Shown in pieces: positions 1 through 60,671 of a stretch of 60,671 bases of DNA. Positions within the stretch are counted from its first letter, which is position 1. Each line of letters opens with the position of its first letter. Location: contig DLMY01000054.1 in NCBI GenBank assembly GCA_002478275.1, forward strand, positions 1 through 60,671, given 5' to 3'. The position numbers were made by a program, and so were the translations under genes. This DNA comes from Actinobacteria bacterium UBA7524 (lineage in GTDB: Bacteria; Actinomycetota; Coriobacteriia; Anaerosomatales; UBA912). The notes below the pieces were generated by a model that made no database searches, had not been told where the DNA came from, and worked only from the letters and a program-made list of their open reading frames with translations.

Positions 1-21
1 ACCACTTGACGGGACATGGCC

Positions 22-69
22 TGCGTTCTAAGGCCCTGGAATCGAGCGGGTAGGGGTCTGGCTAGGGGC
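22..69 (+). repeat. 48-bp direct repeat, copy 1 (copy 2 at 2555-2602)
   Basis: tgcgttctaaggccctggaatcgagcgggtaggggtctggctaggggc aligns without gaps to 2555-2602 at 42/48 positions. Confidence 0.85.
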
Positions 70-191
70 CATCTTCCCACGGCCGCCCTCCGGGGCGGGT
101 GCTACGGAGAACCCGCTACACGCATCCAGGGCATGATGCAGACCACTTACTCAGGGCTAGCACCATCAGCCCACGGTCGCTGTGGCCGTTC

Positions 192-401
192 TCATCGTTG
201 CGCTGGTTGGTACTCGACATCCCGCCAAGACAGGCCACCGTCGGCGAGCTCGACTTGCTCCTGGATTCGTGTTGGATCGACCCGCTTCACCTCGGCCTGA
301 CTTGTCAGGAAGTTGAGGAGACGTCCTGCCATCGTGCGAGCATCGAGCGATTCGCTCACGCGGAGTGTCATGACGACGCGGATGGGTACGTCCGTGTTCA
401 T
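192..401 (-). CDS. small hypothetical protein
   Basis: 69-aa ORF with ATG and a GGAG RBS, directly downstream of the 410-658 ORF. Confidence 0.6.
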   Translation of the reverse strand: MNTDVPIRVVMTLRVSESLDARTMAGRLLNFLTSQAEVKRVDPTRIQEQVELADGGLSWRDVEYQPAQR

Positions 402-409
402 CGTGCCAG

Positions 410-658
410 CTACTCCCTTACGAGATAGGTCTCGCCGTCGCGCATTACGACGCGGACGTCGGAGAAACGTGGCTTGTTGTTGCGGAGTGCGGTCTTGAGT
501 CCGTCGTACACGGTCTTGGAGCCCTTGTCGTGCATCTTGACGATTACGGACTTCCGTCCGGAAGCGGTGAAGTCTTCGAGCATTTCGACGTATAGTCCTT
601 TGCGAGCCTTTCCCTCAGGTACGGGTGCATCGATGAATGCGTACGGCTTACTGACCAT
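410..658 (-). CDS. small basic hypothetical protein (possibly DNA-binding)
   Basis: 82-aa ORF with GAGG upstream and a natural-looking, Lys-rich composition. Confidence 0.65.
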   Translation of the reverse strand: MVSKPYAFIDAPVPEGKARKGLYVEMLEDFTASGRKSVIVKMHDKGSKTVYDGLKTALRNNKPRFSDVRVVMRDGETYLVRE

Positions 659-823
659 GTTGGCTCATACCTCACAATCGGGTAGTTGGTTTGTTGGTTA
701 CTGGTATACGCCGTCTATTGGTTATTGTCAACGGGTCGAGTTGCAGCCTTGTCTGCGGTACCATTCGGCACGCGTTTGGCATTTGAGGCAGAGCGCGCAG
801 GGGTGTTGCGTATACGGCTGAGG

Positions 824-909
824 TACTAGCAAGTGCCTCCAGCTGACGCGGCAAGCGTTAGACTGAACTACAAGGCTTCGGCGCACAGCTGAAGCACCGG
901 ACGTTAGGG
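824..909 (+). other. degenerate integron attC-like site 1
   Basis: tactagc ... gtgcctccagctgacgcg pairs with cgcacagctgaagcac ... gttaggg; left arm has an unpaired C and A, as in attC sites. Confidence 0.7.
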
Positions 910-925
910 GGAAGGTCGGGGCTCG

Positions 926-1597
926 ATGGCAGCAGCAACGCCACCGTTCATACATCATTCAGGTGACGCCAATGCTGTTCTCTTCTCTGGCAAGCGAGTT
1001 CCGTGGGCACTGGCAGTGCTGGTGTGGGTGGTAGCGATCGTTGCTCCTGTGGCCGCTTCCGTTCTCTGGATTGCACTTGGCCCCGCATGGATGCATCAGC
1101 CAAGCATCGGACCCGCAGAGGTCCTGATTGCCCTGGCTTCGGGGTCGCTTGTCGTCGTCCCGGTTCGACTAGGCTGGACTGGCAAGTGGCATGAGCGCCA
1201 ACACCAACGCGTAATCGAGGAGATAACGGGGGGCTCCGCGCTCGGGAGCTGGGGCAAGTGGCGCCGGACGATATGTGGAGGAGTGCGACTCAGGAAGCAC
1301 GGCGATTTCTGCACTCCGCTCCCCGACGACTGGATCAGAGGCGACCTCCACCGGGTCGTCGCGCTCGCGCCGCTTCTCCTTCACCTGCGATGGTGGGCGC
1401 CGATATGCTTGCTGGCTGTTCTCCCTATTCCGTACTACATCCTCGTGCTGGTGGCAGTGCTGCCCGCTGCGCTCTTGCTCCTTGGAGGCTGCCTCCAAGA
1501 TGTCGCTGAGGTGATCTGGCTGTGGCAGATGAGGTTCGAGACGACGGTCCCGTATGTGACGGCGGTTGGGCACCGGACCTACGTAGTCAAGATGTAG
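926..1597 (+). CDS. hypothetical membrane protein (cassette-like)
   Basis: 223-aa ORF with several hydrophobic segments, lying between attC-like sites 1 and 2. Confidence 0.65.
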   Translation: MAAATPPFIHHSGDANAVLFSGKRVPWALAVLVWVVAIVAPVAASVLWIALGPAWMHQPSIGPAEVLIALASGSLVVVPVRLGWTGKWHERQHQRVIEEITGGSALGSWGKWRRTICGGVRLRKHGDFCTPLPDDWIRGDLHRVVALAPLLLHLRWWAPICLLAVLPIPYYILVLVAVLPAALLLLGGCLQDVAEVIWLWQMRFETTVPYVTAVGHRTYVVKM

Positions 1598-1600
1598 CTC

Positions 1601-1702
1601 CGCTTGCGGAGATTTCGACCGCGACAGCCACGGCTCGTGAGGTAGTCTGAGATAGCAGCCATTCTGGGCCGCGGCTGCGGGTCAAACCTAAGAGCGTCAG
1701 CC
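1601..1702 (+). other. degenerate attC-like site 2
   Basis: agatttcgaccgcgacagccacggctc pairs with gggccgcggctgcgggtcaaacct with extra C/A bulges; ends in gtcagcc (cf. GTTAGCC). Confidence 0.65.
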
Positions 1703-1725
1703 GGACAGACTGAGGCGTGTGAATC

Positions 1726-2409
1726 GTGGCGCATGTGTACATCTACACCGACGGTGCTGCCAGTCCCAATCCGGGACCAGGCGGATATGGTGTCGTTCTG
1801 CTGTACGGTAAGCATCGCAAGGAACTCTCGTGCGGTTTCGTGCGCACGACAAACAACCGCATGGAACTGCTCGCCGTGATTACCGGACTCGAGTCGCTGA
1901 AGCGTGCGTGCCAGGTCACAATCTACAGCGACTCGCGGTACGTTTGTGATGCGGTCAACAAGAAGCGGCTAGACAAGTGGCAGCTGAACAGGTGGCGACT
2001 CTCGTCCGGTCACGACGTGAAGAACGTCGATCTGTGGAAGCGCTTCCTCGTGGCAAGTCAGCCACACGAGATACGGCTGTGCTGGATCAAGGGACACTCG
2101 GGTACGCCTGAAAACGAGCGCTGCGACGGACTGGCGACGCAAGCCTCGAGACAGCGGGACCGAAACGAGGACGACGGGTTCGTGGAGGATGCTGCTGGTC
2201 CCGGGAAGGCTTTCCACCCGAAGCAGCGAGTGGGAGACGAAGTCTGCCGCAAATGCGGTTCTCCAGTGGAGAGGTGCGTGCCGTCGAGGAAGCGCAAGCG
2301 GGGACAGACCTACTACTACGAGTGGTACTTGCGATGCACCGGGTGCAGAACGATGTACATGGTTGATGAGGCGAAGCGTGCAATCCCGGCTGATGGCACT
2401 GCCGGCTAG
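1726..2409 (+). CDS. rnhA: ribonuclease HI with C-terminal CxxC...CxxC zinc-finger extension
   Basis: YTDGA, NPGPGGYG, TTNNRMEL, SDSRY, KNVDLW and WIKGHSG-PENERCD motifs; C-terminal CRKC and CTGC. Confidence 0.93.
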   Translation: MAHVYIYTDGAASPNPGPGGYGVVLLYGKHRKELSCGFVRTTNNRMELLAVITGLESLKRACQVTIYSDSRYVCDAVNKKRLDKWQLNRWRLSSGHDVKNVDLWKRFLVASQPHEIRLCWIKGHSGTPENERCDGLATQASRQRDRNEDDGFVEDAAGPGKAFHPKQRVGDEVCRKCGSPVERCVPSRKRKRGQTYYYEWYLRCTGCRTMYMVDEAKRAIPADGTAG

Positions 2410-2509
2410 CAAGCGCCTCCTTAGTGTCACTCTGCCCTGTGGGCTGCCTGACGAGAGTCGGGTAGGCTCGAATCCGGCAGCGGAGCGATCCACCGCGCTT
2501 CTGTCACAC
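2404..2509 (+). other. degenerate attC-like site 3
   Basis: ggctagc-aagcgc overlaps the rnhA stop and pairs with gcgctt-ct-gtcacac; inner pairing is poor. Confidence 0.45.
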
Positions 2510-2554
2510 ATGGGCTGACCGTCCTCGACAGCGGCGAGAACCGACCGCTTGTGT

Positions 2555-2602
2555 TGCGTTCTAAGGCCCCGGAATCGACCGGGTAATGGTACGGCTAGGG
2601 GC
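2555..2602 (+). repeat. 48-bp direct repeat, copy 2
   Basis: tgcgttctaaggccccggaatcgaccgggtaatggtacggctaggggc, 42/48 identical to 22-69. Confidence 0.85.
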
Positions 2603-2648
2603 TAGAAACACCGTCTCTGAGCAGGACGGCTAAGGTTCGTTTAGAAAA

Positions 2649-2667
2649 GGGTATCACGGTGATACCC
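2649..2667. promoter_or_regulatory. perfect palindrome (candidate protein-binding site)
   Basis: gggtatcac-g-gtgataccc, 9-bp arms, just downstream of the relaxase gene. Confidence 0.5.
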
Positions 2668-2697
2668 CCCTGTTTGCGGAGGCCCTTCGCAGGCTGC

Positions 2698-4236
2698 TCA
2701 CCTCTCGCGATCCGGTCGGCCCACGTTCGGCTCCGCCCCGGCCCAGATACCCCGGTACCGCTCCAGTGCGCGCTTTCGTCGGGCGACGATACCGCGATCT
2801 GTCACTCGCTGATTCGCGAGCGCGTGATCGAGGTCGCGGAAGACCTGAGCCGCTAGGTAGGCCGCAGCCGACAGCCCTGCCATGACGGGCGCCGCTCGCT
2901 CCCCACCGGTGGCGCGCTCGAGAGCCGTCACGTCTTCATTGCGCAGATGACCGCTCTCAGCTCCGCGGCTCCACGAGACATCGATCTCCTCCGAGAGGTC
3001 GCGCCCGCCGAGAGCAACTGCGGTGGCCTCCCTCCCCACACCCGCGGCACCGCATGCCCGCGCCGCCCGGATGCGGTCGCGCTCGAAGCACGCCGGGTCG
3101 AGCCCGCGAGACGTCAGGACGGGCACCGCCCGCCAGGCCCGCTCCCTCAGGTGGTGTTGCTCCAGTTCCGCCGCTGCGTGGAGCACGCTCTGGCCGATGC
3201 GATGCTCGAGGTCCTCGGCTGCAGCCGCACGCGCGTCGGACAGAAGCGGGGCCTGGCTCGTCTGGTACCTCGCCATCTGCTCGGCGAGGGCGACGTACCG
3301 ATCCGCCGCGGCCCGATTCGTCGACTCACCCAGGAGCTGGCTCACCACTTCGGTGACAGCCGTCTTCGTCTCGGGGGGCATGTAGCCGAGAGCAAGCCGG
3401 CCGTGGCCCGGCAGTGTGGCAGCCACTCGCTCAAGCCCCGTTGCCAGCGCCTCCAGATGCTGAGGCGATGGGACCGGCGTGGCGGCCGGCCGCCTGAGGT
3501 CGACCGGAGACGCACCAGGCGCCCAGTCCATGAGCTCGCTCACGACTTGCAGCTCGGTGCGCGTGCTCGCCACCAACGCATCCCGGATGGCACCCTTCTC
3601 CGCGCCGAGGTCGGCACAGACGGGTCGCCACAGCTCCCGGGTCAGCGTCTCCCGAAGACCTGTGAGAGCGTCGGCGGCGATCGTGTCGTGGCCGCGTTTC
3701 CTGTCCGCCGAATCCCATGCGATCACATGCAGATGCGGGTGCCCCTCGGACGGATGAAGAGCGGCGACCCACCGCAGCCGGTCGACGGGGATCCCGAGTC
3801 CGTGAGCCAGGGTCGGCGTCTGCTCGCACATGAAGTGCTCCCAGGAGTCCTTGTCCACAAGCCCCACCGCAGCCGCCGTCTCCTCGCGGACCGAGAGGAT
3901 GATGCGGTACGCGGGTGAGTTCTCGAGCGCGTTCAACTCCCTGCGGACGGTCATCGGATCCGCCACACCCAACCTATCGAAGAGTCCGTGCAGCTGCAGA
4001 CCGTCTGGGGTCTCACGCGCCACCCCCGGACGTTCCGAGATGTACGCCAGGTACGCATCGTCGGCGGAGACATCGCGGTGCTGCGCCCGGAGCAGTGACG
4101 CCTCGGTCACCGTCGTGTCGACGCCCGGCCGGGTGCCGATGTACTTGAGGTGCGCCGCGTTACCGGATTGCACGCGTGCCGCGTCCGGACTCTTGAAACT
4201 GAGCTTGACTACCAGGTTGCTGGACGACATGCGCAC
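2698..4236 (-). CDS. MobP3/MobL-like HUH relaxase
   Basis: N-terminal LVVKLSF...HLKYIGTRPGV, YISERPG, HGLF, IILSVRE and H-x4-HPHLHV relaxase motifs. Confidence 0.85.
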   Translation of the reverse strand: MRMSSSNLVVKLSFKSPDAARVQSGNAAHLKYIGTRPGVDTTVTEASLLRAQHRDVSADDAYLAYISERPGVARETPDGLQLHGLFDRLGVADPMTVRRELNALENSPAYRIILSVREETAAAVGLVDKDSWEHFMCEQTPTLAHGLGIPVDRLRWVAALHPSEGHPHLHVIAWDSADRKRGHDTIAADALTGLRETLTRELWRPVCADLGAEKGAIRDALVASTRTELQVVSELMDWAPGASPVDLRRPAATPVPSPQHLEALATGLERVAATLPGHGRLALGYMPPETKTAVTEVVSQLLGESTNRAAADRYVALAEQMARYQTSQAPLLSDARAAAAEDLEHRIGQSVLHAAAELEQHHLRERAWRAVPVLTSRGLDPACFERDRIRAARACGAAGVGREATAVALGGRDLSEEIDVSWSRGAESGHLRNEDVTALERATGGERAAPVMAGLSAAAYLAAQVFRDLDHALANQRVTDRGIVARRKRALERYRGIWAGAEPNVGRPDRER

Positions 4237-4242
4237 CCTCCC

Positions 4243-4686
4243 TCATTCGGCCGAGGACGTGGTGTCATCCGGGTCGTCCTCGGGGGACGACCCGATCGTC
4301 TGGCGCGCGAATGACACGGCCCTCCCGCGACAGGTGTCGTAGAACCGCTGGGCCTCGGCCGTGCTGAAGTCGCACTGCTGCACGAGCACCTCGAGGCTGA
4401 GGAACGTGGCAGTCGCTGACGCGATCACTCCCTTCGCGATGAGAGAGCGAACCGCCGCCGCGAGACGCTCCGAAGCGTCTCGCGTTGCGGCGAAGACCAT
4501 CTGCTCGAGCGTCCCGCGCTGGGCCTCGTAGGCGTCGGATGTCAGGCAGAATTCCACGTACTCGTGCGCCAGGGTTGTAGGCGGCACGCCACGCGCCGCA
4601 GCCACCTTCGCAAGAAGCTCGTAGGTCTGCTCATCAAGCCGCAACGCCACTCGCTTACCGCCTGCACTTGTCGTTGTCACAGTCAT
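4243..4686 (-). CDS. MobC-like relaxosome accessory protein (ribbon-helix-helix)
   Basis: KRVALRLDEQTYELLAKVAAARGV RHH-like N-terminus; directly upstream of the relaxase; start reassigned to ATG at 4686. Confidence 0.65.
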   Translation of the reverse strand: MTVTTTSAGGKRVALRLDEQTYELLAKVAAARGVPPTTLAHEYVEFCLTSDAYEAQRGTLEQMVFAATRDASERLAAAVRSLIAKGVIASATATFLSLEVLVQQCDFSTAEAQRFYDTCRGRAVSFARQTIGSSPEDDPDDTTSSAE

Positions 4687-4699
4687 CACCACTTCCGAA

Positions 4700-4860
4700 T
4701 TCGTGCTTGTCTGGGATGGCAACCACCGCGCACCGTGTGGTTGCCAGATGAAACCGCCAGCTGCGGCGGGATTTCCCCTGCTCACCGGCACCGCCGGGGA
4801 TGCGTAGCCCTCCGCCTGTTGCGCTCGTGGCAACAGGCCTTATCCTGCCTTCGTTTCAGA
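4700..4860. other. candidate oriT region
   Basis: inverted repeats tggcaaccac/gtggttgcca (4717-4746) and gcctgttgc/gcaacaggc (about 4815-4838) upstream of mobC-relaxase. Confidence 0.5.
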
Positions 4861-4974
4861 ACTGACGGTCCTCCGCCGCGTCGTAGCTCTCAGACGGGGA
4901 CGCCCGTTCTCCCGTCCCCTTACCGGCATCCGTTAGACTGAGACCCGGTTGTGCTCAGCTACCGAGGGGGACAC

Positions 4975-7900
4975 GTGCGAGATCCGGTAGAGCTCTACTT
5001 CACTACGCTGCGGGACATCCACGCCTCCGGTGCGGGTGTCGCCGAGACGAGCTACTACCCGGCGCTCCAGGCGCTCCTCACGTCGATCGGTGCGGGCCTC
5101 AAGCCCAAGGTCACCGCGATCATCAACCTTCGGAACACCGGCGCCGGCATCCCCGACGGTGGTCTGTTCACCGCCCCGCAGCTCAAGGGCTGGGAGCCGG
5201 GCGCTGACACGCTCTTCGGACAGATCCCGGGGCGTGGTGCCATTGAGGTGAAGGGCACTGCTGACGATGCGCTGGCCACCGCCGAAGGCGAGCAGGTGAC
5301 CCGATACGTGGAGCGCTACGGACTAGTGCTCGTCACCAACCTCCGCGACTTCGTGCTCGTGGGCCGCAGCGCCGACGGCACTGGCACCCGGATCCTCGAG
5401 TCGCTGCGCCTGGCCACCACCGAGGCCGGCTTCTGGGCACGCGTGCAGCAGCCACGGAAGTATGCCGAGGACGCGAGCGAGGGCCTCACCGAGTTCCTCC
5501 AGCGCGTGCTGCTCCACAATGCGCCGCTTTCCGACCCGAAGGACCTCGCGTGGTTCCTTGCGAGCTACGCGCGCACCGCGAGGTTGCGCCTCGAACAGAA
5601 GCACGAGCTCCCCGCACTCGACGCGCTCCGCTCGCAGCTGGAAGACGCGCTCGGGCTCAAGTTCGAAGGTGAAAAGGGCGATCACTTCTTCCGCTCCACC
5701 CTCGTGCAGACCCTCTTCTACGGCATGTTCGCCGCCTGGGTACTCTGGGCTCGCGGACGCGACCGGTCCGAAGAGATCCCGTGGGAGAGCCGTTTCCAGT
5801 GGGAGACGGCCACCGCCACACTTCATGTCCCGATGGTCTATGAGCTCTTCCGCCAGTTCGCCGACGTACGTCAGCTCGGACAGCTCGGCATCTCCGAGGT
5901 GCTCGAGTGGGCCGAAGAGGTGCTCTGGCGCGTGCAGCGCGGCCCATTCTTCGACAAGTTCGAGGAGCATCACGCGGTGCAGTACTTCTACGAGCCGTTC
6001 CTCGAGGCGTTCGACCCGCAGCTCCGCAAGGAGCTCGGCGTGTGGTACACGCCGGACGAGGTCGTGAAGTACATGGTGGCACGCGTCGACTGGGCGCTCC
6101 GCGAGGAGCTCGGCATCGCTGACGGACTCGCCGACCCCAGCGTGGTTGTCCTGGATCCGTGCTGCGGCACCGGCGCGTACCTCGTCGAAGTGCTGCGCAA
6201 GATTGACGAGACACTCACCGCCAAGGGCGCGGATGCCCTCACGCGAAACGATGTAAAGCGCGCGGCGATGGAGCGCGTGATCGGCTTCGAGATCATGCCG
6301 GCACCGTTCGTGGTGGCGCACCTACAGATGGGAATCCTACTGGCCGAACTCGACGTGCCGCTAAAGGATGCTGACGAGCGAGCTGCTATCTACCTCACCA
6401 ACGCGCTCACCGGCTGGGGTGATGGCTCCATCCAGCCGCCGAAGGACAAGCGCGCCGTTGCGGGCCAGATGCACTCGACGCTGCTGTTCCCGGAGTTCGC
6501 CGAGGAGCGTGACGCTGCCGACCGCGTCAAGCGCGAGGAGAAGATCCTCGTGGTGATCGGCAATCCGCCGTACAACGGATACGCGGGCGTTGCACAGGAC
6601 GAGGAGGCGGAGCTGGTTGCGCCGTACAAGGCCGGTCTTGTCGAGTGGGGCGTCACAAAGAACTACCTTGACGACTTGTACGTGAGATTCATGCGTCTCG
6701 CGGAGAAGACGGTGGCTCGGAGCGGTGTGGGAGTCGTCTGCTACATCAGCAACTTCTCCTGGCTGTCCGATCCATCCGCCGTGCTAATGCGACAGTCACT
6801 GCTGGAGAGCTTTGACTCAATCGTCCTTGACTCGTTGAACGGTGATAGCAGGGAAACAGGCAAGCGGGCACCCGACGGTAGTCCGGACCCCAGCATCTTC
6901 TCCGGCCCGTCAAACACCCAGGGCATCCAGGTCGGTACCGCGATCACAACGATGATTGCCGGCGCCAGGTCCCCAGATGGCCCTCTACACAGGGACCTCT
7001 GGGGAGTCACTAAGCGAAGCCAGTTGCTCGATGAGGCCACCAGATTGCCGGACCTGCGCGAATACGCCTCCCTGGAGCCCGATGTAGGTAATCGCTACGC
7101 GCTTCGCCCGTTTACAAGCGCACCGGGATACAGCACATGGCCTTCGCTTCCAGATCTTGCAGAGACCCCACCCAGCCTCGGGCTGAACGAGAACCGCGCG
7201 GGCGCGCTGGTCGACACCGACCGTGACGCATTGCTCGAGAGGATGAGGGCATACCTGGATGCAACCATCGATGCATCCTCGCTGCCAGACACTCTGGCAG
7301 GGCTCAGGCGGCCGTGGGCGCGTTTCGACCCGGCCGACACAAGGAAGCGTCTGCTCGAGGTCGGTCTGGACGAGTCGCGCATCATCCCCTTCATGGCGAA
7401 GCCGTTTGATGTGCAGTGGGCGTACGCCGAACCGCGATTCAAGCTGTGGAATGAATCGCGCGGGCGCCTGCTGGCGCGGACGCCTCCGGGCGCGCGCTTC
7501 ATCCTGGCACGTGCTCGAGCGCCGCGTGCGCTTGACGGCGCTCCGGTGACGGTGTTCTCCGGCATCGCAGACCAACACGCGTTGCACAAGGACGCGTATC
7601 TGTTTCCACTCGAACTGAGTTCACCGAGTGAGTCTCTCTTGACGGAGGACTCTGGTGCGCCGAACCTCTCAACGTCTGCGCACGCGTACGTGAACGCGTG
7701 CAGCATGAAGGCTGAAGCCGCGTCACACGTCTGGACTCACGTTGTCGCGATCTCATACTCTCCTGCCTACCAGACTGAGAATGCGGATGCCATTCGATCA
7801 GACTGGCCTCGAATACCGATGCCTGCTGACGCGGATGTACTCGCCAAGTCTGCGGCGCTGGGAGAACGAATCATGCTCCTTCTCGACGTGTCGCCGTTGA

Positions 7901-8415
7901 GCAGCGGTACGGCCCCCCTGCCAGGATTCGCATACGGTGCGTTGTCGTCGGCAGCTGGAACCCTCGACCCAAGGGATGACCTGGGCCTCACAGCGCAATG
8001 GGGCATCGCCGGCAAGGGTGGCATCACGATGCCGTCGACCGGCAAGCTTGAGGAGCGTCCGTACACCGACGACGAGCGCCAGACGATCGCGGAGCACACG
8101 GCCACACTCGGCATGTCGGGCGTGCAGGCGATTGAGCTCCTCGGCGAGACGTGCTTCGACGTCTACCTCAACGACAAGGCGTACTGGCGCTGCGTGCCCT
8201 CGGCGGTGTGGCGCTATACGATCGGCGGCTACCAGGTAACCAAGAAGTGGCTGTCCTACCGCGAGCGAGCGCTGCTCGGCCGCGACCTCAAGCCCGAGGA
8301 GGCGCGCTATGTCACCGAGATGGTGCGCCGTATCGCCGAGCTCGTGCTGATGCAGCCCGAGCTCGACGCCAACTACAAGCGCGTGAAGGCCGACGTGTGG
8401 GAGTGGCCCGGCTAG
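4975..8415 (+). CDS. single-chain type IIG / type ISP-like restriction-modification enzyme (nuclease-N6 MTase-TRD)
   Basis: N-terminal PD...EVK nuclease motif, YTPDEVV, LDPCCGTG (motif I), GNPPY (motif IV), C-terminal WRYTIGGYQVxKKWL; GTG start after a GAGGGGG RBS. Confidence 0.9.
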   Translation: MRDPVELYFTTLRDIHASGAGVAETSYYPALQALLTSIGAGLKPKVTAIINLRNTGAGIPDGGLFTAPQLKGWEPGADTLFGQIPGRGAIEVKGTADDALATAEGEQVTRYVERYGLVLVTNLRDFVLVGRSADGTGTRILESLRLATTEAGFWARVQQPRKYAEDASEGLTEFLQRVLLHNAPLSDPKDLAWFLASYARTARLRLEQKHELPALDALRSQLEDALGLKFEGEKGDHFFRSTLVQTLFYGMFAAWVLWARGRDRSEEIPWESRFQWETATATLHVPMVYELFRQFADVRQLGQLGISEVLEWAEEVLWRVQRGPFFDKFEEHHAVQYFYEPFLEAFDPQLRKELGVWYTPDEVVKYMVARVDWALREELGIADGLADPSVVVLDPCCGTGAYLVEVLRKIDETLTAKGADALTRNDVKRAAMERVIGFEIMPAPFVVAHLQMGILLAELDVPLKDADERAAIYLTNALTGWGDGSIQPPKDKRAVAGQMHSTLLFPEFAEERDAADRVKREEKILVVIGNPPYNGYAGVAQDEEAELVAPYKAGLVEWGVTKNYLDDLYVRFMRLAEKTVARSGVGVVCYISNFSWLSDPSAVLMRQSLLESFDSIVLDSLNGDSRETGKRAPDGSPDPSIFSGPSNTQGIQVGTAITTMIAGARSPDGPLHRDLWGVTKRSQLLDEATRLPDLREYASLEPDVGNRYALRPFTSAPGYSTWPSLPDLAETPPSLGLNENRAGALVDTDRDALLERMRAYLDATIDASSLPDTLAGLRRPWARFDPADTRKRLLEVGLDESRIIPFMAKPFDVQWAYAEPRFKLWNESRGRLLARTPPGARFILARARAPRALDGAPVTVFSGIADQHALHKDAYLFPLELSSPSESLLTEDSGAPNLSTSAHAYVNACSMKAEAASHVWTHVVAISYSPAYQTENADAIRSDWPRIPMPADADVLAKSAALGERIMLLLDVSPLSSGTAPLPGFAYGALSSAAGTLDPRDDLGLTAQWGIAGKGGITMPSTGKLEERPYTDDERQTIAEHTATLGMSGVQAIELLGETCFDVYLNDKAYWRCVPSAVWRYTIGGYQVTKKWLSYRERALLGRDLKPEEARYVTEMVRRIAELVLMQPELDANYKRVKADVWEWPG

Positions 8416-8479
8416 TCCTGCTGAGCATGTCAGCACTGACAGGTAGGTTGGGCGAGAGTCTCGATACGAAAGGAGCGAC

Positions 8480-8887
8480 ATGTTCGTGTTGTATGAGGGC
8501 TCAGTCAAGGGCGATTACCAGGGCAAGACCGTGCTGGATCTGCTCGGCAATGTCGATGCAAACAGAAAAGGTGAGAGATTCAGCGAGCACGGGTTCGAAG
8601 GCGGCACAATCTGGCTGTACGACAGCGAAGAGTGGGCGGATCTTGTTGACTACTTCTTCAACGATGATACTGACGGCCAGCCGGAGGAGGAGCGTATTCG
8701 TGACGCGGAGTCATGGCTGGCAAGGACGGGCATGCCTCGCCGAATTTCATCCAATCAGTTGATCGTGAACATGCGCGGCACCGATGAACACTACCGGACC
8801 TTCAGCCATGAGATCGGCCACGAGGAAATCAACAACATGCTGAAGACTGCCTTTCCTGACTACGGCTATCGAGTCGTCGAGGAGTAG
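8480..8887 (+). CDS. acidic hypothetical protein
   Basis: 135-aa ORF with an AAGGAG RBS. Confidence 0.75.
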   Translation: MFVLYEGSVKGDYQGKTVLDLLGNVDANRKGERFSEHGFEGGTIWLYDSEEWADLVDYFFNDDTDGQPEEERIRDAESWLARTGMPRRISSNQLIVNMRGTDEHYRTFSHEIGHEEINNMLKTAFPDYGYRVVEE

Positions 8888-8892
8888 TCGGC

Positions 8893-8959
8893 ACGCAACT
8901 GCGATTGGTCAGCCGCGACTACTCGAGGCAGGCTCGCCGAGGCCAAACCGCTGTTGCGC
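8893..8959 (+). other. possible attC-like site 4
   Basis: acgcaac ... gttgcgc termini with imperfect inner arms, immediately after the 8887 stop. Confidence 0.35.
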
Positions 8960-8987
8960 GGGGGCGGGTCCTCAAGATGGGGGCACG

Positions 8988-19029: not shown

Positions 19030-19572
19030 TCAGGTGTCGATCGGTGGTGTCAGATTCATGTTCACCAGGTCGACGAGGTTCGCCCCGGACGCCCCGGCCA
19101 AGAGGCTGCCCCGGCCGAGCGTCATCGCGTAGACGATGTCGGACAAATGGTGGACCAGGATCCCCGCTTCCCGCATGAGCTCCAGCTCACGTTCGTACTT
19201 CACCTTGTGCACCACAAGTTCGTGGGTCCAATCCGCGTCGCACAACCGGGTTCGGAGCTTGACCTTCGACGGGTAGTGGAACTTCTTGTGCGTCCACTCA
19301 GCGATTCCCTCTCGGAGCTCATCGTCAGAACGGGTCTTCGCACTTCCAGAGGCGCGACCGGTGCTCCTCTGCACATGCGTGGGCACGTTGGTGATGTAGC
19401 TTACAGGGTGCACCGAGGCTTGAACTTCGACGTGACGACACACGGGGGCGCCGTCATTGAACTTGATCGCGAGCAGGTCCATCTCATGGACACCGAGCTT
19501 GATGCCGCGAATCGTGAAGAAACCCTGCCGGTTGAGCCACTCCTCAACGAGCTCTTCCGCGAGTAGCGCCAT
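19030..19572 (-). CDS. PD-(D/E)xK-like nuclease
   Basis: AEELVEEWL...EMDLLA...HVEVQAS nuclease-like pattern. Confidence 0.7.
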   Translation of the reverse strand: MALLAEELVEEWLNRQGFFTIRGIKLGVHEMDLLAIKFNDGAPVCRHVEVQASVHPVSYITNVPTHVQRSTGRASGSAKTRSDDELREGIAEWTHKKFHYPSKVKLRTRLCDADWTHELVVHKVKYERELELMREAGILVHHLSDIVYAMTLGRGSLLAGASGANLVDLVNMNLTPPIDT

Positions 19573-19649
19573 CCCGACCCCCGTCCACCTCGTGAATCCG
19601 TGACCCGAGCATACCGCAGACAGGCGGCGCATTCTGCGAATAGCGCACG

Positions 19650-20132
19650 TCAGGTGCGCAGCACCAGTTCGTATTCGAGCTCGTCCTCGATCGCGACGCA
19701 GCCCTCTCCGAGGAGAGGGATCTCAGGCTTCAGCGCCCGGGCTGACGTCACCGCGCCGAGGTGGACTGCGACGAGCGACCAGCCGCACGCACGATAGAAG
19801 TGTTGTGCATTCGTGTTGTCATTAGTCGTCACGAGCCAGACACGACGGCACCCGGCAGCCTTCGCCTGTTCGGCAAGTGCCCCCAGAAGCGCGGTGCCGA
19901 CGCCACGACGAGACTGCACTGCAATGAGTGTCACGACCTCTATGTCGCCCGCATCGTCGAGGCGGTAGTGCAACAGACCGACCGGCACTCCAGAGTCATA
20001 GGCCGTCAGACACGGTAGGCCGACCGTCTCATGCACGCGACCTCGAGAGACCACGCGCACTGAGCCGAAGTGATCAGCGACGAGCGCCTCAGCCGACGCC
20101 TGATCAGCACGATCGAGTGAACGAACCTCCAC
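19650..20132 (-). CDS. GNAT N-acetyltransferase
   Basis: RRGVGTALL and LVTTNDNTNAQHFYRACGW motifs. Confidence 0.9.
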   Translation of the reverse strand: MEVRSLDRADQASAEALVADHFGSVRVVSRGRVHETVGLPCLTAYDSGVPVGLLHYRLDDAGDIEVVTLIAVQSRRGVGTALLGALAEQAKAAGCRRVWLVTTNDNTNAQHFYRACGWSLVAVHLGAVTSARALKPEIPLLGEGCVAIEDELEYELVLRT

Positions 20133-20185
20133 GTTGCCCCCGATTGACCCACTGCGCCCAGCAGTCCAGCGCTTCCCGCTGGCGA

Positions 20186-20539
20186 TTAGGTGGTTCGAAC
20201 GAGGAACGGCGCGAAGGAGACACCGCTGTCAACGGGAACCACGTTGCGGAACCGATCAGGGAGATCCACAGCGAGCTCGAGGCTCACCCTAGCTGCGTCA
20301 TCCCTGACGTGGAGAGCCGCCAGATTCTCTTTCACGAATCCAACGGGGATACTCAGGTGGTGAAGCTCGGATGTCCGTCCATCAAAGAGAGCCAGGTCAA
20401 CAGACTCAGCCTCTGTGTCGGCGAGCGCTGACAGTGGGATATCAACCCACCAAACATCCTTCGCTGAGTTGATGTTCGCGAACCGCGTCAGTTGAGTCGG
20501 CTCGATTCCCAGTCGTGCGAGAGCTTGCGCCTTGTCCAC
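20186..20539 (-). CDS. hypothetical protein
   Basis: 117-aa ORF with GGAGG RBS, just downstream of attC-like site 5. Confidence 0.65.
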   Translation of the reverse strand: MDKAQALARLGIEPTQLTRFANINSAKDVWWVDIPLSALADTEAESVDLALFDGRTSELHHLSIPVGFVKENLAALHVRDDAARVSLELAVDLPDRFRNVVPVDSGVSFAPFLVRTT

Positions 20540-20556
20540 CCTCCGACCCCTTCCCT

Positions 20557-20657
20557 GTGCGACAGCGCGTCAGCATTCCAGCTGAGGCGCCGCCCGACCT
20601 TCCCTGCCCGAGTCTACCGCACCCGGGTGCGTCTTCTGCTCGACGCTCAGGTTGGGC
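20557..20657 (-). other. degenerate attC-like site 5
   Basis: minus strand begins GCCCAAC (perfect RYYYAAC) just after the ATPase stop, has imperfect arms and ends gtcgcac. Confidence 0.5.
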
Positions 20658-20671
20658 ACTCAGGAGCCACG

Positions 20672-22960
20672 TCAGCCGATCACCTTCAGGGCCTTCTTGG
20701 CGTACAGCTCCGTACTCGTCGCGTTCAGAACCTCATCCCCGGGAGCATGTGTTGAACCGTGGTGGCGGTGGTTCGTCGCTTTCGCGATTACCTTGATGTC
20801 GGATAGGCTGGGCTTCATGCACGCCAAGGATGCTGCCGGGTCCGCAGACTCAATTCGCTCGGCCATGGAGCCAAGCCAGTCCTCTGCGCCGAACTCACCT
20901 GGGAAGCGCTGGCGGAGGTAGTCCTCCAGGAACGGTCGCAGACTCCGCGAGGCAACCTCCCAACTCACAGCTTCGCCAGCCACGTAATCCGCAATAGTGA
21001 AGTAGTTGCGGAAGTAGTCCGTGGCGAGGTCACGATCCATTGTGTCCCACTCTCGGACGCAGCTCGTCGTACCCTCACGACGAATGCATAGCACCTTGCG
21101 TACGTCACTGGCGGTAGCGCGATAAAGCATATGGGCAAGTCTGGGCTCGTGTGTGAGGACCACAACCTGCGACAGGCTGTTCATCATGGAGACAAGCGTG
21201 TCCGCGATGAGCAGTCTGCGCTCCTGATCGAGACTGTTCACCGGATCATCGACCACAACAACAACGTCAGCGAGATCCGCCCGATTCTTGACGTGGGCCA
21301 TAAAGAGGGCCAGCGCGAACAGGTTCTTCTCGCCATCACTCAATGTGTTGCCGAAACAAGGCACGTCCTTCACAACAGCCGGCTTGCCGAGAGGGACACT
21401 GATGCCACCAACGCTTATCGAGTAGTCCACACTCGGCGGCTTCGTCTGGTGGTTCGCTCGCGGGTTCTCGATTCTGATTGCCGAGCCGAAGTGCTTGAGG
21501 TAGGTATTCATGTCATCGCGGTATCGGGCCAACAGAGATTCGATACCCTGATTCATCTGCTGCCTTGCGGCCTGCCCATCAGCCGTGATCTTGGCCTTCT
21601 TGGCGGTGAGCTCAGAGAACTCGACGCAGAGCGAGGAGACTGCACCCTCATACCTCTGCTTCTGATTATGAAGCTGGTCAATCTGCCTCTGCAGCCCCAC
21701 CAGGTCGGCGCTTTGAACGGCGGCAACGAAATCAGTGATTTCGTTAGAGGCGGCGCCGAGTTGAGCTTCCGCCCGCTGCACAACCCCCAGAGACTCCTTG
21801 AGCAATCGGAGGTGCTCCTCTATCGGCGCGAAGTCGACCGCACGGAGTGGGTCACCCTTCTTCATCTCAATCGCCGTCCGAATGGCAGCACATGAGTTCA
21901 CCGCTAACTCGATGGACGGCGCCAAGTCGGTCGACAGCGCAGGGACGTCGATCTTGGGCACCTGCCCCTCCCACGTTCTCGCGACATCGCGTTGCCGCAG
22001 CACTCGCTCCGCATCCCGCTCGAGAGTAGTCGGGTCATATTGCTCAAGAAGAGCCCCGAGGTCAGCGTTCAAGCTCCGCTCGTAGTCTTCATACGCTGCA
22101 CTGAAGTACTGCCGAAGAGCCGCGTAGAGTTCCGAGTCATCGAGCGACTGGTCACAGAAGGGACACCTGGCTTCGTCCACGTACTTCATACCCTCGCGCA
22201 ACCAAGAGCCCCCAGCTCCTGCCATCCTCTGTTGTCTGTGCGCTGCCACCCGTGCAATCGCCTCGACCGAGATGGAATCGATTGAACGCGCCATGACACT
22301 GCGTAGTGGACCCTCATCCGGGCTCAGAAGGTGCACGCGGGTCGGAAGCGGCTTTGATGCAATAGCTGCGATATCCCGCGCAGCGGCGAACTTCCGCTTG
22401 GCCTCATCAAGAAGGGCGTCAACGTCCTCAAGGGGCTGCAGGCCAACGAAATCGCCAACGCTTGAGGTGCCACGAATGTGCGACCTGATGCCGGCCTCCA
22501 CATCACGTAGGCGCGCGTTCACGTCGTTGAGCTCCTGCCGAAGCTCCTCGAGGCGTTGGCCCTCAGCAACTGCAGTGCGGCCGATGAGCAGGGAGCATAG
22601 GCCCTTCTGTTGGTCGTTGGAAACGTGATCACCTGAGTAGACGACTCGGGAGACGAAGTCGCTGCAGAAGACTTCCAGCTCCGGACATGTGGAGTCCCAC
22701 TCGCCATGACTGAATGTGTGCATACCAGCCGAGGACAGTATGCGTACTGTCGGCTCGCCGCTGGCGCCGAGGGTCTTCCTGCCTAGGATGGTGCCTGCAG
22801 TCCCTTCTCTCAGGGAGTCGAGAACTGCGGCGAGAGTCGTCTTTCCGATGGCATTATCGCCATAGACGATGGTCAGCTTCTTGAACGTCTGGTCTCCAAC
22901 GGCCGCATGCTGCCTCAGCTTGCCAACGTTGGAGATCTCAACGACCTTCTCAATCATCAC
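20672..22960 (-). CDS. AAA_13/RloC-like SMC-type ATPase with zinc hook
   Basis: YGDNAIGKTT Walker A, CPFC hook in coiled coil, LSDGEK signature, VVVDDPVNSLD Walker B, LTH, C-terminal NHRHH. Confidence 0.85.
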   Translation of the reverse strand: MMIEKVVEISNVGKLRQHAAVGDQTFKKLTIVYGDNAIGKTTLAAVLDSLREGTAGTILGRKTLGASGEPTVRILSSAGMHTFSHGEWDSTCPELEVFCSDFVSRVVYSGDHVSNDQQKGLCSLLIGRTAVAEGQRLEELRQELNDVNARLRDVEAGIRSHIRGTSSVGDFVGLQPLEDVDALLDEAKRKFAAARDIAAIASKPLPTRVHLLSPDEGPLRSVMARSIDSISVEAIARVAAHRQQRMAGAGGSWLREGMKYVDEARCPFCDQSLDDSELYAALRQYFSAAYEDYERSLNADLGALLEQYDPTTLERDAERVLRQRDVARTWEGQVPKIDVPALSTDLAPSIELAVNSCAAIRTAIEMKKGDPLRAVDFAPIEEHLRLLKESLGVVQRAEAQLGAASNEITDFVAAVQSADLVGLQRQIDQLHNQKQRYEGAVSSLCVEFSELTAKKAKITADGQAARQQMNQGIESLLARYRDDMNTYLKHFGSAIRIENPRANHQTKPPSVDYSISVGGISVPLGKPAVVKDVPCFGNTLSDGEKNLFALALFMAHVKNRADLADVVVVVDDPVNSLDQERRLLIADTLVSMMNSLSQVVVLTHEPRLAHMLYRATASDVRKVLCIRREGTTSCVREWDTMDRDLATDYFRNYFTIADYVAGEAVSWEVASRSLRPFLEDYLRQRFPGEFGAEDWLGSMAERIESADPAASLACMKPSLSDIKVIAKATNHRHHGSTHAPGDEVLNATSTELYAKKALKVIG

Positions 22961-22991
22961 CGAACCCCCCGGATCACACCCGCGGTGACTA

Positions 22992-23091
22992 ATGTGACGC
23001 CTCGGCGCTTCAGCAGCGGCGTGCCAGCGAGCGCTTACCAGCCGAGTCTAACGTATGAGGCGCGCCGTCTGTGTGGAAGCGCGGGCTAGAC
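22992..23091 (-). other. degenerate attC-like site 6
   Basis: minus strand gtctagc-ccgcgcttccacacagacggcgcgcc pairs with ggcacgccgctgctgaagcgc-cgaggc-gtcacat, with extra C and A. Confidence 0.7.
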
Positions 23092-23105
23092 ACACCCGGT
23101 GCTGC

Positions 23106-23579
23106 CTACGGACGAACGTCCCGCGTGACTGGCTCGGGCGTGTCGTGAGCAACAATCTCTGCGAACTCCTCGTCTGTCGGGGCCTCAGCGCTCAGTTGAT
23201 GCTCGTACTGACTTCTGCAGAAGCGCGGCGACCCATGGAGTCGCTTGCTGCAGGAGCCCGCTGCAGCCTGTGCGATTGCATTGACGGCCTGTACGTAGTC
23301 TGGTCCGAACGATGGATCCACGACGAGTGCGACGGTTGCCAGGGTGGGCTCAACCCATTGCACTGAGTTCGTCTTGAAGTCGCGCACTTCCTTGTTCCGA
23401 AAGTCAGCGCTCAGAGCCATCAGCACCAACTCCTCTGCCGCATCGCGCAGGACGTGTAGCCGCCAGCAGTAGCGGAACTGATCTTCAGCCTCGCAGCCGC
23501 GCTTGCATGCCCCGACGAAGTAGACCTCCCCGGTCAGCGGGTCCTTGCCCAGCGGGCACTCACGACCTTTGACCTCCAC
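23106..23579 (-). CDS. Cys-rich hypothetical protein (cassette-like)
   Basis: 157-aa ORF ending just before attC-like site 6. Confidence 0.5.
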   Translation of the reverse strand: MEVKGRECPLGKDPLTGEVYFVGACKRGCEAEDQFRYCWRLHVLRDAAEELVLMALSADFRNKEVRDFKTNSVQWVEPTLATVALVVDPSFGPDYVQAVNAIAQAAAGSCSKRLHGSPRFCRSQYEHQLSAEAPTDEEFAEIVAHDTPEPVTRDVRP

Positions 23580-23839
23580 ATGGACCCCCTGTCAGGCGAT
23601 ACCCGTTGTGCCTAAACCACGGTTGAGCAGTCCGCAGAATCTTCACCCACATCTTACCTGCTTCTACACTGCCCCAAGGACTCATCTTCACGCAACGACC
23701 GAGGCGCTCGCTCGGTGCAGCACTCGCCACTCCTGAAGCCCACCGAAGGCTGTTCTCCGGCCAATAGGCGAGTGAATGGCGAGTTTCCGAGCCCTCCCCG
23801 CCCTCGCCAACCAGCGCGTGTCGACCTCTTTACGCAGGT

Positions 23840-23869
23840 CAGCCCGCCTATTTTGCAATAGACGGGCTG
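23840..23869. terminator. hairpin next to the att site
   Basis: cagcccgcctatt/aatagacgggctg stem, downstream of the minus-strand tRNA 3' fragment. Confidence 0.55.
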
Positions 23870-23878
23870 TCTAGAATC

Positions 23879-23936
23879 TGGTGCCCCCAAGGGAATTCGA
23901 ATCCCGATAGTGCTTGTGACTATTGGGACTCGTTGG
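23879..23936 (-). mobile_element. att-like site: tRNA(Glu)-like 3' fragment plus element end, copy 1
   Basis: reverse complement GGGATTCGAATTCCCTTGGGGGCACCA (T-loop, acceptor strand, CCA); 56/58 identical to 60614-60671. Confidence 0.88.
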
Positions 23937-24032
23937 GACTCGTTGGTACAGCGGAGCTGCGGCGAGTCCCAATAGGTACCAACGAGTACCAACAGTCACC
24001 ATGTATTTGGGCAACAAATCGGGCAACAAATC
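23916..24032. repeat. element-end repeats (candidate integrase arm / Xis binding sites)
   Basis: tandem ttgggact/ttggtac units inverted against gagtcccaa/gtaccaac units, then gggcaacaaatc twice. Confidence 0.7.
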
Positions 24033-24188
24033 CGAGGCATCATGCGAAGAGCCTCATGAGTCCTTAACGACATCATGAAGCCCAAGCGTGATCCATTCAC
24101 GGGAGCCGCGTAGAGTCCGCGATAGCTGACCGCCGAAAGCGCCGCGGAGGTGCAGCGGGCCCGTCTCAAGCAGCGCCAATCCGTCCGG

Positions 24189-25013
24189 TTAGCCGTCAAC
24201 CGCGAACTCCATCGTCTCGATCAACCCCGACATCACCGAGAAGGCGTACTGCCTGAACTGCTCGTCGCTCAGGCCGGGGAAGGCCGTGGGCGGCTTCTGG
24301 TTGAGAAGCGCATCGACACCACTAGACTCCGGCCCGTCGAAGATCGCGTTCAGGTTCTTGAGGCTCTTCTTGAACCATGCCGGCTTCTGCGCGGCGAGGC
24401 GCTCGAGTTCCGCGTCGATCGCCTCTCGCCACTCCGGAAATGCGTCCAGCACGAAGAAGACGTAGTAGAGATCCTTCTCCGCTTTGAGCCGGTCCCGGCG
24501 ATTCCTGAACACCAGCGACTTGTGGAAGACGAAGGTGCCGGGCCTCGGGACGAGGATCGTCAGGGCGACGACTCCGTCGGTCAGGCCGGCGAGGTCGACC
24601 GGCCACGGGCTATCGAGCAGGAGCCCGACGTAGTGCAGCTCTTGGGCCGTGAGATCGGGCTGCACCATGATCGCGGCCTCGGACGCGCCTGGCGCGTCGG
24701 TGATGAACTCGATCTCTACTTCGTCATCGCCAAGGGTCGCGACGTACTTCGTGACTGGCGGCGAATCCAGCGAGTGGAACTCACAGCGGAAGCTGGCACT
24801 CTTGAGCAGCTCATCGATGCTCCGGCTCCTGACGGGCACCGACCGGGGCACGGCGAGGTCGATGTCGCGTGTCCGAGGTGACCGGCCCGCCGCGGCGGCA
24901 TCGTAGAGGAGTTCGTAGATGTGCGGCACCCATCCCCCGGCAACGACGACCACGTCGAGGTAGGGTTCGATGGCGGCAAGGCCGCGCGCAAGGACCGGGT
25001 CGAGCCGGCTCAC
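24189..25013 (-). CDS. nucleotidyltransferase-fold protein (AbiEii-like toxin)
   Basis: VVVAGGW...RTRDIDL and FHK...KAEKDLYY motifs. Confidence 0.8.
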   Translation of the reverse strand: MSRLDPVLARGLAAIEPYLDVVVVAGGWVPHIYELLYDAAAAGRSPRTRDIDLAVPRSVPVRSRSIDELLKSASFRCEFHSLDSPPVTKYVATLGDDEVEIEFITDAPGASEAAIMVQPDLTAQELHYVGLLLDSPWPVDLAGLTDGVVALTILVPRPGTFVFHKSLVFRNRRDRLKAEKDLYYVFFVLDAFPEWREAIDAELERLAAQKPAWFKKSLKNLNAIFDGPESSGVDALLNQKPPTAFPGLSDEQFRQYAFSVMSGLIETMEFAVDG

Positions 25014-26283
25014 GGTCGATCATCCCGTTCCACGAGCGAGCGCAGGCGTCGTTCGTAGAGGTGCTCGGCCTGCTCCCGGCCACGGACGGGATAGTCGTAG
25101 AGGTCCAGATAGAGCTGGAGGTCGGAGGCCACGCTGATCCCGCCTTTCGACATCTGCCGGTCGTAGAACGCCGACTCCCGGTAGTAGGGCACCGATATGT
25201 TGACGTTGCCGCCGCGCTCGACTCGCCGTGCGCCGAGGGCTGCAAGCGCTGGCACCGCATCTTCGAGTTCCCTGACGTAGACGTCCGCGACGTCGAACAC
25301 AGTGTAGCGGTCGACGAGACTCGCACCGGCGTGGCCCGTGAGGACGTAGTCGGCACCCTTGGCGTCGAACGCCTCGGCGATGCGGGGCAGGAGGTCCTCA
25401 GCGCTCGGCGCGAGGACGAAATAGCTTGCCGGGACCGGCCGGCGACGACCTCGATACGCCGAGGTCCAGTCGCGCAGCAGCTCGTTGGCATGGCGAAGCA
25501 TGATCTTCTCATCGCTCCTGGACACGTAGCCGCGCCTCTCGAGCTCCCCNNNNNNNNNNNNNNNNNNNNNNNNNNNNNNNNNNNNNNNNNNNNNNNNNNN
25601 NNNNNNNNNNNNNNNNNNNNNNNNNNNNNNNNNNNNNNNNNNNNNNNNNNNNNNNNNNNNNNNNNNNNNNNNNNNNNNNNNNNNNNNNNNNNNNNNNNNT
25701 AGCCGCGCCTCTCGAGCTCCCCGACCATCTTGGACACATAGCCCGGGGTGAGCCCGATCCGCTCGTCTTTCGATCTGACGGTGTTCGCTATCTCACGCAC
25801 ACCCATCGGGGAGCGCGCGACGAGGAGGGTGCGGAGCACGAGCGACGCCTTGTCGGAGAAGAGGTCGCGTTGCCCGCGCTCTTCCTTGCCGGGGTTGGCG
25901 AAGCCGCGGCGATCGATGTGGATCCCCGGCACCACGAGCCACGCGTTGCCCGCGTAGTCGATGAAGGCCGCGTTCGCGTCGCGCAGCAACTGCTGGCTGG
26001 CCGGGCTGAGGTATGCCGAAGCGATGACCGTGATCGAGGATCCTTCCCCCGCGGGGGCAAGGCGCGCCAGCTCGGCGGCATCGATCAGCTGCGCCCGGCT
26101 GAAGGCGTGTTGCAGCATGACCCGGAGATGAAGACTCCCGTTCGCGAAACGCACGTCAACCTCGGCCGCTGATGCATGGCCGCGCAACTGGCTCGGACTC
26201 AGCTCGACGGCCGCGCCAGGGAAGATCTCCCGAAGCGCGTGCTTCAGACTTTGATACTCGTCGTCCATGCTTGCAGCAGCCAT
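25010..26283 (-). CDS. AbiEi-like type IV TA antitoxin (spans an assembly gap)
   Basis: SAYLSP, FIDYAGN, wHTH region and C-terminal ASDLQLYLDLYDYPVRGREQAEHL; gap flanks share tagccgcgcctctcgagctcccc. Confidence 0.8.
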
Positions 26284-26337
26284 GTTTCCTCCGACATATC
26301 TGTTTCCCACACAGGAAACACCATACTCCTTGGAAAC
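26283..26337. promoter_or_regulatory. candidate AbiEi operator repeats
   Basis: tgtttcc twice and ggaaac twice, including the IR tgtttcc-cacaca-ggaaaca at 26301-26320. Confidence 0.5.
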
Positions 26338-26404
26338 CTTCGCGGCAAATGGCACCGTTCACGCATTCCTCAGGCGACGGCTCCAACTGCGGCCCGAATA
26401 CTGC

Positions 26405-28522
26405 CTATCGCTTCCACTTCAGGAGCCGAATCCCGTTTACTGTGACTATGATCGATGCACCCATGTCGGCCATGATCGCCATCCACAGTGTGAGCCATCC
26501 GGGGAACATGAGCAGCAGCGCGAGCATCTTGATGCCGATCGCAAACGCGATGTTGACCTTGATCGTCCGCAGCGCCGCGCGGCTCAGCCCAACGGCGAAG
26601 GGAAGCTGCGCCAGGTCATCGGCCATGAGGGCGATATCGGCCGTTTCAAGCGCGGTGTCGGTTCCTGCTCCCCCCATGGCGATGCCGACGGTCGCGGTCG
26701 CCAGCGCCGGAGCGTCGTTCACGCCGTCGCCGACCATCGCGACCTGACCATACTCGCCCATCAGACTCGTCACGGCGCTGAGCTTCGCTTCAGGCAGCAA
26801 CCCGGCCCGGAACTCATCGACGCCGGCCTGGGCTGTGATCGCTGCTGCTGCTGCCGGGTTGTCACCAGTCAACATGATCGTGTGTTCGATGCCCATCTGC
26901 TTCAGTGCCGCCACGGCATCCTGGCTCGTGTCGCGGACCGCGTCGGAGATGCCGATGACCCCGATGAGAACCCCGTCCCGCTCGACGAGCACTGCGGTCT
27001 TGCCATCCCCATGCAACGCAATGACAGCAGACTCCGCATGAGCGAAGTCCGTGTTGTCGGCAAGCATCCCGGGACTGCCGACCGCCATCTCATGTCCGTC
27101 GACCGCGGCCTTCACTCCGAGACCCGACAGGGATTGCATCTCATGGATGGGCAGCAGCGCTATGGAGCGTGCTTCGGCCTCGCGAACGATCGCGGCCGCA
27201 AGTGGATGTTGCGAACCGCACTCCAGCGACGCCGCCAGCTGAAGCAACCTGGTCTCATCGGTGCCGCTCAGAGGCACCACATCGGTAACCGATGGTCGAC
27301 CCTCGGTGAGCGTGCCGGTCTTGTCGAAAGCGATGGCCCGTATCGCACCCATCTGTTCCAGGTGGATGCCGCCCTTGATAAGGACACCGTGCCTGGCAGC
27401 ATTGCTGATGGCACTGACGATCGATACCGGCGTGGAGACCACGAGAGCACACGGGCAAGAGACGATGAGCAAGGAGAGTCCACGGTATATCCACGGCTCC
27501 CACGCCTGAGCGAAGAGCAGCGGGGGTGCGAGCACAACCCCTGCAGCAAGTGCCAGGACTACCGGCGTGTAGACCGCAGCGAACTTGTCGACGAACGCCT
27601 GGGACGGAGCCCGTTTGGTCTGCGCCTCCTCGACCATGTGCACGATGCGGGCAACGGTCGTATCGTGCACCAGGCGCGTCACACGCACCCTCAGCAGACC
27701 CTCGCCGTTGAGCGTCCCAGCGAACACCTCCGCGCCTTCGGCCTTCTCGGCAGGGACAGACTCGCCGGTGATGGTCGCCTCGTCCAGGGTGGACGCTCCC
27801 GCCTCGATGAGGCCGTCAAGCGCGAGCTTCTCGCCGGGACGCACGACCATCAGGTCCCCCACGGCGACGCCCTCGACTGGCATCTCCGTGATGTGGCCAT
27901 CGGGGATTTGGATGCGAGCGGTCTTAGGGACCCCGCCCATCAGGTCGCCGATCGAGCGCCGTGCACGCTCCATGGTCCAGGACTCGAGCATCTCGGATGC
28001 GGAGAACAGGAAGGCCACGACCGCCGCCTCCTCCCAGGCGCCGATAGCACCAGCACCGAGGATGGCCACTGACATGAGCACGCTCATGTTGAAATCGAGC
28101 TTGGGAAGAGAGAACGCTGCCTTGCGCAAGTTGCTCCAACCACCGAGCACGATCACGGCTATGTAGAGCGACATGAATACAGGGCTGGCTGCGCCCAGTC
28201 TCTCGGCTGCGGCGCCGACCGCGAGCAGAACCCCAGACGCGATCGTTCGAACCAGCTCCCAATCGACACCCTCTTCTGTCTGCGGCGCGGCGCAGCGCCC
28301 TTCGGCGGTCTGGATCCGGTAGCTCTCCTTGCGGCCTTCAGCCCTGATGGCGTCGAGGTCCAGCGCGCCCTCAATCACGAGCTTGCCCGCCGTCGGATTG
28401 AGCTGTACCCCGGTCACGCCGGGGAGTCTGGCCACGTTCTTCTCGAACTTGGCCGCACAGTCGAGTCAAGTGATTCCTTCGATGAGCAGGGTGTGCTTCT
28501 GTGTGTCGAAGGGTGCTGGCAT
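26405..28522 (-). CDS. cadA: heavy-metal P1B-type ATPase (CadA/ZntA-like), probable selenoprotein
   Basis: TGES, CPC, DKTGT and GDGVNDAP; AGGAGG plus ATG at 28522 reads EGIT-UGA-LDC in frame (HMA CxxC position). Confidence 0.9.
28430..28454 (-). promoter_or_regulatory. candidate bacterial SECIS element
   Basis: GGCCA-A-GUUC-GAGAA-GAAC-G-UGGCC; apical loop begins with G, 21 nt after the UGA. Confidence 0.7.
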
Positions 28523-28553
28523 TGGTTGCCTCCTAGGTGCGGGCGGGATACAC

Positions 28554-28618
28554 TCAAACAGTCAAGCGTGTGTTTGAACATACTCGCCGTCCAGTATCAT
28601 AGTCAAGTAGCCACTTGA
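28554..28618. promoter_or_regulatory. CadC/SmtB-type operators
   Basis: IRs tcaaaca/tgtttga (28554-28577) and tcaagt-agcc-acttga (28603-28618) between the divergent cadA and cadC. Confidence 0.7.
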
Positions 28619-28634
28619 GTATTTTGGAGGTCAC

Positions 28635-29000
28635 ATGGGCAAGCAGGCCAACCCGCCCGTATGCGAAGTCGAGTGCGTGCACGCCGACAAGGTTGATGCG
28701 CTGCGCCCCGTCGTCGGTGGGCTCAATGGCGTCGGCGAGACGGTGGCGAACCTTGCCGACGATACCCGCTTCAAAGTGCTGTACGCCCTGAGCCAGTCCG
28801 AGCTCTGCGTCTGCGACGTTGCCGCGGTCGTGGGCGCAACGACGGCAGCCGCGTCGTATCACCTGCGCTTGCTCTATCGCACGGGACTCGTCGACTACCG
28901 CCGCGACGGGAGACTGGTCTACTATCGGCTGTCAGAGGACAGGATGCGCCCCGTCCTTGAGGCGATCAAGTCATACGTGCTCACTGCGCAGGTGCCCTAA
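28635..29000 (+). CDS. cadC: ArsR/SmtB (CadC-like) metalloregulator
   Basis: N-terminal CxxxC, LADDTR, ELCVCD and SYHLRLL. Confidence 0.9.
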   Translation: MGKQANPPVCEVECVHADKVDALRPVVGGLNGVGETVANLADDTRFKVLYALSQSELCVCDVAAVVGATTAAASYHLRLLYRTGLVDYRRDGRLVYYRLSEDRMRPVLEAIKSYVLTAQVP

Positions 29001-29043
29001 GCACCAGCGCAGACATGCCGGGCACTGCATACCCTCACGCAGA

Positions 29044-30075
29044 TCAGCGCGGTCCTCGGCCGACGTCAGGAGAGCGTACGAGTCTCGCAAACAACACCGT
29101 CCCGGCGAGGAACATCGGGTAGTAGACGCACGCGCGCCATCCGAGTGCTGCCGCTGCTGCCGACTGCGATCCCACGAGTGGGCCGAAGACCGTCACGATA
29201 GCCGCCTGCGCAACACCCTCTCCGCTCGGCGCCGGGGTGATCGAGGAGATGATCCACACGGCAACAAGCCCTGCGAGAAGCGTTCCCGGGATTGTTGCTC
29301 CGGTGCTTGCGAACAGCAAGGGAATGGCCGCGAGCTGACTGAAGCGCGAGACAGCGAAGACTATTAGTGCTCCGATCATCGACCCGGGGCGTCGTCCAAA
29401 CTCAGTGAACGTCTCGGCGAATCGTCCGATGTACGCCGGCGCGACGTCTGCGGCCTTGCTCAGCCACTCCAGACCGCTTTGTTCGCCGAGCCGGGACAGC
29501 AGACTCGCGAGACGCTCACCTGAGCGAGTTGGACTCTTTGTGATCACGATCATCAGGAGCACGGCCATGCTCGGTAGCACGACGATGAACACGGCGGCCC
29601 GAGGAAGCCCTGATATGCCCGGCAGCACGAGAGCGGCGGACAGCGTCATGCCGGTGAAGAACGTCGCGGCGACCGCAGAACGGGCGACAACCAGCGCGGC
29701 GGCATTCTCAATCGACACCTTCTCGCGCGTGAGCGCCCAGAGCCACGCGGGCGCTCCGCCGATCGCATACGGAGTGACCGCCCCGACGAAGTTGCCAGCG
29801 ACGTAGGCGCGCGTCATGCGTAGTGCCGTTCGAGGCCGAGGATCGCCAGCGATTATCGCAAGCACAGTGCCTTCGGCCACCATACTGATAGCCCCCAGCA
29901 TCACCGCACCAGCGACCGCCCACCAGGGAGTCGCGAGCAAGGCGTCGACGACGCCGTCGCGACCCGCTAGGACGGTGGTCACCGTGGCAGCAAGCGCCGC
30001 CACGGTGACCACCCCGATTCGCGCCACTCGCTGCTGGTGGCCGACGGAGAGCTTCGTGCCGTACCGCTGTCTCAC
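29044..30075 (-). CDS. lysylphosphatidylglycerol-synthase TM-domain (flippase-like) protein
   Basis: GNFVGAVTPYAIGG, TPAPSGEGVAQ and WRACVYY; polytopic; GTGA overlap with the radical SAM gene. Confidence 0.8.
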   Translation of the reverse strand: MRQRYGTKLSVGHQQRVARIGVVTVAALAATVTTVLAGRDGVVDALLATPWWAVAGAVMLGAISMVAEGTVLAIIAGDPRPRTALRMTRAYVAGNFVGAVTPYAIGGAPAWLWALTREKVSIENAAALVVARSAVAATFFTGMTLSAALVLPGISGLPRAAVFIVVLPSMAVLLMIVITKSPTRSGERLASLLSRLGEQSGLEWLSKAADVAPAYIGRFAETFTEFGRRPGSMIGALIVFAVSRFSQLAAIPLLFASTGATIPGTLLAGLVAVWIISSITPAPSGEGVAQAAIVTVFGPLVGSQSAAAAALGWRACVYYPMFLAGTVLFARLVRSPDVGRGPR

Positions 30076-31496
30076 TGTCTGGCGTTCGGGGTGCAGGTCT
30101 TCTCGGCGACACAGGGTGGCGCTTGAGACGACCCTCGACCGACGTCCTCCCATGCGGTATCGGCGATACGCCGATACGACTCGGCATAGTCGTCAAGCGC
30201 AGGAGCGAATTCGTCCAGCAGCCGGCGTGCTTGCGGATGAGTGGGGTAGGCGCCATGTGAAGCGACCACGTCACGCAGCACGTCGGTATTGTCGATGATC
30301 ATGCACGGACGCAGCAGGTTGTCGCTGTAGGGCTGACGCGAGCGTATGGCTTGGAAGAGCGGGCTGTTGAGCGCCTGGGCAAGCGGTACATGCTTGATGT
30401 TGTCCGTAGCGAAGTGCGCGAAGATGCACGGCTCCACATCGCCGTTCGCGTTGACGTGGAAGTATTGCCGTCCTCCCGCGATGCATCCTCCTACATACGG
30501 CGCGTCGTTCCAGAAGTCGATAACGAAGACCTCTTTGTTCATGCGGATCCACTGCGCGCCGCGTTGCCTGAGAAGTTCCCGCTGCTCCGGCGTCGGCATG
30601 AGTGAGAGGTCGGCGTCTTCGCCGACGGGCATGTAAAGGAAATGCCAACCCCAGAGGCATCCTTCGTCCACCAGCATGTCGATGAACTCATCGGCGATCA
30701 TGTCCTCACAGTTCGCCGAGGTTATCATCGAGGAGAATCCGAAGGGCACGCCTGCCGCCCTGAGATGGCGGAGACCTTCGATCGCACGATCGAACACGCC
30801 GTCGCCGCGTCGGGAGTCGTGCGCCTCCTTCAGGCCATCGACACTGACCGAGATCGAGATGTTGCCGAGCTCTGCAAGCCGGTGCGCGAGCGGCTCGGTC
30901 AAGAGAGTGCCGTTGCTGAATGCCATGAATGCCATATCATCGTGCCTTGCCGCAAGGTCAAGAACGTCAGAGCGCACGAATGGCTCGCCGCCCAGCAGAA
31001 TGATGTTGCTGATGCCGAGATCGTTCGCCTCAGAGAGAACGCGATCCATCACCTCATAAGACAGGTCGTCGTTCTTGGTGTAATCGGCTGCATAGCAGCC
31101 GGTGCAGTGCAGGTTGCAGCGCATCGTCGGACTCATGAGCATGATACTAGGCGGGCGGAAGCCCTGGTCTCGCAGTGCCGCATCTCGTTTCGTACGACCC
31201 CTCCAGGTACCGTTGACGAGCGCGTTGGTGAACAGGCGCGCGCGGCAGTCGGGCGCCGTCTGTCGCAGACCGCGGAGGGCGGTGCGTACCGGAGCCGGCA
31301 GCTCACCGTCGTCTCCTGGTTCGACGTACTTCCTCACGTTCGCGATGACCTGCTTGTGATCCTCGGCCGTCGCTATGCGGTCCGCCAGGTCCACAAGGCG
31401 CGTCAGTTGCTTCTCGGGCTTATCTCCGAGGATCCTCATGGCCTCTTTGACTGCATACTCGGTCGACTTCTGACGCAAGAGCTCTGTTGTTCCCAC
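30072..31496 (-). CDS. radical SAM/SPASM protein, paralogue A
   Basis: CNLHCTGC, LGGEPF and DFWNDAPYVGGCIAGGRQYFHVNANGDVEPCIF; start uncertain. Confidence 0.9.
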   Translation of the reverse strand: MGTTELLRQKSTEYAVKEAMRILGDKPEKQLTRLVDLADRIATAEDHKQVIANVRKYVEPGDDGELPAPVRTALRGLRQTAPDCRARLFTNALVNGTWRGRTKRDAALRDQGFRPPSIMLMSPTMRCNLHCTGCYAADYTKNDDLSYEVMDRVLSEANDLGISNIILLGGEPFVRSDVLDLAARHDDMAFMAFSNGTLLTEPLAHRLAELGNISISVSVDGLKEAHDSRRGDGVFDRAIEGLRHLRAAGVPFGFSSMITSANCEDMIADEFIDMLVDEGCLWGWHFLYMPVGEDADLSLMPTPEQRELLRQRGAQWIRMNKEVFVIDFWNDAPYVGGCIAGGRQYFHVNANGDVEPCIFAHFATDNIKHVPLAQALNSPLFQAIRSRQPYSDNLLRPCMIIDNTDVLRDVVASHGAYPTHPQARRLLDEFAPALDDYAESYRRIADTAWEDVGRGSSQAPPCVAEKTCTPNARQ

Positions 31497-31553
31497 AGTA
31501 CATCGCCTCCGTTTGTCGTGACGGCGCATCCCGGCAGTCTGGACCGCGAGGTC

Positions 31554-34145
31554 CTACCGAGTCGTGCTGGTATGCCCACGCGTTCTCGATCCCGAGATCG
31601 CCTTGTACGCTTCGAACCAGGCCACACCAGCGAATCCGGCGGCCAGAGCGATCAATGATTCGAGCAGTGAGATCTGACCGAAATGGAACGCGCTCCGAGC
31701 TGCTGGCACTGTCAGCAGCGCGAGCAGTAGCGCGCACGTGATGCCGAATATCCAGGGCAGCGTGCGGTTCCTCCTCTCTTTGAATGAACGCCATATCGAC
31801 AACCGCCACGAGCGGTTGATGAGAATCAGCGCGAGGTTGCCCACGACGAGAGTCACGAATGTGAGGGACCGCACCACCTCATCAGGTCTGTGCGCAAGAA
31901 TGCTCCAGAGATAGACGCCAAACACTGCCGCTAGCGTTGATGCGCCCTGGAGGAATGCGATCGTGAGTACTCGCCGTCCAAACATCGGCTCTCCGAGCCC
32001 TCGGGGAGCCAGGGTCATGATGTCCAGATCCACGGGTTCAGCTTCGAAGACCACCGAGCAGGCGGGATCGATGATGAGCTCAAGAAACGCGATCTGTGCC
32101 GGCATCAGCACAAGAGGCCAGTCGGTCACGAACACTGGGATGAGCGACATCCCGGCGATTGGCACATGTACCGCGATAATGTATGACATCGCCTTGCGCA
32201 GATTGTCGAAGATGCCACGGCCCTGGCGTATGCCTCCCGCGATGGAGGAGAAGTCGTCATCGGTGATGACGATGGCTGCCGATTCACGCGCCACATCCGT
32301 ACCGCGTGCGCCCATCGCGATGCCGATATCGGCTGCTCGCAGCGCGGGGGCGTCGTTCACGCCGTCGCCAGTCATGCCGACCACCTCGCCGTTGGTCTTC
32401 AGTGCGCGAATCAGGCGGAGTTTCTGCTCCGGGACCATTCGCGCAAAGACACTGACCGAGCCGATGCGGCGCGCAAGTTCCTCGTCAGACATTGCTTCGA
32501 GTTCCGGACCGGTGATGCACTCGGTCGGGCTCTGAAGGCCGATCTCGCGGGCGATCGCGAGTGCGGTCCCCGGATAGTCGCCGGTGATCATCACCGTGCG
32601 AACGCCAGCGCGCGCGCACTGCACGACCGCATCGGCGACACCGGGTCTGACCGGATCGTGCAGACCGGCAAGCCCAAGGTACTTGAAGTCGAAGTCGTGT
32701 TGCTCGGGAGGCAGACCCTCTTCACGGCTGAAGTACGCCTGCGCTACGCCGAGCACGCGCTGCCCATTGGCGGTTGCCGCCTCGACCTGGGCGGTCAGCC
32801 CTGCGAGCATTCCGGCATCGAAATGGCAAAGGTCGGCTATCGCCTCCGGAGCCCCCTTCGCTGCGATCACGTACTGGTCGCCGTCCGGGGAGCGCCAAAC
32901 GTGCGAGAGCGCCAACAGCCGCTCAGAGAGCGGGTACTCGCGGACAAGGTCCCAGTCGGCATGAAGATGCTCCGTCTCAGCGAGGTACTGTTCGCCGAGC
33001 ACCTTGAAGGCTGTGTCCATCGGGTCGAAGGGATCGACCGGTGAAGCCAGGACGGCGAACTCTGCGATCTGATGGAACCGCTCAGGTAGCGGCCCCTCAC
33101 CGATGCGGAATGCTTCCCCGTCCATGATGAGTTCGCGCACGGTCATCTGGTTCATGGTGAGTGTGCCGGTCTTGTCGACGCAGATGACTGTGGCGGAGCC
33201 GAGTGTCTCGAGCACGGGCGTCCGTCGTGTCAGCACGTGCTTCTGCGAGAGTCGCCAGGCGCCGAGCGCGAGAAACACGGTCAGTACGACCGGGAACTCC
33301 TCTGGAAGCATCGCCATGGCGGTGCCGATGCCCGCAAGCAGTCCCTCGAGCCAATGGCCCCGCGTGAGACCGTAGACCACAACGACAATCACAGCCGCGC
33401 CCAGTCCGAGTGCGGCAATCGTGCGCACGAGGCGGTCGACCTCGCGCTGCAGAGGCGTCCGCTCGGGCTCGATATCGCGTAGCGCAGCACCGATGCGGCC
33501 GAGCTCGGTCGCGATGCCCGTTCCCTTCACCAGTGCGATACCTTGGCCTTTCACCACCAGCGTGCCGGAGAACAGCCATGGCGTGGCATCACCCCCTGGC
33601 CGACCGATCGGCTCCGCGAGTACATCTCGATCGCACTCCGCCTTGCGAACCGGCACCGATTCTCCGGTGAGCGCAGACTCATCGACCGAGAGACTCATGC
33701 ATTCCATCAACACGGCGTCGGCCGGCACACGGTCGCCCTCGGCCAGCAACAGGCAGTCACCGCGTACGACATCACGACCGGGAATCCGTGTGCGCCTGCC
33801 GTCCCGCACCACGAGCGCTCGTGGTGCCGATAGGTCACGCAGCGCGCCCAGTGCATTCTCTGTCTTGTGCTCCTGATAGACCTCGATGCCTATCACGACC
33901 ACCACGAACGACATGAGAATGGCACCATCGAACGGCTCGGCTAGCAGGAAGTTCACAGTCCCTGCGCCCAGAAGCAGCAGCAACATCGGCTCACGGATGA
34001 CGTCCCACGCCTGTCGCAGCAGGGTACGTTTCCTCGCGGTCGGCAACTCGTTGGGGCCGTCTATGCTGAGCACTTCCGCCGCCTCGGCGGACGTCAGTCC
34101 GACAAGCCCGATGTCCTGCAGTCCTGTCAATGTGCATCCCCCCAT
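31554..34145 (-). CDS. type II cation-transporting P-type ATPase
   Basis: LTGES, PEEFP, DKTGTLT, KGAPE, TGD and GDGVNDAPAL. Confidence 0.92.
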   Translation of the reverse strand: MGGCTLTGLQDIGLVGLTSAEAAEVLSIDGPNELPTARKRTLLRQAWDVIREPMLLLLLGAGTVNFLLAEPFDGAILMSFVVVVIGIEVYQEHKTENALGALRDLSAPRALVVRDGRRTRIPGRDVVRGDCLLLAEGDRVPADAVLMECMSLSVDESALTGESVPVRKAECDRDVLAEPIGRPGGDATPWLFSGTLVVKGQGIALVKGTGIATELGRIGAALRDIEPERTPLQREVDRLVRTIAALGLGAAVIVVVVYGLTRGHWLEGLLAGIGTAMAMLPEEFPVVLTVFLALGAWRLSQKHVLTRRTPVLETLGSATVICVDKTGTLTMNQMTVRELIMDGEAFRIGEGPLPERFHQIAEFAVLASPVDPFDPMDTAFKVLGEQYLAETEHLHADWDLVREYPLSERLLALSHVWRSPDGDQYVIAAKGAPEAIADLCHFDAGMLAGLTAQVEAATANGQRVLGVAQAYFSREEGLPPEQHDFDFKYLGLAGLHDPVRPGVADAVVQCARAGVRTVMITGDYPGTALAIAREIGLQSPTECITGPELEAMSDEELARRIGSVSVFARMVPEQKLRLIRALKTNGEVVGMTGDGVNDAPALRAADIGIAMGARGTDVARESAAIVITDDDFSSIAGGIRQGRGIFDNLRKAMSYIIAVHVPIAGMSLIPVFVTDWPLVLMPAQIAFLELIIDPACSVVFEAEPVDLDIMTLAPRGLGEPMFGRRVLTIAFLQGASTLAAVFGVYLWSILAHRPDEVVRSLTFVTLVVGNLALILINRSWRLSIWRSFKERRNRTLPWIFGITCALLLALLTVPAARSAFHFGQISLLESLIALAAGFAGVAWFEAYKAISGSRTRGHTSTTR

Positions 34146-34170
34146 CGCAGAGAACCACCAAGCGCCCCAC

Positions 34171-35478
34171 TCATGATGTCTCGGTCAGCGCCGGGACACG
34201 CAGTCCAGGAAGCGTCATGAACAGTGCGGCCGAGAGGATCGCACCGACAGCTCCTAGCGCGAACGGTGCCCATGGGCCGACCGTGTCCCACAGAAGCCCG
34301 GCAAGAGCACTCGCGACGAGAGTCGTGATGCCGGTGACGGTGCCGAGAAGGCCGATGGAGGTGGCTCTCAGCTCTTGAGGCACGAGGTCGATTGCGAACG
34401 CCTTGCCGACACCGTCAGTTGCGGCGATGTAGAGTCCGTACACCGCGAATAGCGCGACGACTTGCCACGTCTCGGTGACGAATGCAAACCCAACGTAGAC
34501 CGCCGCAAAGACGAGCATTCCGCCCACAAGGACGAAGCGGCGATCGAGTCTATCGGAGAGATGACCAAACGGCAGACTCGCAAGCGCGTATACGAGGTTG
34601 TACAACGTGTAGACGAGCACGACGGCGGTCGTCGTGAAGCCTAGCTGCTTCGCACGCAGAATCAAGAACACATCGCTCGAGTTGACGAGCACGAAAGGCA
34701 GCCATGCCACAAGATAGAGCCGGAAGCGCGATGGGATGGACGACCAGCGCAGCGGCTCACGTTTCTCCGCGACGGAGCGTGTATCCACTGCGGGCTCAAC
34801 GATGGCGGGGTAGCGCCTCCGGCGGGCTGGGTCAGATACGGACAGAACCAGCAACGCTCCAATCAGACCGGGCACCACGGCCAGACCGATAACCTTGCGC
34901 AGATCCCCGTCGGCCGTCGAGAGCAGTACGAGTGCCAGCAACGGACCGACGACTGCGCCGAGCGTGTCCATGGTTCGATGCCAGCCGAAGGCCGCGCCAC
35001 ACACTGCCGGATCGGTGCTATCGGCAAGTATCGCGTCACGCGGAGCGGACCGGAAGCCCTTCCCGGTCCGGTCGAGGAGTCTTGCCACGAGCACAAGGGG
35101 CCACGTGTGAGAGAACGCGATCAGCAGCTTGGCGAGTGCCGACAGCGTGTATCCGCCGAAGACCAGCTCGATGCGTCGCCCCGTCCGGTCGGCGATGCGG
35201 CCGGACACGGTCTTGAGGATGGATGCGGTCGCCTCAGCCGCACCTTCGATGATGCCGACGATCGATGCGGGGGCGCCGAGCACGCTTGTGAGAAAGATCG
35301 GCATGAGCGGGTAGAGCATCTCAGAGGACACGTCGGCGAAGAAGGAGACGAGCCCGAGCCGCAGTACGTTCGGCGAGAGCGCGCGACGCCACGCGGGCCG
35401 AGTGTCTGGTTCGATCGCATCCGCCGGGGAGATCTCGCAGGTCTGGGGTTCAAGATCATCGTCTTGTGGACTAGGCAT
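34171..35478 (-). CDS. MFS transporter
   Basis: GRIADRTGRR and GHLSDRLDRR motif-A repeats; multiple TM segments. Confidence 0.9.
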   Translation of the reverse strand: MPSPQDDDLEPQTCEISPADAIEPDTRPAWRRALSPNVLRLGLVSFFADVSSEMLYPLMPIFLTSVLGAPASIVGIIEGAAEATASILKTVSGRIADRTGRRIELVFGGYTLSALAKLLIAFSHTWPLVLVARLLDRTGKGFRSAPRDAILADSTDPAVCGAAFGWHRTMDTLGAVVGPLLALVLLSTADGDLRKVIGLAVVPGLIGALLVLSVSDPARRRRYPAIVEPAVDTRSVAEKREPLRWSSIPSRFRLYLVAWLPFVLVNSSDVFLILRAKQLGFTTTAVVLVYTLYNLVYALASLPFGHLSDRLDRRFVLVGGMLVFAAVYVGFAFVTETWQVVALFAVYGLYIAATDGVGKAFAIDLVPQELRATSIGLLGTVTGITTLVASALAGLLWDTVGPWAPFALGAVGAILSAALFMTLPGLRVPALTETS

Positions 35479-37915
35479 CCGCGCGCACCTCGATCATCTG
35501 CGGGGCACGTGAGCTGACGTGCTTGCGCACCTCGAGCAAGGACATCCACGCAACGACGAGCAGCGGTGTGATGAGTGCCGTTCTGATCGGCAGCGCTGAG
35601 AGATCGAGCCGCAACGCGATTCCAGGTATCCCGAAGCTGACGACGAGGAATACCGCGGTCGCGAGTGCCCAGATGTTGACCACCTTGTTGGAGAAGACCC
35701 CGACGCTTGCGAGTGGCTGGCGGTCTGAGCGTGACACGAAGGCGAGGGCGACGTGTCCCACCATCCAGGCGAGGAAGGCGAGTGAGCTCTGCTGGTCGAC
35801 GGACATGCCGCTCGTCTGGGCATACCCGTACGCGGCGAATACGGGCATGAAGAGGAATGCACTCTTGAGGAAGAGGTCTTTGAGCTGCGGTCCGTCCAAG
35901 ATGTTCGTGGTCATGGTCTCAGGGCGACGTGTGCGGATGTCGCCCTCGGCCGGCTCGGCCACGAAGCCCGCCGAGGCGGCAAGGTCCATGAACAACTCCA
36001 AGAGGATGATCTGCACCGGTGAAAAGGGCAGCGGAAGACCGAACACGGCCGGGAGCAGGAAGACGAGGATCAGCGCGGCCTTCACTGACAGGTAGTACTT
36101 CACGCCTTTGCGGAGGTTGTCGTGGAAGCTGCGTCCCTCGAACACCGCATGTGCGATCGTTGCGTAGTCATCGTCAGCCAGTACGGCATCTGCCGCCTCC
36201 TTGGCGACGTCGGTGCCACGGACTCCCATGGCGATGCCGATGTCTGCGGCCTTGATCGCCAGTGCGTCGTTGATGCCGTCACCGGTGACGGCGACGCTCA
36301 GGCCAGCACGCTGTAGCGCAGCGACGATACGATACTTGTGCTGTGCTGTGGTTCGCGCGAAGACACTCACGTGCCTGACGCACTCGCCGAGCGCCTGATC
36401 GTCCATCGCGTTCAGCGCATCGCCGGTGACGACGGCCGGGGCCCCGTCGCCGATGCCCGCCTTGAAGGCGATCGCGGCGGCGGTTGCGGGATGGTCGCCG
36501 GTCACCATGATGGTCCGGACGCCAGCGTCTTTCATGGCTGTGATCGCCCCGGGCACCTCGGGACGGAGGGGGTCGGAGAACGTCAACAGCGCAACGAACC
36601 CTAGATCTCGTTCGAGCTCTTCGAACGGTACATCCGCGTTCTCGTCGGTGACCATCGCCAGCGCGACGGCGATGAGACGGCTTCCCTTGGCGGTCTCCGT
36701 ATCAAGGGTATCCCGAACGCTGTCCGGCACGAACGCACACCGTTCGAACACCTGCTCGGGTGCCCCGCTCACAAGGAGCGTGCCGTCTTCTCGCAGCACC
36801 GCTCTGGTCTTGCTGCCTTCGCCAAGGTCGCGTTTGCGCACGATCCCGCGAGTGTCGAGCGACACGCCGAGTGCCTCGGCATGTCGCATGAGCGCGAGAT
36901 CTATAGGTGTTGCGTCGATCGCAGAGACTGCGCCCAACGCGGCGGCCACGGCGTCTTCATCGGTGAGAAGTGAGGAGATGCCGGTGAGCGTCATGCGACT
37001 CTGTGTCAATGTCCCGGTCTTGTCGGTGACGATGACATTCACGCTGCCCATACTCTCGGCGGCCGCGAGGCGTCTGACGAGAAAACCCTTCTTGGACAGC
37101 CGATAGGATCCTAGGCCGAGCACCATCGTTATGATGATCGGCATCTCCTCTGGGATGGTGGCGAAGGACAATGACAAACCAATGAGAAGCATTTCATCGA
37201 GTGGTCTGCCCTGCAGCACGCCGATGAGCGGAATCGCGACCGAGAAGGCCACGGCGACCCAGACAAGTCTGCCCGAGAGGTCCTTCATCGCCTTCTGCAG
37301 CGGCGTCTTCGGAGACCTCACGGTCTCGAGGCCCTCGGCGAGCGTGCCGAGCCTCGTCGCTTTGCCCGTGGCGCTGACTTCGGCGATGCCGTCTCCAGCG
37401 ATCACCACGGTTCCTGCGTACACCTCATCGCCCACGGCCTTCTCGGCGGGGAAGGACTCGCCGGTGATGGAGGCCTCATCGATGTGGACACCGACGGTGT
37501 CAAGCATCGTGGCGTCGGCAGCCGTCTTCGTGCCTGGAGCGAGTATGAGCAGGTCGCCAGGTACGATGGCAGCGGCGTCGACCTGAACCGCAAGGCCATC
37601 TCGCATCACGGTGGCCCTGGGACTCGTGATCTCCGACAGGCGCTGGATGGCCTTCTTGGCGCGGTACTCGTTCTGCACTTCGGCCAGGGCGAGGAGGAGG
37701 ATGACCGCAAAGATGGTTATCGCGTCGCCTGGCTCGCCCAGCAAGGAGTACAGGACGCCGACGACAAGCAGGAGCAGGATCATCGGCTCCCGTAGCTCCT
37801 CCCAAAGGATGTCCCAGAAGGTGATGCCCGAGGGGGAGATGATGACATTGGGTCCCGCGACGCTAAGTCGTTGTGATGCCTCGTTCGACGTCAGGCCGTC
37901 GTAGTGCGTGCGCAT
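35471..37915 (-). CDS. type II cation-transporting P-type ATPase
   Basis: ITGES, PEEMP, DKTGTLT, TGD and GDGINDALA. Confidence 0.92.
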   Translation of the reverse strand: MRTHYDGLTSNEASQRLSVAGPNVIISPSGITFWDILWEELREPMILLLLVVGVLYSLLGEPGDAITIFAVILLLALAEVQNEYRAKKAIQRLSEITSPRATVMRDGLAVQVDAAAIVPGDLLILAPGTKTAADATMLDTVGVHIDEASITGESFPAEKAVGDEVYAGTVVIAGDGIAEVSATGKATRLGTLAEGLETVRSPKTPLQKAMKDLSGRLVWVAVAFSVAIPLIGVLQGRPLDEMLLIGLSLSFATIPEEMPIIITMVLGLGSYRLSKKGFLVRRLAAAESMGSVNVIVTDKTGTLTQSRMTLTGISSLLTDEDAVAAALGAVSAIDATPIDLALMRHAEALGVSLDTRGIVRKRDLGEGSKTRAVLREDGTLLVSGAPEQVFERCAFVPDSVRDTLDTETAKGSRLIAVALAMVTDENADVPFEELERDLGFVALLTFSDPLRPEVPGAITAMKDAGVRTIMVTGDHPATAAAIAFKAGIGDGAPAVVTGDALNAMDDQALGECVRHVSVFARTTAQHKYRIVAALQRAGLSVAVTGDGINDALAIKAADIGIAMGVRGTDVAKEAADAVLADDDYATIAHAVFEGRSFHDNLRKGVKYYLSVKAALILVFLLPAVFGLPLPFSPVQIILLELFMDLAASAGFVAEPAEGDIRTRRPETMTTNILDGPQLKDLFLKSAFLFMPVFAAYGYAQTSGMSVDQQSSLAFLAWMVGHVALAFVSRSDRQPLASVGVFSNKVVNIWALATAVFLVVSFGIPGIALRLDLSALPIRTALITPLLVVAWMSLLEVRKHVSSRAPQMIEVRADA

Positions 37916-37963
37916 ATAGGATCAGCTCCGAGTGTTCGCGTGAGGATCGTCGAGTGGCAGGAC

Positions 37964-38758
37964 CTACCACTCGACCTCGAGTTCCAGCTTGCGCTTGCCA
38001 TTTCGATCCAGGTACTTGACCTCAAGCACCGCAGACGGCGGCAACGTACCGACTTGTGTCTCGTTGACAGCGAGCTGGTCGTGCTCCAGTTCATCGACGA
38101 TCTGATGCAGGCGCTCGATGATGTCAGCTCGCGCGAGAACGTCGCGCTTCTTGATCTTCACTGCTGGAGCTGCATCCTCGGGGGTGGCCGCCCCCTCCTG
38201 TGAACCGCTCTCTACGTTCGGCGCGAGCGTGGGCACTGACGAGGACTCCTCGAGACATGCTTGCGCCCGGTGCAGCAGTTCAAGCACTCTCGTGCGCTGC
38301 GCCGCGGCGAAGTAGTCTCGGGAGGTGATCGCCTCGAATAGTGCGCGAGCGCGATCGAGGTCGCCGCGGGCGTCCTCGATCTCGCTTTCATCGAAGGTGC
38401 CGCGTGCGACCTTCCGGCCGATGTGACTGATGATCTCCTCCAGGTCTTCGGCGACCTCGGCGTACTCTTCGTCACGAAGTCGGTCGAGTTCTGCGACGAA
38501 CTGCGCTTCCTTCTCGGGGTCGATGGACGGAATCTCGAGGATCGTGCCCTCGCCGCCACCTTGCTCAACTTGTCGCATGAGTTGCGAGAGACCAAGGCGC
38601 ACCTCGGGAGTATCTGGGAACAGATACGTCGACTGCTGGATGGCCAATCCGCCGAGTTCCTTGGCCTGTCTCCACACCCCCACGCGCAGTGTCGACGGCT
38701 TGGTCGGTACGCGGTAGATGGCGGTGAGCCACGCTTGGCCGATGGGGCGCTTAGACAT
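37964..38758 (-). CDS. ChrB-N-like protein fused to a C-terminal amphi-Trp-like domain
   Basis: YRVPTKPSTLRVGVWR...LAIQQS and RDYF (ChrB-like); ends KLELEVEW. Confidence 0.7.
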   Translation of the reverse strand: MSKRPIGQAWLTAIYRVPTKPSTLRVGVWRQAKELGGLAIQQSTYLFPDTPEVRLGLSQLMRQVEQGGGEGTILEIPSIDPEKEAQFVAELDRLRDEEYAEVAEDLEEIISHIGRKVARGTFDESEIEDARGDLDRARALFEAITSRDYFAAAQRTRVLELLHRAQACLEESSSVPTLAPNVESGSQEGAATPEDAAPAVKIKKRDVLARADIIERLHQIVDELEHDQLAVNETQVGTLPPSAVLEVKYLDRNGKRKLELEVEW

Positions 38759-38780
38759 CACAGTCTCCAAGTCTCAGGGA

Positions 38781-38832
38781 TACAACATGTGTTGTACCAG
38801 CATGTGTTGCATTCTGCAAGTGTTGTGTTGCA
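38781..38832. promoter_or_regulatory. candidate operator upstream of the ChrB-like operon
   Basis: palindrome tacaaca-tg-tgttgta plus further tgtgttg repeats. Confidence 0.55.
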
Positions 38833-39331
38833 GTAGGGTCCTTGAACACTTCAGCCCGCGCTGTCTACAGCGATCTTCTGCCGGATGGTTCAGAGCGACG
38901 CGCGAGAGAGCCGCACGATGAACGGCACCTGGTGGAGACCATCAGACAACAGACCGGCGACAAAGCGAGCGTGGCCGCTAGGTGGCGGCGGTGCGGCGCC
39001 TTCTCGCTGGCCACGGCGTTGCCACGATTGACGAGAGGCGGGCGTCGCCTACCGGGAACATCCAGGCACATGTCTGAGCGGCGGCCAAGGGTCGCGGAGC
39101 GGTGCGGAATCGGTCACTGAGAGACTGGCGACAGTGATGGGCAAGCTCGCGCGCCACTCCAGGCGAGGACGGGGAGCTACACGCCTAAATGAGCATCGAG
39201 GAGGCGACAGCGGGTGGAGTTCATCTGCGCGATGCACAATCGGAGTAAGTCGCTTCGGACGACGGAGTGCTGCACCTCAGACTTGAACTCCGGCGGTCCC
39301 TCGCCCGAGTTGTCACGGCTCCTTGACAGCA

Positions 39332-39742
39332 TCAGGCGCCGCCCTCCACACCCCTCAAGCGCTCCTGCCGACGATCGAAAGCGGCGCGCTCTTTGGCGAT
39401 TGCCGGGCCGTTGTCGACGCTCCATGCTGCCAGCACTTGCAGCGGGCCTAGCAGCGTCTCGCCCCGTTGCGTCAGTCCGTACTCGACGGTCAGCGGGACC
39501 GTTGGGGTCGCCTTGCGCCACACCAGACCGTCGCGCTCGAGCTGCCTGACTGTCTTGGTGAGCATCCGTTGCGAGATGCCCCCGCATCGGCGGTGGAGCT
39601 CGTTGAAGCGCAGCTGACCGTCGCCCAGGTTCACGACGACGAGCACGCTCCACGTGTCGCCCACGCGATCGAGGATCTCACGAACCGGGCAGTCCTCCGC
39701 GTAGGGGCCAGGATTGGGGTGCAGTGCACGTCGGTCTGCCAT
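39332..39742 (-). CDS. HxlR-family regulator
   Basis: CPVREILDRVGDTWS, RFNEL, ISQRMLT and VEYGLT. Confidence 0.9.
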   Translation of the reverse strand: MADRRALHPNPGPYAEDCPVREILDRVGDTWSVLVVVNLGDGQLRFNELHRRCGGISQRMLTKTVRQLERDGLVWRKATPTVPLTVEYGLTQRGETLLGPLQVLAAWSVDNGPAIAKERAAFDRRQERLRGVEGGA

Positions 39743-39888
39743 CGGACGGTTACCTCCGTGTGCCTTGGGCGCGATGAAGTGCCTTCTTGCGCCACCGCGC
39801 ACTGAGGATAGGGTAGTTCCCATGAGTAAGCAACGTCTCATGCGGAACCGCCTTGCGGCTAGATAGACGCATCAACGAGGAGGACAAC

Positions 39889-40734
39889 ATGATCGTGGTC
39901 ACCGGCGCGACAGGGCAATTGGGGCGACAAGTGGTCGAGCAACTGAAGGAGATGGTCCCACTATCGACCATCACAGCAAGCGTGCGTGATCCGGAGAAGG
40001 CGGCAGACATGGCCGCTGCCGGTATCGAGGTGCGGAAGTCCGACTTCACCGATCACGACTCGATGGTGCGAGCGTTCACTGGTGCGGACAAGGTCCTCAT
40101 CATCTCGACACGTGGTTCCGATGTCGTGGCAGAGCACCTCGGAGCCGTTGCGGCCGCCGCAGCTGCGGCCGTCCCCCACGTCGTGTATACGAGCGGTACT
40201 CAGGCCGAGGGGACCACCACGGCAAGCGTGCACAAGCAGACGGAAGATGCGATCCGTTCCGCCGGCATGACGTACACACTCCTGCGAAACAACCTGTACG
40301 CCGACGTGCTGGTCCGAGAAGTCCTCGGAGCGATCGAAGCAGGCGTGCTTAGCTCACCTGCGGGAGATGGAAGGGTGGGCGCAGTCACCCGCGGCGATTG
40401 CGCGGCTGTCGCAGCCAGCGTGCTCGCAACATCCGGGCATGAGGACCGGATCTACGACATAACCGGACCGGATTCCATCGGATGGCTTGACCTAGCCGCA
40501 GTCGCGTCCGAAGTAGCCGGGCACGTCATCCCCTACGCTCCCGTCTCCTTGGACGAGCTCGCAGGAGGACCCAACGCTGTGATGGCCGACTACTACCGCG
40601 GCATATCCCGAGGGGGATACGACATCGTCAGCGATGCGGTACTCGAGATCACGGGAAGGCCGCCCGTCTCGGCGGTTACGTTCGTCCGGCGGACAATCCG
40701 AGAAGCACTCGCGCATCGCGTCACGGGAGTCTGA
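39889..40734 (+). CDS. NmrA/QorB-like NAD(P)H oxidoreductase
   Basis: IVVTGATGQLG Rossmann motif, LRNNLY and YDITGP; divergent from HxlR. Confidence 0.88.
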   Translation: MIVVTGATGQLGRQVVEQLKEMVPLSTITASVRDPEKAADMAAAGIEVRKSDFTDHDSMVRAFTGADKVLIISTRGSDVVAEHLGAVAAAAAAAVPHVVYTSGTQAEGTTTASVHKQTEDAIRSAGMTYTLLRNNLYADVLVREVLGAIEAGVLSSPAGDGRVGAVTRGDCAAVAASVLATSGHEDRIYDITGPDSIGWLDLAAVASEVAGHVIPYAPVSLDELAGGPNAVMADYYRGISRGGYDIVSDAVLEITGRPPVSAVTFVRRTIREALAHRVTGV

Positions 40735-40814
40735 CTGCTGAACGTCTTGTCGTTGCGGCCGTCTGATCACGGATACGCGCACTTGAGAGCGGGCGGACAC
40801 GCTCTAGTACTAGA

Positions 40815-40846
40815 CAGCCCCGGCACCTTCTCGGTGACCGGGGCTG
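40815..40846. terminator. intergenic hairpin between convergent genes
   Basis: cagccccgg-cacc / ggtg-a-ccggggctg stem. Confidence 0.55.
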
Positions 40847-41021
40847 CATCAAATCTTCCCAGCGGGGAGCAGGGACTGAAGCCCTGGCTACGCGGGATGC
40901 CCTCCTGAGGCTTGCCTCTAGCCTGTGAATGCGAAGGTGGTGAGCTGTCCTTGCGTGTGCGCCAAGTGCCAGCAGCGGGCTGATGCGGAGGCCATCGACT
41001 GCTCTTGTCCGAATCTCTCCC

Positions 41022-43400
41022 CTACTCGCTCCTCAGCGCCTCCACCGGGTCCTTGTCGGCCGCCATCCGCGCGGGGATCGCTCCGCCGACGAGCGTGAGG
41101 GCCACGCTTATCGCTACGAGAACCAACGCGTACAGGACGGGCAGCTGCGACACCTCCGCGAGGCCGGTCATGTTCTCGATGACCGTGTTGGTGGGGATCG
41201 TGAGGATGTAGGCGATGCCTATGCCGAGCAGTCCGGAGACCACGCCGATGATGAAGGTCTCGGCGGTGAAGACGCGGGTGATGTCCTTCTTCCGCGCTCC
41301 GAGCGCCCGCAGGACACCGATCTCCTTTGTGCGCTCCAGGACCGAGATGTACGTGATGATGCTGATCATGATCAGCGACACCACGAGCGAGATCGCGGCG
41401 AAAGCGACGAGCACGAGGGTGATGCCGTCCATGATCCCGCCGGTCATCTCGGTGACAGAACTCGCGAGGTCGGTGTAGATCACGGCGTCCACCTCGTCGA
41501 GCCCGACGTTATAGTCGTCGAGGTACGCCAGAACGGCCTCCTTCGATTCGAAGTCCGTCGGGTAGAGGAACATCATGAGCGGCACACTCTCGCCGCCGAG
41601 GTAGGCGAGGTTCATGCTCTTCTGGCCCTCGTCGACCGCCTCGAGCGTGATCACGTTGTAGTCGGCGCTCTCCTGGGCCTGCACGATGGCCGAGTCGGCA
41701 GCGTTATCGGTGACGAGTTGCACCAGCCTGTCGCTGTACGCGATGCCGTTACCCACGAGTCCGATCGCAACGTCGGGCTTGAGGCGCACGACGCCGGAGA
41801 TCCGCAGCGTGGTGCTTTTCTCCGAGTCGTACATGGCGTCGTAGTCGGTGCCCGGGACGAAGTTCCCCATCGGAGTCTTGGTGTAGTAGTAGTCGTTATC
41901 GATGAGCTTCAGCTCCACTCCGACGAGCTCATCGAAGGGGATCTCATCGGCGGCCTCGACATCGAATCCCAGCTTCTCGAACACCGCGCGGTCGATGCGG
42001 TTCATGTTGTCGACCACCAGGACCAGATCGGTCATCCCGGTGGGATACTCTCCGGAAAGCAGGTCGTAGTTCTCCTCGAGGTACGGGGTGGAGGCACTGT
42101 CTAGCGGCTCGGGGTAGGAGCTGAGACCGACACCGCTCATGCTCGATAGATCTCCCGCGCCGGGGGACATGGACTGCATGCCGTCCGGGCTCGTGGTGCC
42201 GATCGAGATCGACGCGGGCACGATCTCCCCATCGTCCTCGCGCAGCAGGTTCATCCCCACCATACGAAGATAGCCGACACCATTGCAGACAGCCGGATCG
42301 ATCGCCTGCACGTACTCGACGTACTCGTCGGTGATGACGTTGACGTGGGCGATCGTCTCGTCTGCCGGATCGTAGAGGGCGACCTCCCGGGTATCGGCGT
42401 ACTCGATCTCGCCCATCAGGCGGGACGCCGGCAACTCGCCGCGCATCTCATCCATGGTCTCCGCGTCCATCTCCATCGAGGTCGGTGCGATGATCACCGG
42501 GAACTCGGAGAGCGCGTCGTTCTGGAACTGATCGACCTGCACCCCGAAGCCGTTCGAGAGGCTGAGTATGAGGGCGATGCCGATGATGCCGATGCTCGAA
42601 GCCAGTGCGGTGAGGGCAGTGCGCCACTTCTTGGTGGAGATGTTCCGTCCCGAGAGCTTGAGCGCCGTGAGGAAGCTCATGCTGGTCTTCTTGAGCTGGT
42701 AGCCACGTTCACCTCGCTCGGCCCGCGTGGGATTGCTGTCGGAGATCACGTGACCGTCCTGGAACTTCACGATGCGATCGGCGTACTCCTCGGCCAGCTC
42801 CGGGTTGTGGGTCACCATGATCACCAGCTTGTCGGCAGCGATCTCCTTGATCAGATCGAGGACCTGGGCACTGGTTACGGTATCGAGGGCGCCGGTGGGC
42901 TCGTCGGCGAGGATGATGTCGGGGTCGTTAGCGAGCGCGCGGGCGATGGCGACACGCTGCATCTGCCCACCGGACAGCTGGTTCGGCTTCTTGTGGATGT
43001 GGTCTGAGAGGCCCACCCGCTCGAGCGCTTCCACTGCCTTCGCGTGCCTCTCCGCGGCCGGAACACCACTCAGGGTCAGACCCATCTCGACGTTGTCGAC
43101 GACACTCAGGTGAGTGATGAGGTTGTAGGTCTGGAAGACGAAGCCGACGCTGTTGTTGCGATACGCATCCCACTCCCAGTCCGCGAAGTCCTTGGTTGAC
43201 TTGCCGTTGATGACCAGGTCGCCACTGTCGTACTTGTCGAGCCCGCCGATGAGGTTGAGGAACGTGGTCTTGCCGGAGCCGCTCGGGCCCAGGACAGCAA
43301 CGAACTCGGTCTTCCCGAATTCCAGGCTGACGTCATCGAGCGCGATCTGTGTGAAGTCTCCGGTCGTGTAGCTCTTGGAGACGTTGTTCACCTGCAGCAT
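41022..43400 (-). CDS. MacB-like fused ABC ATPase/permease
   Basis: [24 protein letters not shown] and C-terminal FtsX-like [14 protein letters not shown]. Confidence 0.93.
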
Positions 43401-43450
43401 GTTGTGGTTCCTTCCGATTGTGCGCACGATTATCGAGAAATGGCCTCAGA

Positions 43451-43918
43451 TCAGCGATCCATGTCGGCCAGCGCTGCCACGAGCGCGCGCTGGATGCGCA
43501 GAAGCGTGGCGACGTCTTCCGTGGGAAGTGATGACAGGAGTCGACGTGCAAGCTCGCGCCGAGGGGCCATAGCATCCCGGAGGGTGCGGGCGCCTTCATC
43601 CGTAATCGAGATAATGGCCACACGTCGGTCATGTTCGTCTCGACTGCGCAGCACAAGACCTTCGGCCTCGAGCGACTCTATGAGCGAGGAGGTCGCCGGA
43701 GCCTTGATCCCGAGGAGCCGGGCGAGCTCGCCGGCCCTCTTCTCGCCCTCCTCAGAGAGAACGTGTAGCAGGAGGAGTCGTGGTCCGTCGACAGGGGGGG
43801 CGGGATCGACCCGCTCGCACTGCGCGACGAACAGACGGCCCATCATGATCACATTGGCCGACAGCTCATCGAGCAGTTCGTCGGAGATGGATTCGATGAG
43901 TTCGGGCGAGGTAGACAT
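43451..43918 (-). CDS. MarR-family regulator
   Basis: ELARLLG...LEAEGLV...DRRVAIISITDEG. Confidence 0.88.
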   Translation of the reverse strand: MSTSPELIESISDELLDELSANVIMMGRLFVAQCERVDPAPPVDGPRLLLLHVLSEEGEKRAGELARLLGIKAPATSSLIESLEAEGLVLRSRDEHDRRVAIISITDEGARTLRDAMAPRRELARRLLSSLPTEDVATLLRIQRALVAALADMDR

Positions 43919-44280
43919 GGATACTCTTTCGATTGTCGAATCATTCGAGTATCGAACTATGTGTGCCCAATCCCCGCATGTCAATGGTATGGACATGCTG
44001 AAGGCATCAGCAGACCCCCACCCTCCCCACGCGGGAGACACCCAGGCTTCGGGACCGGAGACCGGATCCGACTCCCAAACGCACGCAGCCTCAACCTCCC
44101 CTATTGGGTGGTCGGACCCCGCTTGCGCTGGGGAGTGCTCGCGAAACGGTCGCTGCAGGCCCGGCCGTTAGACTGCGACGCCAGCGATCCTATCGCCACA
44201 ACGGCCTTCGCCTTCACGGACTCGTGCGCGGGCAGCTGCAGACGCTTGACTCAGCGCAAACGAGACGGTAATCTCCAACT

Positions 44281-44300
44281 TACTTACCGGTCGGTAAGTA
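44281..44300. promoter_or_regulatory. candidate TetR operator
   Basis: perfect palindrome tacttaccg-gt-cggtaagta upstream of the TetR gene. Confidence 0.75.
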
Positions 44301-44309
44301 TTCGATTCG

Positions 44310-44948
44310 ATGAGCCAGGAGGTACGTCGAGCAATGGAGGCAACGAGCGACCGACAGATCGGCGCCCTTCGAGATACACGCCAGCAGATCCTCGATGTGG
44401 CGCGATACCTGTTCTCTGATTGCAGCTACCTCGGCGTGTCGATGAAGGACATCTCGCAGCGTCTAGGAATCACGAAGGCAGCCCTTTACTACCACTTCTC
44501 CAGCAAGAGGGACATCTACGTGACGGTCCTCGACGAGGTCCTGGTAGACCTGCGCGCGGGCCTGTGCACCGAGCGCCTGGACGAGCCCGCAGAGGAACAA
44601 CTCCGGCGCATGGTCAAGGATTATATGGAATTCGGGATGCGCGAGAGAAACCTCGTCAACGCTCTGATGCTTAAGCTCTCCCCTGCTGAGACCGAACTGC
44701 GTCAGTTCGTCGTCTCCTCGAGAGAACAGTTGATCGAACTGTTCCGACCAGCCATCGAGGGTGTCTTCGCACTGAGACGTTCACGGCCGGGTGTCGATGG
44801 CCGACTCCTGGCGACGATGCTCGTTGCGATGATGGATGGGCTCGTCTTGGAGCACTCCTACTTCAAGAAAGCACTCGATCCGGATGCCGTCTCGGGCCAG
44901 ATCGTCTCGGTTCTTGGACTCGATGCCGCCCCCTCGGTGAGCGCGTAG
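44310..44948 (+). CDS. TetR/AcrR-family regulator
   Basis: TRQQILDVA...ISQRLGITKAALYYHFSSK; start may be 44334. Confidence 0.92.
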   Translation: MSQEVRRAMEATSDRQIGALRDTRQQILDVARYLFSDCSYLGVSMKDISQRLGITKAALYYHFSSKRDIYVTVLDEVLVDLRAGLCTERLDEPAEEQLRRMVKDYMEFGMRERNLVNALMLKLSPAETELRQFVVSSREQLIELFRPAIEGVFALRRSRPGVDGRLLATMLVAMMDGLVLEHSYFKKALDPDAVSGQIVSVLGLDAAPSVSA

Positions 44949-45074
44949 TTCACCAGACCCGGAGGATCAACCGACCGTCCCCTACGGCGCATGTCACCCC
45001 GGCGCGCATCCGATCGGCTGGTCCTCCGGAGTCACCAACGACAGGTGCCTACGCAGAAGATGTGAGGGAACCCG

Positions 45075-45989
45075 ATGGCCGCACGGCTCGGATTGGCACT
45101 TGGTAGCGGAAGCGCACGAGGCCTCGCGCAGATCGGTGTGCTCAAGGTGCTGGACCGCGCCGGCATCGAAGTCGGCGCTATTGCCGGAACCAGCATCGGC
45201 GCACTCATTGGCGGCGCGTACGCGGCGGGGGTCTCACCTCTCGAGATGGAGAGACTCGCCCTGTCAGTGGACATGAAACGTCTCGTTTCGCTTGCAGACA
45301 TCGCTCGGCCGACCACCGCCTTCGTCAACGGAGCGCGAGTGGGGGATTTCATCCGTGACCTGGTAGGCGGCAAGACCTTCTCCGATCTCAGTATTCCCTT
45401 CGAGTGCGTGGCCGTTGACGTGGCCGACGGGCAGGTGGTCGTGTTGCGCGAGGGGGATCTCGCAAGCGCTATCAGAGCCAGCGTGTCGACACCCGTCATC
45501 TTCGCTCCCGTTGAGCGCGCCGGGCGCCTACTCGTGGACGGCGCAGTGCTCAACCCCGTTCCCGTCGACGTTGTGTGGGACATGGGGGCGGACACGGTGG
45601 TTGCGGTCACCAATCTGGGCATCCCCAGAAGTGCGGTCCTGACCTTCTCAAACGATTTGCCCGAAGGTGCGATCGAAGTCGGCTGGGTCAAGCGCGCGGG
45701 CCTCCCGGAGATCGTCTACTCCCGGGTCTTCGCCGCAGTCATGGACACGCTGCGCTCGCCTTCCGTCTTCCAGCTGGCTAGTGGCTCGATCGACCTGATG
45801 CAACGTGAGTTGTCCGAAGCACGACTCGGAGTCGCAGACCTGGTTATCGCGCCCCGAATCGACGACGTCGCGTACTACAGCTTCTACGAGGCCGAGAAGA
45901 TGATCGCCGCGGGTGAGAAGGCCGCCGAGGCCGCTGTCGATGACATCAGAGCGCTGGTGTCAGCGCGAGCGCCTTCACTGGTGAACTGA
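45075..45989 (+). CDS. patatin-like phospholipase
   Basis: GSGSARG, GTSIG and VDGA motifs. Confidence 0.92.
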   Translation: MAARLGLALGSGSARGLAQIGVLKVLDRAGIEVGAIAGTSIGALIGGAYAAGVSPLEMERLALSVDMKRLVSLADIARPTTAFVNGARVGDFIRDLVGGKTFSDLSIPFECVAVDVADGQVVVLREGDLASAIRASVSTPVIFAPVERAGRLLVDGAVLNPVPVDVVWDMGADTVVAVTNLGIPRSAVLTFSNDLPEGAIEVGWVKRAGLPEIVYSRVFAAVMDTLRSPSVFQLASGSIDLMQRELSEARLGVADLVIAPRIDDVAYYSFYEAEKMIAAGEKAAEAAVDDIRALVSARAPSLVN

Positions 45990-46037
45990 TGCTCTCGGCA
46001 TTCCCGGCCACCACGACTGACTTGAAGGAGGTGCACC

Positions 46038-46916
46038 GTGTACGACGCCCTGCTGATCACCGATTCCGGTTGTGACCTGCCGCGCGAGGCCCTTGAGGAA
46101 GCGGGCATAGAACTCCTGTACCTGCCCTTCTCTCTCGATAGCGATGAGCGACCCGACGAGGTGGAGCAGGGCCTCTCACCCGACGCATTCTACGACGCAC
46201 TTCGCGCCGGTGCCCGGTCGACCACCTCGCAAGTACGTTCACCGGACTGCGAGGCAGCCTTTCGGCGAGCGCATGACGCCGGCAAGGCGGCGATCCTGGT
46301 CACGATCTCCTCTGGTCTCAGTGCCTCGCACGATACAGCGCTCATGGCACGAGAGCGGTTCTTGCAGGAATTCCCTGATGCTCGGATACACGTCGTCGAT
46401 TCGCTCTCCGTCTCTGCCGGGCAGGGTCTGCTTGTGATGGAGATGGCCAGGAAGCTGGCTGACGGCGCATCGGCCGACACACTGGTCGAATGGGCAGAAG
46501 GCAACCGCCTGCGAGTCAACGCGGTGTTCACAGTCGACTCCTACGAGTACCTGGTGCGCGGAGGAAGGGTATCGCCCGCGGTCGCCGCTACGGGCTCGGT
46601 GCTCAACGTAAAGCCGGTGTTCCACGTTGATGCCGAAGGCCGGCTTGCCCCGTTCATGAGGGTCAGGGGGAGGCGACGCGCACTCTCGGCGCTGACCGAG
46701 GCGACTGCCGAACGGATCACCAGCCCCGGTGAGCAGACCGTCATCGTCAACCACGCACAGTGCCCTGAGGACGCAGATGCACTCGTCCGCATGGTCCAGG
46801 AACGCGTCGTTGTACAAGCGGTAAGGATCGGCCGCGTCGGAGTCATCATCGGCACGCACGTAGGTCCGAGCGGACTGGTTCTGGCCTTCTGGGGAAGGCC
46901 TCGGACCAACTCATGA
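46038..46916 (+). CDS. DegV/FakB-family fatty-acid-binding protein
   Basis: ITDSGCDL, TTSQ, ISSGLS, VVDS and GTHVGP. Confidence 0.92.
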   Translation: MYDALLITDSGCDLPREALEEAGIELLYLPFSLDSDERPDEVEQGLSPDAFYDALRAGARSTTSQVRSPDCEAAFRRAHDAGKAAILVTISSGLSASHDTALMARERFLQEFPDARIHVVDSLSVSAGQGLLVMEMARKLADGASADTLVEWAEGNRLRVNAVFTVDSYEYLVRGGRVSPAVAATGSVLNVKPVFHVDAEGRLAPFMRVRGRRRALSALTEATAERITSPGEQTVIVNHAQCPEDADALVRMVQERVVVQAVRIGRVGVIIGTHVGPSGLVLAFWGRPRTNS

Positions 46917-47030
46917 GTCACGTCGCAAGTACGGGAGCGGCGAAATGCCGAAGGGACTGCCAGGGCAAGTGATGGGGGCGGCTCGGCCACTTTGTGGAGG
47001 TTGTGCCCCGCGAGACCGGAAGGACATCGA

Positions 47031-48692
47031 ATGGATAGCCTGAAAGCACTTCAGCACCGCACCACCGACAAAGCTGCGGCACGAAGCTTGGCTGCGATCG
47101 GCAAACTGGTGGCCGATGCCCCTGAAGAGCACCTCCCGCGGATTGCAGGGATCGTCAGAGTGCTGGCCGCAACAGAAGCTGACCGGGTGCGCGCCGCGAA
47201 GCTGCAGCACTACTTCGAGGATGCGAGGTACGCCGATCCGCAGCCGATGCCCATGCAGATCCTGCATCGCGTTATCGACGCGACGGCACCGACATGCAGG
47301 ACCCGGCTCATCACCAATCTGGTCTTGTGGATGCGCGAAGGAGTACCCCGGCGCATGGCAGCGCAGACGAAGATAGGTACTTCGCCGATGGTTCTTCTGC
47401 TGAGTCCGTCGATGCGCTGCAATCTCCGTTGTACCGGATGCTATGCGGCCGAGTACGATCGAGACGATGATCTGCCGATGGAGATCATTGAACAGGTCGT
47501 TGCCGAGGCGCGGGCCATTGGAACGTATGCGATCACGATACTGGGCGGAGAGCCCTTCATCCGACCCGATATCCTAGATCTCTTCGATCGCTTTCCGGAC
47601 ATGACCTTCCAGGTATTCACGAACGGTGGCCTCATCACCAACAGAGTGGCAACGCGTCTCGCGAGCGCGGGCAATGTCATCGTGTGCTTCAGCGTGGACG
47701 GTTTCGAGGCGGACCACGACGCCCGCAGAGGAGCAGGTTCACTCCGGAGTGCCGAGCGCGGGATGGAGGCCCTGCGAACGGCGGGCGTTCCGTTCGGCTT
47801 CTCCACGATGGTCACACGCAACAACTACCTTGACGTAACGAGTGACGAGTTCACCGACTACCTTATCGAACAGGGCTGCTTATGGGGCTGGCACTTCCTG
47901 TACATGCCTGTGGGCGAGAACCCCGACCTCAGTCTGATGCCCACACCGGAGCAGCGCGAGTATCTGCGAACCGACGGCGCAGCGAGTATCCGGACGAGGA
48001 AGCCCCTCTTCGTGATGGACTTCTGGAACGATGCTCCCTACGTGGGTGGCTGCATCGCCGCGGGTCGCGAGTACCTGCATATCAACTCGAACGGCGACGT
48101 CGAACCGTGCATCTTCACGCACTTTGCGGTCGACAACATCAAGGACAAGACCTTGTCCGACGCACTCGGATCGGCCTTCTTCACCGCCATTCGTGACCGT
48201 CAGCCGTACAGCGAGAACCTCCTGCGCCCGTGCATGCTCATCGACAACACGAGCGTGGCGCGAGAGGTCGTTCATGAAACCTGCGCTCGTCCCACGCACC
48301 GGGACGCAGACCTGCTGCTCTCCACGTTGGCCGAGGGCCTGGACGCCTACGCTGCGGAGTACAAGGGCATTGCGGACCGCGCGTGGACCACTGTCGACGG
48401 CTCGGTCCCGGCGATGGAGGTGAGCAGACAGGCACCGCCCGCGCCTGCGGGCATCATATCGCTGCTTTTCGAGTCTCGGGACACGCTGTCACGCGACGAG
48501 CTCCTGGAGATCCTCCGAAGCGCTGGGATGGCGGCCGAAGACGTGAGGGCCTTCGAAACCCTCGCACCAGGAGACTACACTCGAGAGACTATCGCGCCGG
48601 CGGTCGACCTGCTCGCATGCACCCTCGGACGCCGCATGGACTACATCATGTCCGAGCACGTCGACACGGCCTGGGGCGCGAAGCGATTGTAG
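47031..48692 (+). CDS. radical SAM/SPASM protein, paralogue B, with C-terminal extension
   Basis: CNLRCTGC and DFWNDAPYVGGCIAAGREYLHINSNGDVEPCIF; clearly similar to 30072-31496. Confidence 0.9.
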   Translation: MDSLKALQHRTTDKAAARSLAAIGKLVADAPEEHLPRIAGIVRVLAATEADRVRAAKLQHYFEDARYADPQPMPMQILHRVIDATAPTCRTRLITNLVLWMREGVPRRMAAQTKIGTSPMVLLLSPSMRCNLRCTGCYAAEYDRDDDLPMEIIEQVVAEARAIGTYAITILGGEPFIRPDILDLFDRFPDMTFQVFTNGGLITNRVATRLASAGNVIVCFSVDGFEADHDARRGAGSLRSAERGMEALRTAGVPFGFSTMVTRNNYLDVTSDEFTDYLIEQGCLWGWHFLYMPVGENPDLSLMPTPEQREYLRTDGAASIRTRKPLFVMDFWNDAPYVGGCIAAGREYLHINSNGDVEPCIFTHFAVDNIKDKTLSDALGSAFFTAIRDRQPYSENLLRPCMLIDNTSVAREVVHETCARPTHRDADLLLSTLAEGLDAYAAEYKGIADRAWTTVDGSVPAMEVSRQAPPAPAGIISLLFESRDTLSRDELLEILRSAGMAAEDVRAFETLAPGDYTRETIAPAVDLLACTLGRRMDYIMSEHVDTAWGAKRL

Positions 48693-48818
48693 CTGTTGCG
48701 CCTACACCGTGCGTTGCGATGGACGAAGCCCTCAGTTGCGCTTCCAGGTGCCGAAGCCATCGGGGCGGTACCCACGCAGCGCACCAGCAGCGACGGGAAG
48801 CGGGCAGACGCGAAAGAT

Positions 48819-48844
48819 GCCCCGGGCCCGTCGGGGCCCGGGGC
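48819..48844. terminator. GC-rich hairpin
   Basis: gccccgggccc-gtcg-gggcccggggc. Confidence 0.55.
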
Positions 48845-48974
48845 GACACGCTCATCGCAGCCCCGGGGGTAAGGGGTAGCGGGAGCCTCGAGGGAACGTG
48901 CGCCCGTCTCCGGCATGAAGCGGCACACAGAGTCTCACCGTATGAGGGCTGCGAAACAGGAAGTCAGTCTGTCC

Positions 48975-49015
48975 GGTCCGGGTGCCGCCCCGAATCGCAG
49001 GACGGCACCCGGACC
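48975..49015 (-). terminator. hairpin after the AOR operon
   Basis: ggtccgggtgccg/cggcacccggacc, 13-bp arms. Confidence 0.6.
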
Positions 49016-49021
49016 TTCGGT

Positions 49022-49435
49022 CTACTCGCTAGCCGTCTCGACCATCAATGCCTCGTACTGCGACATCCGCTCCTTGAACAGTGGCTGGATGGCCTCGATC
49101 TTCTCCTCGTAGCTCACGTCTTCGGCGAGACACTCCGCCACGGCATCGGCAAGCGCACGGTCGCCGATGACGTTGCCAAGCCAGGCGACGAGTCTGGCCG
49201 TGTCGACGTATGCGATTCCTGCTCGCGAGCCATCTAGGAGCAGCCTGTCCCATCGAGTACCGAACAGATGAAGCACCGCGTGGGGCAGGTTGTACACGTC
49301 GACGTTCTCGGTGCCCGTCGCCGGGTTCATCTTGCTGATGGTGAGTCGCTCAGCCCAACTGAGTTCCCGCATCGCCCGCTCCGCGAGCTCAGCATCCGGC
49401 TGGGCGAACAGCTCTTCAGCTTCATGCTCGACCAT
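49022..49435 (-). CDS. hypothetical protein, last gene of the AOR operon
   Basis: TAATG overlap with the AOR stop; acidic 137-aa ORF. Confidence 0.75.
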   Translation of the reverse strand: MVEHEAEELFAQPDAELAERAMRELSWAERLTISKMNPATGTENVDVYNLPHAVLHLFGTRWDRLLLDGSRAGIAYVDTARLVAWLGNVIGDRALADAVAECLAEDVSYEEKIEAIQPLFKERMSQYEALMVETASE

Positions 49436-51492
49436 TACGCTCCCAGCTTCCCTGCCGCGTCGAGCTCGTCTGCCACTGCAGCCAGATCGAGCGCCTCAAG
49501 CGTGGCGCGTGTGGGCCAGCCGGTAGCGGGGTCCCATCCTTCAAGCTCGAAGAAGCGCGTCTTGACGCCTTCCCACTTCTCGCGATCCAGGGTGCGACCC
49601 ACGCAGGTGGAGTAGTCCCAAACGCCATCGATCTTTGCGGGAAGGAAGTACGGCGCGGTGGTGGGCACGCTGTAGACGTATCCGGTGTGTACTTCCTGGT
49701 CGCGATGACGACCCTGCAGCACCCAGATGGCCTTGTCGAGGTTCCAGATCTTGCGACCGAGTTCGAGACTGTCCTCGTAGCTAAGCGCTGTGCCGGTAAC
49801 GGCCTCGAACAGTCGAGGTTCGTAGTCCGGCGTGGCACCCTTGTGGTCCTCGCTGACCTGGTTCACCAGCATCGGCCAGGCGGTGTCGCACATGCCCATC
49901 GACTGGATCCAGAAGCGTGAGTAGTGCCGATGCCACGCAACGGCCGCGATCTTCGCGTCGGCGTAGATGCCGTCCGGGCTGTAGTCCCAGCCCTCCGGCT
50001 CAAGACCGGTGGCCTCGGCGATCAGGTTCACGAGCTGCTCGGCCGGGATGATGGGTGCCTGCTTCACCATCGCCTGAACCTGCGGTGCCCAGTGCACGTG
50101 CGTGTTGAGACCGTGCTCGTTGATGTCGCGGTCTCCAAGCATCGATCCGTAGCTCCACTCCACCTCGATGCGCGGATCGTAGTGCTCCGAGAAGCCCCAG
50201 TTCGGCAGATTGAGAATGCCGCTGGTGGTGTCCTCCTCGTAGCGACCCCACTTTTCCGCCGCACGTGCGAAGCCCTCGGCCAGGTCGGCGCCGATGTCTT
50301 CACGATTGGCGATGGCCTTGGTGTAGGCCTCGATAAACGCGTAGGACTTGTAGTTGTCGAACGGCAGCTTCGTGTCGATCTGCTTGCCCGGGCCGAGGAT
50401 TCCCATCTTGTACAGCGCGAGCAGGTAGCTGTAGTTCTTCGCGTCGTAGTGGTTCAGGCCGAGCTGGTCGAGCAGATGAGTGGCCGCCATGTTCTCGTCT
50501 TGCGTACCCATCATCCAGTAGGTGGACTCTGCGCAGCCGTCACCGTTGGCAACGCCGTTCTCCCAGCGTCGACGGCACGCTCTGAAGCAGCCGATACAAC
50601 CCTGCGGACGGTTGGGGTGGTCCTTGCCCTTCCACATGACGGTGGATGCACCGGGAGACCTGGTGATGATGCCGTAGAACGGAAAGTCGGCCATCGGCGC
50701 CTCGAGAACCGGATCCTCCACGTTGTAGGCAAACCCTGCCTGCAGCTCCATGCGCAGATCCATCAGCGCCGCCGGGTCGGCCACGGGGACGCTGCCGGTG
50801 CCGACAACGCTCACCGCCTTGAGGTTCTTGGAGCCGAGCACACCGCCGAAGCCGCCCTGGCCGGCGCTGTTGCCCGAGTCGTGCAGCAACATCGCGTTGC
50901 GGTTCAGGTTCTCTCCCGCCACGCCGATCGTCACGACGGCCGGGCGCTGTGTGGTGCGGCCGGAGTCGCGGCCGGTCGACATCCCGCGCCACTCGCCATT
51001 CTCGGCCTCGTCGCCGCCCACGATCGACCAGATCTTCTGCTGCGCCTCGTGTGTGTTGAGACCCCAGATGCCTGCCGCATCTTCGATGGAGACCTCGCCG
51101 TTGACGATATTGATCCAGACAGGCTTCTCCGCCTTACCCTGGATCGCAATGCCATCCCACCCGGCGTACTTCAGCTCGGCCGAGAATCTGCCGCCGAAAT
51201 TCGCGCGGGTGAACCAGCCCACCGGATACGATTGGACCCCGATGCCCTGCACCTCGGTGCGTCCTGATGCCGAAGGGGTGAGTGTCCCCGAGAACGGCGA
51301 CGTCATGAACGTGACCACGTTCTCGGGATCGAACCCGTCGATGGTCTTGTCCTTCACCAGATCGAAGAACACCGCCGAGCCCATGCCGTGACCGCCTCCC
51401 CACTGCTCGTACTTCGAGGTGGGGATCTCCTCGATCCTGCCGTCGGTCAAGTTCACATAGAGGATCTTGCCGACGTATCCGCCTGTAGCCAT
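49435..51492 (-). CDS. aldehyde:ferredoxin oxidoreductase family protein (YdhV-like)
   Basis: GYVGKILYVNLT, ELKYAGWDGI, GQGGFGGVLGSKNLKA and GWD..TGWPT. Confidence 0.9.
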   Translation of the reverse strand: MATGGYVGKILYVNLTDGRIEEIPTSKYEQWGGGHGMGSAVFFDLVKDKTIDGFDPENVVTFMTSPFSGTLTPSASGRTEVQGIGVQSYPVGWFTRANFGGRFSAELKYAGWDGIAIQGKAEKPVWINIVNGEVSIEDAAGIWGLNTHEAQQKIWSIVGGDEAENGEWRGMSTGRDSGRTTQRPAVVTIGVAGENLNRNAMLLHDSGNSAGQGGFGGVLGSKNLKAVSVVGTGSVPVADPAALMDLRMELQAGFAYNVEDPVLEAPMADFPFYGIITRSPGASTVMWKGKDHPNRPQGCIGCFRACRRRWENGVANGDGCAESTYWMMGTQDENMAATHLLDQLGLNHYDAKNYSYLLALYKMGILGPGKQIDTKLPFDNYKSYAFIEAYTKAIANREDIGADLAEGFARAAEKWGRYEEDTTSGILNLPNWGFSEHYDPRIEVEWSYGSMLGDRDINEHGLNTHVHWAPQVQAMVKQAPIIPAEQLVNLIAEATGLEPEGWDYSPDGIYADAKIAAVAWHRHYSRFWIQSMGMCDTAWPMLVNQVSEDHKGATPDYEPRLFEAVTGTALSYEDSLELGRKIWNLDKAIWVLQGRHRDQEVHTGYVYSVPTTAPYFLPAKIDGVWDYSTCVGRTLDREKWEGVKTRFFELEGWDPATGWPTRATLEALDLAAVADELDAAGKLGA

Positions 51493-51552
51493 ATCCTTAC
51501 AACCTCCTGCTCGTGATTTCGTTGTATGCCGACTGCGCCTGAATGCCCTGCG

Positions 51553-52308
51553 CTACTTGGCGGCGGGGGCGGGCGCCGGGGCCGGCTGCGGCACGATCTT
51601 GCCCGCGTCGTCAGTGGGGAAGCCGATATGACCCCAGTGCGCGTCCCGAAGGTTGACCTGGTAGCCCTGCTCGGACTGCACCGGGATCTCCTTGGTGAAC
51701 GTGATGGCTTTCATCGGACAGATGGCCACACAGGCCTGCATGCCGTCCGCCCCGCCCTCGTGGTTCCAGTAGGGCGTGTCCTTGCAGAGGTCGCACTTCT
51801 GCGCGTGCTTGTCCTCGTGGTTCCACTGAACCCGCGACGGCGTGAACGGGCACGCGTTCACGCAACGCTCGCATCCGATGCACTTGCGCTCGTCGACCAT
51901 GCGGGCACCCGTCGCTGGGTCGGCGTGCATCGCGCCGGTGGGGCACGCGTCCACGCATGCGGGGTACGGGCACTGACGGCATTGATCCATCTGGAGATCC
52001 TGCGGGAATGTGCCGAACGGGTCTTGCGTGATCTGGATGCGCGCAAGCGAGGTGTTCTCACGCCCGTGGTGAACCAGTGAGCACGCAAGCATGCACGTCT
52101 CGCAGCCTGCGCACTTCTTCGTGTCCACGAGCAGGTAGCCCTCCGAGGCAGGTATGGCATAGACCTCGTCGGGCAACATGAATCCTTTGACGAGCAGCCC
52201 GCCGATCACCAGGCCGAAGCCAGTGCCGCCGATACCGGTGACGAACTCGCGACGCGAAAGGCCCTTGGCCTCGGCGGCGGGTGCGCCAGTGTTCTCCTTG
52301 TCGACCAT
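51553..52308 (-). CDS. 4Fe-4S multicluster electron-transfer subunit with Tat-like signal
   Basis: LSRREF plus hydrophobic stretch; CAGCETC, CRQC..PAC, CIGCERC and KCDLC. Confidence 0.9.
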   Translation of the reverse strand: MVDKENTGAPAAEAKGLSRREFVTGIGGTGFGLVIGGLLVKGFMLPDEVYAIPASEGYLLVDTKKCAGCETCMLACSLVHHGRENTSLARIQITQDPFGTFPQDLQMDQCRQCPYPACVDACPTGAMHADPATGARMVDERKCIGCERCVNACPFTPSRVQWNHEDKHAQKCDLCKDTPYWNHEGGADGMQACVAICPMKAITFTKEIPVQSEQGYQVNLRDAHWGHIGFPTDDAGKIVPQPAPAPAPAAK

Positions 52309-53168
52309 CAGTTGCTTCCTTTCACATCGGTAGACTCGCGACCCTCGAGCTCGGCGATCCAGCCCGCATGCTCGTGGCGCGCGTAGTCGAGGGGCACGTA
52401 GCCGGTGAACATCGAGCGCAGCACGGGCCAGCTCATCGGGAGGATGGCGGCGAAGAACACGTGCGCGAGGAAGAACGCGAGCATCGCTACCGTGGCGATG
52501 TCATGCGCTGGTGTGGCCACGGCGAGCAGCCAGCCCGGGACGTCGATCGCGTGAGCCGCGACTTTGACCAGGCCGGTTGCGATGATCACCACCGTTGAGA
52601 CGAGCGCGAGAACGAAGGCCATCTTCTCGCTCTCGAAGTACTTGCGCTCCGGCGGGAAGGTCAGCTTCTTGAACCCCAGCAGGAGCCCGTAGTGGCGGCG
52701 TGTGTAGTCGATCGCATCGGCCGTCGGGAGATGTTCGGCGAAGCGCTTCTGTGCCAGCGCGGTGTTGGCGGCGTAGTAGAAGGTGCCGAACAAGAACACC
52801 ACCACCGCCACGAAGTGCACGTTCATGGCCGCCCATACCGGCTCCCCGTTCCCGAGAAGCGACGGCACGAACAGAAAGCCGAGTGCGATGCCGGAGGCCA
52901 ACAGCACCGCGGTTCCCACTCCGTGCGTCCAATGCTCGAGGATCGCCGCGTCATCATGACGAAGCACGCGCTCCCCTTCGATCACCGGGTCTTTCCGCTT
53001 CGTGACTCCCGCCGCGAGCACTCCCGCAAACGGCGCGAGCCACACGAGCCATGTCGCCGAGTCGAAGAGCAACTCGGCGCCTTGGACCGAAGCCGAGCGG
53101 ACCGCAAACGCGATGCCGGCCACGAACGCCAGCAACGCAACGGCGCCGACCACGGCACGTCTGCCCAT
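52308..53168 (-). CDS. cytochrome b membrane subunit (FdnI/YdhU-like)
   Basis: RH...EHWTH, conserved TM histidines and LRSMFTGYV..YARHEH..W. Confidence 0.85.
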   Translation of the reverse strand: MGRRAVVGAVALLAFVAGIAFAVRSASVQGAELLFDSATWLVWLAPFAGVLAAGVTKRKDPVIEGERVLRHDDAAILEHWTHGVGTAVLLASGIALGFLFVPSLLGNGEPVWAAMNVHFVAVVVFLFGTFYYAANTALAQKRFAEHLPTADAIDYTRRHYGLLLGFKKLTFPPERKYFESEKMAFVLALVSTVVIIATGLVKVAAHAIDVPGWLLAVATPAHDIATVAMLAFFLAHVFFAAILPMSWPVLRSMFTGYVPLDYARHEHAGWIAELEGRESTDVKGSN

Positions 53169-53452
53169 GCGCACACCCCTTTCCCCTATGGTTGCAGCCG
53201 GCTGATTCCGACCGCTTTTCGAGAGAACCCCATCGTGTCCGCTGCCGGCGGAACCTGCCGATGGGGGCGATACCGTTCATTTATATATCGGTACGCTGCA
53301 TCTCGCTTTCGTACCAGACGGTTTTTGCGATATCGATACTTCCGCAAACTAGCATCCTCCCCTACGCCGCGTCAAGAAGCGGATTCGCCAAACCCGTCAG
53401 CAGATGCTGCTAGACTGCTAGCAGCAGAACGCCGAACCAGGAGGGTGCTCTT

Positions 53453-54817
53453 TTGAGCCCACAGAAGCGTCCCGACCCGGGTCCCCTCACCGAGGAGCAG
53501 GTCCTGGCCGCCACCGAGGTGCTGGAACGCACCAACGTGGCCAAGTTGCTTCAGTCGGCAGGGCAGGACCTTGTCACTGATGAGCGCCTGCTCTCCTCAA
53601 GGCTGTCGGACTCCGTGGACGTCCACACCCTTCGGCGATTCCTGACGGCGCTTATCGGCCCCCTGGCGGATGTGATAGTGCAAGTGCAGCCGGGCTTCAG
53701 CTACTGGGTCTATCCCACGTTGAAGATCAGAAGGACGTTGTCGTTCGTCGACGTATCCTGCACGGCTCATTCCCCGATGGCACTGTGGCTTCGGGACAAT
53801 CCGGCGGCGCTCGTTCAGCTTAGGCTTGAGAGCGCGATCACTTCGAGCCGCATGGACGGCCTCGAGATCGACTTCGAGAGCGCGAAGGAGCTGCTGCTCC
53901 TGTCTCGGGAACCACGAAGCAAGCCCGAGCGGATAGTGGCCAACAGCTTCCAGTTGTTCGGCGAGACCGAGTCCTATGCGCGCCGGGAGTACTCACTTGA
54001 TCTGCTGCTTGAGCTGTTCGCCCGACTGAGCGAGGGGGTGCATGTCCCGAAGGGCTGGCTCGACGAGCCCCTTGCGGCGCCCCTCTCCCCGTCGGTCTAC
54101 CCGCACCCGAATCCACGCGCCGTGCTCGAGCAGCTGTGCCTCATGGCCAACGGCAAGCTCGCGAGCCCGGATGTGCATCCCATGCTCGTCGGCATCCTTA
54201 TGGAGCGCGTCCTCACTGTCTACAATCCGTTCCCGCTTCTGAATGGCACCATGGGACGTCTGCTCTGGCACTACTTCGCGGTGAGCGCGGGCTACCCGGT
54301 ACTGGGTGTGGTCCCGTACTCATCCGCGCTCAACGAGCTTCCGAGGACTCCGGGGCCGCTCACGGTTCCGCCTGCCGACGAACGCGCGAGCCGCGTCTGG
54401 CGACCTGATGCAGATGTGACGCCGTTGATCGACCACCGGCTCCGCGTTGTGGAGCAGGCCATTCTCGACTTGCAGCAGCGCATGGAGACCAAGGACGCAC
54501 AGCACCAGGCGCTGCGCATCCTGTTGACAAGCGACCCCGCTCTCAACCGTCGTCAGCGAAGCATCATCGGACGCGCGCTTCGCATCCCGTCGGCCACATT
54601 CCGAATCCCCTATCACCAGACGTCTCACAGCATCGCCTACTCGACGGCCCGCGCCGACTTCGTGGAGCTTGAGGAGAAGGGCTACCTGATGCGCGAGCGT
54701 CAGGGCCACGCTTTCGTGTACCGGGCGGCACCCGACCTCCGGGAACGCATGGGCAAGCGCGCCGCCGAGGCAATCGGCCAGAGCGCGGCACTCGGCGTGT
54801 GGGGGACGACCCGCTAG
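53453..54817 (+). CDS. Fic-like protein with degenerate motif and C-terminal wHTH
   Basis: ESAITSSRMDG; NPFPLLNGTMGR in place of HPFxxGNGR; STARADFVELEEKGYL. Confidence 0.8.
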   Translation: MSPQKRPDPGPLTEEQVLAATEVLERTNVAKLLQSAGQDLVTDERLLSSRLSDSVDVHTLRRFLTALIGPLADVIVQVQPGFSYWVYPTLKIRRTLSFVDVSCTAHSPMALWLRDNPAALVQLRLESAITSSRMDGLEIDFESAKELLLLSREPRSKPERIVANSFQLFGETESYARREYSLDLLLELFARLSEGVHVPKGWLDEPLAAPLSPSVYPHPNPRAVLEQLCLMANGKLASPDVHPMLVGILMERVLTVYNPFPLLNGTMGRLLWHYFAVSAGYPVLGVVPYSSALNELPRTPGPLTVPPADERASRVWRPDADVTPLIDHRLRVVEQAILDLQQRMETKDAQHQALRILLTSDPALNRRQRSIIGRALRIPSATFRIPYHQTSHSIAYSTARADFVELEEKGYLMRERQGHAFVYRAAPDLRERMGKRAAEAIGQSAALGVWGTTR

Positions 54818-54818
54818 C

Positions 54819-55848
54819 TGAACGGTCCACATAGGTTGTTGACAGGTGAGGACCCCTTCCTGTCGGTTGTTGGTTGTCGAAGCCACAGCCGAAGAGAGGG
54901 GTCCTCGTGCAACATCCTAACGCTCGCCTGTCCGTCTATCAGCGTCAGTTGATCGTCGATCGGGTCGAAAGTGGCTGGACCGTCACCCGCGCGGCGCGAG
55001 CCGCCGGTGTCTCGCGACAGACCGCGAGCAAGTGGGTCAACCGGTTCCGCCGGCAAGGTCCTTGCGCTCTCAGAGACGCGAGTTCGCGACCGGTCCGCAC
55101 GCGTCCACGAGTAGCCCACGAGGTCGTGAAGCGTATCGTGAAGGCCCGCCTGCGGTTCCGTCGCGGGGCTCACTTCACGGGCTGGAAGCTGGGAATCGCC
55201 GGATCCACGGTCCACGTCGTCTTGTGCCGTCTCGGCCTCAACCGCCTGCGCGGTGCAGCTCGCGAGAAGGTCGTGCGCTATGAGTGGCCCGAGCCGGGAG
55301 ACCTCGTCCACCTCGACATCAAGAAGCTCGGGCGCATCGGCGAAGGCGGCGGGAAGCGGGCGCTCGGTCCGGCTGCGAACAACAGGTTCGTGGGGATCGG
55401 ATGGGATTACGTGCACGTCGCGATCGACGATCACTCCCGTCTCGCCTTCGCTGAGATCCTGCCCGATGAGACCGCAGCGAGTGTGATCACCTTCACGGAC
55501 CACGCTTTGGACTTCTTCGCCACCGTCGGCATCACGGTGCGCCGGATCCTCACCGACAACGGGGTCGGCTATCGGTCACACGCGTTCCGCGATCTGCTCG
55601 TCGAGCGCGGGATCACAGCCAAGAGGACGCGGCCGTACCGGCCCCAAACCAACGGCAAGGCAGAGGCGCTTGTCCGGATCATCACGAACGAGTGGGCCTA
55701 TGCCAGGTCGTACCAGAACACGCAGGAACGGACCGAGAGGCTCGGTCCGTTCCTGAGGTACTACAATCTGTATCGACCACATGGAGGCATAGGCGGCAAG
55801 CAACCGATCTCGAGGGTCCAGGCGTAAACAACATCCGTGGACCGTTCA
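54819..55848 (+). mobile_element. IS481-family insertion sequence, 1030 bp
   Basis: 25-bp terminal IRs (21/25 match, tgaacggtccac...gttgtt) and 6-bp target duplication GCTAGC at 54813-54818 and 55849-55854. Confidence 0.93.
54907..55827 (+). CDS. IS481-family DDE transposase
   Basis: HPNARL, HLDIKKLGRI, IDDHSR, LTDNG and PQTNGKAE. Confidence 0.95.
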   Translation: MQHPNARLSVYQRQLIVDRVESGWTVTRAARAAGVSRQTASKWVNRFRRQGPCALRDASSRPVRTRPRVAHEVVKRIVKARLRFRRGAHFTGWKLGIAGSTVHVVLCRLGLNRLRGAAREKVVRYEWPEPGDLVHLDIKKLGRIGEGGGKRALGPAANNRFVGIGWDYVHVAIDDHSRLAFAEILPDETAASVITFTDHALDFFATVGITVRRILTDNGVGYRSHAFRDLLVERGITAKRTRPYRPQTNGKAEALVRIITNEWAYARSYQNTQERTERLGPFLRYYNLYRPHGGIGGKQPISRVQA

Positions 55849-55882
55849 GCTAGCGTTCAGCCCCTGGCGCGGACTGCAGGCA

Positions 55883-56048
55883 GTCGTTGTCGCAGGCGTC
55901 GCCGTCACCCAACGACTGCATGATCCCCGAGTCCCGGAGGGTGCGTCCGAGCGCGACGGAGCGGTACTGGCCTCCCCGGTCCGAGTCATGGACGATATCA
56001 GGACCAGGGCACTGTCTCATCGTCGCCATCCCGAGTGCGTCGACCAGT
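55883..56048 (-). pseudogene. IS3-family transposase fragment
   Basis: minus strand reads LVDALGMA...IVHDSDRGGQYRS...GIMQSLGDGDACDND (HSDRGSQY/DN motifs). Confidence 0.75.
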
Positions 56049-56239
56049 ATCCTGTCATCGTCTTGCCCCGTCCCTCTTGACGGCGTGTCCCATCCCGCAC
56101 CATTCTCGCGCTTGCAGGTAGCTCGCGCTGTGGTCTCGTCCAGCTGGGAGGCCCTCCTTTGCGAAGCGCGAGGAGCACCCGGCCAAAATCGGATGCCCCT
56201 CGGGCGTGATTCGTAGACTCGGCAGCCCTCCGTGTGCAG

Positions 56240-57097
56240 CTACCCGTTTTGCAGCCCTGCGTTCAGCGCGGCCACGTCGCGCGACGCATCGATCCCGTAG
56301 CTGATGTTCAGATCCTGGCCGCTGATGTAGCCGGCCATGTCGCTATTCAGGAAGACCATGGGGTAGCCCATGTCCTCGGGCATGGCGTACCAGCCGTTCC
56401 AACCGGTCAGGTACATGCCCCTGATGCCCGCATCGCCAGCCGCCTCGTCGCCTTGACCCGCGCTCTTGTTGAAGTCGCGCGTGAGTCCCGTCTGGGTGGC
56501 ACCCGGGCTAATCGAGTTGATCCTGATGTATTTGCCGATGAACTCGGGAGCCCATGCCTTCGACTTCACGTAGCTCACCTGCGCGCGCTTCGCCACGCAG
56601 TACGACATGTTCGCCTCGATCTCCGCCTCGTTCGCCTCGGCCCAGGCCTTGGCCTCTTCGAAGGTCGTGGTCGCCAGCAACGGCGCGGTGAAGCTCCAGA
56701 AGTGCTGCCACCCGTACCCGCCGTCGGAAGCGATCATGCAGACCGCGCCCTTCTCGGAGATCCGGGGCAGCAGGGCCTCGATGAAGTAGCGATGCGAGAT
56801 GAAGTTCACGAGCATCACCTTGACGGCGTTGCCGGGGAACATGGCGATGCCATGGCACGTGAAGACCTTGTCTATCCGATCCGGCAGCTGCGCGAGCAGT
56901 TGGTCGATCTGATCCTTGTCGCTCATGTCGACACGGAACGCTTGCTTTACCGGCAGTGCCACCTCATTGAAGTCCGCTGCGTAGACGTTCGCGCCGAGCT
57001 CGAGCAGCAACTCCGTGGCTGCCTTGCCCATACCGGAAGCGGCGCCCACCACGACGCAGTTCTTGCCTTCGTAACCCCAAAGGGCTCTGAGATCCAT
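56240..57097 (-). CDS. SDR-family oxidoreductase
   Basis: VVGAASGMG, YCVAK and IRINSISPG. Confidence 0.92.
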   Translation of the reverse strand: MDLRALWGYEGKNCVVVGAASGMGKAATELLLELGANVYAADFNEVALPVKQAFRVDMSDKDQIDQLLAQLPDRIDKVFTCHGIAMFPGNAVKVMLVNFISHRYFIEALLPRISEKGAVCMIASDGGYGWQHFWSFTAPLLATTTFEEAKAWAEANEAEIEANMSYCVAKRAQVSYVKSKAWAPEFIGKYIRINSISPGATQTGLTRDFNKSAGQGDEAAGDAGIRGMYLTGWNGWYAMPEDMGYPMVFLNSDMAGYISGQDLNISYGIDASRDVAALNAGLQNG

Positions 57098-57107
57098 ACC
57101 TCACCCC

Positions 57108-59291
57108 TTACTTCCAGAGAGCGGCTTTCACATCATCCAGACCCAACCGATCGAGCAGATCAGGAAGCGGCTTACCGGTCTCGAGGTCGTACTCGCTGGC
57201 CTCCAGGTAGGCCTTTCGCATGACTGGCCAGGCACCCTCGAGATCAGGACCCTTGCCCGGGCCGTCCACCTGGTTCATCTTCATGCGCTCGGAGACGCCC
57301 TCGTCGCCCGGCTTCCTTCCACCTGACAGGAGGTTGTAGGCACGCGACAGCGCCCGCGTCCGATCGCCTACCTCGAAGAGCTCCGCAGGCGTGAAGTCCC
57401 ACCCCGCGATGTGCTGGAGCGCCTTGCACATGTTCTCCTGGTTACCGCTCAGGAAGAACATGCACGTACCCACGCAGTCGTTGTAGACCCAGCTCACGCT
57501 GCCGCGCCGTGTCCTGCGGCCGACCGCCTCGGGATCCAGCGGGTTGTACGTCTCGGCATCCAGGCCGAGGTGTGGATCGGGCGTGTCTCCGCCGTAGAAC
57601 GTGCCGGTGTCGGAGACTCCCAGCGCCAGCTGCGTGGACCAGAAGCCGATACCGCGCGAGTCGATCACATTCGAAGCACAGCCCGCGCCCGCCCATACCG
57701 CCGCATCGGCGGCTTCGCTGCCAAGCCGCTCAGAGCCGACCTTCACGCCGTCAGAGAACGTGCCGCCAAAGCCCGTACGCGTGGCGATCTGCTCGAGGAA
57801 AGCTGGCACGTCGTCCGTCTCACCCCAGTTGAACGAGAGACCTCCCGTATCCGCCTTGGTGAGCAGCCCCTTGGAGAACAGCTCGTAGACGAGTGCGAGC
57901 GACCAGGCGGTCTCCTTGCCATCCACCCCGTAGTCTTCCATGACGTTGCCGAGCCACGTGCTCACGCTCAAGTCGTGGTTACCGATGTTGGTCGAGAAGG
58001 CCGCCATCATCTCGTACTCGAGTTCTTCCATCTCGATGCCGGCCTTGGCGCCGTCCTTGAACGTCACCTCGGCGCAGTGGCCCCACGGGCACGCCCAGCA
58101 GGGCTTCTTCTTGCGATCCACCTGCGCGTAGAAGTTCGCGCCGTACCACTTCTCGATGTCGTCCCAGACGTTCGTGGTGAAGTTCTTGATGGGCACGCCA
58201 CCCGTGGGTGCCATGATGTCGAAGTATGCGTACGTGCCGAAGGCCTTGATGGCTCCCCCGAGACCGGACTTGGCGGCCGCCTCTTCGAACACGGGGAACA
58301 GGTCGTTGAGCGCCTGCTTGTCGACCATCGGCACATCGGTTGACGGCGCATAGATGCCAATGGCCTTGAGCTTCTTCGAGCCCATGACCGCACCGCAGCC
58401 CTTCGAAGACACGACGTGCCCGTAGTCGTTGCCGATTGACGCGAAAGACACCAGATGCTCGCCGGCAGGACCAATGCACGCCACCGACGTGCGCTTCTGT
58501 CCGGTGATCTCCTGGATGGCGTCTTGCGNNNNNNNNNNNNNNNNNNNNNNNNNNNNNNNNNNNNNNNNNNNNNNNNNNNNNNNNNNNNNNNNNNNNNNNN
58601 NNNNNNNNNNNNNNNNNNNNNNNNNNNNNNNNNNNNNNNNNNNNNNNNNNNNNNNNNNNNNNNNNNNNNNNNCTCCTGGATGGCGTCTTGCGTCTCCTTC
58701 ATCTTCTTGCCTACCAGGCCGTCGGCGGGGCGCAGCTCGACCTTGTCGCCCTCGATGACCAAGTAGACCCACTCCGGCGAGACGCCCTCGATCACGATGA
58801 TGTCGTTGCCCGTCTGACGCATGCGTGCGCCGAAGAAACCGTTCGCCTGGCTGGCAGTGATGCCGCCGGTGTGCGCCGCCTTCGTCGTGACGTTGTAAAT
58901 GCCTGAGCCAGGCACCTTATTNNNNNNNNNNNNNNNNNNNNNNNNNNNNNNNNNNNNNNNNNNNNNNNNNNNNNNNNNNNNNNNNNNNNNNNNNNNNNNN
59001 NNNNNNNNNNNNNNNNNNNNNNNNNNNNNNNNNNNNNNNNNNNNNNNNNNNNNNNNNNNNNNNNNNNNNNNNNNNNGTGCCGTTGAACGGACCCGCCGTG
59101 AAGAATATCTTGTTCTCCGGCGACCGCCAGTCGGTGTCGACCGGCACCTCATCCCACAGCATCTTGACGCCGATGCCGTGGCCTCCGATGTACTTCCTCA
59201 GGACCTCAGGGTCGGTCTTCTCCCTCTTGATCTCGCCAGTGGTCAGGTTGACTCTCAGGATCTTGCCTTGCCATGGACTTTCCGCACCCAT
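57108..59291 (-). CDS. aldehyde:ferredoxin oxidoreductase (spans two assembly gaps)
   Basis: GKILRVNLT, YIGGHGIG, CIGPAGE, GAVMGSKKLKA, CWACPWGHC and ELEYE. Confidence 0.88.
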
Positions 59292-59530
59292 AGTCGTCCA
59301 CTCCCTTCGCGACGGACGCGAACGCGCCCGCCTACCGATGCCGGCCGGTGGCGGTGGGGCCACGAGCGAGACCCGACCAACCTGAGCCTACGTCGCGCGG
59401 AAGGGATGGCGGAAATGAACTCTGGGCATGTGTTGCGTTTCTGCCATGCCAAATGGGCATACTTCTCGTTGAACAGCTGCAGTCGTGAAGCCGAGGCGGT
59501 CTGCTCGACGAGAATCAGGCAGGTGAAGGT

Positions 59531-60671: not shown

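Follow-up and report, generated by a model that had tools for sequence, protein, structure and literature searches.

What has happened to the crossover triplets of the attC-like sites at the left of this locus, where AAC tends to read AGC and GTT tends to read GTC? The window, i.e., the whole analyzed stretch of 60,671 nucleotides from the assembly of Actinobacteria bacterium UBA7524, was described in a preliminary description as holding hairpins with shared deviations of this kind. The letters quoted for the left box are all present (CTAGC at 826-830 and 2406-2410 on the plus strand and at 23089-23085 on the minus strand, and CGCTTGC at 1601-1607), and core deviations are unusually frequent, but a GTC shared among the right boxes was overstated. 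Our preferred reading, to which we assign a probability of roughly 0.55, is that the sites are ordinary integron attCs of the family found throughout the order, of which one is intact and the rest have decayed or been interrupted by an insertion sequence (IS), in two short orphaned pieces of a sedentary chromosomal integron cassette array, and that relaxed selection on these old fragments has allowed changes at core positions found to be tolerated in IntI1 experiments.

The host integron is sedentary, chromosomal, and close to universal across the bacterial order. Of 146 genomes belonging to the order, 96 encode a standard IntI that scores above the TIGR02249 cutoff (∼450 to 490 bits), and across 13 relatives (177 kb) 76 attCs lie 3′ of intI, with the array on the same strand as intI, while none was found 5′ of intI in 20 stretches (376 kb). 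The order's integrase uses the canonical AAC/GTT core: relatives' arrays, in which sites were found without the R boxes, have AAC in 123 and GTT in 117 of 131 sites, and the attI-cassette junction is GTTAGRY-like in 8 of the 13 relatives. Elsewhere in the host genome there are 20 further attCs (contigs C4, C20, C27, C28, C31, C38, C42, and C58), 16 of which have AAC and 19 GTT, and where a contig carries several they lie on one strand at a spacing of 0.3 to 2 kb.

Sites were scored with covariance models built on class-1-type attCs (R1), on the host genome's other attCs (R2), and on relatives' attCs only (R3), with a noise ceiling of about 10 to 14.5 bits. Under R2 the window sites scored 43.5, 19.9, and 15.8 bits, with no match for the remaining one, compared with 29.5 to 44.6 bits for genuine sites outside the training set. 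An additional arm-pattern scan, which used the L-box arms only and ignored the R boxes, gave 3 matches in 373 kb of control DNA.

Array fragment A comprises sites 1, 2, and 3 on the plus strand. Site 1 (824 to 909) is a genuine attC, recognized by all three models (R1, 19.3 bits; R2, 43.5 bits, E = 1.7e-9; R3, 56.3 bits, E = 7.3e-13) and matched at 77 to 87% identity by ∼40 attCs of relatives' arrays. Its R″ box is TACTAGC (AAC to AGC) and its R′ box GTTAGGG, with a canonical GTT; the loop contains, in the cassette sense, the −10-like motif TAGACT (859 to 864), with a G at −14 before the motif. A cassette open reading frame (ORF) of 223 amino acids without a Pfam family (926 to 1597, plus strand) begins 16 nt past the end of the site, behind GGAAGG. 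Site 2 (1601 to 1702) is probably a decayed attC, with marginal matches (R2, 15.8 bits, E = 0.056; R3, 15.3 bits, E = 0.068) against noise matches of up to 10.4 to 14.5 bits; its boxes are CGCTTGC (R″, 1601 to 1607) and GTCAGCC (R′, 1696 to 1702), and its loop carries GGTAGTCT at 1641 to 1648. The next cassette encodes a 227-amino-acid RNase H-domain protein (1726 to 2409, plus strand; PF00075, E = 2.7e-40), the TAG stop codon of which falls within the CTAGC of site 3.

At site 3 only 2404 to 2420 (plus strand) is attC, consisting of the R″ box GGCTAGC and AAGCGCCTCC, the start of L″. These left 17 nt differ among 30 aligned copies from relatives, most of which read CTAAC or CGAAC. Within the L″ box begins the truncated left noncoding end of an IS110-family element (2421 to 2523, plus strand), which matches relatives in at least 30 places at 75 to 90% identity. 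Whole copies align across this left end and on, unbroken, into the start of an ORF, which in the copy L234 encodes 360 amino acids with DEDD_Tnp_IS110 and Transposase_20 domains, and the rest of the attC follows the right end of the IS in both readable whole copies (L234 and L236). GTCACAC (2503 to 2509), previously taken as the right box of site 3, belongs to this IS end and was rejected as an R box. These attC sites are targets of an IS110-type element.

Array fragment B, on the minus strand, comprises sites 6 and 5. Site 6 (22987 to 23091) is a decayed attC with weak model matches (R2, 19.9 bits, E = 0.0042; R3, 20.8 bits, E = 0.0023). Its R″ box is GTCTAGC, again with AGC, GTTAGACT lies in its loop at 23052 to 23045, and its right box is disrupted: GTCACAT is present at 22998 to 22992 (minus strand), but the models read G+TCACA+TTAGTC or ATTAGTC. 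An ORF of 157 amino acids without a Pfam family (23106 to 23579, minus strand) ends 15 nt before the site, and an AAA_13 ATPase gene (762 amino acids; 20672 to 22960, minus strand; PF13166, E = 2.3e-39) lies between sites 6 and 5. The attC-like site 5 (20557 to 20657, minus strand) was picked up by the scan of L-box arms (2 mismatches, with 9/10 complementarity between the arms) and has no R2 or R3 match at an E value of ≤10. Its arms are paired, its left box GCCCAAC is canonical, and its loop carries GGTAGACT at 20618 to 20611; the right box is either GTCGCAC (20563 to 20557, minus strand), after a 1-nt spacer, or absent. Thus, of the right-box GTCs reported for sites 2, 3, 5, and 6, all the letters were found, but that of site 3 is IS sequence and those of sites 5 and 6 are ambiguous. 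For a site 4 of the earlier list no counterpart was found: from 2.5 to 20.5 kb there was no model match at an E value of ≤10 other than noise-level matches inside genes.

The two fragments are set among mobile and defense-type genes. The first 21 to 25 nt of the window recur at the ends of other contigs (C7, C8, C44, and C55, in the last at both ends), marking 1 to 21 as the end of a multicopy IS at a contig break, which parts the array fragment from its former upstream DNA. Next to it, a 48-nt repeat (22 to 69, plus strand) has a second copy at 2555 to 2602 (87.5% identical), and no other intergenic pair of the window exceeds the shuffled background. Fragment A is followed by a block of mobile-element and defense genes (2698 to 15397) encoding a MobL-like relaxase, a type ISP restriction-modification enzyme, DUF3800, a DnaB-like helicase, and a tyrosine integrase, and the defense-type neighbors in the window include AAA_13, GmrSD, and AbiE. 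No integron integrase gene was found near the fragments in the assembly; since the genome is 83% complete, one may exist unassembled.

The excess of core deviations is clear from the counts. Core triplets deviate in 6 of 9 cases in the window, whereas relatives have no more than 19 deviant ones among 256 (Fisher's exact test, P = 2.7e-5); the earlier view that these are attC-type sites with unusually frequent deviation is upheld. AGC was read in 3 of the 5 window sites and in 5 of 151 sites elsewhere (P = 9e-4), where it is a recurrent minor variant on several sequence backgrounds (own genome, 2/20; relatives, 3/131). The comparison of core with other A/T positions that had been proposed as a check gave 7 of 16 core A/T letters changed versus 0 of 20 other conserved A/T letters in sites 1, 2, 5, and 6 (P = 0.0014), a difference that is biased, as the sites were found via their arms. 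The first G/C position of the core triplet is intact in all nine window triplets. The distance from intI in relatives is greater for deviant than for canonical sites (medians, 10,958 and 5,938 nt; Mann-Whitney P = 0.005, rising to 0.049 when the richest locus is left out), the deviant share by 5-kb bin being 7.5%, 9%, 22%, and 20%, in a set of 16 deviant sites of which 7 come from one genome and in which related genomes are not independent. On the host's contig C42, the rightmost attC stops 22 nt short of the contig end, and the two leftmost attCs detected have GAT triplets.

Cassette movement, the other proposed check, was not seen: no contig joining attC to attC was found among contigs from runs of four other studies, and five bridging records from these studies cover the site 1, 2, and 3 junctions, three of them showing no difference and the other two, both at site 3, carrying 6 and 29 differences.

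GC-biased drift, offered at the outset as the null explanation, fits these observations best. The isolation of the fragments would follow from the lack of an integrase assembled nearby, the IS at the contig start, and the IS110-type cut in site 3, with a mobilizable element and defense genes separating the two pieces. With little or no recombination left, crossover triplets would drift by A-to-G and T-to-C transitions, which in a genome of 63% G+C would run toward G/C. The changes would then gather at triplet positions two and three, tolerated by IntI1 in one partner, and spare the first, which must match between partners. The recombinase would have kept its preference, because the crossover letters have drifted in orphaned array pieces. 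Judging from the IntI1 data, an unpaired or GTC core would be expected to recombine at least a hundredfold worse, and the window cassettes would therefore be effectively fixed, their fixation a by-product of decay. Some observations do not sit easily with decay. Neutral wear should also hit the arms, yet none of the 20 other conserved A/T letters has changed and the −10-like loop motif is retained in all four attC-like sites; the unchanged first G/C position suggests that some constraint still acts or that numbers are small. Further, the right heptamers of sites 5 and 6 (GTCGCAC and GTCACAT) are alike, each three positions off GTTAGRC, and suggest junctions or small indels more than single point mutations.

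It is conceivable, though we consider it unlikely, that immobilization was itself selected: defense-gene cassettes would be fixed because their loss is costly, and the hairpin with its −10-like motif retained to serve the following gene as promoter or insulator, leaving the core free, or even favored, to break. The contrast between 7/16 and 0/20 changed letters would agree with this, as would GNTANNNT in all four attC-like window sites against 87 of 140 in the family, ORF starts 16 to 26 nt past each right box, defense-type neighbors (AAA_13, GmrSD, and AbiE), and the recurrence of the arrangement in the contigs of the four other studies. However, arm conservation is an ascertainment effect, as decayed arms would escape detection; sites 2 and 6, scoring close to noise, are worn overall; transcription from the motif is hypothetical; and by Pfam neither cassette lying between sites 1 and 3 is a defense gene. 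More doubtful still is an origin of the odd right boxes as junction products, in which recombination of attC with a noncanonical secondary site, or small indels at the crossover, left foreign letters behind a G. In site 6 both models either put 5 inserted nt (TCACA) after G and before TTAGTC or read ATTAGTC, a relative carries 4 inserted nt at that point (GAC-GTAC-GTTAGAT), the spacer of site 5 is 1 nt rather than the usual 5 to 6 nt unless the 7-mer is missing, and according to part of PMC2811028 partners need match only at the first nucleotide. Site 2, on the other hand, is GTTAGCC with a single T-to-C change, AGC in the left box cannot come about through an exchange that leaves R″ in place, and no matching half of a secondary site was found.

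A reading of the sites as fortuitous hairpins or as terminators rather than attCs is very improbable for the set as a whole but possible for sites 2 and 5 alone. As hairpins the window sites do not exceed chance (fold z-scores of −1.4 to +0.7 against shuffles and of −2.5 to +0.7 with exact borders), and all-against-all alignment of the window's intergenic regions gave no likeness among sites above background. The attC family itself folds modestly (own-genome median z of −2.0), and site 1, with its relatives-only E value of 7e-13 and its homologues in relatives' arrays, and site 6, exceeding the noise ceiling by 10 bits, argue against chance. The remaining proposal, a divergent integrase of the lineage with a core shifted to AGC/GTC, is supported solely by the clustering of these triplets in the window and is for practical purposes refuted: the host's other attCs, the standard IntI, relatives' arrays, and the attI junctions are all canonical. 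AGC and GCT are also unpaired within cassettes, and in one relative (G069, paired by hand) one of three cassettes with AGC in the left box follows a GCT box, while none of the other three GCT right boxes precedes AGC.

The experiments that best inform decay are those of Frumerie et al. (PMC2811028) on cleavage-site mutants of attCaadA7 and attCVCRd with IntI1. In the parts of that article considered here, an unpaired triplet recombined at 6e-6 versus 2.2e-3 for the wild type, the second triplet nucleotide was "quite tolerant," and GTC performed well with a wild-type partner but dropped 150-fold when in both partners and was not cleaved in vitro. The natural deviations likewise fall at triplet position two (AGC, to which GCT is complementary) and position three (GTC), tolerated if only one partner is changed. 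The mutants, however, were changed on both strands with pairing kept, whereas the window sites are uncompensated; the single uncompensated mutant reported there dropped ∼370-fold, and the integrase was that of class 1.

In sedentary chromosomal integrons and in attC clusters without an integrase (CALIN; IntegronFinder, PMC4889954), attCs are, as here, imperfect hairpins (R″-L″...L′-R′) with bulged bases, on the same strand after each ORF and alike within a lineage, and clusters without an integrase occur on assembled contigs. The window differs in having damaged core triplets (6/9), and most sites here are of 84 to 105 nt with a conserved −10-like loop motif. Treponema-type "atypical" integrons, in which intI is transcribed toward the cassettes according to part of PMC3607928, resemble the 13 relatives in having the array 3′ of intI on the same strand, but belong to a different phylum. 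The IS110-type element shares with the IS1111-attC group (ISKpn4 and ISPst6) and the seekRNA-guided IS110/IS1111 elements, as partly described in PMC11187229, a DEDD transposase, a fixed insertion point in attC in one orientation, and a long noncoding region containing a copy of the target sequence. That region is placed downstream of the gene for the transposase in the IS1111 family, to which that article assigns ISKpn4 and ISPst6, unlike the upstream position seen here, which it calls the IS110 arrangement, and what the window has of the element is a 103-nt stump. Finally, throughout the order the loops of attCs carry promoter-like GNTANNNT, which stands on the top strand in 87 of 140 family loops and on the bottom strand in 4.

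Sites 1, 6 and 2 of the attC-like sites named in the preliminary description were matched by covariance models, site 6 weakly and site 2 marginally, while sites 3 and 5 were not, and site 3 proved to be chimeric. The models were R1, built from 23 natural attCs adjoining IntI1-type integrase genes in public genomes; R2, a genome-specific attC model; and R3, built from relatives only. Their E-values are rough owing to shortened calibration; the IntegronFinder criterion for an attC is reportedly a covariance-model E of ≤1. Site 1 (824-909) is the best R1 match in the window (19.3 bits; E, 0.011), the other R1 matches scoring 12 to 14 bits inside genes, and it reaches 43.5 bits with R2 and 56.3 bits with R3. 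Site 6 (22987-23091, minus strand) scores 19.9 bits with R2 and 20.8 bits with R3 (E, 0.002 to 0.004), and R1 finds it at an E of 0.66 as a 46-nt site (23046-23091) ending at the loop GTTAGAC. That central GTTAGAC was rejected as the true right box, as it takes this role only in a 12-bit alternative alignment. Site 2 is found by the lineage models only (15.8 bits with R2 and 15.3 bits with R3; E, 0.06 to 0.07), the noise ceiling of R3 in the window being 10.4 bits. Neither R2 nor R3 matches site 3 or 5; site 5 was picked up only by a scan for arm letters and arm complementarity, which picks out 131 distinct sites over 177 kb of relatives' arrays, compared with 3 over 373 kb of control DNA. No place in the window was found for a site 4.

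Stop codons lie 0 to 15 nt ahead of the left boxes, on the same strand, at sites 1, 2, 3, and 6 (the ORF preceding site 1 being the weakly supported 474-821) and ∼15 nt away at site 5, and the start codon of the next ORF lies 16 to 26 nt past the right boxes. No repeat family emerged when sites 1 and 6 were compared by BLAST with their own genome, and all-against-all intergenic alignment gave no similarity between sites above shuffled background, only a 48-nt repeat rising above it; these sites thus escape detection by sequence similarity alone. Rfam gave nothing in the window at gathering scores and nothing in 2350-2620 below an E of 2. Fold energies of the window sites relative to dinucleotide shuffles correspond to z values of −1.4 to +0.7, or −2.5 to +0.7 with exact borders (site 1, +0.15 for the bottom strand, the folded strand on which IntI acts, versus −2.5 for the top strand). 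The class 1 attC controls, with a median of −4.5, were chosen partly by fold energy. Folding is likewise weak in the genuine attC family of this genome (median, −2.0; values up to +0.2), and weak folding was therefore dropped as evidence against attC identity.

Outside the window, R2 detects 20 attCs in this genome, on contigs C4, C20, C27, C28, C31, C38, C42, and C58; where a contig carries several, they share one strand and are spaced 0.3 to 2 kb apart, and R1 on the rest of the genome finds strong, canonical sites on small contigs. The genome therefore has a real cassette array, fragmented by assembly, its other array contigs being attributed to it by binning. No integron integrase was found in the genome, which is 83% complete, with TIGR02249 (cutoff, 265 bits), the best match being Xer-like at 81.5 bits. 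Among 146 genomes of the order, 96 encode an IntI over this cutoff, mostly at 450 to 490 bits, including 2 from the same family. Arrays are located 3′ of intI and on its strand (76 R1 matches in 177 kb, loci L220 to L232, covering the first 20 kb or less in 13 genomes), with no R1 match in 376 kb on the 5′ side (L201 to L219), and in 8 of 13 relatives a junction ending in GTTAGRY-like letters lies ∼130 to 190 nt past the intI stop. The result is an actinobacterial-type order with a near-universal chromosomal integron whose intI is co-oriented with its cassettes. In the IntegronFinder papers, a CALIN is said to comprise at least two attCs within 4 kb with no IntI nearby; the spacing is 0.7 kb for sites 1 and 2 and 2.3 kb for sites 6 and 5, but only site 1 is a secure attC, and the contig starts at an insertion sequence (IS), beyond which an integrase may lie. 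An array downstream of a co-oriented intI is an atypical layout, as in Treponema according to the portion available of PMC3607928. Excerpts of PMC8618304 list Actinobacteriota among the integron-bearing phyla, and a literature search on integron attCs in Coriobacteriia returned nothing.

The enrichment of deviant core triplets in the window is real. The letters quoted in the preliminary description are present: CTAGC at 826-830, 2406-2410, and 23089-23085 (minus strand), CGCTTGC at 1601-1607, and heptamers beginning GTC at 1696-1702, 2503-2509, 20563-20557 (minus strand), and 22998-22992 (minus strand). Of the deviations said to be shared, AGC holds up in sites 1, 3, and 6 and GTC only in site 2. 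In a canonical attC, AAC of R″ pairs with GTT of R′ in the folded strand. The left and right cores read AGC and GTT in site 1, TGC and GTC in site 2, AGC with R′ absent in site 3, AAC and GTC (or R′ absent) in site 5, and AGC with a disrupted R′ in site 6, so that 3 of 9 triplets are canonical. For the right box of site 6, both models either insert 5 nt where the crossover occurs or read ATTAGTC; in site 5, a 1-nt spacer precedes GTCGCAC or the right box is absent. An otherwise canonical attC of a relative (L222:9585-9675, plus strand) has GTAC inserted just before GTTAGAT, the same place as the apparent TCACA of site 6.

Elsewhere in the genome, left triplets read AAC in 16 of 20 attCs (AGC in 2, GAC in 1, and GAT in 1) and right triplets read GTT in 19 of 20 (GAT in 1). 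Among 131 sites of relatives, ascertained without the R boxes, 123 have AAC and 3 have AGC on the left, while 117 have GTT, 4 GCT, 2 GTC, 1 GTG, and 1 GGT on the right, the remaining deviants being register shifts, indels, or false matches. Deviant triplets thus make up 6 of 9 in the window versus at most 19 of 256 (P = 2.7 × 10−5), and AGC makes up 3 of 5 versus 5 of 151 elsewhere (P = 9 × 10−4). AGC occurs on several different sequence backgrounds and is therefore a recurrent variant rather than one lineage. With one exception, the core changes in the window are transitions of A/T letters, which necessarily go toward G/C; the changes fall at triplet positions 2 and 3, with none of nine at position 1, and are uncompensated. 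Compensation of left-box AGC by GCT at the cassette 5′ end was rejected, since it holds in one of three hand-paired AGC cassettes of genome G069 and none of the other three GCT boxes precedes AGC. A divergent recombinase with a shifted consensus, as had been suggested, is contradicted by the predominance of AAC and GTT in the genome's other attCs, the standard IntI of the relatives, and the GTT of their attI junctions; the recurrent AGC/GTC cores reveal no new recombinase specificity. GTCAC as a displaced right half of attI was also rejected, since the attI junctions read GTT and the motif in site 3 is IS sequence.

The right box GTCACAC assigned to site 3 lies inside an IS stump and is not part of an attC. 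A search of the order with window positions 700-2720 recovered ∼40 sequences matching site 1 and at least 30 matching 2403-2523. In a 30-copy alignment of the latter region, only the first 17 nt vary (mostly CTAAC or CGAAC), and these correspond to the attC left box and the start of L″. Everything from TTAGTGTCAC onward is conserved, and in whole copies the alignment enters the start of an ORF, which in locus L234 encodes 360 amino acids with DEDD_Tnp_IS110 (PF01548) and Transposase_20 (PF02371) domains. In the two readable whole copies (L234 and L236), the interrupted attC resumes past the right end of the IS (AGCAGACGCG...GTTAGCT). The variable attC start, the conserved transposase-bearing remainder, and the resumption of the attC together indicate that an IS110-family element inserts between GCGCTTCC and AGC of attCs, which it has done at 30 or more locations in the order, e.g., L234:1516-2900 and C31:6848-6973 (minus strand) of the window's genome (G000). 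The window remnant (2421-2523) is the first 103 nt of the left end, without the transposase.

Upstream of its transposase gene, the element has a long noncoding region that repeats the target (CCGCGCTTCT) and contains paired stretches; GTCACAC itself lies in CCGCGCTTCTGTCAC, a stretch repeating the target sequence. Each difference between the window and L220 copies of this region preserves its pair, and one compensated G-C to T-A change was seen by eye in the 30-copy alignment. The portion available of work on seekRNA and bridge RNA predicts a repeat of the target sequence in the guide (PMC11187229), and the noncoding region likely encodes such an RNA aimed at attC. This apparent guidance of an IS110-type element to attCs bears on RNA-guided IS targeting. 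The attC-targeting IS named in the excerpts of the same paper is of the IS1111 type, whereas the element here belongs to the IS110 family. Rfam gave nothing for the noncoding region at an E of ≤0.1, and a hammerhead-like reading of CUGACGAG...GAA in site 3 was rejected, as its core letters are not kept in relatives. The 48-nt direct repeat (22-69 and 2555-2602; 87.5% identical, both copies ending in GGCTAGGGGC) has one copy adjoining the IS end at the contig start and the other 30 nt past the IS110 stump.

The 2.1-kb stretch with sites 1 to 3 occurs nearly word for word in sequencing runs of many studies, although seven of the best-holding runs may be the source itself. Contigs from four other studies bridge site 1 (832-1140 and 672-884) and site 2 (1446-1891) with 0 differences in all three and site 3 (2173-2483 and 2169-2778) with 6 differences in one contig and 29 in the other. 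Cassette movement, a proposed check on immobility, was not seen as any attC-to-attC joint among the Logan contigs of four runs from other studies, but contigs drop rare variants and so speak only weakly for immobility. The joints that turned up have sides of 23 to 25 nt inside the RNase H gene and so probably stem from other organisms; at 826/860, 907, and 2418, loose ends reflect further attCs or insertions of this IS elsewhere rather than movement of the window cassettes.

The AGC/GTC cores of the window are probably signs of worn, immobile attCs on the fringe of an ordinary integron. In relatives, deviant sites lie a median of 10,958 nt from intI versus 5,938 nt for canonical sites (one-sided Mann-Whitney P = 0.005; 0.049 without the richest locus), and their share in successive 5-kb bins from intI is 7.5%, 9%, 22%, and 20%, a first hint that core damage increases with distance from intI. 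On contig C42, the two leftmost attCs detected bear GAT triplets, and the rightmost stops 22 nt short of the contig end. The window fragments would have been isolated by the IS whose end lies at position 1, by the IS that left its stump in site 3, and by a relaxase/restriction/helicase/integrase block together with a stretch of defense genes. For IntI1, the available text of PMC2811028 reports recombination of an attC with an unpaired triplet at 6 × 10−6 versus 2.2 × 10−3 for the wild type, calls the second core nucleotide “quite tolerant,” and requires a match between partners at the first nucleotide only; GTC was neutral with a wild-type partner, lowered recombination 150-fold when in both partners, and was uncleaved in vitro. 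A mutated R″ served as the nonexcising control in another study (PMC12901181, seen in excerpt). By analogy with this different integrase, the window sites would be strongly attenuated and their cassettes in effect fixed; their cores, deviating at positions 2 and 3 with position 1 spared, are a natural counterpart to the IntI1 mutagenesis.

The main rival is selected immobilization or exaptation, in which the hairpin was kept while the core was lost. The proposed comparison of core triplets with other A/T positions came out in its direction, 7 of 16 core A/T letters being changed versus 0 of 20 in five other conserved A/T columns of sites 1, 2, 5, and 6 (P = 0.0014), but this contrast is inflated because those same arms were the means of finding the sites. 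A loop motif is also retained in all four of these sites. Apart from one 78-nt match, the order search with 700-2720 found no homologues of the cassette genes in relatives, and the direction of the core changes could therefore not be polarized. We regard selection of this kind as unlikely and favor wear of ordinary attCs at the integron margins.

The motif, −10-like GNTANNNT, occurs on the cassette-sense strand in the loops of 87 of 140 long-loop attCs from 13 relatives and the window's genome and on the other strand in 4 of 140, counts in which related sites are not independent; shuffled loops averaged 6.8, with a maximum of 17. Its commonest −10-like forms are TAGACT (31 loops) and TAGAAT (11), with TACAAT among others, the middle letters varying, and in the window it lies at 857-864, 1641-1648, 20618-20611 (minus strand), and 23052-23045 (minus strand). 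A sigma-A −10 element would read TANNNT with G at −14 on the sense strand, with transcription starting ∼7 nt downstream; actinobacterial promoters typically have this form. A median of 21 nt separates the end of the motif from the right arm, so that the predicted transcript would begin within the attC and run on into the next cassette, for which the loop may thus be a built-in promoter. It is possible, though we hold it only tentatively and with the odds against it, that the attC of this order serves double duty, GNTANNNT promoting the next cassette, and that the window sites that lost their cores and kept arms and promoter are exapted fixed promoters. Each cassette would then supply a promoter for its downstream neighbor, and long arrays would need no single Pc; the locking of cassettes suggested in the preliminary description would hold but would be expression driven. 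Together with the array layout, the motif bears on how long arrays are expressed. Cassette-borne promoters are known, and one transcript start inside the attC of a gene-less Vibrio cassette is described (PMC8876359 and PMC11014356, in the portions available); a family-wide attC loop motif was not found in the accessible parts of the literature on promoters within attC. The sequence GTTAGACT occurs four times in the 1.8-Mb genome, all in the window, and two occurrences are in attC loops. The other two (4932-4939 and 44167-44174) are found upstream of the genes for a type ISP restriction enzyme (start, 4951) and a TetR protein (start, 44310) and resemble ordinary promoters with this kind of −10 element.

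A palindromic repeat (GTGACTATTGGGACTCGTTGG...) at 23916-23999, the 25-nt start of which recurs at the window end (60647-60671), is probably another mobile-element end; related letters are found where contigs C22 and C7 end, as well as in one relative (L238). At 12222-12320, beside the gene for the DnaB-like helicase in the mobile block, a 33-nt unit (TGGGTGTGCCGTTACGGCACAGGCAACCTCGTC) containing a small hairpin is present in three tandem copies, which could represent replication-origin iterons. From 15947 to 25525, defense-type genes run on the minus strand (GmrSD, GNAT, AAA_13 ATPase, and AbiEi/AbiEii) with decayed attC sites 5 and 6 among them, so that integron cassettes may have contributed part of a defense island.

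Follow-up and report, generated by a model that had tools for sequence, protein, structure and literature searches.

The question raised by this locus is whether two small neighbouring genes of an uncultured actinobacterium, set between hairpin-like intergenic elements, are integron cassettes, and how such cassettes could have come to lie where no integron integrase is encoded. The stretch of DNA analyzed (the window, 60,671 nucleotides) is the complete contig C34 of a 1.81-Mb genome of 60 contigs (G000) that is 83% complete. An earlier note, made from the letters of the window, had proposed an integron-like cassette array bracketed by three hairpins. Three co-oriented intergenic elements (+) do flank the ORF at 926-1597 and rnhA at 1726-2409, as had been located. 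At a probability of roughly 0.8, positions 824-2523 are read here as the remnant of an integrase-less cassette cluster of the CALIN type, in which cassettes were exchanged and which has since been decaying. The layout would comprise attC1, a first cassette encoding an orphan membrane protein, attC2, a second cassette encoding RNase HI, and the first 17 nt of attC3. The finding is real, and adds a new example of a CALIN, in a group for which integrons have been reported as almost absent; the locus represents neither a complete integron nor a new system. Coordinates are collected in Table 1.

Table 1. Features of the window in order of position, with strand and identifying details.
Feature	Position	Strand	Details
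IS end, multicopy, outward-facing	1-21	.	contig breaks at it
Direct-repeat copy 1, right part	22-69	+	left part at C29:9653-9680; 85-88% identical to copy 2
69-aa ORF	192-401	-	no Pfam or NCBIfam family; conserved in L166
82-aa ORF	410-658	-	co-transcribed with the 69-aa ORF
attC1	824-909 (86 nt)	+	R'' TACTAGC 824-830; R' GTTAGGG 903-909; bulged C and A
Cassette 1 gene, orphan 223-aa protein	926-1597	+	about four hydrophobic segments
attC2, decayed	~1597-1702	+	R' GTCAGCC 1696-1702; degenerate R''
Cassette 2 gene, RNase HI (rnhA)	1726-2409	+	PF00075 2.7e-40; C-terminal CxxC...CxxC tail
attC3 stub	2404-2420	+	R'' GGCTAGC (overlaps rnhA stop codon) and first 10 nt of L''
Truncated left end of attC-targeting IS110-family element	2421-2523	+	without transposase gene
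Direct-repeat copy 2	2536-2602	+	67 nt
MobP3-family relaxase	2698-4236	-	NF041499 171.9 bits, cut-off 150; PF18555 weak match
Tyrosine integrase, phage/ICE type	14171-15397	+	PF00589 5.7e-22; TIGR02249 24.2 bits
attC, decayed	20546-20667	-	R1 17.6 bits, E 0.029
attC, decayed	22983-23097	-	R1 31.5 bits, E 1.6e-5

Evidence for attC identity was drawn from the genome itself. Iterated nhmmer on its contigs yielded 23 sites at E<0.01, and a reference set was formed from 19 attC sites, all outside the window on other contigs of the same genome. These 19 align as attC sites whose ends read CTAAC...GTTAG, whose stem has two parts and whose loop is variable, in agreement with the core sites of attC (R'' RYYYAAC, R' GTTRRRY). 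RNAalifold folded them into 21 pairs, 14 of which have compensatory changes, with two bulges, a C at column 28 and an A at column 35. A covariance model made from these sites (R1) was used to scan the window with filters off (121 kb searched); the model is lineage-specific and its E-values are rough. Site 1 was matched at 813-922 (+) with 61.3 bits (E 1.7e-12) and site 2 at 1590-1715 (+) with 23.8 bits (E 0.001), and 19 more matches in the window, with E-values from 1.6 to 9, were taken as noise. Both sites scored with their R boxes unrepaired, and the failure of an attC model to score them even after repair, which the earlier note had set against its own proposal, was not seen. The unpaired C and A that it had described on the left arm of both sites are present in the R1 alignment, in which site 2 carries one additional inserted G. 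In blastn against its own genome, site 1 shares 72-75% identity with sites on C42, C58 (two copies) and C27, and up to 86-87% with attC sites of relatives; site 2 is weakly supported, nhmmer giving it an E-value of 5.3. Site 1 is a true attC-family site, and the proposed integron-like array stands for sites 1 and 2 with their cassettes.

The two sites have extrahelical bases, an imperfect stem and a variable loop, and each departs from the core sequence. Site 1 keeps GTT in R' but has AGC in place of AAC in R'', with two pairs broken; the same R'' CTAGC is also present in two of the 19 reference sites. The R' box of site 2 deviates at the crossover triplet, which is GTC as against GTT in 19/19 reference sites, the third R' base being an invariant T across all 19.

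Plain hairpin energy did not single out sites 1-3 when compared with shuffles. With 131-141-nt windows only site 1 (+) was notable (z -2.08), and 6 of 200 shuffles folded equally well. Folding of the exact spans gave z values on the top and bottom strands of -1.87 and 0.09 for site 1, -0.01 and -1.18 for site 2, and 0.18 and -0.15 for site 3; the median for the 19 reference sites was -2.35. The attC signal arises from homology, not from bare hairpin stability. Folding no better than that of shuffles, together with an Rfam search of the whole window that returned no match at the gathering score, is what chance hairpins, terminators or a REP-like repeat with no relation to integrons would also give. 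Such an origin is nevertheless highly improbable, given that the attC pairs covary, that R1 detects arrays of 8 to 53 sites beside IntI in relatives, and that the homology to a related metagenome record, L166, breaks at the R' box. Four sub-threshold Rfam matches in 1-3000 were taken as chance, and a tRNA scan of the window found no genes.

The search for an integron integrase was based on TIGR02249 with its curated cut-off of 265 bits. No gene of the window or of the G000 assembly (83% complete) exceeded this score, and no attI was found; the best value in G000 was 81.5 bits, for Xer-like genes of ~300 aa. The only tyrosine recombinase seen in the window reached 24 bits against the required 265, in agreement with the claim that the window lacks an integron integrase. 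IntI above the cut-off is encoded by 28 of the 41 sampled genomes of the order (G000 is one of the 41, without IntI), including both genomes of the genus g2, which belongs to the same family as G000. Since IntI is this frequent and many of the relatives' IntI genes lie at contig ends, absence from the assembly is weak evidence for absence from the organism. The search of the host genome for IntI and attC arrays, which had been recommended, gave no IntI and 23 R1 matches at E<=0.001, 20 of them on other contigs. The description of the array as lacking an integrase is thus correct at the locus and probably only there, considering the 83% completeness, these 20 further matches and the 28 of 41 genomes with IntI.

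Arrays directly beside IntI were evident in relatives. In G016, IntI at 900018-900962(-) adjoins an unbroken minus-strand run of R1 matches at 860009-899602, within a total of 53 R1 matches, and in G022, IntI at 1726649-1727590(+) adjoins plus-strand R1 matches at 1728593-1734685. R1 is a true attC model, as it finds such arrays immediately beside IntI. Both genomes also contain attC clusters distant from IntI (G016 563866-573258, G022 383429-387354). In genome_contigs, the closest relatives of IntI have 60-74% identity and are recorded as Actinomycetes, Actinobacteria, Coriobacteriia and Thermoleophilia MAGs, as well as Desulfuromonas and others. The co-orientation of IntI and attC in G016 and G022, with the array following the 3' end of intI, is shared with the Treponema group with inverted integrase in the relevant part of Cury et al. 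2016. Unlike those integrons, the window locus has neither IntI nor attI, and the relatives are recorded as Actinomycetota MAGs, not as spirochaetes. The earlier note had taken integrons to be rare in Actinomycetota. This agrees with complete-genome surveys (Cury 2016, PMC4889954; Néron 2022 preprint), in the accessible portions of which Actinobacteria have no complete integron. The uncultured order examined here departs from that rarity: IntI (28/41 genomes), the attC family and arrays of 8 to 53 sites are common in it. Within the literature searched, no paper on integrons in this class was found.

The third element, which had been taken as another attC hairpin, proved to be something else, namely a short attC stub followed by the truncated end of an insertion sequence. 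R1 gave no match at E<=10 over 2400-2520, and site 3 has no R' box and no stem with extrahelical bases; its supposed R' GTCACAC (2503-2509) falls within the IS end. The region is 76% identical over 126 nt (blastn) to a stretch of C31, where the corresponding copy forms the left terminus of an IS110-family element (PF02371 1.7e-17, frameshifted) that sits within an attC, the two attC halves flanking the element. Among the 121 genomes sampled from the order, 27 contain a match to window 2405-2523, in no case extending past 2524. Among 11 relatives' loci, an IS110 transposase lies downstream in all seven that could be assessed, the other four ending within ~120 nt of the IS match; the seven transposases are 72-81% identical to that of C31 and start 140-250 nt past the match. 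The element is joined to attC at one fixed point of L'', GCGC[A/C/T]TCC|TTAG, and starts with TTAGTGTCAC, each in 13/13 copies. Its non-coding region contains CGCGCTTC-TGTCAC, that is, the target flank followed by the IS end, and owing to this motif site 3 resembled a hairpin. The target-flank part of the motif follows the target in three copies (C31, L071 and L065) and mismatches it in four (window, L067, L068 and L070). Full copies in C31 and seven relatives do carry the transposase; after 2523 in the window no DEDD transposase (PF01548 with PF02371) was detected, the end of the relaxase gene coming next. Window 2421-2523 is therefore a fragment of an IS110-family element and not a full member. 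The missing 3' half of attC3 was sought elsewhere in the window, with 31 matches against 33.5 expected by chance.

Insertion sequences that use attC as a target have precedents. The accessible text of Siddiquee et al. 2024 (PMC11187229) describes the IS1111 members ISKpn4 and ISPst6 as targeting attC via an RNA of the non-coding region, which lies downstream of tnp in IS1111 and upstream in IS110; for this IS1111-attC group it cites Tetu and Holmes 2008 and Post and Hall 2009. As far as that text describes the group, the present element is like it in being an IS with a DEDD transposase that enters attC always at the same point and in the same orientation (13/13), and its non-coding motif combines target flank and IS end as would be expected for a seekRNA or bridge RNA. 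It differs from the group as described there in its ~245-nt non-coding region upstream of tnp, which is the IS110 arrangement, and the window copy, unlike full IS1111-attC elements, is a stump of 103 nt.

The junctions of the locus were compared with contigs from four runs, one of which may be the source sample. A 5972-nt contig from an independent soil run spans window 21-4500 with two differences, which establishes that the locus is not a misassembly, and sludge and groundwater contigs covering 1869-4500 and 1409-4479, respectively, have no differences; the junctions are real in independent assemblies. Part of window 1-3000 is present in 19 of the 23 listed runs, from 12 studies, and at least half of its words occur in 12 runs. 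The first 21 letters of the window are the exception. This 21-mer is also found at the ends of C7, C8, C44 and C55, and the IS end is absent from the same place in other samples; in runs X5, X7 and X3 position 21 is preceded by the terminal sequence of contig C29. The IS at the window start is accordingly particular to the G000 assembly, and the true left neighbour is C29, which carries a RiPP-like cluster, a serine resolvase and fic-vbhA. The window start had also been considered as an att site, a candidate replaced by the IS end on the strength of the contig-end matches and the independent runs.

Indirect evidence of cassette movement comes from a comparison of records that share the direct repeat. 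A pattern search for the repeat retrieved three metagenome records, two of which have the window structure at >99% identity. The third, L166, shares window 21-907 at 95.5% identity, both small genes included, and its attC1 is canonical (CTAAC, no broken pairs, R1 77.1 bits). Homology ends right after GTTAG, at 907; in L166 an arginase-family ORF (PF00491 5.1e-21) follows, then a second attC (38.9 bits) and, further on, an IS110-family transposase on the opposite strand. The same backbone and attC1 with another cassette after GTTAG suggest that cassettes have been exchanged here, and a homology break at the R' box is the pattern that IntI-mediated exchange would be expected to leave. No integrase was present in the 3.5 kb left of the L166 block, and no relaxase was seen in the 2.1 kb following its attC1. 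On the left side of the L166 repeat, a 311-aa ORF was considered as an integrase and rejected, as it belongs to no Pfam family. Because the L166 attC1 matches the family consensus, the attC1 of the window is probably the derived form.

The proposed history starts with an IntI encoded elsewhere, which would have placed and swapped cassettes at the locus, as the L166 comparison suggests, by recombining the folded bottom strands of attC at G|TT. Action of IntI in trans on this locus is an assumption, since neither IntI nor attI was found in G000. Decay would then have followed three routes: attC1 may have lost two base pairs and the AAC of R'', the crossover triplet of attC2 would have become GTC, and an attC-targeting IS110-family element would have hit the L'' arm of attC3, later to be truncated along with the attC3 3' half. 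In class 1 systems, GTC at the crossover abolishes recombination, and it may do so in attC2 as well. Given the three routes of decay, both cassette genes have most likely lost their mobility and are now fixed. Each gene is probably transcribed from a -10-like GnTAnnnT element in the loop of the upstream attC; of 70 sites, 43 have this motif on the top strand and 13 on the bottom strand, and shuffles average 11.6 and reach 18 at most.

The cluster might instead be an active satellite array, in which the genome's own, unassembled IntI still acts at attC1 and attC2. IntI is common in the order, the relatives G016 and G022 have attC clusters distant from IntI, attC1 retains GTTAG at 61.3 bits with an R'' CTAGC that two of the 19 reference sites share, and L166 records past turnover precisely at attC1. 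Continued activity is nonetheless unlikely when the state of the sites is considered: the GTT of all 19 reference sites is GTC in attC2, attC3 is without its 3' half, the two pairs broken in attC1 are intact in L166, and the bottom strand of attC1 folds like shuffles (z 0.09). Furthermore, the block shows only two differences over 4.5 kb in runs from several studies, with no turnover visible among them. These observations favour a decaying cluster, the reading preferred here, over an active one.

A further question is the relationship of the cluster to its neighbour, as the earlier note had suggested capture by a mobilisable element. The cassette block abuts the MobP3 relaxase gene and is set apart from it by a 67-nt direct repeat that brackets the block; joining of C29 extends repeat copy 1 to about 67-70 nt. 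The neighbouring region, from 2603 to ~15400, contains the MobP3 relaxase and the tyrosine integrase, with no repeat found beyond the integrase and no oriT identified. Past the relaxase gene, Pfam and NCBIfam also named a type ISP-like methyltransferase and a DnaB-like helicase and, among defence genes, GmrSD and AAA_13. Nothing places the block inside the MobP3 element, from which the direct repeat separates it, and the suggested capture is doubtful. The repeat was not found in genome_contigs or in 120 relatives, and no joint of a repeat-to-repeat deletion was found in the contigs of four runs, contigs being prone to drop rare forms. Querying with window 1-16200 at the DNA level recovered no relative of the relaxase-element backbone; the only parts matched were the methyltransferase gene, the IS end and attC1. 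Relaxase homologues have 36-39% identity, with no attC nearby except on C54, where a second integrase-MobP3 region carries one canonical attC.

These data also bear on a reading of the block as cargo of a mobile unit, either as part of the MobP3 element or as a repeat-bounded, non-autonomous module moved in trans. A block bracketed by repeats that are 85-88% identical, lying 96 nt from the end of the relaxase gene, with Fic/VbhA, a serine resolvase, a relaxase and an integrase in its flanks, would suit such a module, as would the attC in the C54 integrase-MobP3 region and the recovery of the same 4.5 kb from soil, sludge and groundwater runs. Transport as cargo is, however, a doubtful explanation, as no third repeat copy lies past the integrase, the repeat was not found in 120 relatives or genome_contigs, and a relative of the element whose ends are defined was not found, the relaxase homologues reaching 36-39% identity at most. 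L166, moreover, has repeat copy 1 and attC1 with no relaxase seen in the next 2.1 kb. Were the block moved in trans, the integrase or relaxase of the MobP3 element might be the mover, a possibility that is similarly doubtful. A more speculative proposal, considered improbable, is that the repeat, the two small genes and attC1 form an integrase-free docking site for cassettes, on or with a mobilisable island. Its extension is a long shot as well: the docking unit would trade cassettes in trans with the chromosomal integron of each host, spreading them among Actinomycetota, with transcription from -10 elements in attC loops. If true, such elements would explain the expression of arrays with an inverted integrase.

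The decaying cassette cluster favoured here compares well with published CALIN (clusters of attC sites lacking an integron integrase, a class set up with IntegronFinder). Sites 1 and 2 are 787 nt apart with no IntI above the cut-off, and the intI plus attI beside an array that make a complete integron were not found. In its available parts, Cury et al. 2016 (PMC4889954) describes CALIN as at least two co-oriented attC sites within 4 kb with no intI nearby, each attC just 3' of an ORF, with non-resistance and largely unknown cargo and with IS elements present, all of which apply here. By the same description, the locus differs in its actinobacterial host, in its partly decayed sites, one of them IS-disrupted, and in that the sites were detected by the lineage-specific R1 and not by the IntegronFinder model. 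The origins given there for CALIN are cassettes at secondary sites or arrays split by rearrangement; the present cassettes likewise lie away from an integron platform, among IS and integrative elements. The locus suggests that cassettes occur outside the main array among mobile elements, that they may be exchanged at attC without an integrase in cis, and that a cluster may die through point decay of R boxes and homing of an IS to attC sites.

The cargo is not drug resistance and consists of RNase HI and an orphan membrane protein. The RNase HI assignment is confirmed by NF001236 (188.6 bits, cut-off 160). A type-1 RNase H gene is present in only 3 of the 121 sampled genomes of the order. In G113 the rnhA homologue (39% identity) lies between R1 matches of 88.8 and 20.9 bits, so that a homologous gene near attC, the absence of which would have counted against the earlier note, does exist; the RNase H gene matched in G076 sits on a locus of 1.8 kb that lacks attC. 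RNase H fused to the C-terminal tail is widespread elsewhere at ~50% identity, and two near-identical proteins have 86-90%. None of the other 120 sampled genomes of the order had a relative of the 223-aa protein (G000 only, 1/121), and an atlas look-up gave it no family (<0.9).

Upstream of attC1 no cassette-like sequence was found, and C29 is without attC. Homologues of the 82-aa ORF, one of the two small genes there, occur in 10 of the 121 genomes, G000 included, with no attC near the loci of the nine relatives, and the atlas look-up of its protein gave no family (<0.9). The promoter region of this ORF (659-812) has a short direct repeat at 689-703 and 713-727. Elsewhere in the window, a second pair of decayed attC sites on the minus strand (20546-23097) flanks an AAA_13 ATPase gene (Pfam) at 20672-22960.

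The first site of the cassette cluster is attC1 (824-909), and the metagenome record L166 matches the left part of the window. The relevant stretch of L166 (4299-6490) includes a shared backbone, 95.5% identical to that of the window, and a canonical attC1; homology between the two sequences stopped immediately 3' of the GTTAG of the site. Beyond attC1, L166 carries an arginase-family cassette, followed by another attC site and then by an IS110-family transposase. Of the 121 genomes sampled from the order, 27 carry an IS110-type element that is always inserted after GCGC[A/C/T]TCC of the attC L'' arm and whose guide-like motif covaries in part with the target. The element has a non-coding region of approximately 245 nt upstream of tnp, whereas the attC-targeting insertion sequences (IS) named in PMC11187229 are of the IS1111 type and have their non-coding region downstream.

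Features located in the window and in its own genome assembly (G000; C numbers are its contigs), and in relatives (loci L061-L071 only); bit scores are from covariance model R1, built on 19 attC sites of that assembly outside the window
Feature	Location	Strand	Score (bits)
Direct-repeat copies	Window 22-69 and 2536-2602; C29:9653-9680		
GnTAnnnT loop motifs of attC sites	Window 855-862 and 1641-1648	Top	
IS110-type element	Window 2421-2523; C31:5660-6953; loci L061-L071		
Decayed attC pair around AAA_13 ATPase gene	Window 20546-23097	Minus	31.5 and 17.6
Canonical attC, single	C54:1-16000 (L160), 8732-8842		81

The loops of the attC sites were examined in three genomes (alignments A1 and A3). 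A -10-like motif, GnTAnnnT, was present on the top strand in 43 of 70 sites and on the bottom strand in 13 of 70, whereas shuffled sequences averaged 11.6 and never exceeded 18. The loop motif may represent an attC-borne promoter of the next cassette. Among the cassette genes, type-1 RNase H was detected in only 3 of 121 genomes sampled in an order-wide search, which makes the copy in the cassette an acquired accessory gene rather than a second version of a housekeeping one.

The 2.5-kb block at the start of the window is flanked on both sides by a direct repeat of 67-70 nt (85-88% identity), and no third copy was detected in any sequence searched, including 120 relatives. Two related 21-mers terminate many contigs (window 1-21 and the ends of C7, C8, C44, C55, C29, C6, and C38) and look like the paired terminal repeats of one multicopy IS. 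The join between C29 and the window (C34) spans one IS copy with a 9-10-bp target duplication, and other samples lack the IS copy at this join.

Most attC sites of the assembly are located on contigs C42, C58, C27, C28, C31, C4, C20, and C38, several of which end within attC sites; these contigs look like fragments of at least one long array whose integrase end is unassembled. The single site on C54, bordered by a gene for a 447-aa integrase on one side and a second MobP3 relaxase gene on the other, is a further example of attC amid mobile-element genes. Within the window, the decayed minus-strand pair has R' boxes GTCACAT and GTCGCAC. Since all genes between 15.5 kb and about 23.6 kb are encoded on the minus strand, the pair may constitute a second fossil array.

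A CCA-ended tRNA 3' fragment with repeated arm-like motifs was observed at about 23870-24020 (minus strand) and again at the 3' end of the contig. Its presence at both positions suggests that the 24.0-60.7 kb region represents an integrated island of its own, with genes for P-type ATPases, an MFS transporter, and ChrB.

Follow-up and report, generated by a model that had tools for sequence, protein, structure and literature searches.

A predicted selenocysteine-containing heavy-metal ATPase gene masked by a false start codon in actinobacterial DNA

The catalogued UxxC ATPases and a new member

Among the predicted selenoprotein families of bacteria, "cation-transporting ATPase E1-E2, TIGR01525, UxxC" has been tabulated since 2007 (PMC1976440, 2007; PMC2398784, 2008), and a later catalogue credits it with 32 genes in 25 organisms (PMC5029168, 2016). 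According to a 2026 review, such transporters are "predicted to contain Sec", that is, selenocysteine, and their roles "require further investigation" (PMC13188914); the passages of the selenoproteome literature that treat the family report no experimental proof of Sec for any of its members. Literature searches found no paper on a selenocysteine-containing cation-transporting ATPase of Carboxydothermus and nothing naming Coriobacteriia in connection with selenocysteine or selB, and neither "ATPase" nor "P-type" occurs anywhere in the preprint 10.1101/2022.07.06.499078.

Here, we analyzed a stretch of 60,671 nt of actinobacterial DNA (hereafter, the window), in which a minus-strand gene at 26405..28522 is most probably, with a probability of about 0.85 in our estimate, a genuine selenoprotein gene for a heavy-metal export ATPase, whose HMA (heavy-metal-associated) loop would read G-I-T-Sec19-L-D-Cys22. 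Translated with TGA as Sec (U), 26405-28522 is a single open frame of 705 residues with one recoded codon, U19, which is the only TGA in the frame, and it ends with a stop codon at 26407-26405. A Shine-Dalgarno (SD) sequence AGGAGG (28529..28534) precedes, with a spacer of 6 nt, the ATG that we take as the true start (28520..28522); the TGA (28466..28468) comes 18 codons after this start, and the N-terminal text runs, on the minus strand and in frame with the ATPase, MPAPFDTQKHTLLIEGIT-TGA-LDCAAKFEKNV, just as an earlier, sequence-only reading of this DNA had given it. Those 18 codons correspond to the first beta strand of the HMA domain. When C is substituted for U, PF00403 matches residues 11-60 of the read-through protein (28343..28492, minus strand) with 36.5 bits against a cut-off of 24.8 and sets the motif in the loop before helix 1. 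As the sequence-only reading had it, the UGA takes the place of the first of the two Cys in the HMA motif, G-I-T-[C]-L-D-C.

The table-11 ORF of the same gene spans 26405-28435 and has 676 aa instead of 705, the truncation by ORF callers that had also been pointed out; the domain profile search finds no PF00403 match in it. The GTG that the callers select (28433..28435, minus strand) lies in the 3' arm of a hairpin described below, and we ruled it out as the true start, since it lacks a good SD and is buried in the hairpin stem. Because this false start codon drops the metal-binding motif, the putative selenoprotein is hidden by automated annotation. After the TGA, the frame is uninterrupted over 686 codons and keeps every catalytic motif; DKTGT, TGES, SCPC (with CPC), HP, GDGVNDAP, and ADMGAS can be read in it, covering the P-type catalytic motifs and the CPC and D-x-G motifs of the transmembrane metal site, a set that we take to mark subgroup P1B-2 (Zn/Cd/Pb-type, CadA/ZntA-like). 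The pump scores 587.3 bits with TIGR01525 (cut-off 346.25) and 509.6 bits with TIGR01512, the "cadmium family" (cut-off 313.5).

With regard to pumps of known structure, the best solved relatives are ZntA (4umv, also 4umw), to which residues 10-702 are similar (E 5.8e-142), and CadA (7qbz, also 7qc0), similar over the full length (E 1.6e-126). The pump shares with both a single N-terminal HMA domain and the CPC, DKTGT, and GDGVNDAP motifs but differs from them in that its HMA metal-binding motif has a predicted Sec where the first Cys would be. It also resembles the cad operons, which carry an ArsR/SmtB regulator alongside, in having a divergent regulator of this family beside it. Since its scores do not reach what the E. 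coli-type equivalogs demand (640 of 1005 for NF008262 and 574 of 1240 for NF033775), the pump is not a ZntA orthologue in NCBI's sense.

The catalogued UxxC family, which we compared by description rather than by direct alignment, has in common with the pump the TIGR01525 match, the UxxC motif (U19-L-D-C22), and the single Sec, whereas the pump's own group of relatives consists of 16 rows, all with TGA and mostly from Actinomycetota, a lineage that is not named in the catalogue passages on the UxxC ATPases. The gene is less of a novelty than the sequence-only reading took it for: this is not a new kind of system, and the pump is a new member of a selenoprotein family catalogued since 2007 and still unverified. 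Another described protein with Sec in a metal-binding loop of HMA-type fold is the small, HMA/CopZ-like "UxxU metal-binding (seleno)protein" of NF041115. The pump differs from it in having UxxC instead of UxxU and in that its domain is fused to a pump rather than being a free chaperone; the N-terminal 43 residues match NF041115 weakly (21.5 bits, E 2e-4, far short of the 95-bit cut-off), so that the pump is not a member. If the prediction is right, Sec in the sensor domain of the pump would be among the few predicted cases in which selenium serves as a metal ligand and not as a redox center.

TGA and cysteine codons among relatives

A motif pattern scan of contigs from 185,579 species genomes yielded 73 related loci, in which the codon for the first Cys of the HMA motif is TGA in 34 and exclusively TGC or TGT in the other 39; counted as distinct 222-nt contexts (n = 81), 30 have TGA, 30 TGC, and 21 TGT. 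The alternation of Cys and UGA that the sequence-only reading had proposed to look for among homologues is thus found. As for the close homologues, uniform TGC/TGT had been named as what would speak against a selenoprotein; the outcome is the opposite, as they all have TGA. TGA is retained across loci whose DNA identity with the window ranges from 94% to as low as 65%. In a FastTree phylogeny of 64 pump cores, from which the HMA domain was left out, the window falls inside a 10-row clade (support 100) nested within the 16-row group (support 91), both of which are all TGA, the larger one being made up mostly of metagenome-assembled genomes of Actinomycetota. TGA forms are also present in cultured bacteria, among them Neomoorella (N. 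carbonis, L009), Desulfofundulus (D. thermobenzoicus, L008), Desulfosporosinus, and Thermosediminibacter (T. litoriperuensis, L011), which are presumably groups with selenoproteins.

The reading frame is also open on the 5' side of the TGA: with the window counted in, there are 36 TGA instances, each preceded by 22 or more open codons, and an SD-led in-frame start is present before the TGA in 30 of them. The start lies 18 codons before the TGA in several loci, as an ATG (L021, L023, L026, L029, L037, L046, L049, L053, L064, and L070) or as a GTG (L005 and L071). These open, SD-led upstream frames, the alternation with Cys, and the retention of TGA in the clade bear out the description of the gene as a CadA-like ATPase with a UxxC Sec motif.

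On the 3' side, 29 of the distinct TGA rows in the phylogeny have an intact frame (at least 600 codons). Some TGA copies do decay, as the frame is broken after the TGA in 2 of the 34 TGA loci (L037 at 42 codons and L056 at 175 codons), and that of L053 is short (388 codons). The four loci nearest to the window (91-94% DNA identity) are likewise intact, and over 200 codons their differences from it are mostly synonymous (53 synonymous vs. 28 non-synonymous in L029, 55 vs. 27 in L023), which suggests selection on the translated product in the window's lineage. Synonymous counts are limited to the 18 upstream codons and to relatives free of indels, the downstream 200-codon figures of L037, L019, L032, L015, L001, L009, L008, L011, and L043 having been discarded as out of register.

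The same split can be followed among proteins. In a set of 5.8 billion proteins, 68 of the 120 listed matches have Cys aligned to U19, and 49 of the 120 start after the first-Cys position, 15 of these exactly at the next codon ("MDCA..."). The best 21 of the 120 (80-99% identity) have 670-689 aa and no PF00403, which means that the database copies of the pump in the window's lineage are mis-annotated, with a false start and a lost metal-binding motif.

RNA structure downstream of the UGA

The best SECIS candidate, hairpin 1 (28430..28454, minus strand), is made of a 5-bp lower stem, a 1x1 mismatch, a 4-bp upper stem, and the loop GAGAA. Counting the U of UGA as position 1, positions 15-19 pair with 35-39 and 21-24 with 30-33 around the loop at 25-29, and the annotated GTG takes up positions 34-36. 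The folding energy is -14.5 kcal/mol for hairpin 1 taken alone (z = -4.74, equalled by none of 200 shuffles) and -27.3 kcal/mol for the 63 nt after the UGA (z = -2.58, equalled by 3 of 200). In the criteria quoted from the consensus bSECIS model, the loop has 3-9 nt with a G in its first two positions, the upper stem has 4-16 bp, the distance from the UGA is 16-37 nt, and the energy is at most -7.5 kcal/mol (PMC13188914). Hairpin 1, with its loop of 5 nt opening on G, its upper stem of 4 bp, 21 nt between UGA and loop, and its -14.5 kcal/mol, lies inside all of these limits, so that the hairpin which the sequence-only reading had likened to bacterial Sec recoding signals fits the published model. 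Like a consensus bSECIS of the E. coli fdhF type, it is a stem-loop in the coding region just after the UGA; unlike it, the loop of the pump family is G-A-R-A-R, and that of the window opens on G-A and not on the commoner G-G or G-U of the model. Four TGA rows (L007, L042 twice, and L065) misfit hairpin 1 and fold into a shifted hairpin, which is the form used by a Desulfosporosinus/Syntrophomonas subgroup of the pump genes, in a further departure from the consensus. With TGA at the same codon in 34 of the 73 related loci of other genomes, the arrangement of UGA and hairpin is more than chance.

A second conserved hairpin (28408..28424, minus strand) follows, with a 6-bp stem and the loop CGUGA, 47 nt after the UGA and thus outside the 16-37 nt of the model. 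Relatives share the loop pattern N-G-U-N-A, in which G52 and U53 never vary. G-U is the dinucleotide gripped by SelB in solved SECIS complexes. Helix 2 is paired in 91.1%, its pair 48-58 being C-G in 12 and U-A in 11 of the 27 distinct TGA rows, and TGA genes keep 4.61 of 5 pairs vs. 2.18 of 5 in Cys genes. One may wonder on this basis whether the recoding signal is bipartite, with hairpin 2 either being the true site where SelB docks or giving indispensable help, at a distance beyond the usual spacing; we regard this as doubtful. If it were true, the pump family would define a new SECIS class, and synthesis of the pump would be gated by the selenium supply, which would tie heavy-metal efflux to selenium status. 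A term search of PMC13188914 and PMC1976440 gave no mention of a two-hairpin arrangement or of SECIS covariation.

The two hairpins are conserved as structures in the TGA genes. In the 27 distinct TGA rows, 85.2% of cells are paired vs. 33.6-55.6% when the partners are slid. Of five measures, three are higher than in any of 500 shuffles, namely the percentage paired, the count of double-change cells (33 vs. 13.6), and the covariation score; the other two do not rise above the shuffles, as pairs with a double change are reached in 331 of 500 and further pair types in 316 of 500. Compensatory changes occur within hairpin 1 at pairs 15-39, 18-36, and 24-30, and they are partly clade-structured, pair 15-39 being G-C in Actinomycetota vs. 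C-G in Bacillota. The RNAalifold consensus keeps only 10 pairs, with a covariation term of -0.87 out of -8.44 kcal/mol.

Part of this pairing follows from the protein, as 5 of 7 lower-stem pairs of hairpin 1 are forced by the peptide Ala-Ala...Val-Ala-Ala, and 6 of 50 Cys-form rows retain 9-11 of the 11 pairs. The pairs at wobble positions are the informative ones: 15-39, 18-36, 21-33, 24-30, and 48-58 are paired in 23, 18, 21, 26, and 23 of the 27 TGA rows vs. 24, 10, 20, 40, and 15 of the 50 Cys rows, where the observed pairing equals that expected under independence. When Cys genes matched for the peptide are taken, the same five pairs are kept in 2/7, 3/7, 7/7, 3/7, and 3/7 of them vs. 21/21, 15/21, 20/21, 21/21, and 21/21 of the TGA rows in that comparison. 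Coding constraint alone was thereby ruled out as the cause of the hairpin, since the forced pairs are kept in the matched Cys genes and the wobble pairs fall. Hairpin 1 is maintained through compensatory changes at wobble positions in TGA genes and not in Cys genes. The folding energies go the same way, with means over 60 nt of -23.2 kcal/mol for TGA vs. -14.7 for Cys and mean z of -2.35 vs. -0.20 (Mann-Whitney p = 1.1e-10, phylogeny ignored).

Neighborhood, mechanism and competing explanations

Divergent from the pump gene lies a gene for an ArsR/SmtB-family metalloregulator (28635..29000, plus strand; PF01022 E 9.1e-13, NF033788 79.7 bits against a cut-off of 55), which is the probable repressor of the pump gene; the pair is conserved in relatives, whose alignments reach 28924-29035 of the window. 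The region between the two genes (28554..28622) would be their control region, with a promoter-like -35 TTGACT (from 28606) and -10 TATGTT (to 28577) on the minus strand, recognized by their match to the consensus, and two inverted repeats as candidate operators, TCAAACA-N10-TGTTTGA at 28554-28577 and a second at 28599-28622.

The idea that the gene sits on a mobile island holds in part. Two att-like direct repeats of 58 nt each, on the minus strand, bracket the segment 23879-60671: copy 1 (23879..23936) joins 31 nt of non-tRNA sequence to the final 27 nt of a tRNA-Glu gene, and copy 2 (60614..60671), 97% identical to it, is cut by the end of the window. An intact tRNA-Glu(UUC) in a related locus, L059, has exactly these 27 nt as its 3' end, and after copy 2 comes sequence resembling what lies downstream of that tRNA-Glu (L059 4285-4368 vs. 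window 60554-60639, 80%). As to the extent of such a putative island, the only integrase of the window (14171-15397) is outside the bracketed segment, and the tRNA and Rfam scans call no tRNA around the repeat at 23.9 kb and no intact tRNA in the window. The integrase and relaxase genes are 11-24 kb from the pump gene; relatives were compared with flanks of 3 kb only. As no record of a plasmid collection covers more than 8% of 26300-29100, the pump cassette is not on a known plasmid.

For the actual insertion of Sec in the host, the metal specificity, and the contribution of selenium, we infer a course of events whose mechanism is taken from the established bacterial Sec pathway. Once UGA-19 has reached the A site, the hairpin with the GAGAA loop, 15-39 nt further on, would stay folded at the mRNA channel entrance, where SelB-GTP-Sec-tRNA(Sec) would bind it and insert Sec in competition with RF2, translation then going on through the pump. 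In the cytosolic sensor/regulatory domain, a soft divalent metal of the Cd/Zn/Pb class may be chelated by Sec19 together with Cys22, Asp21 possibly taking part as well, and the selenolate could make metal handling tighter or faster than a thiolate would. Transcription would probably be under the divergent ArsR/SmtB repressor. When selenium or the Sec machinery is missing, translation would end after 18 residues, and, because the annotated GTG start is buried in the hairpin, little or no pump would be made from it without Sec decoding.

If the host had no Sec machinery, the gene could be a fossil, that is, a selenoprotein gene by descent that was horizontally transferred and now yields a silent or truncated pump. 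This would agree with the domain and tRNA scans, which find no selA, selB, selD, or tRNA-Sec within the 60.7-kb window (the tRNA and Rfam scans find no tRNA, no tRNA-Sec, and no Rfam family in it), with the position of the gene in a segment bracketed by partial tRNA-Glu repeats near integrase, relaxase, and defense genes, with the near-identical cassettes found across phylum labels in metagenome-assembled genomes ("Eubacteriales" for L021 vs. Actinomycetota for L026, L046, L064, and L070), and with the decaying copies L037 and L056. However, the 686 downstream codons with all catalytic motifs, the intactness and mostly synonymous differences of the four nearest loci, and the TGA kept throughout the 16-row group make such a fate improbable. 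Decay of a simpler kind, in which a nonsense mutation or sequencing error leaves either a pseudogene or the 676-aa ORF from GTG 28435 with a crippled HMA domain as the product, would account for the choice of the gene callers and for the similar database entries, and P1B ATPases can work without the N-terminal metal-binding domain. We find it scarcely credible when 34 of 73 independent loci in many genera have TGA at the same codon, when the 18 upstream codons are open and led by an SD and a start, and when the alternative GTG is placed as described above and leaves a truncated HMA domain that starts mid-helix and matches no domain model.

Selenium might also have no part in decoding, the UGA being read as Trp or Cys by a near-cognate or suppressor tRNA or under an altered code, and the hairpins doing no more than slow the ribosome. 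The loop of hairpin 1, which is not the commonest SelB type, and the spacing of hairpin 2 lend themselves to this reading. Yet the codon alternates with Cys codons alone, at a metal-ligand position, which is the signature of Sec; the pump family is already catalogued as a UxxC selenoprotein family; and TGA forms occur in the cultured hosts listed above, presumably groups with selenoproteins. An alternative genetic code was itself ruled out, as TGA is the stop of 23 of the 52 chosen ORFs in the window, which makes the code there standard. On these grounds we consider decoding without selenium very improbable, and a genuine selenoprotein gene remains the reading that we prefer.

In the rest of the window, 224 TGA read-through candidates, 30 of which pass the GC3 filter, include no convincing second selenoprotein gene, and the two long ones turned out to be adjacent genes in one frame, MobL with an upstream ORF (2698-4833) and DegV with a radical SAM gene (46038-48692). 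Finally, the clean split between TGA and Cys forms of the pump provides natural pairs for testing the contribution of selenium, and one of the related loci, L063, combines the two in a single gene, where a Sec-type HMA domain and a Cys-type one stand in tandem.

Reading frame and predicted product of the pump gene

On the minus strand, a Shine–Dalgarno sequence (AGGAGG, 28534–28529) is found six bases ahead of an ATG (28522–28520), from which 18 codons (MPAPFDTQKHTLLIEGIT) lead to an in-frame TGA (28468–28466) followed by LDCAAKFEKNV. With this TGA translated as U, 26405–28522 is an open frame of 705 residues with a single recoded codon, whereas the standard ORF (26405–28435) encodes 676 aa from a GTG start. 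Read-through brings in the HMA domain PF00403 (residues 11–60, 36.5 bits vs. a cut-off of 24.8), which a Pfam scan does not find in the 676-aa ORF, and the TGA falls exactly on the first Cys of the HMA motif G-x-T-C-x-x-C. The sequence-only reading, which had placed the UGA at this Cys and held that ORF callers shorten the gene, was right on both counts, as it was on its coordinates and the two lengths. Since TGA terminates 23 of the 52 selected ORFs of the window, the genetic code is standard.

The product matches the NCBIfam models of heavy-metal P-type ATPases (TIGR01525, 587 bits vs. a cut-off of 346) and of their cadmium family (TIGR01512, 510 vs. 314), and scores under the cut-offs of the NCBIfam equivalogs of Escherichia coli ZntA. 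Its closest solved structures are ZntA (4umv, E 5.8e-142, residues 10–702) and CadA (7qbz), and the motifs DKTGT, TGES, CPC, HP, GDGVNDAP, and a late ADMGAS are readable in its translation. A divergent ArsR/SmtB regulator (28635–29000, profile matches) is separated from the pump gene by 112 bp, in which one promoter-like site and two inverted repeats are present. If decoding follows the pathway known for bacterial Sec insertion, SelB carrying Sec-tRNA(Sec) would bind a hairpin in the message and put Sec at codon 19; Sec19 and Cys22, the second Cys of the motif, would then serve as metal ligands in the cytosolic N-terminal domain. A cell without Sec decoding would produce an 18-residue peptide. 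Downstream, a second transport cluster (31554–38770) encodes two P2-type cation ATPases (863 and 814 aa) separated by an MFS transporter, along with a ChrB_N-domain protein; together with the ArsR–pump pair, it forms an ion/metal-handling block.

Cys and TGA forms among relatives

Alternation of Cys and UGA among homologs, the check proposed along with the Sec assignment, was found at both the protein and the DNA level. Among the best 120 of 8000 scored proteins, the 21 closest (80–99% identity) are 670–689 aa long and have no HMA domain, at least 13 of them beginning at the same false codon ("[MV]A.LPGV"). In these 120, 49 proteins start downstream of the first-Cys position, including 15 at the codon right after it ("MDCA..."), 68 have a Cys opposite U19, the residue encoded by the TGA, and 3 could not be assigned by script (on visual inspection, two have the Cys and one is ambiguous). 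At the DNA level, one genome for each of 185,579 species was scanned with a pattern accepting TGA, TGC, or TGT at the U19 codon, which returned 73 loci (70 distinct places, given three overlapping Cys-only pairs on one contig), 34 with TGA and 39 with Cys codons only; the 81 distinct 222-nt contexts comprise 30 TGA, 30 TGC, and 21 TGT. A nonsense mutation in the pump gene is ruled out by these 34 TGA loci together with the lack of an HMA domain in all 21 closest proteins.

The TGA form is carried by metagenome-assembled Actinomycetota genomes (labeled Coriobacteriia, Thermoleophilia, or "Actinobacteria bacterium") as well as by members of the Bacillota (Desulfofundulus thermobenzoicus, Neomoorella carbonis, Thermosediminibacter, Pelotomaculum, Desulfosporosinus, Desulfovirgula, Syntrophomonas, Dethiobacter, Limnochordia, and Alicyclobacillus sp. 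ALC3). In all 36 instances, window included, the frame stays open for 22 codons or more ahead of the TGA; in 30 of the 36, an SD-like sequence precedes an in-frame start, mostly located 14–22 codons before the TGA. Most instances have a full pump frame downstream; the frame is broken after 42 codons in locus L037 and after 175 in L056, and is short (388 codons) in L053, while L013, in the Cys group, resembles a fortuitous or dead match. Alicyclobacillus sp. ALC3, a member of an aerobe-type genus, carries L056 as its second copy alongside an intact one (L043).

Over 26370–31500, the window is 91–94% identical in DNA to L023, L071, L029, and L005, 75–81% to L037, L021, L026, L046, L064, L070, L049, and L017, and about 65–71% to additional TGA loci. 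In a FastTree phylogeny of 64 pump cores, from which the first 60 residues past the motif were excluded and ten rows dropped (short: L013, L037, L041, L053, L056; duplicates: L026, L033, L052, L060, L070), the window falls in a clade of 10 rows (support 100), itself enclosed in a group of 16 (support 91, not starred), and both consist of TGA forms throughout. This clade is apparently Actinomycetota-centered. The tree implies at least seven Sec/Cys changes, four of them forced by well-supported branches, a number to be taken as approximate, since the tree was built quickly and some of its branches are long. One "Eubacteriales" locus (L021) shares an identical 222-nt context and near-identical pumps with four Actinomycetota loci (L026, L046, L064, L070), reflecting either a recent cassette transfer or a binning/labeling error. 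Two tandem HMA domains are present in L063 (Dethiobacter, 3001–3261; TGA in the first, TGT in the second) and in L042 (Syntrophomonas, 3001–3252; TGA in both), and such pumps represent natural Sec/Cys pairs inside one protein.

RNA structure downstream of the TGA

Counting the U of the UGA (window 28468) as position 1, a 63-nt stretch folds into two hairpins (-27.3 kcal/mol, z = -2.58). Hairpin 1 (28454–28430, minus strand) pairs 15–19 with 35–39 and 21–24 with 30–33 around a GAGAA loop at 25–29, and reaches -14.5 kcal/mol (z = -4.74) when folded alone; its 3' arm contains the false start GTG 28435 (positions 34–36). The bacterial SECIS consensus, as quoted in a 2026 review (PMC13188914, section 5 and Fig. 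2 legend), calls for a loop of 3–9 nt with a G within its first two positions, an upper stem of 4–16 bp, a UGA-to-loop distance of 16–37 nt, and a folding energy of -7.5 kcal/mol or lower. Hairpin 1 agrees with all of these quoted features, so the SECIS-like hairpin with a G-first loop that had been noticed after the UGA lies within the quoted model. Hairpin 2 (28424–28408, minus strand, positions 45–61, loop CGUGA), at 47 nt from the UGA, is beyond the quoted spacing.

We scored this two-hairpin structure on 31 TGA segments (27 distinct rows). Paired cells amount to 85.2%, a level matched by 0 of 500 shuffles, against 33.6–55.6% with partners slid by 1–3 columns; likewise, none of 500 shuffles is as high for double-change cells (33 vs. 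13.6) or for the covariation score (0.230 vs. 0.135). Neither the number of pairs with a double change (331/500 shuffles reach the observed value) nor that of further pair types (316/500) rises above shuffles. Compensatory changes are seen at pairs 15–39 (C-G 12, G-C 10), 18–36 (C-G 12, G-C 4, U-A 1), 24–30 (C-G 13, U-G 7, U-A 6), and 48–58 (C-G 12, U-A 11, a switch that coincides with a Gly/Arg codon change). RNAalifold by itself gives a more limited consensus (10 pairs, four of them with compensatory change, at -8.44 kcal/mol).

As the peptide Ala-Ala...Val-Ala-Ala dictates five of the seven lower-stem pairs, only pairs with wobble positions are informative. These are formed in 23, 18, 21, 26, and 23 of the 27 TGA rows, and in 24, 10, 20, 40, and 15 of the 50 Cys rows, where the observed pairing fraction equals that expected under column independence. 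In peptide-matched rows, the counts are 21/21, 15/21, 20/21, 21/21, and 21/21 for TGA and 2/7, 3/7, 7/7, 3/7, and 3/7 for Cys. The first 60 nt fold at a mean of -23.2 kcal/mol in 31 TGA rows vs. -14.7 in 50 Cys rows (one Cys row containing N being left out), with mean shuffle z of -2.35 vs. -0.20 (p = 1.1e-10, uncorrected for relatedness). Hairpin 2, with a loop N-G-U-N-A, keeps 4.61 of 5 pairs in TGA genes vs. 2.18 in Cys genes. Four TGA rows (L007, L042 twice, L065) have a shifted hairpin. Conversely, the Cys-form genes of L072, L003, L036, L063 (second motif), L045, and L024 keep 9–11 of the 11 hairpin 1 pairs, all 11 in L072, and may have switched recently from Sec to Cys while retaining a relic SECIS.

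Known family, host, and genomic setting

Judged on comparative sequence evidence, the central proposal of a metal pump with a Sec-encoding UGA holds, through Cys/TGA alternation, a TGA-only clade, and TGA-specific RNA structure. The family appears in tables of Zhang and Gladyshev 2007 (PMC1976440), of the GOS study (PMC2398784; UxxC, pfam00122), of Peng et al. 2016 (PMC5029168; 25 organisms, 32 genes), and of a 2026 review (PMC13188914; TIGR01525, UxxC, one Sec, ABB15669.1), which describes such transporters as "predicted to contain Sec residues," with roles that "require further investigation." The portions of this literature cited here contain no bench verification of the UxxC pump selenoprotein family. 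The pump gene joins, as a new member, a predicted selenoprotein family catalogued for almost twenty years, to which our additions are modest: comparative proof in this clade, evidence from RNA structure that is particular to TGA genes, and a conserved second hairpin. We take ABB15669.1 to be a Carboxydothermus protein.

In the window, scans revealed no tRNA and no Rfam family, nor any sel gene among the 52 ORFs searched with Pfam. Two tungsten-type aldehyde:ferredoxin oxidoreductases, radical SAM enzymes, and a ferredoxin suggest an anaerobic host, and the nearest loci carry Actinomycetota labels.

The proposed location of the pump gene on a mobile island is only partly sustained. In its favor, a 58-nt direct repeat, 97% identical (23879–23936 and 60614–60671, the second copy being truncated at the edge of the window), brackets 36.7 kb including the pump gene. 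The last 27 nt of the repeat are identical to the 3' terminus of a complete tRNA-Glu(UUC) (4343–4418) in L059, about 1.3 kb upstream of that locus's own Sec-pump cassette, and the sequence past the second copy is similar to the flank downstream of this tRNA. In the window, tRNA scans found no whole tRNA at either copy. Such partial tRNA repeats would be att-like remnants of the sort integrase-borne islands leave, although the bracketed 36.7 kb contains no integrase, GC content is flat in the window, and the flanks are at odds with a simple single or tandem insertion. The plasmid collection gave no close match to the cassette. Left of 24 kb lie a tyrosine integrase (14171–15397, Pfam), a MobL-like relaxase (slightly under the Pfam cut-off), a type ISP restriction-modification gene, a DnaB-like helicase, GmrSD, and an AAA_13 ATPase.

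Three smaller repeats were also noted. Adjoining the helicase gene, three iteron-like tandem 33-nt units (12222–12320; two identical, one 76%) at the start of ORF 12192–13130 are possibly a mobile element's replication origin. A 23-nt direct repeat (25527–25549 and 25700–25722) has one copy in L023 and L029, which lack the 150 nt between, so that, by this comparison, 173 bp have been inserted or duplicated within the window's ORF 24811–26355, just downstream of the pump. Finally, a 20-nt direct repeat occurs at 58509 and 58673 in the 57–60 kb region, where GC drops to 0.564, and the aldehyde:ferredoxin oxidoreductase gene there (57108–59152), whose N-terminal domain matches profile positions 141–196 only, may be disrupted or frameshifted.
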